Positions 1 to 64,000 are shown, counted from the first letter of the stretch. The stretch: DNA of 64,000 nucleotides from Amphiscolops sp. MND2022 (GCA_964187785.1 OZ076413.1:63736001-63800000), one strand, 5' to 3'. Notes: generated from the letters alone by a model not told the origin. Numbers and translations are program-made.

Positions 1-59
1 ACGGGTTTTAAGGGATTATAATTGCAGTCGTACCCGCTAGGTGTCGTAACTTTCCTAGT

Positions 60-890
60 CGATGATTCAGATAACCTCTATTCGAAATTTTTGGTAAGCA
101 TTGATTCAAGTGACCAATTTGTTCAATTCCCGCTTCAACGAGGCCATAAAAGCGAGATGTCTCGTAGTCGATGAAAATTTGGAAAGAAACACGCGGAAGG
201 CTTTTTAGGTGAGATCAATAATCTGGGAGAACGCTTTTATGGGTGCGGGAAAAGGAGAAAGGCCAGAGGTAGTAATTTAACGGCGGTGTTGAAACAAGTA
301 TTGACATTAAGAGGGATCACTGCGGTGTTATAAATCGATGGCCATTTCACTATGATTTGAGAATGTCGAAATAGAAAGTTGCGACGGGGGATTAAAAAAC
401 AACGTTTTTAGACCGATCAGAAAGTAAATTCGATACACCTAAAAATAGTAACAACTTCGTGTGATTACTTTTTTTGTTGTTGATACCGGAAGTACGGTAA
501 TTATTCACACCTTTACCCGGAAAAAGCGTTAATGGCCAGAAAAATAGGCTAGTTCAAATTGGCTATGATTGTTCGGATCAAAATTGAGAAAGTTATGAAC
601 AAAATGAAATCTTTTGGACTTTTTGATATTTCCTGGGAGTCAACTGGATGTACAATCCATTTCTATTTCAACGTTAAACGTTTGTTCAAACATGCTTCAT
701 TGAAAGAGATTTTCTGCCAAAACACTGCCACAAAAAGTTCAAGGATTAAATTGGCGAATTCTAATCTGGGTGAACAAGCTATTCGAGTTTTGAAGAGGGC
801 GCCAGCAAATACCCGGAAAGGAGGAGTTCAGAACGGTACCAGGGGGCTAGATTTTCCCGCTTTTCCTGTGGCACGCCAATAGCAAATGGG
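60..890 (-). pseudogene. Highly degraded Ty3/Gypsy-like integrase remnant
   Basis: Minus-strand fragments read ...CFNTAVKLL... and GLSPFPAPIKAFSQIIDL, echoing the integrase 'ERFNRTL' and 'GxSPFxLxFGRxxRLPxDL' motifs. The fragments are interrupted by many stops and frameshifts. Confidence 0.3.
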
Positions 891-1553
891 ACCCCGGAAA
901 ATGGGAAATTTGAAATTCGTTTAGCAAACAAAACTGTAGGCGGCCACTTGTGTTCATGTGCAATTCAGTCAACACTGCGATTACCCCGGTCACCGCAACA
1001 AACAAATCATCTTTCAGGTTGCTTCATCGAGTTAGTAAAGAGCAGGAAAGGGTCAAAAACCATTTTTGACTCCATTCTTCAGAATTTTGTATAAGTTATT
1101 AGTAGCCAAAGAAAGTAGGAAACTGGAAGTTGAAGAACTAGTTTTCGTCCCAACTTCAAATTTTGGGAGATTCATCAGATAAATATCGAAGTTTATTTTC
1201 AATATATCGAAGTTAATATTAAATTAATGGGTGTATTTACACCCTAGAAGCTCTATTTGCAGTGGGCAGTCAAACAAATTTACATGGAGAAATTTAATAA
1301 AAGCAGCAATCGAGTTTTTTCCTCGGTGCAACGAAGCATTTATTAGAAGTTGATTTTTAATGACGTCACCACACTGTATGCAGTGATATGGAATTCGCAA
1401 AAACATTCAAAAATTATGGTTTTGCAGTAATTTTATTTTTTACCAAGAAGACAAAAAGAATGATGATGATAATGATCTGCGGAACGAAATTCTTTAAAAA
1501 AAAATCACAACAAGATTCAATTCAAGATAACTTCAGACTTCTTCATACCATTC

Positions 1554-1720
1554 GGTCAGTTAGGCAACTCAGCATCCTAGTACTATAGGCTGCCATGTAG
1601 TACGTCGTGGGTTCGAATCTGACCAAGGCCGAAATTTTTCCATTTATTCATACTGAAGCCTATTGGAAGCTTTAACGTTAAGAAATTGGTTGTGCCGTGT
1701 AATTTGGCTGCACCACGTTC
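1554..1720 (+). mobile_element. Possible tRNA-derived SINE head
   Basis: B-box GGTTCGAATC at 1610-1619. GGTCAG...CTGACC inverted flanks. No full cloverleaf is visible. Confidence 0.3.
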
Positions 1721-4700
1721 ATTTATAGTGTAATATGGATTTTTGGCTTTGACAGAAAATGTTGATCAGGAGAGTCAACTTCAACGTGATCAGTTTTGCT
1801 GATGTTTGTTAAAATGTGATCAGAGAGGTGAAGTTTTTGAACTGTATTTTCTTGATATCTCAGCTGGATATTTTATTCGTTCTTTTTTTAATAAACAGCT
1901 TGGTATGCAATGTTTTGATCTTGGACGCATTTCGGCACTGTGAGACTAACATCGAATGTCGTAAATAAATTCTGCAATTACTTTTTTGTTTCTTTTTCGA
2001 ATGTTTTAATCGAGATAAGTATGGCGTGTACACCAGGGTTGAATAAAAAGTTGAAAAAAGAATCAAAATTGACATATGTGGCGCTGTAACATTGTAACTT
2101 TCTCTCATACTTGGTATTTTCATTTTTGCGCGACGGCATCCTAAGTTTGCATGCTTTTTCTTCGGGTTAACCTTTTCCTTTTATGGCATAGTGAAAACCA
2201 CAAATTATGCTTCGCTTAACATTCTTTACCGCCAACGACAAATAATTTATCAGCTTGTTTGAAGTCCACAGTCTTAGATATGTTAAGTCCCCCAAGAAAC
2301 TTCTAATGACGAGAGAGTCACCCAATCACCTTCAATTACTTGGTTTACTTTGTCTCTACGTGTAAGGAGTACTTTCCGTCATTCTTAGTGCTGTGCGAAT
2401 CTGGTCGCCTGATTGAAATGCAAAAATTATCACGCAAATGCCGCTGATTTGTATGATTTCAGATAAGTTTTTCCAGTTTATTCAGGGGTCACCCTCTGAG
2501 ATGACATTAGGTTTCCGCCGTGACATTGAAGTTATTTGTCCTCATCCAAAGTTGCTACATGCCAAATTATAAGGTTCTAGGGTTTTCTTGAGACGGTTAC
2601 CCTTGCATGGGTCAAAAATACGGTTTCATTCACCTTAGCAATCGATTGCACTCGGCATTTCGGTTCGTTTGAAGTATTACAAGTCAAGGTCAAATGTCTT
2701 TTATCGGTCAAGCCCGCGCGTCCGGTACCGCGTGCCTTAAACAAACCATACTTCGCGCGCCTTGGGCCGATTTTTGTATTTTTATGTATATTACTTAAGG
2801 TTGGTAGGTGAACCTTTTCTAGGGAAAGTTTCATGATCCTCAGGTCATCTGGTGACGATTTACATTATATTCGGGATTTGTTTACATAAGGTCCGTGCTC
2901 CTACTATGCGCGTCGCAGGGCTCCGAAAATATACTCAAATGGCCTGATTTCCTATGTATCATCAATTCCATTTGTTATATGACTTCCTCCGTTTTTGGCG
3001 ACGAGTTCATGGGTAGCCAGGGACTGAGGGTCCTGGCTTGGTTCCGTTTTCATAAATGTGTAGCATAACAGTTCAGGTATACGGTATACATGTGCCAAAT
3101 TTCAGCGGGATCGGTTCGGTAGTTCTCCGGGACATGATGTGTTTTTACATCCTTTGGCTTTCGCACAAAAGAAGAACTTCACTCGGAGGCTTCAATTCTG
3201 TCTTAGTCGATTCGATCAATTTCATCACCAGCGTCAATTCTACTTTATATTCAATTCTACTTTATTAGAAGTATCGTCTAATAAGTAAACACCGAGTCAA
3301 ATGAGCTTCAACAAAACATGCTTTAGTCAGCCTTTCCAGCTGCTTTTACTAATGCGACGGTTTAAAAAAGTGATAAACATAGTTCTGTCTACCGACTGGG
3401 CATTGCGTTGTCATTTTGTAAAGACGCCAAAAACATAAAAATTCCATTCCACACTATCATTATGAAGATTTTTTTCAGTAGTTTGTTATCGAAAATGTAA
3501 GGAAAAGGTAGGGTGTCAGCATTGTTTCCATGTTTTAGGCCATAGATCTTACCTTCAAGCTTATTTGTATAGCTAAGGATCCTAGAGGGCAATTTTAAAA
3601 ATAGGTTTTCCTTCGCTCACCTTTTTAACTTTTACATGACGTAATTAAGGAAAAATATCATTTTGCCTAACCATACGTTCTGTCAAAAAACAATTATACA
3701 GATGAAAATGAGTTTTTTCGACTTTCTCATCTTTTTTCTTACAAATAGTACTTCCTATAATCTTGCTACACTGTAAAAAAATTGTGTTGAGTGACTTTTT
3801 AAACCATTTTCAGAAACTACACAGGGATAAAGACTCAGGAAAGTATCACTTAGTCAAACCAGATTCGATAATTTTTCAGAACGGGGACAATTACTTTTCC
3901 AATTTTTCATTTAAAGTTGGGGTATACTCTTTTGAGACTGTTCGTGTGTGTCAAAGCGAATTAAACAGGTTTCATTCAAAGATTTTACATGTGATTCTGA
4001 TAAAATTTCACCAAGTTCCACTTCAACTAGGTCTGAAAGCTTGAGTTTTTTCAACTGATTAAAAAAAACTAACCACTGAATGCAGAGATGAATGCCAAAT
4101 GGATGCTGTCAGAAATTGGTAAAAGTCTGACTCAAATCAAACTTTAATCAAATTGGCTGAACCGAAATGGAATGAAGTATGAAATCCGGAGAACGGGTTT
4201 ATAAATATAGATTGCGATTGAAAAGACAATATACTTTCTTTACGCGTACACTCAAACACGCTGTTTGAATCAGTACAAGAAGTGTGCCAGTAAATGTGAA
4301 CTAATTTTGGCTGCTTTTTCTAACTGAACTTCCAACATATAAACAGCTACCGGATACATTCATTTGTGCCGTTTTGGAAAAGCAGACAAATCGATACATT
4401 CTATCAGCGTAATGAAATTACAATAATCAAAATATCATAATTTTCTATATTGGTAATAATTATATTTCGAGTGGATCTTCACTGTTATTTGATAAAGTGT
4501 GACGTAATTGGGAGAGTTGCGAAACATAATCAGTGGTTGGGCAGCGATGTGAATATTTCAGCTCGAGATTAAAAGTTTCGACATTCAAAGGGAAGAAGTT
4601 TGGGGGCGGGGTACATTGGGTGAAATTGTTTGCGTTTGGAAACGGAAGACCTTGAAAAACAAACTGGGGGAGAGCTTTTCCCGTCAATTTTCCTGGTATA

Positions 4701-6039
4701 CCTGTCTAGCCTAGGGTGACTGCTTTATTTTTGATCACAGGTACTTACAAAGAAGGGAAAAGGTACAGCAGGAATTAAGTATTAAGTGGACAGAGATGGC
4801 CCCACCGGAAGCCTATATATGTTGATAGGTTGTGGGGTGTTTAAGTGACTCGGGAAGTGGGGGGGGGAGGTTGGGATAAGGGGGTGGCGTTTGAAGGACC
4901 TAAGGGGGTTCTTTATTAGTTAGGAGAACATGGGAACACCTCTCGACTGCAGCAATCCAGAAATATCCTAATAATAGCAGCCAGCGACGCGTATCATTAA
5001 ACGTCTTCTGCTTCTGTTGGGAGCTGACAACAATAAAACAAGGCTGTCCAATGCCTTGGTTGATCACGCGTAGCGAGTAGGGGCATGTCCTTTAATAAAA
5101 TTATCCTACTGGATTATGCCCGCGTCAAATCCTATATCAATTGTCAAGATCCACCGCCCACTGTTTGGTTGTCAGTCAGTTACACTGTAGGGTTTTAGAT
5201 AGAAACACGTAACTAGATTATATTATAGTAATGATAATAACACAGTCAAGTTGCTTGTAAAGAATTGACCAATTGAGTTTATCAATGTCACGAAATGAAA
5301 CGATCTTCACAGCAGGAATCTACAAAATGACCAGCAAAATGTTTCCGTCCAAAGTTGCGGGATTGTTCAAGTTGTAAATGAACGCCCCACCTTCGCAGTA
5401 ATGAGTATAACGTGGAAGGAAGTTTATAAATATTTTCATTAACTGAAACATTTCAAGATCAATGTTAACGTCAAAAGCTAATCTTTCATGTCCGTTCGAC
5501 CAGTCAACTCGAATCAAGTGTCGATAGCTTATCAAATAGGAACAGTTACTGCATGCACCTGTTTGGAAGACAACACCGCATGTTTATAAGATACAGTTAT
5601 GCACCCTAGTTCAATGAGCTCAAAAAATAAATATGCTTTTACATGTTGCAAAGGAAATTTATCAAGTCTTTGGAAGCTACTTAGTGAAGTTTTCATGCTG
5701 AAAGTGTTCACGCTTCGTCATCAATATAACGTAAGCAAATAGCCTGTGTAAACAGTTACCACGTAAACAAATACCACGTGTGACAAACAATTCGTAAAAC
5801 TGGAGATTTTTTTGCTCACAAGTTGTCGAAAAACGCAAAATTTTTCACTTCCCGGGTTTGGAAAAATGGAAAGATGTTGGTTGGAACGCGTGGTGACTAA
5901 ATTGAATGAATTGAATTATTTGCATATGCTATATGAGCAAATTGACCATTCCGAAATGTCGTGCATCACAGTACAAGTCTGAGCATGAAACAAGATCTTT
6001 TCAATTAGCTACCTTACTTTAATTCTCCCGCTACTCGAG

Positions 6040-6660
6040 ACTGCTGCAACTTTTCACTTGCTGCAGGCCTGCATGCAGGGTAATTTCTTTAAGAAAACCT
6101 GGAAAATTCAGTAAACTTCCGTTGGTAAAATTTGAAAAATTACACTGCAATTTTGACTATTGAGATTTCAATCGAAAATATTTCTCATTGAGTTACCGAT
6201 ACGATTACGTTGGTTCCATACATTAATTTAAATGCTCCTTACTACTCATCTGTTGTAATCACCGTTTCTCAAATAACATGATATATTTGACGCTAGTTCG
6301 GTGTTTACATTGTGAATGCAGTCAATTTGCGTTAAGTTGGAAGTGAAATCGATAGCATTTTAGATCTATTTCGAAAATGAAACTTATTCCCACTGAAAAC
6401 AGCAACACTTCAAGCATTGAAACTGTCGCCAAATTACCAAATTTAGGAAGCTTCTTTCAAGTGGCTTGATAAAAGTTAAATAGAACAGGGAAATATTTTT
6501 GGATGAAAGTTTTCGTAAGACTTTTTAAAAATCATAATAAAGGTTGGTAACAACTTCAAAAACCATGCAAAAAGTTCGAGCAATTTCAACAGGGGCCCTT
6601 TTAAATAGTTGGTCTGCGGAATTGTTTCATGCTCTTTCCTTGCCCAAGCTCGCCATGGGT
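6040..6660 (+). repeat. Interspersed repeat family B, copy 1
   Basis: Shares blocks (e.g. GCTGCAGGCCTGCA...GAAAATTCAGT...AATTACACTG; TAAGA..TTTT.AAAATCATAATAAA...AAAAGTTC.AGCAA) with 34540-34950 (inverted) and with 39300-39615 + 45427-45700. Confidence 0.6.
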
Positions 6661-6798
6661 AGAAAGTACCCGAGAAAAGCGCCGACTTAGAAAAGCAGAA
6701 TCGAATGTTTATTCGGTTCTATATAAAATGATATAAACATAACTTTTAATAGGCTTCCGACGAACTTTTAACGAACCTAATTCCCGACGATAAAATTT

Positions 6799-6886
6799 CC
6801 GACGACGAAACTTCCGACAACAAAAATTTTGGAAATCGTTAACCGACGACGAAACTTCCGATAACAAAAATTTTGGAAATCGTTAA
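6799..6886. repeat. 44-bp direct tandem duplication (2 copies)
   Basis: CCGACGACGAAACTTCCGA(C/T)AACAAAAATTTTGGAAATCGTTAA at 6799-6842 and 6843-6886. Confidence 0.9.
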
Positions 6887-6888
6887 TA

Positions 6889-7595
6889 ATGCGTGTACCA
6901 TCACATAATATCAAATCGAATTTTTTAAAATCGATTTTTTGCATAAATCTCAATCAACTTAAACTGATTTCCATTATCCTTTTTCCAATTTACCACTTTT
7001 TTATCAAACAGATACACGCTAGTTATGAGTATTCTTTACTAATTGAAAGATGAAATTCCATTATTACAAGAAACGGAAACTTATACCAGAATTTCCGAAA
7101 CGCTGAGAACCCGATAAGGAGAGCAACGTGATTAATGTGTGTACCATCGTTCAAATTGAAATCTAATATTTCAAAATCAGTAATCACAATTGAGGCGCGC
7201 GCATTTGTGCGAATGAATGATGCTATTGCATTGTTCAGCGCCGCTCATTGGTTGGATTTCATTACGTCATTGATCAAATTGTCAGTAACACTTTTTTCTT
7301 CCTTTTCTGCAGAACTTTCAAACATAAATTTTTAACTGATGCTTCCGAGAAACCACGTTGCTCTCCATATCGGGTTCTCAGCGTTTCGGAAATTCTGGTA
7401 TAAGTTTCCGTTTCTTGTAATAATGGAATTTCATCTTTCAATTTGTAAAAATACTCATAACTAGCGTGTAACTGTTTGATAAAAAAGTGATAAATTGGAA
7501 ACAAAGATAATGGAAATCAGTTTAAGTTGATTGAGATTTATGCAAAAAATCGATTTTAAAAAAATCGATTTTATATTATCTGATGGTACACGCAT
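6889..7595. mobile_element. Foldback/MITE-like element with ~240-bp inverted arms, TA-flanked
   Basis: 6889-~7130 is the near-perfect reverse complement of ~7353-7595. The ends ATGCGTGTACCATC / GATGGTACACGCAT are flanked by TA at 6887-6888 and 7596-7597. Confidence 0.8.
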
Positions 7596-8865
7596 TATCG
7601 TTTACCAATGTTTCACCACAACACAATTTTCAGCATTTTGGTCATAAGTTCAATTTCAAAAACCTGTTTTCAGTGAACATATTTTGAATTTCATGAAATT
7701 TTTTCATAGAAGTAAGTTTTTTATAGATTATTCATAGCAGTAGGAAAGGAAAAAGGAAAATTTATTTGAGAGGATATACAATAGTATAAGTTTACAAGAG
7801 TTTATTTAACTTACAAATATTTCATTCAATCAGGACAGAAAATATAGCAGTCGAACTTTATTCAAAATCTTTTCTCTGAAATTTGAGGTGTCTTAACCAA
7901 TTTACCGGTTTTTCAAGATTTAGTCGGTTAAGCAAAAACCCTAACTTATTCAGACTCTAACGCTCAATGAATGGAAGCATTTGCACTTTGGTAAACTGAA
8001 GTAAAATGGTTGAATTTGAGAAATTAGTGGGCAACAACTGAACAACCGCTAGAATTAGCGTTTAATTGGGCCAGTAAAAGGATAATTGCTGTGGTAAATG
8101 AGGACAGCTATGACACGTGACCTTTTTCCACAGGCGCCACTGGGAGCGACTTCAAAGGACAATAAACGACAAATGCCCCCAATTGCAAAAGTGGAACTTT
8201 CAGAGTCAGAATTTATTTTCAGCGCCACAATAAAAGTTCTGACCGACTATGTTTGTATAACAAGTGCACGTCACATGCAAAAAACAAGGTGACACAATTG
8301 TTCAGAAGTCGGAGACTTTTACAGAGACCCAAGTTTTGAAGTTTAAAAGCCTTTTAACGAATGCGTCGGAAATTTTGACAGGTAAAAAATTCTGCGTTCA
8401 AAATCTACTGTAGCCCAAAAATCAGCACGGCGAGAATCCAAAAAACGTTTCAAGTGACTATCTGTAAAAAGCATTTTTTTAATCTCGTTTGAACAGTTTC
8501 TTGTAAGACATGACTGGTTGTTTAAAACAACAGGATGTTTCCAATGGGCTGATTGAAGTCTAAAATGTTAAATATATGAAACAGTGGTTTTAGATTTTTA
8601 AAATACCTTTATGTTGGTTTAGAAAAGAAAGAGTATTCTTCCCACGTTGAAAGTCGCTACTAGTTTCCGGCGTTTCATCCATGATTATAGCTTTTTTGTG
8701 GTGTTACTTCCGGTTTCATTGATAATCTTGGATAATTGCTAATCAAATTCGATACAATGATAGGGGATTTTCTTTACATTCAGATCATGGATGATCATTA
8801 TGATCATGGCTATGATGGAAACCAATTATTAGGCCATGAAAAACATGACAGAAATTACATTTCTA

Positions 8866-11497
8866 CCCGGGTTGATCATCCGTGGAAATCTTAGTAAGAT
8901 ATTGGCAAGATCTTGGACCAATCTTGGCTAAGATCTTGACAAGATAGTGCCATGGTATTCAATTTGCCATTGTAAGATCTTGTCAAAAGACCCAAATTTT
9001 TCCAAGAAAATTTTTTTTCTAGAATCCTATTTGGCAAGGAAAAATCACAAAGGAAGTCGAACAAAATCAACATCTATCCAGATTTACACTGTAAGACTTG
9101 ACGCCTTTCTGTTACCAAGGTATAAAATTCGATTGAAGGATCAATATGCTATTTAGGGAGGCACTGATAAAATAGTTCTATCAATTGCAAAACCGTCGCC
9201 ATCAACGGTGTCGGAAAAGCCTCGAGCTGAATCATTACTCAAACCGGGGCAATGACAGCTGTTTTCTGCAGTAATAGGGCTGCTGAAACAAGCTCAAATG
9301 AAGCTGGAGACATGAATTACCAGAATGACAACCCGATTTCTTAGGGTTCCCTGAGTAACTTTCCGATAGTGGCTTTGAATGTTTAAGAGCATTTCGCCGT
9401 CTATGGAATCGACAGGAGTGATAAATTACAAGTTTTGAAAAGCCCTTGAAATGAGTGTTCTTTTGGTACATTCACATTTCCTAGTCTTAAACAGTAGGAG
9501 TTACTAGGATTCTCGTCAGAATTTCGGAAGCCAGAATACGTTATCGTAATTTTTCGCACAATTTTGCATGTATCGCAACCCTACTATTGCGCTGGACCCG
9601 TGGAGCAACAACTATGAGAACAGAACAGCACGAAGAAAGGAAATGTCCGCACATTCTAAACTTCCTTAACTGCATGAGTAAACAGTTTGATGTCATGTAT
9701 TTTCTATAAATTATTTGGATGGTTGTGAAGGCCATTGACCGATTGTACACTGTTTTATTCCATTCACAACTTACATGAAGCCATAAAAGTCGCTATTTGT
9801 AGTTCTAAGTAGTTCTAAGATACCACTTTGTGTTATGCGTCATACTTCGTGTAGTATTACAATGAGATTACGTGCGAATGCGTTTCTCAATGTGAACATT
9901 ATGCTGTATCATACGTACAATAATACTACGAGTATGCGTCAAAATACATTTTCATGACCACCAACCGTACGTAATCCTACGCATCTGTGCTTTCAGTGTA
10001 TACTTCATCATGCGTTATGGAGTGATTTGTACACTGTGTGTTGTATTTTGTGCAATTATACTATAACATGCGGTTTCGAAGTAGTGATTATACGTGAACA
10101 TGCATTTTTGTTTATACGTCGGTATACGTGTTACTAATAACCGTATATGCGGTAGAATGCATTTTTGCTCTCAAACGCGCGTAATTGCGCATATACTGAC
10201 ATGTGCATCATTTGGCATTTTTCTTAACACTAAACATTCGTTAATATGCGTATGAGAGTATGATGCTTATGCGTAAAGGTGCATTTTCATTGAAAACCCT
10301 AGATTTTGCTATTTTGAACGTCATGTAACCTCGAGTTTGTACGCCTAAAAAGTTTTTACGTCATCGGACGCACTTCTATTTCTATCAAAATGAAGATGAT
10401 GTGCTAAAATGGAGTGTCATTTTAAATGTTTTTTATAGCGTAAAAAAGTGCGATAGTTAAGAAACACAACAAAATTACTTCTCAACGAACGCAGTTGCTA
10501 AATCTCTTCCCCAACTTTGTGACAATTTCTTTGATTCATTTCTTGTTTGCTTCCTTGAGTTGATTTAAAGTAAGACTTTGAATAACTTCAAATACTTCCC
10601 CAATAACCAGATTACCATTTTCACTTGAGCACAATGGGAAACTAGAAACAGGAGATCCAGGAGATTGAGAACTTTATCTCCTGATGGAGACCTGGATGAA
10701 ACGCAATTAGGGACTTCCACTCAAGGTAATGATACCCTAATAAAGATTGAGTCTAACCCGCAAAAAACTTCAAATAATAACGATATTAGAACTCAGTTGA
10801 TAGAACCTAGTCAAATAAGCAATGAGATCCAAGCCTGGACTGAAAACTTTGAACAGAAGAACAATGATAGGATCATAAAAATGAGAGAAGAAATGGAAAA
10901 CAAACTAGATGCCATTTTGAGAGAGATAAAGTCTAACAAAAGCGCATCAATGGCAACAAACCCGAGTTCTGAAAAAAACGATACTCGAAATATGCAACCA
11001 TCGGGGTCCAAGACAGATCGGGCTAATGGAGTACACGCATCTTTTGACGAAAATTCAGATCCAGATGATGAGGATTATCCTCCCCAGGCTTCTGAAATGA
11101 GAGACCCTAGGCACCCAGCTAAACCCTCTAATAAAAGTGACTCTGATTTGAATGGAACAATAGTATCTGAGGAAGACTCAGAGGGAGAGGATTATCACAG
11201 CATGCCAATTTGTTTCAGCAGGTTGAAGCATTTTGATAAAGAAAACGAGTAGAAATAGGCGTTGTTGTGTGAAATGAGCCTTTAGATTGAGTGTCGGCTG
11301 CTTGTACCGAAGGTATAGTGTTTTTATAATCTTAGAAATTTGTCCATTGTGATAAGATACAATCTTGGAATAATGTATTATCTTAGTGAGATCTTAATAA
11401 GAATCTTGCCATGGGATCCATGGTTGCCAAGATGTAGTAAGAATTTAGTACCATCTTGCCAAGACAGCCAAGATGCTAGTAAGAGGGTCAACCCGGG
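8866..11497. mobile_element. Putative TA-flanked TIR element (CCCGGGTTGA...TCAACCCGGG) with subterminal AAGATCTT/AAGAATCTT arrays
   Basis: TA-CCCGGGTTGA at 8864-8875 and TCAACCCGGG-TA at 11488-11499. CAAGATCTTG-like motifs cluster inside both ends (8890-9000, 11350-11480). A similar end occurs at ~38190-38290. Confidence 0.5.
10634..11252 (+). pseudogene. Decayed ORF (195-aa open stretch) with coiled-coil and acidic C-terminus; probable retrotransposon 5' ORF fragment
   Basis: Open frame 10665-11252 contains a heptad-like segment (KMREEMENKLDAILREIK). The upstream ATG at 10634 is out of frame. No catalytic motif is recognised. Confidence 0.35.
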
Positions 11498-14331
11498 TAG
11501 GTAACCGTGGAATTGTACAAGACGTATCTGATAATTTTTCTATTTTAGCAAAAACCCTATCAACAAAAACATGGGGAAACAACAGAAAGAAAAAGTTTTT
11601 CCCGTATTCCGCGGGGAGTTCTTTTCTGAGTCGACGCCCTTTGGGACAGTGTCTCCCAATAGCAAACCGTGATACCATTTTTGCAGCCAAGCTGTCGGAC
11701 TCAAGTGGTGGTTTCAAAATGACTTGGTCGAGGTCACAAGTGTCTGACACCTCACCATTTGTCTTTTTATTTTGCTTTTCATTTGATTTTTGTCACTGAC
11801 CATACCGCTAGGCTACAGGAGAGGGACTTTCTTGAAGCAATGGCGCGTTGAGGGAGATTCAAAGCTGATACCGCCTTAGAGCAAGCCGCACGTTATTCTC
11901 ACCGCCAACCCCAAAAAAGCTTCAAATCAGTTTCTCCACTTTATACCGGGTTTTGTCAACTTGAAAACAAATTTTCTTCAACGGATCGCAAATTTAAACA
12001 CGAAAAAACCAGTTCAAAGTTTGAGTTAATGTGACTCGTCTAAATAGCTAGCAGTTTTGTTGATTAAAAAAACGTAAAATTGCTACCACCTTGAATGAGT
12101 GTATTTTGAAAGAACCTGCTCTTGCGAAATAACGGACATTAAAATTTATATTTCTCTACTCTTAATCCAAAAAATTACATCCTAGTCGGTTTGTTGAATT
12201 GAACAAGAAATGTATTCAAGATTTTGATACTCAAGCGGGTATGGAAATTTAATGACCAACGACATTATCCTCCCAACTTACAAAAAAGACTCATATCGAA
12301 AAAGTGTTAACAATTGTATCACCACTAAAAACTGAAATAATGAGGGAAATAAGGACTTAAAATAAAATAAGAGGACGAGCCTATTTCATCGTTATAACAC
12401 ACTAGATCAGGGAATAGTTTGAAACAAATTAGGTGCTTCCAGATACAAGCGTTTAGTTCAGAGCACAAAATACGTTAGAAATATTGAGCAATCTTCGTCA
12501 GACTGTTACTTATTATGGAAAACCAATTTTTTAACAGGAAAAAACAGTGCCCAATGGTTTGCTTCGGACCTTTTTATGTGCTTTTTAACAATAGAAGTTT
12601 GAGTCACTGTGAACTAAAAACTCAAAAACAAGGTTTGCAAATGAAGCTTTAGTAGGAAAATAAAAAAACGTGAATTTATTATCGTAATGGTTTTTTGTTG
12701 GGCTAATACTAAACAGTCATTTTTGAGAAATCAGAAGTGTCTATTGGATCGTTGCAGCATGCCATGTTTTTAGATCAAATAAACTTCACTGCGGCCTCGA
12801 AACGTAGAAAGTGGAACTGGACATAATGGATGAAAAAAAAACAAGAAACGCAGGTGGAAAAAGACAAAACAAAACGAATTTCACAAACAATGAGAATATT
12901 TTGTTTTTGTAGTTGATTTCCCAGTGGCGGAGTACACAGCTGTTTGAAAGTTTGGGCATATTTCACAAATTATCAATTGCTCCTGCCTACAATGCAAAAA
13001 AGACAGTTTCTTGCTTTACAGGCACCAACATGATCCTAACTGTCAATTTTCCCGAGTTCCCTAGAAGCGCTGCAAATTTCCCAAGCAGGATTGATCGTCC
13101 GTGAAAGTAATTCGGTAAACTAGCCATGAGGCACTTCTTGAACATGATCGCGATTTGATCGCAAAAATGACGTATACAATTTTGGTATACAATCTAGAGA
13201 TGGAAAATATTTAAGACGCCAGAACAGGAAACCAATGCCCTGCAAGATGCTAAAACCACTTTTCACCAGATCGAAAATTGATCTCCTTTGGGAAAACTTC
13301 CCTCATCGATAAGATCTTGATCTCGCATTCTTGATCTTCCTGAGTGTTGCGACTCAATTCTGAGGTCTCACAAAACGATCCAGCTGAAATGTATTAATCT
13401 AGACGTTTTTCCAAAATTGAGCAATCTTTCAGATTCATTACTATCTAAAATAACACAAACAAGCTCGGATTTTTGTTTTTTTTTCAGTATGCCAAAGTTT
13501 TTGTCGGTTGTAATCGGTGCAAAATGAGAGGTTTCCTGAGATATCTTGAAACTTTGCTTTTTTCCTGATAATTCTCAACAATTTCTGGTTTTCTGGGGCT
13601 TTTGATGTGTGTTCACTGGTTCTCATCGTATGACGTCATTAGTTTTTATCTTATATCTCTTACTGACGTCAAAATTTTATAAGCACCTGTCTAAAATGAT
13701 TCGATTGTGTTTAGTTTTTGAAATCATTTGATTTTTTGTTAGCGAACACAGTTAGCGGGAAAATTAATTCTAACTGAACGAAAATCTAACTTCAAAAAGG
13801 TAAATCTAAAAAAGTTTAATTTAGCAAAAAATCTAAAAAGTGTATGAACGCGAAAGGAATGGGTCAGCATAACTCCTAAAATTGATTCATTTTTCAATTT
13901 GTGACATTGTTTTGTGATTTTTCAATTTTCACATTTTCAATTTGTGACAGTCATTTGTGACATTGCGATTTACTCAGTAGAAAATTTGAAAATTCTGAAC
14001 CACAAAGAACGCTGATACCATTCATTAGTCTTTGTATGCAGGCAAGTTTCATCCGGTCAATTTTGAACTTTCTTGAATGAAAATGAGTTTTTACCACCTC
14101 AATTTGATTTTACGCGTGTACTTTAGGTCGATTTATTTTGTCTAATTCTCGTGTATTCAAATATTAGATAATTGTTTGAATTACAATACGTGTTTCCAAA
14201 AAGAAATGTAACGTCAGCCAATATGATGACCAATCGAAATGAAGTTTCGAATTTAAAAACTTGATTTACACCTGTCACGAAGAGATGAGTTACTTTGCTT
14301 ACCCTTGCAGCTTGGCAGGCACCTCAAGACA

Positions 14332-14827
14332 AACAAGACGGGAACGTCTAAAGTCGGCGCTATATCTAAGGCTCAAAAAGCGCAAAAGACTTTTTGAAAA
14401 AAAAACACTTGAAATTTTTGAATTTTTTTCTTTCAGAAAATGTCGCATAGTGCCGAAAAATGTAAAAGGGGGGACCCTTTGGGCTTTATTAACATATATT
14501 CTGTTGCAAAATATCAAGAAACTCGAAAAGGAGACTCTTTTGAGACATTAAAAAATTTTCGAAAAAAGTCGCACAATGCCGAAAAAAAATCAAAAGGGGG
14601 ACCCTTTAGTCTCGTCCGGTTTTGTAGGTTACGTTAAAATAGTAAAAAATGAAAGGGGGACCTTTTTGCACTAATTTCCGCTGACCGGACTTGGCCTAAT
14701 GGTAGTAGTTTTAGTAGTTTCGATTGTAAGAAAAGTGGCCCAATCAGAGTGAGATAGTAGTCTGACGAAAAAAAAAACTAGCCACTGTAAGAGTCGGGCA
14801 CTTTTCCCTAGAAAAGCGCCGACTAAA
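14332..14827 (-). mobile_element. Non-autonomous Helentron/DINE-1-like element (family A), copy
   Basis: Subterminal inverted repeats AGTCGGCGCT / AGCGCCGACT; internal GGGGGACCCTTT blocks; the minus-strand 3' end ends in CTTGTT as in DINE-1. Confidence 0.55.
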
Positions 14828-15899
14828 AACAAGAATGCACAACATTGACAACCCACATTACCCACGAGTTCACTGATAAAAGCCGATAACTCGATAACAT
14901 CCGATATTATGGAAAATCTACAGGATTTCTTGTCGACGTTTCCGTAAGTTGCTATTTGCAGATTATTTTGCAAATCAGGGTCTCACTGAAACCTTGATTT
15001 GATGTGTTTTTCTGAAGAAATAGCAACGAAGGCGACAGAAGACTGATTTGCTGCTATTTTTAAGCGTTTTTGAAACGTCTAGTTTCTCAGATCTGTCTTT
15101 ATTGAATAAACGTCTGATTTGATGATGATGATGAAATTCGGCCATTTGATGTTTTTAGGCCGATTACCATTTCAAACCTCGGAATCATGTGTGAGCACTC
15201 CGGATGATAAGGAACAGTTTTTATGTGCTTGATGGACGTGTCCAAATTTGGAGTGTGATGGCATGTCGCCCCGGAACTCTTAACACTAACTGGACCAGAA
15301 AATTTCCGGATTCATTCAAAAATATGCTGCTTAAACTTTAAACCGAAACATCTCTCAAATTATCATACTTTGACTGGTTTCCGCTTCACACACGAAAACG
15401 GAAGTTGATTGTTTTACACTTTAACCTGGTACACATTTTGACTGGAATTGACTGGAATGCACGATGAACACGATGCACAGTTTGACTAGAATATGGTTCG
15501 CTCTCGTTTTACGGAAAATACGCTTTACACTTGATGATAAATTCCACTTTTGCAGCATATGTATCGAAAAGTTGCATGTTTTTAAACATGCTAGGTGCAC
15601 CTTGACCCAATCTTGATACCAGTGGGATAAAGTGTAACGATCACCCAGCATCCACGTCTGAAATTTCTTTCAAGGGACTAGATTTTAACAATTTTGGTCA
15701 TATGCCGCTGATCGCTTCCGTGTCTTTAAAAAAGACCTGCCAGTTGAATTAAAGAGGCCTAGAGCGACACAGTGCGAAGAGCAGACCCACCGAACGAAGA
15801 CGGAAAAAGACTCAAATTAGACTCAAATCTGCTTATTACACCAACACGGACTTTTGTTTCGACCAGCGCTTTCTTTAGCAAGTTGCTACTAATGGTTGC

Positions 15900-17760
15900 A
15901 ATAGCTTAAATTGAGTCAGTTCGCTGAAACAAGCATCCGTGCTTGTGCTCCCCGTGTAACGTCAGGCAGCTGAAACAAAAGTTCGTTGAAATTCAAAAAG
16001 TGTGCGGTATCAAATAAATCAATTCAAAATGGCCGTCATGGCAGGTACGGAAAAACAAAAAAGAAGCAGAAAAAACACATATGACACCCCCACCCCATCC
16101 CAATGTGCAAAAGATAAGCCGAAAAGAGCATCAGCAGAAGGAGAAGGCAGAGTATTCCAGTGGTGTGCCATTTCAACCCGAAAATGAGTGTGATGACTCT
16201 AAAAAGACGTACAACCCATCAATGGACTTTATCAACAAACTCCGAAACCCTCATGAAAGACCCAGAAAAACCTTAGTTGATTTTTGTTTGATAATATCAA
16301 TGAAGTTTCACAGGTACTTGATAATGATTGATCTATTAGGTCTCTATTGATCTATTAGCATTTTGGCTGGACCTCTGTTTTTAGACCTCAGGAGTATGTA
16401 GGAAGAGTAAGTCGCAAGAACGTTAGGAACTTTTTAGGTTCGTTTTTTTCAGGCTTGTGGGACGTGTCCGGACTTGAGTGCGCCGGCACGTTGCGTTGTC
16501 ACGGAGCTCTAACTGAGGAGCCTCCTTTGACGTTTGAAAAAGTCCTTTTTAGAAAACTATTTCGCGATTGAGAACTAATGTCTAGGGCTGTAGTAAGACA
16601 ACGGTCTCCTGTTTAAGCACCCTAGGCATTATCCCACTTCTATGATGTACGGTGCTAGGTGGACGTTAGAGTAGTCTTTATGGCGCCCCACAAGGGACCC
16701 TGTTTTCATTTTTGCGTCGTACTAGGAGGTTTTCCTGCTTTCCGGCCCCGGAGATCCAAATCTAGGAAAACTTTTGGGAGAGTCCTAGATTATTTTTATT
16801 GCCTTTGTCAAGCCTGGTAGGCCTTCTTTACCCAGAATTCCTGCTTTCCCTGAACGTTTCTATGGTATGAAATGAAAAAAAACCGGTGTACCCCTTTTGC
16901 CTTTATTAGACCTGTTGAAAAAGTTAATCCGGCCTATCCGGAACTGGTTTTAAAGGGTTCTGTAGCTTTATTTCAGTAGGTTGCCAATGTATCAGGACCG
17001 CGAGGACGCAGTGTGAAGGTTTCCACCAGCTGCGATGACGGGATGACGTCCTTCACCACCAAGGCTCCTTCCTCCGATTGGTTGCCTCCTACCCCACGTC
17101 AACCGGGTTACATCGCCATGTTGCATATTTAGTGGCTCAAAAAGCATATTCCCAGGCTTATTCTCACGTAAACTAACTGAGAAAAATACCCTGCGGGTAT
17201 TCGGACCGGTTTTTAAGAAAAATTGAGCGCGAAAACCTTGAAAATAATACCCTATATGGCTCAAATTTCGATTTTATCGTTTCAAGAAGTCAAAGTTTTG
17301 TAGAAGAGGGCGCGGCCAGTGGGAATACAATGAAAACGTTCCACTAAACCTTCCAGGTCAGGAACAGTAAAAATTGTTTGGCTAACTTGTGATAACATTG
17401 AAATTTAACTTTGCCACAACCGTCATTTTTAAAGTATTAGTAGTAGCAGTAGTTTCGAGAAAAAATTCACGCTACCTATAGCAATTAAAGACTGGATCAG
17501 GTCGGCGAGCACTCCACACGAGGCGGAATCCACCTCTGACGGGACAGTTTTTACCCGAAGAAGGCAAAATGGGCTCATAGATATGGGCGTCTGTCCCGGG
17601 CACATACCCATGTCATGGGCACCTCCATCTCTATAATTGAGCTGCGGCAATGGTGAAAGCTTGCCGTTACAAAGTGGTCACAAACGAAAACTGAAAAGAC
17701 AGAATATCTACCTTCATTTTTTGATTTTTTGGTCCCGTCGGAGACAACATTACGTTTCAA
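15900..17760 (+). repeat. Long degenerate interspersed repeat family C, copy 1
   Basis: Collinear blocks are shared with ~35840-37620 (TAGGTCTCTATT...TTTAGACCTC...CAGGCTTGTGG...CGGAGCTCTAAC...TGTAGTAAGACAACGGTCTC...; CTGACGGGAC...TACCCATGTCATG). Confidence 0.6.
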
Positions 17761-20555
17761 TATTACCTGAAAAGGCATGCAATGCTGTGTAACATCGTAT
17801 GAAAATCTTATTCAAGAGTTTTCTTTACCATACAGTCAGCTTGTTCGTTTAGAAGTTTGCAGAAACTAACTGGTACGAATTCGTACCAATGGTCCAATTA
17901 GGGTTAAATGAAGAGCCCCTCGAAGTATGTAGGGGTCTTGAGGAGCCCTCTTAAAGCTTTCCCCTAAAATGAAAAAATAGTTGCTACTGAGTGGGCAATT
18001 GGACCTATTAATCAATCGAAAAAACTATCAGCGCTGCGGCAAAATTAACCCGTGAACAGGCTACAGAAGAATCTAACTTCTGTTGAATTTGCTCGTTTTT
18101 TGGACTCAAAAACATGAAACCTGATTAATAGTCCCGGTGCTAACAGCTAATAGCCCCAAAGTTAAAATTAGTAGCAAAATGCCACGTAGCACATGTCGTA
18201 GTAGCAAACGTCCTGTTACCATAAGAAACTAATCACAACATCTGTGTGTCTGTTTTCTCTTGAAAAGTTATCAACCATAGTTTGGTTGTTTGGCATGCAT
18301 GGTTTGGTACACGCTAGCAAAAAACATTGGCTACTCACGCTGAAAAAAATTGGCAAAAATTTGAGGATCTAGGTTCGAGGCTTCTAGCAGACTTGAATTA
18401 TTTTTCAAGTGCGTAGTCCACGCCAAATTAAAAACGGAGAAAAGTTAAAAGCCCGGACAGTATTTTGCAGACGATAATTCCAATCAAGATAGCGGAGTCA
18501 TTATTGAAATTCAAGGCAGAAAAAAGCAGAACTTACTCTATCAAAGTGAAGTAAAATGTGTTTGACGTACTTTGAAAAGAGTTGAGAGAGGATGAAAAGA
18601 AAAATAGGGAAAGTTCTGAGGACTGTCGAATATGAAAAGTTGTTTCAAAGCCGACGTGATGACACTTCAATCGGCGACATTGAAGTCTCCGTTATATTCC
18701 CAAGAAGGTCTCGATCAAGAGGTCTGGTAAGCTTCGACTAACTTGTGCTTCTTGAATAATTAGAGAAGGGCCATAGGCGCGAATACTGGACGTGCAAAGG
18801 GCAATCAATCACACGCCAACAGGAGCGATACTTTGAAAGTGGCTGTAAGCCCGATAAGTGTTCAGCTGTGAACAGAACTGAGCAAATCCGAGGGGATAAA
18901 ATGAAGGATAAGTTTAATCACGTGTCTTTCTCCCTCTAGAAGTATCCTCCGTTCCTGTCAAGCACCCGTGGCTTGTAACAAAAGAAACGCAACCACCTGA
19001 ACAGACTGTTACGTGTTTCCCCATCAACATCATCATATACAATCATAAGGCCGACCCTGAAAATTATACAGCTTGTTAAGTTCGAGCGAAAGCGGTATTG
19101 TAGAATTCCTCTCAAATTCGACAATCTCAATATCATGCCGACTATAAAGGGTAAATTGTAATGCAATTCAACAAACAAAAAAAAAACAAAAAACCTAATT
19201 TGTGGAAAAACCCAATGGGGAAGAATGTTTTACAAGCAGCTATAAGCAGTTGGCTAAACATTGTGGTTGAAACTACACTATTTTACTGTCAATCGGAATT
19301 ATACATAAGGCAGATCATTTTCATTCACATTTTTATTTTGTATATCAGAGAAAAAAGCCATAGACGTGGTCGTAATAAAGGAAAGAGTAAAATTGTATAT
19401 ACCACCAAAAATGATCTCTGGCGTTGAAAACTAAAGCTGTGTCTAGTAGAGTATTGTGTTGCCAAGAATAGTCGCAATCTCTCCGTTTTGGAATCTATTT
19501 CGTTGGGAAAGAATCCAAGACGATACTATTAGGCCCTGAAGGCTTCTCAAAAAATCAGGACGACTCTTATTTTTTAAATTGAGTTAACTTGATTGCAAAA
19601 TTCGCTGCGAATTTGAGACCGCTAAACTAATTAGCAACGAAAATCCAAAATTGATTGTCTAATTTTAATTCTGAATTTCGTCAGAAACTTGTTTTTCTTT
19701 CAATCGCTTGCAGGAACTTCAGACGAAAAGCAAATTGCAGAGAAAATCGAAACTTTAACTTCAAAATTTGGAAGAAAACTCGATTTGAAGCGCTCTTGTT
19801 AATAGCGCATTGAACTTTTACATGCTGTGTTGAAATTTGTGGGTCATTTTTGTAATCAAACTTGCAAAATTCATGCACATATAAATCAGGCAACGACAGT
19901 AAAAATAGCGTTGTAATTTTTGATGAATCATGTAAATTTCAGGCACAATTTAATCAAATATTTTGTAAAATTAGACTGTTTTTATTCAAAATACAATGGG
20001 AAGCCTCCATTGTTCCTTATATTCCGGCTACTTGAAAGCTCCAATCAAAATGATACAACGTCTGATCGTCTGATGTAAGCAAAGGTACTTCGTACCATTT
20101 TGACTGCTTTCAATCAGGCTAATTAGTGTTCAAATATGGTCAGTAGCAAGCACTGATTCACCCCGCTTTTCACCCCCTAGGCTGCTAATTTGAGCAAGCA
20201 GACCCCTTGGTGCCCGGCCATCTTTGTTCATCCGTCAGATGTTGTTAATAATATCCTGTTAGGAGTCATTCGGAGAGAAAGTGATCCGACTCAAATGATG
20301 TCTGGAAGCGGCTATACAATATTATACCTAACTCTAATGCTGCTTTTTTTAATTGAAAAAAAAAGAATGAAATGGAAGCATAATTATAGACAATGCACAG
20401 TAACATGAATTCATCCTGCACATGATGTCTATTTAGAATGAAGCAGTCTTTTCAAGTGCCCCGAGAAAAATGGTTGAGAAAAAGTTGGAGTCAAAAATGA
20501 GGTATTTTTTAGTGTTTGAAAAATCTGCTTGACATGTTACGTGATGCAAGAAATA

Positions 20556-21833
20556 CAGTAGTGTGATAAGAAAAGTGAACTCCGTATACAATTTAACGAC
20601 AGTATTATTTCAATTATCTCGCAAATAATGAAAGATACAGAAAATTGCCAGATATAAAAGCGTTTTGACATTAAACACTGAGTCTATTAATATTTGGTAC
20701 AAAATCCCTTCTTCTTTATTGCGAGTTGTAGACGTCTGGGAACACTACGGTAGAGTTTTTGAATGTAAACAGTCGGTATTTTTGAAAATTCCTGAAACGA
20801 AAACCGAATAAGCTCCTCTAAACACTTCGGATTTCTTTTAGAAACCCTTCTTTTCAAATAGCTCCAAACATTTTCGGTTATATTCAGATCTGGCGACTGT
20901 GGAGGCCAATTTTCAAGAATACTGAAACCATTTTCGTTGAGAAAAGTCAAAGTACTTACAGAAACATGGCATGGCGCGTTGTCTTGCTGGAAAATTTCTC
21001 CCAAAAACATATTCTCCATTAAATTTTCTCTCAAAATTGTTTGGTACTTACCTGAATCTAGCTTATTTTCGACTACAATGAGGTCTCTTTCCCCTGAAAA
21101 CTTTATGAAACCCCAAAACATAACTTTTTTACCACCAAATTTTTTGAAGGTAGAAATGTATTTTCGATTGAACCCTTCTCCAGGAGGTCTTCTGACGTAC
21201 TCTCGTTGTGTTGGGTTGAGTTCCATAATTGTCTCGTCCGAAAAAACGACATTTTCCCAAAATCCGTCACCTAAACCAACCATTTGCCGACACCAATTTT
21301 TTCGCTTTTGGACGTTCAAACTAGTAATGAAAGGTTTTTTGATACTTATCCTGGCCCGTAATCCATGTCGAATCAAAATTTTTCGAACTAAACTCGAAGA
21401 AATTTTCAAGAAAGGTGATACTTCTCTGGCAATTTGTGTAGAGTTAAGAAATGGGTTTCCTCTGGAAGTTTTGATGATTGTTCGTTCCGTTAATTTGTCC
21501 GATTTCCTCACTCTTCCGGGTTTTTTGGCGTTCTCCACCGTCCCATTGCGCTTCCACTTTTCAATAATTTTCCAAATTGTCGATTTGTTAATTTTAAGCC
21601 GTTTTTGAATGAAGAAAATGGTTTTATTCAGCAGATAATACTGAATAATTTTGCAGCGATTTTGCAGGCTGATGACTGGCATTTTGCAACTGAGATTTAT
21701 ATCAATAGAAAGCGCTTTAAAAGTTGAGTTTACTGTCAAATTTTTGTTTGCCTACCTCAAATACATGCGAAGTTATGTGTATTTAAAGAATGAATCATCT
21801 TAACAGGAGTTCACTTTTCTTATCACACTACTG
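20556..21833 (-). mobile_element. Complete Tc1-like DNA transposon (IS630-Tc1-mariner), 1,278 bp
   Basis: Perfect 28-bp TIRs CAGTAGTGTGATAAGAAAAGTGAACTCC (20556-20583) and its reverse complement (21806-21833). TA target duplication at 20554-20555 and 21834-21835. One uninterrupted transposase ORF. Confidence 0.97.
20687..21682 (-). CDS. Tc1-family transposase, 331 aa from ATG at 21682, DD35E
   Basis: N-terminal paired-type HTH region with GRxR linker (KPGRVRKS). Catalytic motifs VFSDET, FQQDNAPCH and WPPQSPDLNITENVW; 35 residues lie between the second D and the E. Confidence 0.95.
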   Translation of the reverse strand: MPVISLQNRCKIIQYYLLNKTIFFIQKRLKINKSTIWKIIEKWKRNGTVENAKKPGRVRKSDKLTERTIIKTSRGNPFLNSTQIAREVSPFLKISSSLVRKILIRHGLRARISIKKPFITSLNVQKRKNWCRQMVGLGDGFWENVVFSDETIMELNPTQREYVRRPPGEGFNRKYISTFKKFGGKKVMFWGFIKFSGERDLIVVENKLDSGKYQTILRENLMENMFLGEIFQQDNAPCHVSVSTLTFLNENGFSILENWPPQSPDLNITENVWSYLKRRVSKRNPKCLEELIRFSFQEFSKIPTVYIQKLYRSVPRRLQLAIKKKGFCTKY

Positions 21834-22293
21834 TAGCTATTAAATTATGAATACAAAGTAATTATAATTTATTTCCAGCTCAAGATTATATTGTTTAAGT
21901 GAAGTCACCAATAACTCTAAAAAATCTAGCAATGCTCAAAAGCAACCTAGCAATTTTCAGCTTCTGAAACATTTAAAATAAGCCCACATTCTTTTGCGCA
22001 GTTTATATATATTTCACATTTTGTTGGTACCTTGTTTGGTCCGAAGGGTTAGAAAAAATGATTTAGATTTCAATGTTTTTTGACACTACTTTCATGACTA
22101 AACATTGATATCACGCCTATTCCTAGTAAAATTTTAACCCATGCAGTGTGGAGGCCTTTGCCTGTCCCTCATTGATCATCGAATCAGTTGAAAACTAGTT
22201 ATGAAGCTAGGAATTGCTATAAAATCTGAAAAGCTTGAGCTCTTTTTCTTCGCATGCTCCTTGAACTTCATGGCAAGGATATTCCATTATAAA

Positions 22294-23177
22294 AACAAGC
22301 CGGGACGGCCCAAGTCGGCGCCATAACAAAGACACAAAAATAGCAGAAGGACTTCAAAGTGTCAAAGTATTCTCTTCTACAGCACCCGAAAAACGCAAAA
22401 GTTGGACCGAAATGCGTGCCAGGGGAGACGCTTTGAGATTTTTTATCAATTCTGTCGCAAAACTCCAAAAAAAAATTGAAGGGAGGACCCTTTGGGATTT
22501 TTTTTTCAAAAAAAGTTCCAAAATGTCAAAAAAAACTGAAAGGGGGACCCTTTAGTCTCGCCCGGTATTGTATGTTACGCTGAAAAAAAAGAAAAAACTT
22601 TTTGGTTCGGTTCCCTGGGGCAACAGGTACAATTTAAAATTTTGTAGAACTTTTGGTAGAACCATTTTCGTCACTCCAGGTGTATCGCAAAAAAACACTG
22701 ACGAAAAGCCATGACTATAGTCGACTCTTTTTCTAAAGAAAGCGCCGACTAAAAAACGGAATTTATTTTTTTTTCACCGACACTAAAACTCAGGACGTGG
22801 TTTTTAGTCGGCGTTTTTTCGTAGAAAAACGTAGACTATAGTTGTGATTTTTTTTCTTTTTTTTAAGACCAACGAATTGACAGATTTTATAAGCTTTATA
22901 AGCTGACTTGCACTAACACTAAACTGTGCCACACTCCCCTTCATTTTCTTTCTATTTTGCAACAGAATGGACGTTGAAAAACTCCCAAAGGGCCCTCTTT
23001 CAAAATTTTCGGCACTATGCGACTTACCGGAGACTTGAAAAATTCAAAAAATATTCGTAATTTTTTTTCAATTTTTCCTCACGCGGGTACTGTAGAAGAG
23101 AATACTTGACACTTTGAAGTCCTTTTGCTTTTTTGAGCCTTAGATATGTCGCCAAATTGGGCCGATCCCGGCTTGTT
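22294..23177. mobile_element. Two family-A (Helentron/DINE-like) copies in inverted orientation (22294-22756 and 22801-23177)
   Basis: AACAAGCCGGGACGGCCCAAGTCGGCG at the left and its near-complement TCCCGGCTTGTT at the right. The GCGCCGACTAAAA ends face each other across ~45 bp. Confidence 0.65.
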
Positions 23178-24179
23178 GACTCCAACTTTCTCTCAACCAT
23201 TTTTCCCGGCTTGTTCTAGTTGGCGCATCATTGAAATAAATGAGCGCGACTGTTTTAGTAGCTTTCCGTCGGTTTTTAAATTGTTTTCAATCCACACGAA
23301 CTGTTCCAAAATAATTTTACCAAATGTTAAGAACTTGAAATTTGGCCCAGCATTCTATATCCGAATTTTTGACGTTATATCCGAAGTAAATCGCGTTTCC
23401 GGTACTGTGAAATTGAGATTTTTGTAGGAGCAAGTCCTCGGCGCTTTAAAGTCATTTTGGTTTTCTTGAGCTTTACGCGGGTGCCGACTTATGCTGTTCC
23501 CTGCTTGTTAATAGAAGACATTGATATACTTGCTTTTATATTTACTATTCAATGGATATCACTCGGTGTTTGAAAGAACAAAATTGCATTGGAAGTTTGG
23601 ACTTCAGATTGTCATACAGTCATGCACTGGTCATGAAAAAATGGTTGGTTTCGCTGTTGTGGCATTCTTAGAAATCAAACTTTTTCCAACTTCCAATGCA
23701 TAACTGGATTTTTAGCTTATCAACAGAAGACAGTGATTTAGTAATTTACAATTTCATTAAATCAACAATTTATTTTAAACAAGACGCCCGCTAAGCACCG
23801 GGATAGTTTCCACCTTCTTCGCCTTCACCAACTGAGCCATAGCTATTTTGGGAGGGGGATAGGGTTTAAAGAATAAGATCTGAAATTTAGGGTCTTATTC
23901 CCTTCAGATATTATTCCCGTCCTGAAATGTTAGATCTTATTCCCATTTTCAGTTTAGATATTCCTCCCTCTAAGCTCTTTAGTTACTTGAGTTTTTTTGG
24001 TTACTAGTAACTAAAATAGTCAAGTAGCTATATAAAATAGTCAAGTAGTTAAGTCGAATGAAGACCTCGGAGGAGATTTGGCTGAATTTGGAAAAAAACG
24101 CAGCACAGATCATGATTCCCCCCAATTATGTGGGCGGAAAATAACAAGCCATGTGATTTCTGGATGTTATTTCTGAAAA

Positions 24180-24600
24180 CATGGATCGGCGTAAGTCGGC
24201 TCCATATCTAAGGCTCAAAAGTAGCAAAAGGATGTCAAATTGTAAAGTATTCTTTTGCAGTACCTGAAAGTGTCAAGTATTCTTTTACAATACGAATTAC
24301 AGTTGGGGGCCGAATTGGTGCGTTAATAGGGGGACCCTTTCGGATTTTTTAACATCCATTGCTGTCAAATATCCAAAAATTGGGACCCTTTCGGTTAAAA
24401 AATTCTCACAATGCCGAAAAAACTGAAAGCCGGATCCTTTGCGGTTTTTCAACATCTCTGCTGTCGCAAAACATTCAATTTGGGACCATAAATTTTCGTA
24501 GAACTTTTAAGAACTATTTTGGTCATTTCGTGTGGATTGAATAAAAAATTTTTTAAAATAAAAAAAGTCACTATAATACTCGCGTTTCACTTCATGAGAC
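24180..24600 (-). mobile_element. Family-A element, degenerate copy
   Basis: AAGTCGGCTCCATATCTAAGGCTCAAAA and GGGGGACCCTTT blocks. Confidence 0.5.
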
Positions 24601-25729
24601 TTCTTTTCAGAGACTTCTTTTAGAGACTATTCGAAACAGTATGCATATATTCAGAAAAATTGCTGTATACATTAACGTATACAATTGTTGTTCAGCACTT
24701 GGAAACTTTTCAGATATGGGCTTTGTGAAATGCATAAATTATCGACAGTCTGCTAAAAGTTTATACAATAGTACTTCACCGTGAAATTTAATTGATTTAT
24801 CATTGATGAATAATGACTTATAATGAATGAATCATGCAATGACATCAATCTTGATTATCGATGACTCGAGACATGATTCAAAAAGCCATGATCATAGTTT
24901 ATACTGCATTAACAAGCCATGGCAGACAGCTTGGGGGAATAACGTATTAATCGTTAAATATCAACACCTATGGGTAACGAATTAGGAAATGCTTGGTAAG
25001 AATTAGGAAATTACTATTTTTGCCATTTCTTTTTGAAGTAGTCGAAACCTTTTCACAAGAGTGCAAGCCATGGGAATAGAGTTGGTAAACAGGTTCAGAA
25101 TGTAAATACACCGTGGAGGGTTCTTTCAATATCCTGTACTCCTGTTGCTGTGTGCCCGCATTTGTTCTCTTCGTCAGATCTTTTTATTACCGGTTGCTGA
25201 ACTAAGTACTTGCATGCACGTATAAAGGCAACAATTTTTGTTATTTAAAGAAACTTATTTTTTTTCCTGAATTCAAGGGGAAAATCGAAATTTGTTACTC
25301 AGTTCACTTTTCTAATGGAAATCAAATATCCAATGATATTCAGTCAGAACCCATTGGACAGCAGATTTTTCATAGGCTGAAATACCACATTTTCTGTTCC
25401 GTGTTTTTGATGCTTCTTAGCTTTGAATCCTCACTTTTTAAATCTATGATAGATACACGTTTGCATCTTTCAGTAAAAGTATGAAAAGAATCTGGATTGC
25501 TTTTGTTCGAAAAAGGCTCAGAACAATTCGGCTTCATGCTTGTTATTTTCCGCCCATATTTCATATGGGAAAGGAAAATATTTAAATCAAACGGGTTTTT
25601 TTTACAAAATTTGCCAAGAATTATTGTTTACGTAATATGAAGAAGTACATTCACAGAATTCAACTGACATAAATTTAGTTCCATGCGATATGTATTTGTA
25701 AAGATTTTTGGACTTTTTTGGGAATGACG

Positions 25730-26375
25730 GAAATGACCCCATAATGAACCAAAAATGACCCCGAAAATGACAAAAATTCAAAACTTTCCCAATTTTCACC
25801 GTTTTCATGCATTTTCTGAAGATATAAATGCGGTTTTTTAAAAGAAAAATTACCAAAAAAATGACAAAAATTCCAAAATTTTTCGACTTTTAACGTTTTA
25901 ATGCAATTTTTGTCATTTTTTCGATGAATATCGTGAATTATAATGTTGAAAACGTTCAACAAGGCACGAATTCGTTGTCCAATAGTATTCTGAAGAGATA
26001 AATGCGGTTTTTTAAAAGAAAAATTACCAAAAAAATGATTAAGAAATTCCAAAATTTTTCGATTTTTAACGTTTTTATGCAATTTTTGTCAAATTTTCGA
26101 TAGTCTTCGTGGATTAGAATGTTGAAAACGCTTAACGTGACAGGAATGGCAGGAATTCGTTGTCCAGTATGCTTTTCCGAAGAGATAATGACTGTTTTCT
26201 AAATGAAAAATATATCAAATTGAAACCGAAAATGACAAAAAACCCAAAATTTTCCAATTTTCAAAGTTTTTTTATGCAATTTTTGTCAAATTTTCGACAG
26301 ACTTCGTAGATTGGAATGTTGAAAAGAGTCAACAAGGAACAAATTTGTTGTCCAGTAGTCTTTTTCGAAGAGATT
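25730..26375. repeat. Degenerate tandem repeat, ~175-187-bp unit, ~3.5 copies
   Basis: GAAGA(T/G)AT... anchor recurs at ~25819, 25993, 26179 and 26366, with shared CAAAATTTT.CGA.TTTTAACGTTT.TATGCAATTTTTGTCA blocks. Confidence 0.8.
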
Positions 26376-26756
26376 TGGGGCGGAAAATATCCCGCTGGTC
26401 CGCGGGCGTCTTGTTTGACAAAACAAACGGAAAAAGCTGCATCGGAAGTGGTTTCAGTTTTAAGCAGAACTTATCCTTTTGGCATATTTTGCAGCGTGTC
26501 AAAAATTTGCCTGATAAACTCTCACCAGTTCCACGTGATCAAAAAATAGCCAAAAGTGTCAGTCATCCTTACGATTTGGAAACATTTCAAGAAAAACATC
26601 TTGAAAAAACTCCATGGGGGCCCTTTAAGCTAGCTTCCGCTAAACATTGGAGATGAGCTTCGATAAAAAATAGACATGAAATAGCATAGTTCTGAAAAAA
26701 AACAAAATTGGGCCCTTTGGTGTTTCCTATATTTTGCAAAAGTAAAAAACTTGGTT

Positions 26757-26848
26757 CAATACTGGGTCTCGAACCCATGGAGTCCTGCTTCTCAGGCTCC
26801 TCCATCAGCCCTGAAAATACTCAATAACCACTTGGTCAAATAACCACC
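26757..26848 (-). mobile_element. tRNA-derived SINE-like head (Pol III A and B boxes)
   Basis: The minus strand reads TGACCAAGTGG (A box) ... GGTTCGAGACC (B box). The sequence between them does not fold as a canonical tRNA. Confidence 0.45.
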
Positions 26849-27874
26849 TTCTTTCCACTTATAATTTCCATTCAAAATTTACAAAAGTTCATTCAAATAT
26901 ATAAACGTGGACGCTTCCGGGTAAATGAAACGGAAGGAAAAACGTTCCACTGTAAAAAGCTAGAATTGTCAAATCTCAAGGATGCAAAATAACCTCTCTA
27001 AGAGTCCAATTGGTCAGTAGAGAACAAAAGGGGAACATATCAAACCGACAACCCGTTGAAGACTCAAAAACGCATAAACATGCAAAATGGATTTTTGCCA
27101 AAAAATTTCCGAAACGCTTAGAGTGCAGAACAAATTAAAAAGGAGGGAGCACGACCTTTTGGGCTCATAGAATACTTTTTTACTAACTGAAAATTTCCAA
27201 GAAAAACTGCATGGAGAACTTTTTCTGGAAGGAAAAGAAACTATGGTGGCAAAATGAGGGAATCCTTTGGTCTCATTCAGTATTTCAGTTTTCGGGAAAA
27301 CGTAAAAGAATCAAGGGGAGTATTTGGCTACCTGGATAAATTTCAGGTCTTAGGGGAAAACTCTGTTTAACAAGTGTCTGCTCGTTTCAGTTTGAGCTCT
27401 GTGATGAGACAAAAAAGAAAAAAAAACTTGCGACTATAACAGTCGGTGGTTTTTGTACAACAAAAGTCTTCCCGAATAAATTGCAACGGAAATAAAAATT
27501 CGCCAGTTACTAGCAACGAATGTTAAAATGAAGGCAAAAATACAATGCGAATTTACATTACCAATTTAAAGGGCATCTATTGAGAAAACTTCGGGCAATC
27601 ACTGAAGAATGCATAGTAATGACCCTTGAGACTTCTGAGACGTCTTGAGAACAAGTGACTGCAAAAAGGGGTCAATTGTTGACACACTGCGTTTGACTTA
27701 TGAACTGGTATCCAACTCTGTTTCTACCCCCAGACGAGATTTTCATTCATTAAAAAAAACACTGAATTTCCTCGCATTATGATAAAAAACAAAAGATTTC
27801 ACATATACGAGGGCAGTGTAAAATTCAAATTAATGATAATAATGATGATTATTGTAAATTACTTGTTCAAATTA

Positions 27875-30800
27875 TTATTGAAACCGATACTCACTCCAAC
27901 ATTTCCGGCTATATTGCGGTCTATCAACTTGACTTATGAATTTCTCAGTAAAATATTTCTTTAGTCTCTTCTTCAGTGTATCATACGTTTGATTTCCACT
28001 TTTCATTTTATCAGGTAAAACGTTCCACAGATCTACTACTCTCTTGAACAGTCTGAGACTGTTTCTCATTTGTTCACTTCTTGTATGAGCACGATAGTAC
28101 AATTTCTTAGTTCTATCGTGACTTGTTATACTGGCGGTTTCTAAATTAAGCTGGGAAAAAGCGGGAAGAAGACTATGCTTCCATTTCCAGAAAAATTTGA
28201 TAGCGTTCATTACGAACTGATATGATACCGTGTTTTATTCTCAAAGCCTGCGCTGAATCCATTTTATATCTATTGAAACACGCTTTTACACCCCAATTCA
28301 ATTGTTTTTCTAAAGTCGAAATTAGGCTCTGAGAGATACCATTCAATAATACCGATGAATACTGGAGATGGCTGATCACAAGGGCATTTAATAGAAATAA
28401 TCGAATTTTATCTGGAAGGAAGTCGCGGACATAATAGATGGTTTTGATACTACAAGCCATTTCTCGTAAGACATTCTTCACCTCTGCTTGAAAATTGAGA
28501 TTCCTATCCAAATATACTCCAAGATATTTTACAGATTCTTTTTGTTTAATCAAATAATCCCCAACTTTTAACATAGCATTTTTTATTGAACTGTTTTTGG
28601 ATGATTTACAGAAAACAATGAACTCTGTCTTGTCAGCATTTACATTGAGACGGTGGATTGCGAAAACATCAGGAGGTTCTTTTATGCCTTTCTGCAGATA
28701 ATCAACGCCAGTTGTAATGTCTTTAGCTGCTACAAAGAGAAAAGTATCATCCGCATACTGAACCAAGTACAAAGGAGATTGAATGGAATTCTTCATGTTG
28801 CTAAGATATATATTGAAAAGTAAAGGGCCGAGTACAGTACCTTGTGGAACTCCTTGATATAAATTAATCCAATCGGATGTCGATGTTGATAATACTACTC
28901 TTTGTGTCCGTCCAATCAGGAAACTTTCTATTAAAAACACTGCTTTTTCATCGAAATGAAGTTCCTTATGTTTTTCTAGTAGAATTTCATGTGAAATAGA
29001 GTCAAAAGCCTTCGATAAATCCAGGAAAGCAGCTGTACCAATTTGATTGCAATCGATTTCTTTCCTTATTTTTTCCGTAGCATATACTAGTGCGTCAATT
29101 GCAGAAAAGTTTTTTCGGAAGCCAAATTGTACTAGGCTAAGAAGTTTGTTCTTATTTAAATATTCCATTGTTTGTTCTCTAATGACTTTCTCGAAAATTT
29201 TCGATATTGCAGCCGTTATTGATATGGGTCTATAATTAGATGGATCTTCAGTATCACCTTTTTTGAAAACCGGGCACACATCAGCTCTTTTGCATTCACT
29301 AGGGAACCTACCTTCATCCAAGAAAGCATTTATCAGAAAGCACAGCGGTTCGGCAATCGTGCTGATAGAATCTTTAAGAGCCCAAGCTGGTATTCGGACG
29401 GCCCTAACGGTTTACAAGGGTCTAGTTCTTTTAGATATTTTTTTACAAGTGTAGATGCTGATGAGTTCAAATTCGAACATCAAACTCTTGCTCATGGCAA
29501 TTTCCTTGTTACTTCTATACGGAATTTGCTTTGAACCTAAGTAGTCACCAAGTTTTGAGAAACGTTAGTTAAGTAAATTCACTATCTTATTTTGGTCAGT
29601 ATAGATGTCGCCAAAAACGTTTTTGAGTGATGAGATTTCAGTTTTGCTTTTTTTTGAATTTCTCGTATCATTGATGAAGTTCCATTTTTCTCGCTCTGCT
29701 TTCAGATTCTTGAACGTGTTGAAGTTATGGACGGAACGATTTTCATTGATTTTTTCAACGAAATTCTGTTGAATTTTATTATACGAGATATCATCTGGAT
29801 GCATGAACTGTTTCATTTTATTGTATATTTCGATGGACTTTTTTTCAACCCATGATTTTTGTATCGTTAAGAGATTCTTATCATTACGAATGAAGATTTT
29901 TTTCTTAAAGACACAATTTCTCATCGCATTTTTCAAGATGTCATTAAAAACGTAGAACATTTCTTCAGCACTCTTCTGGCGGTAGAACCTACACCAGTCA
30001 CTTTTTTGAGTCTCTTGACAAAATTCATCTCTCTTATAATTACTTTTGTCAAAAACCTCTTTGATTGTAACATTACAACGTTTTTCGATATGTAGGTTAC
30101 TTACGACGGACGTTGTGCGATGATCTATTGATTTATTTTTGGAAGAACGAAAGACACTATCTGATACGAAGGTCTCAAAATTTTCAGATTTCAAATGATC
30201 CGTAATAATGTAGTCAAGGAGTGTTCTTGATTGATTTTGTACTCTGGTAGCGTGATCTTTATTCATGACATTGAGGCCGTATGGTGTCAGAATGGTTTCC
30301 AAACATTCTCTTTCTCTTTTGTCGAAGTAATTTATATTATAGTCGCCCATGAGCACTATTGGTTTTTTCTCAGTAAAGGCATAATCGATGCTGGTTGACA
30401 GTTCCTCGAGGAAACTATTGTAATGCTTTTTTTGCGGATTATAACTAATGTTATTTAATTGCCTTGACTTCTCCGAAAGCGAGTTAGTCAATTTGCATTC
30501 TATCCATAAACTTTCAAAAATGTTTTTGCTCATTTGATTCAAATCCAGACGCTTTTTCGGCTTCAGTGACTTTGGAACTGCTAAGATCACTCCACCACCT
30601 TTCTTCTTTTCGTTTGACTTTCGGTCATATCTAAAAAACCTAAATCTATGGTTTATTTCCCAGAGTTTCTCATCATCTTCTTCAGAAAGCCATGTTTCGG
30701 TGATTCCATAGATAGTATTTTCTCCAAGGTCTTGGATTATGTCTTTGAAAGACTCCTTTTTTTTGAGGCTCTGACAGTTTATATTGCTTCTATTTTGCTT

Positions 30801-30875
30801 CGTGAAAATTTGGGTGAGTAACTCATAGATAACTTCTGGTCCTGGGTTCAGCTCAATGTCTCCAGACCTTAACAA
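27875..30875 (-). pseudogene. LINE ORF2: apurinic endonuclease + reverse transcriptase (fragmented)
   Basis: SGDIELNPGP start motif; APE motifs GITETWL, LMGDYNIN, LLDYII, SIDH; RT motifs NYRPISIT, FLDLSKAFDSI, GVPQGTVLGPLLFNIY, YADDT, YLGVYLDRNLNF. Confidence 0.92.
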
Positions 30876-31085
30876 CTTGATTTTGTTATAAGATTTTCAA
30901 CAAGTATATCGCAAGAGTCTGATAATCGTGTTCTTCTGGCGATACATGTTCTGATACTTTAACCTATTTGTTTCACGTTTCATTAAGCCATATGTTGGAG
31001 TCCCAAGAAAGATTAATAATACAAAGAACACTAAAAGCTGACGAATCATTTGTTAGAACTAGAAGCCATTTCGGATTGAACACAT

Positions 31086-32017
31086 TTAGCGGTTTAACAG
31101 TTTGCTCAGCTCATTCCATTTTAATTGTAATTCGTGATATTTGTTATTATGGGCATCGGGTTTTAGTCGTTCTCGCATGGTTATAGGTCCAGAAGAACAC
31201 GGGATTTCATTATCAGAGAGACATGACCGATAACTTTTCACGATAGTTTCCACTCCAGAGATGTTTGGGTGAACACCATCAGTATTGAGGTAATCCTTGT
31301 CTTTGAATAAAGTATTGAGGTCCAGGAAATGTAATGCTAAGTCGTCAGGAATGTCACTCAACTGATGATGGATCTTTTGCAGCTCCTTGTTAAACTTGTC
31401 CACTGAAACATTTTTATCTTTATTATAACTTGCAAGGGGGGTCAAGTTGACTACGTTGATGAAACCTGGGTTGAACTTATCGTTGACCAGGTAGATTAGT
31501 TTTTCCATATTGTTAATCATCATCTTAATGTCGGGCTTCTGTTCCTTCAGAATATCTTTGATTCCAATTGCTAAAAAGATGGAGTTGACCTTCTTTTTTC
31601 TTGTGTGAGAAACTTTTCATACAAATCAGAGATGCGAGCACCACCGTAGCCTCGAACAATAGCATCTGGTCCAATTTCTGGCTGATTCAATCTGTTTGTA
31701 ATTGAGTCACCCAAAACTAAAACGTCAATGTCTTTGTTAGGCAGTGAGAGATGGGGCTTCATTACTTTGTCTATTGTTACATTTTCTTTTGTGGGCAGAC
31801 CATTACTTATTCCAACAACGTATTCATTGCGTTTGGTAACAGCAGCATAATAATTTATCTCCGTCGGAGGAGGTTCTGTTGGATCAGTTGATTGCACTTT
31901 TGATACTAGACCAGAAACAAGGCCTTTTAAATATTCAATTCGATTGGAGAAATCTTGATACAATTTATACTTAACTTGGTCCGGTAACGACAAAAACTCT
32001 TCTCTATTCAACGTCAT
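31086..32017 (-). pseudogene. LINE ORF1 with SGNH/GDSL esterase domain (frameshifted)
   Basis: Block I VLVLGDSIT, block II RGYGGARI, block V DGVHPN. Split over ORFs 31571-32017 and 31086-31523. Confidence 0.8.
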
Positions 32018-33892
32018 GGCTTCATTAGTTCAATGTCTATTTTGTAATTCCCATACTTATTGATAAGAATAATAAATAGGAACGGTATCACCGGGATTTT
32101 TCAGTCGTGAAGAGAGATGAGAAGAGAGTTGAGCACGCCCAGAGCCAGAAACTTCCACTCCGATGGTGAAACCAGAGCAAACACAATAACTTTCACTCGG
32201 ATGGGAAGACTTCACAACCTTCAATGCCGGCCACTAAAACCCTCCATGGAGGTTGCCCAAATCGATGCTTGCCGGACTTTCAGAAATTAGCTGAAAGAGA
32301 TATGCCTCCCGGTGTGGAATGGACGACCTATTTAATAAGTTTGATTACGTAATAACTGATCGTAATATTACGTAATATTACGTTATAACTGATCATTAAA
32401 CTGATTGATTGACAAAAGCACGAGACGAGGGGAGTTTTCAGTTGCTAACCTCCTGTTGAATTTTCAGAATGTTTCAAGAAGAAGTTCTCGTCAACAAGTG
32501 GAAAGAGATGTGTTTATGTTTGATTCCCTGGCTTGTACAACATCGAAAGTAAGGAAATGTAGTTTGGGTTATACTCGAAACATGATCGATCGGTTTTTAT
32601 GGATGATTGACAAGAGACTTCAGGAAGGAATGTCGAAGGAATACCTGAAGGGATACCGATGAGACTTGAAAACCACCTTTTCACTTTTTGTAATCAAAAA
32701 ACGCAGAATTTAAAGTCAATATTTCAGTTCAAAAAATAGTCAAAGATGTGCACCTGAGACTCGCAAACCATCTTTTCCCTAACTGGATACATCATATACC
32801 CCAAATTCTTGGAATTATTTTCTCGAAACACTTTCTGGGGGAAAAGTCGCATTATGCCGAAAAACCAGAACCTTTGGGCTCGCAACGAAATCTTTCAAAA
32901 TCGAAAAAACTTTCATAATCAAAACTACGGAAGCGCCGACTAAAAGAATCAGCTTTCACATGTAAAAATTAAAGCTGGTCAAAAGAAAATCTTTCGTTCA
33001 ATCTGTTGCGTAGTTAATCTACGTGGATGATCATATTTCGGGACCTATATGGCACCAATAAAACCCACTTAGTCAATTCATAAAACTCATGCAATTATCA
33101 CTCGGAATAACAGACGACAACAAGCCCAATTGACATACAGTTTATTCCATGTTTTTGAAAAAACCTTCAGTTTCAGAAGCAAAAAGTGAATAGGAAACTA
33201 AGCCAGTCAAGCACACACTGTGCCCTGTTCACGCCGCTTGCTTGGCCCCGCCACTTGGCCTGATGGCTAGCGAGCGTTGCGGGTGAGCAGGAGTATGTTT
33301 GCGGGTGTGAATACCTTGCGAAGCCAGAGCGTCCCCATTGTGTTTTTCGGGGCACAATTTCTCACTGTTTGACTTTTTAGCGATTTCATAATTTCAGCGA
33401 AGGATCCACTCTTCGGTTTATTTGGTCTTTTCACTTAGAAGAAACTTGTTTTTGTTGCTAAGAACGTCTCCAATTTTGAGCTTTCTGGCTTTGTGCGACG
33501 TTTTTGTGTTTTTTTGGGGCACAGTGGGACTTTTTCTTGATTTAATTTCAAGTCTCCTTTTGGGTTCTTTTGGTTCTCTTCAATTAAAAAAACATGTTGT
33601 TGTAGCCAAAAACGCTTGAGTTTTTTGGGTACTGTGCGACTTTTTTTGGAACAAAGAAGACTTTTTGTACTTGAAGAACTCTCTTCTCATAATTTCCTCA
33701 CTGTGTGAGATTCTACAAGTTTTCTGAAATCCACCAGTGACCGGATGGCATGAGAGAAAGTGCTTTTCCAGCTTTAGGCGGAGCGCCATTTTTAGACGGT
33801 TACGTCTTTCTCCGAATAAGTCCTAAATTCTGCCAGTTAAATCCAGCCGATGTCATGGCCCGCTGAAGGCTCAAAAAGCGCTGAGTCTCTGA

Positions 33893-34383
33893 AACAATCC
33901 GGGACCGGCCCAAGTCGGCGCCATATCTAAGGCTCAAAGATAGCGAGAGGACGAGAAGTATTCTCTTCTACAGCGCCCAAAAAAATTTGGTGAAAAAAAT
34001 TTCTGAAAGGAAAGTCTCACAATGCCGAAAACCTGAAATTAAGACACTCTGGGATTTTTCAACATCCATTCTGTCGCAAAAGTCAAAAAACCTGAAGTGG
34101 CACCCTTCGGTGGAAAAAAAATTCGAAAAAAGTCGCACAATGCCCAAAAAATTGAAAGGGGGAACTCTCTATTCCGGATCGGTAATGTATGTTTCGCGGA
34201 AAAAAAGAAAATTTTTTTGGTACAATTCGCTAGGCCAAATGGTTCAATTTGACATCATAAAATCGTGTAGAACTTGTAGAACTATTTTGGTCACCTCAAG
34301 CGTATGGAATCAAATTTTAAAAAAACACTGATCAAAAGCCATGACTATAGTCCACTCTTTTCTCTAGAAAAGCGCCGACTAAA
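33893..34383 (-). mobile_element. Family-A Helentron/DINE-like copy
   Basis: AACAATCCGGGACCGGCCCAAGTCGGCGCCATATCTAAGGCTC ... GACTATAGTC ... AAAAGCGCCGACTAAA. Confidence 0.6.
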
Positions 34384-34539
34384 TAGTGATCATGGGTGGT
34401 TTTTACTAAAGATTCGTAATTAACGTGTCAGAAAATAGCCAGAGAATGCCTTTTAGGCTCGATTTTTCCGAACTAAAAACATCTTAAAGCCTCTTTTTTG
34501 GTCTTTGTGAACGGTTTTTCCAAACTGAAAGCGTTACCT

Positions 34540-34950
34540 GTGTCACCGCTGCTCAAATACGACGCTGAATATGACGCTCATTTGCAATTTACTACTCGAC
34601 AGTAGTTATTTTACATGAAAAATTTGGGAGCAAGTAAAATTTAATCCGTTTTGCATGCAAAATATCTACTGTCGCGTACTAAATTGCAAAAAAGCGTCGT
34701 ATTCAGCGTCGTATTTGAGAAAAGTTGATCACATCAGATGAGTAGTTGAGGAAAAAAAGTGTGAATACAGTGATCGTGTCGATAATGAAGTTGAATTTAT
34801 TTTCAAAATTAATTGCAGTAGTGGAACATACAGTATAATTGTACATGATTTACCACCCGAAGTTCACTGAATTTCCTAGGTTTTTGTAAAAATCACCGTG
34901 CAGGCAGGCCTGCAGCATGGTGTAAGTTCCTGCTGCTTCATATAGGGTAA
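34540..34950 (-). repeat. Family B copy (inverted)
   Basis: Reverse complement matches 39300-39560 (GATCACATC.GATGAGTAGT.GAG...GTGTGAATAC.GTGATCGTGTCG). Confidence 0.65.
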
Positions 34951-35839
34951 CAAACGTAGAACGAAGGCTTTCTGGTAAAACCATTTTTGTTCAAAAATTC
35001 ACTCAGTGATCAAAAAACTGCAGAGACCTTTGTCTTGTTTCGCAACGAAGGAACTGCGCGAGGTCCGAACCCACATCCTCATGTATTCAAGTCAAGCATC
35101 AAAATTTTTCTTTGTTTTTACCAAATAAAGGCGTGTTTCAAGAGAAAACTAATGAATAACAATTTCTCTAACTAATACCTACCTATGCTAAACACATTGC
35201 ACAACCAACACATTGGAACGACGACCATGGGTACATCCAAATTTTACAGAAAATCGTTCAAAAAGACGTCGCCAGATCGAGCGTATTTTGCTGAAGTACA
35301 TGCCAGTCCACAAAGAACAAAAGGGGGAGAAACCGCCGCGTTAGAGCACGAGAAGAAGAACACGAAAAAAGCAAAAAACGTATGTAGTGCCACGGTGGGT
35401 CATCGGAACATGTGTGCGTTTCGCTACGTGATGTAATAAAACCCAGAGGTATTGTAACGTCAAGCAGCCTCCCAGAAATATACCAAACTTTTGAAAAATC
35501 GCCTAAAAGAAAATGGTTCCACTTCGAATCTCGAATCAGTCTGGAAGACAAAAAAAATCAACACAGCACACCACCCCCAGCCCCCCACACATCCTGAGAG
35601 AGAACACCCTAAAGGCGTAAAGAGACATAGAGATATCCCCGAAATCGCCGGGTAGCGCAATCTCCCTTGGAAAACGTCCCAGCTAACAGCAGAACCCGAA
35701 GAATGACCCCAGATATGAGGAAACTCGGAAGCTTGCAAATTTTGCATGTGCCACTTCGCAAGTCCAACACACGCTGACAATGAACAATGATGTTTCCTCA
35801 GGATGCATCACCGTATTTGTGCCTTTTGCAGGTATTTGG

Positions 35840-37620
35840 TGATGTTCACCTAGTAGGTCTCTATTCTAGATCTTATTCGGCAAATTCAATGGGTTTTAGC
35901 TAACGGGCGTCTTTAGACCTCGTAAGTATTTAGGAGCCGCAGGAACACGTTAGGAACCTGAAGAGTCGTGTTTACAGGCTTGTGGGGTGTATCCGAACTT
36001 TGAGAGTACCGGCGCGTCACCTCGGAGCTCTAACATGAGCCCCCTCGACACTAGAACTGTCCCCATAGGAGACCTTTTTGGGATCGAAAACTAGTGTTCA
36101 ATGTTGTAGTAAGACAACGGTCTCTTGTTTAAGCAACCTAGGCACTGTCCCAGTTCTGGGATGTATGCTGCTAGCTTGCCGTTACATATGTCGTCAGCTT
36201 ACACCCAACAAACAGTGTCCTTTGGTATTTCCAGCTCGACGACGACAACCTACAGAACCCGCTGTCATGGACTACGTTATGATAATTGTGTTGTACTGGT
36301 TATAGTATATTCAGATCTCACGCTCGAGAGCTGCTGCACTGTTATTTGAGTGCTTCTTGATAGATGGAGCTTGATTGATAGTGCTTCTTTCCTATGGAAT
36401 TCCCTTCTTTGGCGTCAATTCATGCTTTGGCAGTCATATTTCTGTTTTTAAAGGCTATTCCCACAGTGGTGCTTAGAAAAATCAAGATGCTCGTAATTAA
36501 TATCAATAACAGACTGGACTTAGACTAGAGAGCGTCCTGGAAAGACAGTTCACCCTTCTCGGGACAAGAGGTCTTAGGAGGAAGATAAATAAGTATGTAG
36601 AACCTGTGAGTCCCGAACTTTTTATGTTCGGTACTTATCTCTCGACCTCTGTTTTGTGTTAAGCGACCTATCACTGTTTGACGTTACACATCAAATCATC
36701 TTTCTTCTTTTAGAGCGATTTGGGTCATATTCAAATCCGTGTAATTGCAAAAACGTTTTTGTTGAAACTACAATGTTGCAGGTGACAAAATAGCATCAAA
36801 AGAGCAAGAAATAAATGAAACGGTCACCTATGATGACAGATGATGACAAACAATTCTGAAAATTTTGTTCAAAATTGGGAGCTACCAAATTTTGGTCATA
36901 TTCCGCATGTCACGATCGTGTCATTATAAGACTAGACCGAAGAAATCTAAAAAGCGTCCAAGCACAAAAGCTCTCCTGTGAGAACCGGCGAACTGAAAGA
37001 AGAAAAACGCAATTGACGATGGTCAATCTTTGCTAGACGAACTCTTGGCAGATTTGTGTCTAGTGCGTAATGCTTCTAATTGTTGTGATTGTTCCTTAGA
37101 ATGATTTCTTTCGCTTGAATAAACATACGGTGCTTTACGTGTCCTCATTCTAATATGTTGCTGTGTATTATTGTCTTTTGTTTATGAAGCATTGAATTAT
37201 CTTTTCTCGATTGCCGTAGCTCACGAGCTACATGCTTTCACCCCCTGTCAATGTTAACCGGAGAAATTCACCGTTGATACCACATCTCCAGTTTTCATTG
37301 GCCTGCTAAACGGTGTTTCCGAAAAGAGAAAGCGAAATGCCCGTTACTGTTGGCAATTACATACTAGAACAGGCCAGCGAGCACTCTTTCGAGACTGAAT
37401 CCCTCTCCTGACGGGACGATTCTTACCCCAGGAGGAAAAGGACGATTCTTACCCCTTGGGTGCCTGTCCCGAGCGCTTACCCATGTCATGAGTTCCTTCT
37501 ACTACATGATGAAAGGATATAGCTTGTCGTTACAAAACGAACACAATTAATGAAAAAGAACATTTAGTCGCGAGGACGTAAATATGACCTGAGTTGTAAC
37601 TTCATGAACTCTTTTATGAC
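35840..37620 (+). repeat. Family C copy 2
   Basis: Collinear similarity with 16330-17760. Confidence 0.6.
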
Positions 37621-39615
37621 TTCATCTTGAGTAATTCAAGTCTGTTTATTCTAAAACAACGACATTTGGTGTCGCAATGTTGCCCAATTGTGACCAAAGA
37701 CAAACGATTGGATCCCAGTTCAATAAAAGAACTAATCGAAGATTGGTGTATCATATTTACCTCAACCAAAGAATGCTTTTTAATGACCGTCACATTCGTG
37801 ATTTCACGTCTCTGTTATAATTCGAGTTTCCGAATATGTTGTATCTCAGTTTTCCAAAAAGAAATTCTAGAAAACTCGTAAATTCACTCATTAATGAGTT
37901 TTCTATAAAAACTTTTTCCAATGCTTTAATTACAGTTTTTCTAGTGCTTGAACCAACTTTCCAATATTTTTTTGCAAACTCAGCCCTACACTTTTCAAAC
38001 ACAGTCAAAACGAACCGAACAAGTTATTTTTTTGTTTTTTGAAAATTAAAACTCGTTTTAAAAATTTTTGAAACCTTCTTGAACATTGTTTGTAACGATG
38101 AAACATGAAAAAATCAACCGGTCTTTTTTTCTGACAATTTTTGTATACTATTCTTTTAATTCTAGGAATTCTTGATAAAAATCTTACATTTTCGTGAACA
38201 CCTTGGAAAGAATCTTGACAAGATTCTTATCAAGAACGCCAAGAATATGAACGATCTGGACAAGAGCTTTAAGATATTTTGAACTGGGTAACGTCGAACG
38301 AAATTGATCAATACTTACTTGCCTATAGTTTCAAGACAGGTGCATCGAACTACTGAAGATGAGAAATTAGAACTAGAGAGTGTATTGTTCAGTCTATTGT
38401 CGTCATGGGCCGGGTCTCAAACGAACTTTGATTGTTTGCTAGTTGAGTCAATTGTGAATGATTCTGTGTGGTTGCTCAAATTTACACGATTATTTATAGT
38501 ATTAATAGCAAAAGCAACTTCTTAAACTCTTGAATTGAACCATAGCTAAGTTACAGAGATCATTTAAAACTTCTTCAGTCATTTAGCAACGTTAGCAAGT
38601 TTCAAGAGTTCGAAACTTCCAAAAGTTCCAATGTTCATCTTTTACAATATTTTATTATTACAATAGATTTTAAAATTTAACATTATTTTCTGTAAGTTGA
38701 TTCGTGGCTGATAAGTACCGCCCTAGAAAAGTCTTCAAGACAACAACTCACAAGTTAGAAACAACAAAAATCGGGAAAAGTGAATTTTTAAGTTCAAACT
38801 GTAGATGCAGCAATCATTTTCGGATGATTTTTTCTGATCCCCAATAATCTTCAACAGGACTATAACCTTCTAGTAGTTTCTTCGAAGTTTTATCCTCTCA
38901 GAAAAAGTTTGCGAACGTTTTAGAACAACATTTAATATTCAGAAAACAGACGTTGACCCACTACAATTCGATTCCGAATTAAGTCAGATTTGATGTGACC
39001 ATATGATGCATTGGAACTTTTGAGCATTCAATTCAACTTTTTTATATACAAAATTGTTTTACCATATATTTGAACAAAACCATTAGCGATGGGCAGACTT
39101 CCGTCAATTCTGTGAGTATTTATTTTATTTTCACTTTTTCAATTGACTGACCGAAAAATCTATATATTTCCGAAAGAATCTTTACCAAGGGAAAGTTTTC
39201 AGGGCCTGAAGCATTCATTTGTGCTGTGAGTTTCTACATTACAAGCAAGAGGCATTTGCACGTCATGCCTTTTATTTATCCTCTTAGAAACTAATTTCTG
39301 GTCTCTACCCTAGTTGAGCCTGCTGGAACTTTTTACATGGTGCAGGAATTTCTTTTATGAAATCTAGAAAATTCAGTTAGGTTCTGGTGGTAAATCTTGT
39401 AAATTACACTGAATTTTCCACTTCTGCAAATAAATTTGAAAATAAATCCCACTGCATTACCGACACGATCACTTTGTATTCACACATTGTAATCTCCACT
39501 ACTCATCCGATGTGATCACCGCTTCTTAAATAGGACGATAAACATGACGATAAATGAAATTCATTACGCGACTGGAGTTATTTTGCAATAAATTGAGGGT
39601 AAAGCTGATAGCAAC

Positions 39616-39825
39616 TGTAGAATGGCATAGAAAGAACGACTTCAAGGTCAAAACTAAAAGAGAACAACTCAGTACCTGCCAATTTCATGAAGTCATGTAG
39701 CTCACATATATAGATACATTAACATGTGAAAAGCGTTGAAGATACACTTAGCTGTATGAATAGTCATTGATACTTACGCTGTTTTGATTCATTGTATTAA
39801 CCTCCTGTTTCTTTAACTTACTTCA
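39616..39825 (+). repeat. 5' LTR
   Basis: TGTAGAATGG...TTACTTCA; 8 substitutions versus the 3' LTR by manual count (~96% identity). Confidence 0.97.
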
Positions 39826-39857
39826 TGGCACAGTCTGCAATTTGAACAGAAGAAATT

Positions 39858-52654: not shown

Positions 52655-53377
52655 TTAGTTTTCAAAAAGTATAAAATTAATCTCAGTATCGGTTAGTTTC
52701 ATTCTATATTTAAGGTCAACAATATCTTTGTATTCATCTTTTTTTAAGGAAAACACGATATCTCCTCGCGTTGAATAGTCTAAGTCCGATAAATAATAAA
52801 CACCATCTGATGTTTGTATTTCTTTTCCGTATTTTTCCAACAAGTATTCATCACTAAAATATAAGTACTCATTAAAGATTTGGTCTATATTTTCAAATGA
52901 ATCAAACAATCCTTTGTTGTATAGTAATTGAATGGTATCTTTGACTGTTTGATTTTTACATTTTTGCAAGTCCGAGATAAGGTTTCTCTCAAAATGATTA
53001 CGTAAAATGGTTTGTTGTTCTTCCACTAACTTGGCAGCATCCAAAATTATTTCTTTTTTCTTTTCTAAAATTTTATTTTTAACATCTTTTGATAAGTATT
53101 TCAGGTTGATTTTCAAGTCTTCTATATTTTTATTTATGTGTAAGAATAACTTTGCATTGACTACTACCTTGGTTTCACCATCATCAAAATTAATTTCTTG
53201 TACACGCAATGCGCCTTCGGTATTTTGTAGGTTATCAGTCATACCATTTATGGTGCTTTGCATATCAATAAGTTTTATATTAAATAATTTGATTTGTGAT
53301 TCGAATTCTTTTTCAAGATTCTCAATCTTATCTTTTTGTAGGCTCTCGACACTATAACCAATTTTATGAATTGACAT
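52655..53377 (-). CDS. Hypothetical coiled-coil Polinton protein, 240 aa
   Basis: Long intact ORF; no catalytic motif recognised; contains the TEGALR motif. Confidence 0.6.
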   Translation of the reverse strand: MSIHKIGYSVESLQKDKIENLEKEFESQIKLFNIKLIDMQSTINGMTDNLQNTEGALRVQEINFDDGETKVVVNAKLFLHINKNIEDLKINLKYLSKDVKNKILEKKKEIILDAAKLVEEQQTILRNHFERNLISDLQKCKNQTVKDTIQLLYNKGLFDSFENIDQIFNEYLYFSDEYLLEKYGKEIQTSDGVYYLSDLDYSTRGDIVFSLKKDEYKDIVDLKYRMKLTDTEINFILFEN

Positions 53378-53630
53378 TATTTATTTAAATATAATTACTC
53401 ATAACGATGGAAAATATTCATACTTTCTAACGTTTTGTTGTTAGATTTAAAATTGTATATATTTCTTAAAAGTTCTTGTTCATAATATTTTCCTTCTATT
53501 TGTTCGTTGTTTTCATCTACTAAACCATACGTAACTGGGTTAGTTGGATTAATTTTATGTATTTTAAAAAGTTCTCTATTCCAATTTGTTGTATAACCTT
53601 TACTATATAAATTGCGTTTATCAGGAACTC

Positions 53631-54279
53631 TTACACTTGGAATTTGGGTTGTTTACGCAAAGCGCCTTCGGTGTTTTTAAACTTATTACGCAGAGCGCCT
53701 TCGGTATTGTGAGGTATTAGTTGATTGTTAGTTGACATTTCAAAAGGTGTCATCTTGGTAGTTCCATGGACTCGATTATTATATTTTTCCGTAGCAGCAT
53801 CTAGATGATTCAACCAGTTACCTTTTCCTTCAATGTACATTGGTTCTTTGATTAAGTCCAGAAGTGTTCTATTGAATCGTTCAACAAAGACAGCTTTTAA
53901 ATCTGAATTAGTTGAATAAATTTGAATTTCATTTTGTTTAAGAAAATCCAAAAACGTTTTATTATAAAACTCTTTACCTCTATCTGACCATATTTTATCA
54001 GGTTTTCTTTTTGCTTTTTCAATAAGACTTTTAAATGCAGTTGTTGTATTTCTTTCCTGATTTATCTTTAAGAGGAATTGCCCAAGCCTATTTAGTATGA
54101 TTATCATTTATTGTGAAAATAAACTTGTAGTTTTTGTTGTATTTTGCTAACCTAGACCTGTCTATCAGATCAATACTCCAACACTCATCTTTATAGTGAG
54201 TTTGTATTTGAATTCTTTGAAACTTTTTGATTACAGGAGAGAATAATTCTTCAGTAATTTCTTTCTTCTTTTCTTTCAT
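53631..54279 (-). pseudogene. Polinton retroviral-type (rve) integrase, frameshifted
   Basis: WSIDLID, IWSDRGKEFYN and KAVFVERFNRTL supply the D-D-E triad; split over ORFs 54088-54279 and 53631-54107. Confidence 0.92.
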
Positions 54280-54439
54280 TTATTTATTGTTTAGAATTTT
54301 TTCTTGTTAATGAATATAACAGTTGAAAGTCGTATTTTTATCACTGAGGGTGATTCCTAATGACTATTAGTTATTCTTAGTTATTCTTAGTGATCCTTAG
54401 TAAATCTTAATGATTTTTAGTGATTTTTTTACTAGATAA

Positions 54440-54655
54440 ATGAAGTGTATAATTTGTGGAAAAAGTAATGAAAAATCTGTCTGCTCCGATTGTGAGAATA
54501 AAAAAAGATGTAAAGAATGTAATACATTGAAAACAGATTTTTACAAATTTAAAAATGATAAATTGTATAGTACATGCATAGAATGTTTCAATAAAAAAGT
54601 AAAATGTGAATTCTGTGATAAAAAATTCAATAAAACCTATTTACAAAACATTTAA
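54440..54655 (+). CDS. Small Cys-rich zinc-finger ORF, probably a frameshifted N-terminus of the downstream ATPase gene
   Basis: Multiple CxxC pairs (CIIC, CSDC, CKEC, CIEC, CEFC). Confidence 0.5.
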   Translation: MKCIICGKSNEKSVCSDCENKKRCKECNTLKTDFYKFKNDKLYSTCIECFNKKVKCEFCDKKFNKTYLQNI

Positions 54656-54698
54656 AAAGATGTATTATTAATCATGATAATATTAATTATACAAATAA

Positions 54699-55424
54699 TA
54701 CCGTAATACCGAAGGTGTTTCGCGTATTATAAATCATAATGATGAAAATCATGAAAATAATATTATAAATAATAATGATGAAAATAATAATGATGAAAAT
54801 AATACCGGAGGCCAGCAAAGATGTAATAGAACATTAATAGTTGGCCCATCATTTTGTGGTGAGACTCATTTGCTAATAAATAAATTACAATTAATTCGAT
54901 TATATGATAAAGAAAAAGAAATACATATAATAACTAGATCTCCAAATCAAAATGAAGATTTTGAATTAGAAGACACCGAAGGCGCTTTGCGTATAGTAAT
55001 AGAAGAATATTTAGAAGATAAAGGTATACAAGATTTTCAAAATTGTTGTGTTGTATTTGATGATATGTTGGATAGTAATCAAAAACTAATAGATCCATTT
55101 TTCACTAGAGGAAGACATAATGATTTAGATGTTCATTATTTAGCACAATCATATTTCGATTTGCCTAAACGCACCATACGCAATAATAGTAATATCATAA
55201 TTTTATTTCAACAAACATTGAAAGATGTTGAACATATATACAGAGATATTGCTGGTTTTGATATGTCTTATGATGAATTCAAAGGTTTGTGCAGAGAGGC
55301 ATGGAAAAAATACAACTATTTATTATTAAACAGGTTAGAAGATAAAAATGGGAGTAGGTATAAAATATGTATTGAATCTAATCCAGAGTATAAAATCTTT
55401 AATCCACGAACGGAAACTTTCTAA
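54699..55424 (+). pseudogene. A32/FtsK-like genome packaging ATPase
   Basis: In-frame upstream LIVGPSFCGETH (Walker A with Lys read as Glu); Walker B CCVVFDDML; FTRGRHN arginine motif; LAQSYFDLPK. Confidence 0.88.
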
Positions 55425-55430
55425 ACAAAA

Positions 55431-55736
55431 TTAATCTTTTGAACACATAATTTCTTCTTTTAGGTTCTTCATATCTTTGTCTAGTTTTTGTCCTAGTTGT
55501 TCAAAGCAGTTCCAAATCATTTCTGATAGACTTTCCAACTTTAATCTAAGTTGAAAATTTTCTTTTCTCAATTCTTGAATTTCTTTTTTCAATTCATTGA
55601 ATTGATTATCTTTAGATGGATTATCCATTTCATTGGATTGATTATGGTTTGATTTATTTTCAAAATTTTTTTTCTCAATTCTTGAATTTCGTTTTTCAAT
55701 CCATTGGATTGATAATCCATTAATATTTATATACAT
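55431..55736 (-). CDS. Small coiled-coil/leucine-zipper-like Polinton ORF
   Basis: ELKKEIQELRKENFQLRLKLESL heptads. Confidence 0.45.
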   Translation of the reverse strand: MYININGLSIQWIEKRNSRIEKKNFENKSNHNQSNEMDNPSKDNQFNELKKEIQELRKENFQLRLKLESLSEMIWNCFEQLGQKLDKDMKNLKEEIMCSKD

Positions 55737-57145
55737 ATTTAAATTTAATCAAAATGCTGAAACAATATTTTGGTGTTGATTTGTAGTAATACCATTACAG
55801 TGCATCTGCAAGCTAAATCGCTACAGACACATTTCTGTGCCTGTAGGCCCTCCGATTCCGCAGACATGTCTTAAAGCGTGCAAAATTGGCAATTTAGCAC
55901 TGATTTTGCGGAATCCACGCCACGAAAATCGGCGTTTTTCGGAATCCGAGGGCATGGGTTAATACGTTAGCCGGTTTCATTTTGCGGAAACTGGGACCAA
56001 AAATATGCCGACAAATGCCGACAAGATGCCGCCAAATTCGTGTCTTGGATTCCACAAAGTGCATTACAACCAATCAGATGGCTGCAAATTTTAGCGTCTT
56101 AGTTTCCACTTACATTTAAATTAGCTGAAATCAAATTTAATAAGCCGGAGAGTAAATACAAAGTCAATTACCACAAACAATTTGAAATCAATGTCTCCCT
56201 TTCCGTAAAACTGTCGGCTTCTCTTCCTTTCATCCATACTATACTATACTACTATACTATGGTACTACAATTATACCAACTGCATTTGAGTTTGAAAAAA
56301 TGAAATTTGAAAATGAATTTGAAAAAACGAAAAAGGCAAATTTCTTTCAACACTTTACTAAAGTGCAAAATATTTATACTGATTGTCTTTAGTGATATAC
56401 AATAGTGAAATACATTTATACCAACTGGAATCAATTATTTTAAAATGAAACTTTCATTTTAAAAATTAGTGCAAGTCGGGGGAATTTGGTTCCAATCGTG
56501 GGTCGAATCGTAAAGCTGTTTAAATGAAAAAAATGAAAATTTGATTGAAATAGTCAATTAGAATGCAATTGAAAAGATTCAGGTTACTTGTACTATACTT
56601 AACTATAAAGTTCACTATACTATACTGGATTATTTCTATACTATAGTGATACACAAGAGTGAAATAGTACATTTATACTGAAATAAATTTTAATTTATAC
56701 TGGAAAATGAAAAATTTATTTGAATAATCAGAGTGGAGAAAAGGGGAGATTTTGGTTCCAATCGTGGGTCGAATCTGAGCAAAATTAATCAAAATGATAT
56801 CGATTTGAACGATATTTGAAACAACTATAGATTTTCTGTTTATTGATCGTTTTGGGTGTGAAAAGGAAAGCATTCAATAATGTATTATGCTTCAGGTTTA
56901 GAGGAAAAAACTCTACTGAATTTTATCAAGATTCGAGGCGAAGAATAAACAGCAAAAGATTAAACTTTTTCGTATTCGAATATTTTTTTCGATTGTTTTC
57001 TAGAACATTCTCGAATTTTTACGGTCATCGAGAAACTGCTTTTTATTTGCTTTTAAACTTATTGCTTGTCAACAATTAGATATTAGAACAGATATGATTG
57101 TTATTGCCTTATCGGTCATGGCTTGAAAGTTCACAGTTTCAACCG

Positions 57146-57325
57146 TGGCTCACCAGCGTCGCGTATCAGCGGCTCGTATCAAAATCTTTACTGTTACAAT
57201 CGTGAGTAATTTCCTTGCTAATCAGCGGCGCGTATCAGCAACTCGTACCAAACTGATTACTGTTCCAACTGTGGGCGATTCCTATTGGCTAATCAGCGGC
57301 TCGTATCAGCGGCGCGTATCACAGC
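57146..57325 (+). promoter_or_regulatory. CpG-rich 13-bp repeat array upstream of the ZnF-JmjC gene
   Basis: Six CAGCGGC(G/T)CGTAT-like units in three tandem pairs, ~200-390 bp upstream of the ATG. Confidence 0.4.
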
Positions 57326-57530
57326 AACTGACCGATTGCTAACTGACCGGCAGTTTTCATTGTCAAACTTGTTTTCCTACCGTTCGGACTGTTAACTGAA
57401 TAACAAGCCAGAATCTCCCATTGAATTTCTCTTTGATTCTCTCAACAACTCAAAGTTCTGCAGACATCCAACAGCCAGCAGCCGATACTACCCTCAGCCA
57501 ATCAACGGATATAACCCGAAGCCAATCATA

Positions 57531-60500
57531 ATGGTAAGTTGACTTATTCGTTTTCGGAAATAAATTTTTGGTTGAAAAATTGTCGATTAGGTACCAAATA
57601 ACATAAGAGCAAATAGCATCAAAACAAAATTAGGTTCAAATATCTTAAAAATGAAACTTTCTCGTGAACAATTGTATTTTTATGTTTTGTCAAACTCATT
57701 TCATTTTTGTTATTTGAAACTAATTTCGTTTTTATGTTATTTGCTCTTAGGTTATTTGGGAATTCACCAAATTGTCTTTGTATTGATTTTGATTATGGAT
57801 TTTATGGAATAAACAAAAGTATTCAGAGCGTCAAAATTAAAGTTAGCTATTCCTTGCGTCTTGAGTTCTACTTGTTTCAATTTTAATCCCAAATTCCAAA
57901 AAACTGTTTTTGGATTTTATCAGGAAATTATCAGTTTAAAATCAACTGCCCCTTTGGGTCGTTAGAAAAGCCCCCCACCTGTAATTGATTTTACAATTCA
58001 GAAGCAGATTCTGGTAAGTTGTAAATATTAATATTGTTTTTTTGGAAAAGTTTGTTAATATTTTTTTAAAAGGTAAGTTGTAAAACTTTTATTTAATAAT
58101 AACTGGGGGACTTAAATTGATGGGGGGATGAGCCGGAAAGATCCAAACTTTCTCGTAAACAATTTTGGCTTCGTTATTTGAACTAATTCAAATTTCAAGT
58201 TATTTGCTCTTGTTATTTTGGAATTCACATTTTCAAGTTGTTACAGCCGAAATCGAAGAAAACAGCTGCTTCTGAGCAAAGTACTTCTGAGCAAGCTCCC
58301 GGACCCAGCGGACCCAGTAGATCCAGCACTTCGCAGAACATTAGATCCCGCATGGACTCATCTGACTCATCATCAGAACTCTTCCTTGGTAAGTCGTTAA
58401 TTCCTGCGTTACTTTTTCTTGACTATCAGTGAAAAAGGTCAAAAACTATCAAACTGCTGAAACGGGTAAATTCAACTGCGAAGGTGAAAAATGTTTGAAG
58501 TTTTGATGAACGTTTTTTTACTTTATCTGGATTTATCTGTATTGAAATTTCGAGGCTGTATGAACAGGGGTGTTCAAAAAATAATTTTTGAATATATTCA
58601 CATTTTTTGTATATATTTTCATCTTTGTTTTATTACTCAGGTCATCTCTGCACAGTCGGTGCTTGCGACCATTATGCCCCCACTCGAGAAGCCCTTGCTG
58701 TTCACGCCCGCACTTGCCCAGGTTTGCCAGAAAACCGAAAACGACAACTCTGTGACGAATTTCGAGATACAACTCCGCCACCTAAAAAACGTAAGACTTC
58801 CATTTACTCGTTCTTTTACTCGTTTTGACAATTCCAATTAACAAGCGACAACCTCCATTTTTTTGTTATTTAAAATGGAATGATAAATAATTTGACAAAT
58901 CAAACATCACGTGGATCAAAATATCTTGTATACCATTTATGAAAGTTTTGAGCAATCTAAATGAAACCTATCATTTTTGTAACTCGTGGAAAACAATCTG
59001 ATTTTGGTATGTATATTGTATGTATAGGTTGGATTTTTATTTGACTTCATCTCGTATAATTCAAAAGGCTATGTTTAGGTTTCCCGTGTCCGAATTGCGA
59101 CTACGTTGCTGGAAGAAAATGGCACTTAACCCGTCATCTTCCCGGATGCAAAAGTGTCAGCAAGCAGGAACAAGTTGCCCAGAATTTGACGTGCGAGAAA
59201 TGTGGTCAGATTTTCACGACCAAAAAAAGTAAAGAGCGCCATCAAAGAAGAGCCAAATATTGCACGAAACAACAAGAAAAGATTGCTGCTGGAGAAGAAG
59301 TCAGAATGTACCAATACCGTTAGTGTTAAGATTGTTTCCAGAATTTTTTTCCGTGTTTTGAAATATTTTACGGTCTTGAACCGATTATCGTATGCAATAG
59401 AAAAAGAAGGACAATGTTTTTTTGATGTGAAAGGAAAGGTCTAAAAACACAAATTTTCGGAAAGGATTTTGCTTCCTTCAATCATGGGTCATACCATGAA
59501 AGCATTCATAAAATCTTTGTGAAGATTTTTGGTTCCAATCATGGGTCATACCATGAATGAAATTCATGAGAAAAAAGTTTGCCAAAATTTTTGCCAGTGG
59601 ACATTCATTTGATAAATTGTCTTTGAAATTACAGAAGCTGCGAGAGGAAAAAGAAGAAGCCGTCACTTCTGCATTTCGTGTGGGACCTCATTCGGGTACG
59701 GCTACAGCCTGAGGAACCACATCGCGAGATCAGTCAAATGTCAAATTGCCCAACCACCGATGCCACTTGATTTGACATTCAATTCTGGGACTCCAGCGGC
59801 CCCATTTGGCACCCAAGAACACTTCGCATTTTGCGAAAACGTGCCTCTGGAATGTCAATTTTCCTACGCTGAGTGGCAGGGTCCCCATGACAATCAAACC
59901 GAACACCTTGGTCACCTTCTTCGACATGGTGTCCCCTTGATTTGGAGAAATGGAGCCAAGCACTGCGCAGGACTGAAAATCCCAAACTTCTCCGCGAAAA
60001 AAGGCTTCGTCGCGGAGATCAAACGGCTTCTGCGACCGGTCAACCTTGCTGAACCTGATGCTCCAATTGAAGTCAAGTCAGCCAGAATCGGAGAGGTAAA
60101 AAACGCTTTTACTCGTTTGAACCATGTTTAGCATTTAGTAAAAACCGAATTTAGTTGTTCCAAAACACAAACCATGGGTATACCCCTTCAAGTGATGTTC
60201 TGCAATGTATTAGGATTTGTATTTGGTTTCCACGCCGTGTGTTTAAAGATATGGTCTTGTTTTCCGCATAGCATTCTTTGAGTAATTCAATTCAAACTTA
60301 AAAGCGTGGAAACTAGGACATTCATGGTGACGCGCAATAATGTGTATACCCCTTTGAGTGAAAGTTCGCAATGTATTAGGATTTGTATCTGGTTTCCACG
60401 CCATGTGTTTAAAGATATGGTCTTGCTTTCCGCATTGCATTCTTTGAGCAAGTCAAATTATATTGAAAATCCGTGGAAACTGGGACAGTTATGTCGAGTT

Positions 60501-62383
60501 CGTTTTGGTACCAATCCAGGTCCAATCTACCTGTGACAAGTACACTGTTGATAACAAGAATTAGAACCTTGCCTAGCATCATTTATTAAATTTTTTTGCA
60601 GACACGAAACATGACGTATGACGAGTTTTTCGTGGAGCTGGCCAACTGTCATCCAGGCAGTCGGTATTACCCTCTAAACGTCATCGATGTCAGGACACTC
60701 CCCAAGGCCATATACACAGTACCCAAGATGGTGGCTGACAACTCCATCAACCATTTGGCCGACAGGGAGATCGGGAAGTCGAGAACCGAGCCTTACTCTT
60801 GTTCTACTTCCTATTATGTCCTGGTCACTCAAGATTCTGCGCACACGACGTGGCATCAGGATTATTCTTCGACGTCTGTGTTTTACACAGTTCTAACTGG
60901 AGAGAAGATTTTCTTCTTAGTGAAACCGTCGAAGAACAATCTCAGCATTTTTGAAAGATGGTCGAATTCTGAGAACGACACTACGTAAGTAACAAAACTT
61001 AACTAATACACCAACTTTATTGTCTTCAAGTACACTGTTCTATTTTCAAAAACAAACACTTATGCTTTTTGACTAACATTTTTTGGTGATGGAAAACAAC
61101 AAGCAAGCATTTGACGTCTCTTTTCAAATATTTAAACTTTTTTCTAGTTTACTTCTATTGATGTCAAAAAATTAGAAAAGCAACTTCGATGTACTTTCAG
61201 GCCAACATTCTTCGGGAACATCGACCAGCTGGAAGAGGGATGTTTGCGGTTGCATGTCACAGCTGGAGATGTTCTAGTCATGCCCGCAAATTTCCTCCAC
61301 TTTGTTCTTACGAAAGGCAATGCCATTTCGTTGGGAACAAACTTCCTGGCGTTCGGGCACCTGCCAATGATAAGACACTCAATCATCGTCGAGTTCCCGA
61401 GAAGATCCGATGACAAGTTCCCTGATCTTCCAGAGATGTTGGTACTTCTGATGTACCGTATTGCCGAAAAGCTGTGCCCTCGACTCTGTCGACGCCTGGT
61501 GTCGATGTACAGCACAGTGCAATCACTATACAATGAACACGCCGCCCGTGAAGTAAGATTGTTAAGCCTTCAGTCTTGTTAGGTCACAAAACTTCAATTT
61601 TCCATTTTTCCATTTTCAAACATCTCCATTTTGGTTCCAATCGAGGGTCATTTTCTAGTTCAAAAAGTTAGGTGAAGTAAGATTGTTAAGCCTTCAGTTT
61701 TGTTTGGTAACAAAACTTCTATTTTCCATTTTCAATCATTTCCATTTTGGTTCCAATCGAGGGTCATTTTCTAGTTCAAAAACTTATGGTTCTGAACAAG
61801 TCTTGCTTTTTTCAATTGGTCATTCTCTACATTCATGTCTAACTGATATACATGCAAGTAAAACACAACTGAAAGAAATTTTGTGCTTCTAAGTCAATAA
61901 ACAAGAACTATACTAAAAATGTTTCGGATTTTTCAATTGAAAATTTGCTCTCCAGGTTGAAAGTTTGATTTTTACGTTTTACAGGTGCTACCCGATTTCA
62001 GTCCTGAAAGACTTCACATCGTATTGGGCAAAAAAAGAGCTTCAGTGACACTGCGTGAGACACCAAGCAGCAGTCGCAGTTATTTGAGCGAGCATCCCGA
62101 AAAGAATACTGACCCCAGTAAGGCTCTTACTGTTCCAGAGCATGTGCCTATCGCTGTTGACCCCTACACGAAAACCTACGAGGAAGTAATGACGACAACG
62201 GATCTACTAGAACTCGAGTCAAAACCCGCAATGATGGTTACCCATGTTAAAGGCAAGGGAAGAACTGTCTTGCCGGCAAAGATGGTAGATCCATCTTTGC
62301 ACCCGAAACGCTGTCCTCTTGCTGCTGCCATTACGGGAATCCGCTCAATCCCCCTTGAACTAGATATTTTAGATTTAGATTAA
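57531..62383 (+). CDS. Multi-exon gene: four CCHC zinc fingers + KDM2/KDM7-type JmjC dioxygenase (putative histone demethylase), ~713 aa
   Basis: Exons 57531-57533, 58002-58013, 58247-58388, 58641-58790, 59079-59318, 59635-60095, 60602-60984, 61201-61552, 61985-62383. All introns are GT-AG, phases are compatible, and the total is 2142 nt without an internal stop. JmjC motifs AHTTWHQDYSSTSVFYTVLTGEKIFFLVKP and GDVLVMPANFLHFVLT...LGTNFL. Confidence 0.85.
60181..60487. repeat. ~166-bp tandem repeat in intron 6, also present at ~62625-62812
   Basis: GGAAAC.AGGACATT.ATGGT.ACGCGCAATAATGTGTATACCCCTT.GAGTGAAAGTTCGCAATGTATT... is shared between the two sites. Confidence 0.85.
61550..61785. repeat. 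~120-bp tandem duplication that copies the exon-8 splice donor
   Basis: GTGAAGTAAGATTGTTAAGCCTTCAGT...TTGGTTCCAATCGAGGGTCATTTTCTAGTTCAAAA occurs twice. Confidence 0.8.
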
Positions 62384-63012
62384 ACTGTAGATTCAGATTT
62401 AGATTTTCAGTATCATACAAATAAATGACAAAACTTACAATCTGTTTTATTTAGTGACGAGCGCAAGAAGTTTAATTGGAAAACGAATTGAAAAAAAATA
62501 CTCAATTGTTCAAAACATGCTTTGAAACGTTTGGACGTCTACTGCAATTATTTCCAAGAATATGCAAGAATAATAGGAGAAAAATCAGGAGTATACCTCA
62601 ACAGTGAATTTCCGCTAGGTAAAAACGCAATGGAAACCAGGACATTTATGGTAACGCGCAATAATGTGTATACCCCTTCGAGTGAAAGTTCGCAATGTAT
62701 TAAGATTTGTATTTGGTTTCCACGCCATGTGTTTAGAGATATGGTCTTGTTTTCCGCATTGCATTCTTTGAGTAAGTCAATTCAAACTTGAAACCGTGGA
62801 AACTAGGACATTTGTGGCAATGCGCATTCAACCAAAACAGACGAAAGTTTCCCGAAACGGAGCCCAATATTGTGTGCTTTTTGGCACCAATTTATATGTA
62901 AAACTAGTTTCGTAGGAGCATCACATTAAACCTAATTAAAATACTCATTTTTGAAGAATTTATTGAATAGTTTCAAGTTCGGGTAACATATGAATTAGAA
63001 GAGAACAGTAAA

Positions 63013-63999
63013 TCAAAACGAAAGTTGTTTAAAAGTGCCATCACGGTATCTCTTGAGAGCGACAATCGCAGATACACCTTCACCCAGTGTTTTTCCACTG
63101 CATTGATCCAAGAACAAAGGTCTTTTGTCGTTGACACGATTTTCAACAAGTTTGGATCCGGGCTGAAGAATGTATGGCTCCGGGTCAACCAGCATTTTTT
63201 TCTCGTCAACTTCAGCTAAAAAATCGATAATCAAGAATTTGAAACCCCCAGCTGCGAATCGTTTTGCTAATTTGGAATATTGTGATGGTTCATTTCCACC
63301 CTCCCGTGTTGCTGATGACCCTCTTTTCCTTGGTTTCTTCATGTCGTTAATTTCCTCTGTGGAACCGGTACCTAAGATTAAGTCTTTTTCGTCCTTGACG
63401 AGAACAAAACAATTGGGGAGCTGTGAATGGGTGCTCATCAACACGTCAGCTTGTTCATTTTCTAGAACAGTTCCTCCCATATTGATGATCAATTGCTTCA
63501 CTAGGTCATGTGTTAGAGTATGTTTTTTCCAAGTACCCAAGCGACCAAGCAGACAAAATCTTAATCCACTTAAAGGATTTTCTTGACATCCAATGGCGAT
63601 AGTTGTTAATGGTGGTTCTATGCGGCAAATATCAAGGTACTCAGGTCCCGGAACGTCAATGCCCATCACTTTTGTTGCACTATGAAGTATACTCATTACG
63701 CTGTTTGTGGTACTTTTCGAAACTGTCTGATAGATCTTTCTGTTTCCAGTCATATTATGGTCATCGAAGTAGACCTCTGTTGTTGCGTCTTGTTCAGGTT
63801 CCATGATATTCCTGGAAGTTGGTTCAGCGTCCGACCCTTTGTCTTCAACTTCAACTGCGAATCTTAAAAATTTCAAGAAAGAAAAGGACGACTCGAGGAA
63901 TAGTGGATCCTTGTGATAAATCTTACCCCCTCCGCGCATTGTTTTTGTCTGAAAGCCACGATTAGCGTGGTGGTTCGATTTTTCAAGACCTTCACACAA
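63013..63999 (-). CDS. C-terminal part of a BRCT-domain protein (5' end outside the window); possible DDE-transposase C-terminus upstream of the BRCT
   Basis: 328-codon open frame to the window edge. BRCT-like PLSGLRFCLLGRLG...LVKQLIINMGGTV...FLIIDFL...DPEPYIL. The N-terminal EGLEKSNH segment resembles an ExxExxN catalytic helix. Confidence 0.65.
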   Translation of the reverse strand: MCEGLEKSNHHANRGFQTKTMRGGGKIYHKDPLFLESSFSFLKFLRFAVEVEDKGSDAEPTSRNIMEPEQDATTEVYFDDHNMTGNRKIYQTVSKSTTNSVMSILHSATKVMGIDVPGPEYLDICRIEPPLTTIAIGCQENPLSGLRFCLLGRLGTWKKHTLTHDLVKQLIINMGGTVLENEQADVLMSTHSQLPNCFVLVKDEKDLILGTGSTEEINDMKKPRKRGSSATREGGNEPSQYSKLAKRFAAGGFKFLIIDFLAEVDEKKMLVDPEPYILQPGSKLVENRVNDKRPLFLDQCSGKTLGEGVSAIVALKRYRDGTFKQLSF

Positions 64000-64000
64000 A

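Follow-up and report, generated by a model that had tools for sequence, protein, structure and literature searches.

The gene at positions 57531-62383 (+) of the window, the 64,000-nt stretch of DNA analysed here, encodes four zinc fingers and a JmjC domain and sits in an element of 17,832 bp, 1.7 kb from its left end; this element is a cut-and-paste DNA transposon that has been active very recently. The gene is real, intact and intron-containing: in a splice model read in the window, eight exons separated by GT-AG introns give an open frame of 709 aa (Table 1). The role that we consider most likely for its product is that of a transposon-encoded anti-silencing demethylase targeted by its zinc fingers.

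Table 1. Positions in the window of the zinc-finger/JmjC gene and of the other features of the element
Feature	Position	Strand	Remarks
Left 8.2 kb of the element	55793-64000	.	Window stops inside the 17,832-bp element; contig ends 1.3 kb beyond
Left TIR CATTACAGTGCATCTGCAAGCT	55793-55814	+	Perfect 22-bp inverse match at the element's right end
Subterminal GCGGAA/TCGGAA cluster	55856-55990	.	Element positions 69, 116, 147, 192
Exon 1	57531-57533	+	ATG alone, then GTAAGT; weakly supported; ATG/GT kept in L001
Optional micro-exon, 713-aa model	58002-58013	+	AG/AAGCAGATTCTG/GTAAGT; unsupported
Exon 2	58247-58388	+	N-terminus rich in Ser/Thr
Exon 3	58641-58790	+	Finger 1 at 58649-58717 (C-x4-C-x12-H-x3-C) and basic PPPKKR stretch
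Exon 4	59079-59318	+	Finger 2 at 59087-59149 (C-x2-C-x12-H-x3-C); finger 3 at 59192-59263 (C-x2-C-x12-H-x6-C)
Exon 5	59635-60095	+	Finger 4 at 59670-59741 (C-x2-C-x12-H-x6-C), then linker, then start of JmjC region
Exon 6	60602-60984	+	JmjC core, N-terminal half; PDB matches
JmjC residue codons	T414 60845-60847; H417 60854-60856; D419 60860-60862; Y427 60884-60886; K434 60905-60907; H493 61298-61300	+	
Exon 7	61201-61552	+	JmjC core, C-terminal half, with distal Fe ligand H493; then start of helical region
Exon 8	61985-62383	+	C-terminal tail, then stop codon; no domain recognised
Transposase-like ORF	63013-64000	-	C-terminal 328 of 1012 codons; remainder beyond the window

Four loci start at exactly the base corresponding to 55793, with 99.93-99.99% identity and unrelated left flanks. 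The right end was set from four loci, and the full length was measured on one of the copies (copy B). The termini are of the form 5'-CA..TG-3' (CATTACAG...CTGTAATG), and the first base of the element is fixed by an empty site together with a 2-bp TSD: the empty site is found in L015 (...agcaTGtggcc...), and the filled site carries the TG duplication. Copy A has GA/GA as its TSD and L003 has CC/CC; that of copy B is mismatched (TC/TA). With regard to genome copy number, a check proposed in the preliminary description, at least six copies with 99.93-100% identity were counted on six contigs, with the same ends and different flanks. The element has recently been mobile, given these identical ends within unrelated flanks, the perfect TIR, the empty and filled sites and the TSDs. 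Decayed copies are also observed, with frameshifts (L001), a deletion (L015) or an indel (L014). The subterminal cluster at the left end has a mirror cluster of GCGGAA/TCGGAA motifs within the element's final 320 bp. For TTGCGGAA, five occurrences fall in the two 1.7-kb ends taken together and none in the 14.4-kb interior. Binding of the protein to the subterminal GCGGAA repeats is a conjecture.

In the JmjC domain, the alignment shows a complete facial triad H-x-D...H (H417, D419, H493), and the 2-oxoglutarate contacts are present as the Thr at H-3 (T414), Y427 and the Lys of GEK (K434). WHQD (H417/D419), T414, Y427 and K434 (GEKIF) align residue by residue with H247/D249, T244, Y257 and K264 of PHF8, and H493 (NFLHFV) aligns with the distal His of ceKDM7A and KDM2A, in agreement with the earlier reading of WHQD, NFLHFV, the Thr and GEKIF as a catalytically intact JmjC. 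Across the family, the H is invariant and T, D and Y are at least 90% conserved, the catalytic residues being kept in members at 30-40% identity. In the PDB, exon 6 matched PHF8 (7e-12), KDM7A (1e-10), PHF2 (5e-9) and KDM2A (4e-7), and the matches of exon 7, in which the His is aligned, were ceKDM7A (1.2e-3) and KDM2A (6e-3). Pfam searches of the exon pieces, which were submitted unjoined, gave Cupin_8 (E 0.002) and JmjC_2 (0.21), with PF02373 (JmjC) below threshold; the paralog P0025 reached 17.9 bits against Pfam JmjC, for which the cut-off is 24. The Jumonji helical domain (PF17811), which scores 80-120 bits in annotated relatives, was not matched on exons 7 or 8, and the first helices alone of this region align with ceKDM7A. 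The Pfam search of the exons also gave no match to PHD, CXXC, F-box or LRR domains, as the preliminary description had noted; the annotated relatives have an N-terminal PHD.

The best solved and annotated relatives of the JmjC core are PHF8/KDM7A/PHF2 of the JHDM1 group, with ceKDM7A in C. elegans; they have T, HxD, Y, K and the distal His in common with it. Identity to PHF8/KDM7A-like proteins is ~38% in the case of a crinoid and of a soft coral, and ~30% in that of a spider. The JmjC protein is probably a relative of PHF8/KDM7 that acts as an Fe(II)/2-oxoglutarate lysine demethylase. In contrast to the PHF8/KDM7 group, which is PHD-bearing and mostly exhibits FH(I/V)D, it exhibits WHQD, has neither a PHD nor a Pfam JHD match, and is encoded by a transposon. 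The likeness to KDM2A/B is weaker: the JmjC can be aligned, including the distal-His strand (4e-7, 6e-3), but the CXXC, PHD, F-box and LRR of KDM2 are absent. A quick ML tree was computed for 126 rows over 145 columns, a small number, and rooted at the midpoint; all long PHD-bearing KDM7/PHF8-like rows form one clade in it (SH-aLRT 98), and the window JmjC falls outside this clade. Because of this placement, the designation "KDM2/7-type" that had been given to the domain holds as a likeness, in line with the PHF8, KDM7 and KDM2A matches, rather than as a demonstrated membership, and the substrate is not readable from PHF8.

The four fingers of the preliminary description were all found, at C52-C74, C102-C122, C137-C160 and C191-C214, each ending in Cys. 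All four have the spacing C-x2/4-C-x12-H-x3/6-C, which is that of classical C2H2 fingers. Exon 4 matched Pfam zf-C2H2 (30.9 bits, cut-off 25.2) and zf-H2C2_5 (E 4e-4), finger 4 matched zf-C2H2 weakly, and finger 1 (exon 3) had no match in the Pfam search. The fourth ligand is Cys instead of His in four of four fingers and in every paralog, and the terminal Cys is also kept throughout the subfamilies, as well as in a second metagenome. Judged by sequence, the fingers are a C2HC variant of the classical C2H2 finger, with the last His replaced by Cys. The earlier label "CCHC" is misleading in view of the C2H2 spacing and Pfam match. The retroviral CCHC knuckle (C-x2-C-x4-H-x4-C) was rejected, as the spacing differs and Pfam gave no zf-CCHC match. 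A degenerate PHD, raised earlier as another identity for the Cys/His region, was likewise rejected, since the Pfam search of exons 2-5 gave no PHD match and the fingers are of the C2H2 type. Finger 1 is seen in the youngest subfamily only: in L001 a deletion has removed most of it, and it was looked for in L003 without success. Fingers 2 and 3 are kept in L003, and finger 4 in L001, L002 and L003.

The top PDB matches of fingers 2-3 were the N-terminal zinc fingers of the R2 retrotransposon (1.3e-4 over 72 residues; PDB 9nl2, 9nl3, 9dou) and CTCF (1.8e-4). The likeness to R2 includes a C-x2-C-x12-H-x3-C finger and another one behind it, but the match is no better than that to CTCF, and it may serve as a lead on origin rather than as a demonstrated relationship. 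As C2HC variants of classical fingers can bind proteins (FOG type), DNA targeting by the array is not assured. Zinc fingers of the C2H2 type accompany the JmjC demethylases REF6/ELF6 of plants and Rph1/Gis1 of yeast, and REF6 is directed to DNA by its classical zinc fingers, so that a JmjC demethylase guided by classical fingers is the common principle. These proteins are, however, encoded by KDM4-like JmjN+JmjC host genes and carry their fingers C-terminally, whereas the window JmjC is KDM7-like, its fingers are N-terminal and of the C2HC type, and the gene is transposon-borne. In a search of 1.84 billion representatives, no annotated protein among the best relatives combines such fingers with a JmjC; within that scope, the architecture, which had been described as unusual, is not one already common in databases.

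The element also encodes a 1012-aa transposase-like protein, a SETD8-like SET protein and a protein of ~430 aa. The full transposase ORF was read at L010:12403-15441. Searched by sequence, it had no match in Pfam or the PDB. For its AF2 model (pTM 0.62), the top 47 PDB matches in Foldseek are all RAG1, HzTransib or BbRAGL (best E 2e-6), and the order of strands and helices is RNase-H-like. D394, H467, E474 and D476 vary little or not at all in this family, and D310/D314 are conserved; the family forms clusters of up to 128 members. The model thus points to a DDE transposase with a RAG1/Transib fold and an RNase-H-like core. The CMCT clade (CACTA/EnSpm-Mirage-Chapaev-Transib) is characterised by 5'-CA..TG-3' termini and a 2-5-bp TSD (PMC12730594), and the element has CA..TG ends and a 2-bp TSD, the latter as in Mirage and PlavakaA/B, whereas Transib has 5 bp. 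Of the canonical CMCT motifs sought in the transposase family alignment, neither C(2)C nor H(3-4)H is conserved. With Transib/RAG1/ProtoRAG and CACTA-Mirage-Chapaev, the element has in common the predicted fold, which matches only members of the RAG1/Transib side (RAG1, HzTransib, BbRAGL), and the CA..TG termini; it differs in the stretch before the catalytic E, where C462-x4-H467-x4-C472 replaces C(2)C and H(3-4)H, in its length of 17.8 kb and in its four genes. The SET gene, which exhibits the NHS and FDY motifs, scored above the cut-off with Pfam SET (1.5e-10) and had SETD8 as its best PDB match (2e-5); it is predicted to encode a SETD8/KMT5A-like methyltransferase. A PHF8-like eraser and a SETD8-like H4K20me1 writer in the same element would be opposed if both specificities are retained.

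In the role that we favour, the C2HC finger array, replacing the PHD reader, would bring the JmjC protein to DNA, the most plausible target being the element's own sequence, for example the subterminal GCGGAA repeats. There, the JmjC would erase repressive methylation such as H3K9me2/H3K27me2/H4K20me1 and so keep the element transcribable and mobile. We regard it as unlikely, although it is the alternative that deserves most attention, that the protein is instead an accessory transposition factor. Its fingers would then bind the element ends, much as TnpA of En/Spm binds subterminal repeats, and its JmjC, instead of countering silencing, would have as its target the transposase, repair or chromatin proteins, or the chromatin of the target site. 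The subterminal repeat clusters at both ends, the position of the gene as a conserved core component adjoining the transposase, and the placement of the JmjC outside the canonical histone-demethylase clade are all compatible with an accessory factor, and JmjC enzymes are known to include protein hydroxylases. Nevertheless, every one of the nearest solved relatives is a histone lysine demethylase, and the 2OG/Fe residues agree with PHF8. The loss of the transposase from L003, which kept both the JmjC gene and the SET gene, would be explained at least equally well by a chromatin role.

L002 (~60% aa identity), L003 (~70%) and L004 (~30%) retain the gene order JmjC(+), transposase(-), 430-aa gene, SET(+), so the zinc-finger/JmjC gene belongs to the element. 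L003, which has its own matching TIR pair, is a non-autonomous relative that retained the JmjC and SET genes and lost the transposase; L007 comprises three tandem paralogs, with the transposase absent within 12 kb. Compared with L003, the JmjC gene exhibits a dN of 0.22, a saturated dS and an omega of ~0.05, and compared with L002 a dN of 0.32 with dS again saturated. These values indicate that the gene was retained under purifying selection during the diversification of the transposon family. It is therefore improbable that the gene is a mere passenger, captured from a host zinc-finger/JmjC gene and of no benefit to the transposon. Host-gene capture is described for many DNA transposon superfamilies (PMC13317346), and the introns are host-gene-like. 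However, the linkage holds in subfamilies with aa identity as low as ~30%, dN/dS lies far under 1 at saturated dS, and conservation extends to catalytic residues, fingers and splice sites, whereas neutral cargo would have decayed, as copy L001 did.

The preliminary description had taken the gene for a lineage-specific host demethylase, in which case the repeats would be segmental duplications of a host locus. A multi-exon, intact gene of unusual architecture would suit this reading, and the three tandem paralogs of L007 could be domesticated copies. The sharp identical ends in all copies, the inverted-repeat termini and 2-bp duplications nonetheless make it very improbable, and at the window locus it is contradicted by the transposon ends, the empty site and the RAG1/Transib-fold transposase ORF inside the element. 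The gene is instead carried by a TIR-bounded, multi-copy, recently mobile transposon of 17.8 kb, where it has been kept across deep divergence.

With regard to the gene model, adding the 12-nt micro-exon yields a 9-exon alternative of 713 aa with 8 introns, which reproduces the spliced ORF originally described. Intron 1 aligns poorly between the window gene and L001; exon 1 is weakly supported by the conservation of ATG/GT in this one close paralog, and the micro-exon is unsupported. The CDS is unbroken in four copies of the element, T603P (exon 8) being the sole aa change between the window copy and the three other intact copies. Exons are 90-95% and introns 57-88% identical between the window gene and L001, and GT-AG sites and intron phases are kept in paralogs with saturated synonymous sites. 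The gene is not a product of chance, since exon 6 matches PHF8 (E 7e-12), exon 4 matches zf-C2H2 (30.9 bits), and exon boundaries, fingers 2-4 and catalytic residues are kept despite saturated dS. A chance concatenation of exons or a dead copy is scarcely credible: the choices of exon 1 and micro-exon are arbitrary and Pfam JmjC is under threshold on the exon pieces, but the contrast between exon and intron identity, the splice sites conserved at saturated dS and the four intact copies all speak against it.

The reading of the protein as an anti-silencing demethylase is supported by documented precedents among TET/JBP, SET and VANC transposons. Fungal cut-and-paste transposons, including CMCT lineages (CA..TG, 2-5-bp TSD), encode TET/JBP dioxygenases (Kojima 2025, PMC12730594), for which escape from silencing is the proposed role (PMC12730594). 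In these, likewise, an Fe/2OG dioxygenase acts as an epigenetic eraser in a cut-and-paste element; TET/JBP, however, act on 5-methylcytosine in DNA in fungal hosts, whereas the present case concerns a JmjC histone-demethylase-like protein with fingers in an animal-like eukaryote. SET-encoding HarbingerS and MuDR transposons in Phytophthora are cited in PMC12730594, and VANC of Arabidopsis VANDAL is a sequence-specific anti-silencing protein (PMC5735166, PMC10398659). These are transposon-borne chromatin modifiers or anti-silencers, and the present element carries a SET gene too; VANC differs in having no catalytic domain. To our knowledge, no JmjC has been reported from HarbingerS/MuDR or VANDAL.

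More tentatively, a large transposon family of RAG1/Transib fold in an animal-like eukaryote may possess its own chromatin toolkit, which would comprise a finger-targeted KDM7-like histone demethylase and a SET methyltransferase and would reverse heterochromatin silencing in cis. If this is true, the protein would be the first example of a histone demethylase encoded by a transposon, and would parallel, at the level of histones, the fungal TET/JBP transposons and plant VANC.

The zinc-finger/JmjC gene of the window (hereafter the JmjC gene) is carried by a transposon that has recently been mobile. The preliminary description had presented the gene as a lineage-specific demethylase; it is instead found inside a 17,832-bp unit with terminal inverted repeats (TIRs), target-site duplications (TSDs), an empty site and at least six copies. 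This JmjC transposon begins with CATTACAGTGCATCTGCAAGCT at 55793 and closes with the same sequence in exact reverse complement. The window lies on contig ctg185867_106x_l of the ENA assembly ERZ25074608. The ORF of exon 6 is present in identical copies on four contigs, and the four loci are 99.93-99.99% identical from a single sharp left boundary, beyond which the flanks are unrelated: a Polinton-like element in the window, and a BEL/Pao element, another retroelement and anonymous ORFs in the others. On the right side, identity likewise stops at one sharp boundary in four loci. The JmjC coding sequence is intact in four copies, with one residue difference (T603P), and the remaining copies comprise one with an indel and one with an internal deletion.

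At the locus L015, the flank is tandemly duplicated. In one flank copy the sequence runs through (...agcaTGtggcc...), and in the other the element splits it, with TG on either side; L015 therefore provides both an empty site and a 2-bp TSD. The TSD is GA/GA in copy A and CC/CC in L003, a diverged 10.8-kb relative with its own matching TIR pair; one element copy has mismatched flanking dinucleotides (TC/TA). The alternative of a TA duplication at a CATTAATG target was dropped after the empty site fixed the ends as CATTACAG...CTGTAATG. The duplicated L015 flank (1669-4807 and 14591-15667) corresponds to ~2.1 kb of Polinton-like DNA, and the element in the filled flank copy is internally deleted. 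Both the L015 and the window insertion lie in Polinton-like DNA, which may point to a preferred target or to nested, repeat-rich regions. Beside one copy, a 901-aa ORF (L015:20442 onwards) shows a weak match to zf-H2C2_5, a Pfam family also matching finger 2 of the JmjC gene. It could be a further mobile-element protein bearing fingers of a similar kind. A thymidine-kinase exon flanks the copy in L014.

With regard to retention, the JmjC gene is a core component of the element and not recent cargo. The gene order JmjC (+), transposase (-), a ~430-aa gene and SET (+) is kept in the diverged subfamilies L002, L003 and L004, with amino acid identities of ~60%, ~70% (transposase deleted) and ~30%, respectively. 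The JmjC exons give a dN of 0.22 with saturated dS against L003 (omega ~0.05), a dN of 0.32 with saturated dS against L002, and an omega of ~0.5 against L001, a decayed close copy with frameshifts and without finger 1. For exons 4-8, acceptor and donor sites as well as intron phases are conserved in L002 and L003. These data show, in a recently mobile DNA transposon, an intact finger-JmjC gene that selection has conserved.

The JmjC gene (57531-62383, + strand) splices to a single open frame of 709 aa with canonical GT-AG introns. The window sequence contains no N runs and shows no sign of human origin. The product of 713 aa and the eight introns described previously are recovered only when a 12-nt micro-exon (58002-58013) is added, and the 5' exons of the model are unsupported. 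In intron 7 (61541-61800), a ~125-bp tandem duplication starts at the exon 7 donor, with GTGAAGTAAGATTG... seen again by eye near 61672. As the donor context is thereby present twice, an alternative exon 7 splice donor is possible. A ~150-bp MITE-like repeat (~80-92% identity) forms a tandem pair in intron 5 and recurs downstream of the gene, elsewhere in the element (L010/L016) and in many copies in L002.

Positions of the features in the window and, where a locus is named, in other copies or relatives of the element
Feature	Position	Strand	Match
Tc1/mariner transposase ORF	20687-21739	-	DDE_3 6e-15, HTH_Tnp_Tc3_2 3e-11
Non-LTR retrotransposon, CR1/L2-like layout	28173-32029	-	
Its reverse transcriptase	28173-29321	-	3e-35
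Its APE-like endonuclease	29565-30875	-	
Its GDSL esterase-like ORF1 part	31089-31616	-	
LTR-retrotransposon-like gag-pol, A-rich (AT skew ~0.3)	39846-45100	+	
Its gag	39858-40526	+	Pfam
Endonuclease VII, weak match	47923-49452	+	
YMDTDS polymerase-B-like motif	near 49956	+	
Double-jelly-roll capsid-like domain	50782-51411	-	Pfam 1.7e-12
rve-like ORF	53634-54107	-	
P-loop ATPase-like ORF	54699-55421	+	
JmjC gene, exon 1	57531-57533	+	
JmjC gene, exon 2	58247-58388	+	
JmjC gene, exon 3	58641-58790	+	
JmjC gene, exon 4	59079-59318	+	
JmjC gene, exon 5	59635-60095	+	
MITE-like repeats, intron 5	60170-60325, 60345-60487		
JmjC gene, exon 6	60602-60984	+	
JmjC gene, exon 7	61201-61552	+	
JmjC gene, exon 8	61985-62383	+	
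MITE-like repeat, downstream	62631-62830		
Transposase ORF, last 328 codons	63013-64000	-	
Transposase ORF, full length	L010:12403-15441	-	
SET ORF	L016:11813-12871	+	
~430-aa gene (ORF242+ORF200)	L010:16552-17965	-	
~430-aa gene	L003:8602-9894	-	
Distant JmjC paralogs	L007:2382-3377, 5330-6451, 8001-9122		

The JmjC domain is PHF8/KDM7-like. Among solved structures, exon 6 matches PHF8 (E 7e-12), KDM7A (1e-10), PHF2 (5e-9), KDM2A (4e-7) and ceKDM7A (1e-5), and exon 7 matches ceKDM7A (1e-3) and KDM2A. T414, H417, D419, Y427 and K434 align on T244, H247, D249, Y257 and K264 of PHF8, and H493 aligns on the distal iron ligand, so that the catalytic apparatus, previously described as intact, is predicted to be so from the alignment of the Fe/2OG residues. 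Family fragments of 30-40% identity all retain the iron-binding His, and conservation of the Thr, Asp and Tyr reaches at least 90%. When the exon pieces were searched separately, only zf-C2H2 exceeded the Pfam threshold, the JmjC and JHD models remaining below it; as the preliminary description had stated, no PHD, CXXC, F-box or LRR domain was found in these pieces.

The four Cys-terminated fingers of that description are found at C52-C74, C102-C122, C137-C160 and C191-C214. All four show the classical spacing C-x2/4-C-x12-H, followed by x3 or x6 and then Cys, which excludes reading their "CCHC" label as a retroviral CCHC knuckle. Exon 4 scores 30.9 bits against Pfam zf-C2H2 (cut-off 25.2), and the terminal Cys is kept in all paralogs examined. 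Because of the classical spacing and the Pfam match, the fingers are identified as C2HC variants of the classical finger. A degenerate PHD is ruled out by the absence of a PHD match and by spacing and a Pfam match that are those of C2H2 fingers. Among solved structures, exon 4 is best matched by R2 retrotransposon proteins, in their N-terminal fingers (1.3e-4), and by CTCF (1.8e-4); an R2 origin is kept only as a lead, since its match is no better than that of CTCF.

With exon 6 as query, HMMER was run in full against 1.84 billion representative proteins and gave 717 matches at E ≤1e-3, only 26 of which were at ≤1e-10. The close matches are all short exon-sized ORFs on unannotated ENA/Logan contigs. 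Of the named proteins, the nearest are PHF8/KDM7A-like and come from a crinoid and a soft coral (~38% identity) and from a spider (~30%); all three contain JmjC and JHD, and those of the crinoid and the soft coral also contain an N-terminal PHD. Among the best 150 of the 717 matches, no long protein outside the family bears C2H2-type fingers. In a quick ML tree with few columns and a midpoint root only, the long PHD-bearing proteins all fall in one clade (SH-aLRT 98), and the window sequence and ~65 short fragments fall outside this clade, on branches that are long and unresolved. A family member from a second metagenome (ERZ27286575) has two C2HC fingers upstream of JmjC. The 12-kb locus L007 contains three tandem copies of a distant paralog (~24% identity), each with one C2HC finger at the start, then acidic repeats, then the N-terminal half of JmjC. 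No transposase homolog was found in this locus, and these copies possibly represent a branch of the JmjC family that was domesticated or amplified in tandem.

The transposase ORF (1012 aa, intronless) lies downstream of the JmjC gene and is convergent with it. The homologs of this ORF, unnamed ENA/Logan proteins, cluster in groups with as many as 128 members. Neither as a single sequence nor as a profile does the ORF match Pfam or PDB sequences, and it was classed by fold search only. Its AlphaFold model, built with 24 homologs (pLDDT 69.6, pTM 0.62), contains an RNase-H-like core, and D310/D314, D394 and E474 are conserved. All of the top 47 Foldseek hits among PDB structures belong to RAG1, the Transib transposase of Helicoverpa or the RAG1-like protein of amphioxus (best E 2e-6, TM up to 0.51), with Hermes and P element far behind. 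The model thus suggests a divergent relative of the Transib/RAG1 fold group. The 5'-CA..TG-3' termini and 2-bp TSD of the element fit the traits of the CACTA-Mirage-Chapaev-Transib clade summarised by Kojima, namely 5'-CA..TG-3' termini and a TSD of 2-5 bp (PMC12730594), whereas the C(2)C and H(3-4)H motifs of this clade were not seen in the transposase. A C-terminal stretch (residues ~825-890), modelled as a small alpha/beta domain, looks BRCT-like by eye, with no profile match.

The SET ORF (352 aa), to the right of the transposase and beyond the window, contains NHS and FDY motifs, is conserved in L003, and has SETD8/KMT5A as its closest solved relative (2e-5). PHF8-type erasers and SETD8 share the target mark H4K20me1. 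A PHF8-like eraser and a SETD8-like writer in the same element would be a curious combination if both keep this specificity. A short intron divides the ~430-aa gene in the young family, and in L003 the gene is uninterrupted. Neither Pfam nor the PDB gave a match for it, its AF2 model has a pLDDT of 32, and its N-terminus looks Tudor- or chromo-barrel-like by eye only.

The repeat types seen are BEL/Pao, Polinton, Tc1/mariner, Helitron and CR1-like; taken with the gene structure, they make an invertebrate animal the probable host. The other ORFs of the window lack host-gene domains, and neither the Rfam nor the tRNA scan gave a hit in it. The low-GC block (26-29%) at 46000-55792, dense with intronless ORFs, looks like a Polinton/Maverick-type element, at the right edge of which the JmjC transposon is inserted. 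In the gag-pol unit, RT, RNase H and integrase-like stretches were recognised by eye only.

Based on its JmjC domain, the product would be an Fe/2OG lysine demethylase, which the fingers could bring to DNA, the most plausible target being the element itself. GCGGAA/TCGGAA motifs cluster in both subterminal regions of the element. The demethylase would remove repressive methyl marks there, so that the element stays active; TnpA of En/Spm offers a further parallel. The main rival is that the JmjC protein serves as an accessory to transposition. The other readings, namely neutral cargo, a segmentally duplicated host gene and an artefact, are all disfavoured by the selection, the synteny, the TIRs and TSDs, and the empty site.

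Hosts silence transposons via repressive histone and DNA methylation. To our knowledge, counter-measures are known in few cases, namely VANC, fungal TET/JBP and oomycete SET. C2H2 fingers are known to steer JmjC demethylases encoded by host genes, such as plant REF6/ELF6 and yeast Rph1/Gis1. These are KDM4-like with C-terminal fingers, whereas the JmjC gene is PHF8/KDM7-like and transposon-borne. Fungal transposons encode TET/JBP dioxygenases and, as cited in the same source, oomycete transposons carry SET genes (PMC12730594); VANC of Arabidopsis is a transposon counter to silencing (PMC5735166; PMC10398659). By analogy with these three, the demethylase would be a transposon-encoded defence against silencing. 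We found no report of a transposon-encoded JmjC protein in the literature covered, a coverage without most subscription journals and Repbase Reports. Finger-steered JmjC demethylases and transposons with epigenetic enzymes are already known; what would be new here is the transposon-borne finger-JmjC.

If erasure at the element itself is confirmed, this would be a case apart from those known: a transposon that joins a finger array of DNA-binding type to a catalytically intact JmjC eraser, also bears a SET writer, and has retained both by purifying selection across deep divergence. Nature would here provide a "finger-demethylase" fusion of the programmable kind. The element is experimentally tractable, as intact copies and an empty site are available. 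The arms race between host and transposon would then extend, in an animal-like genome, to enzymes that erase histone marks directly.
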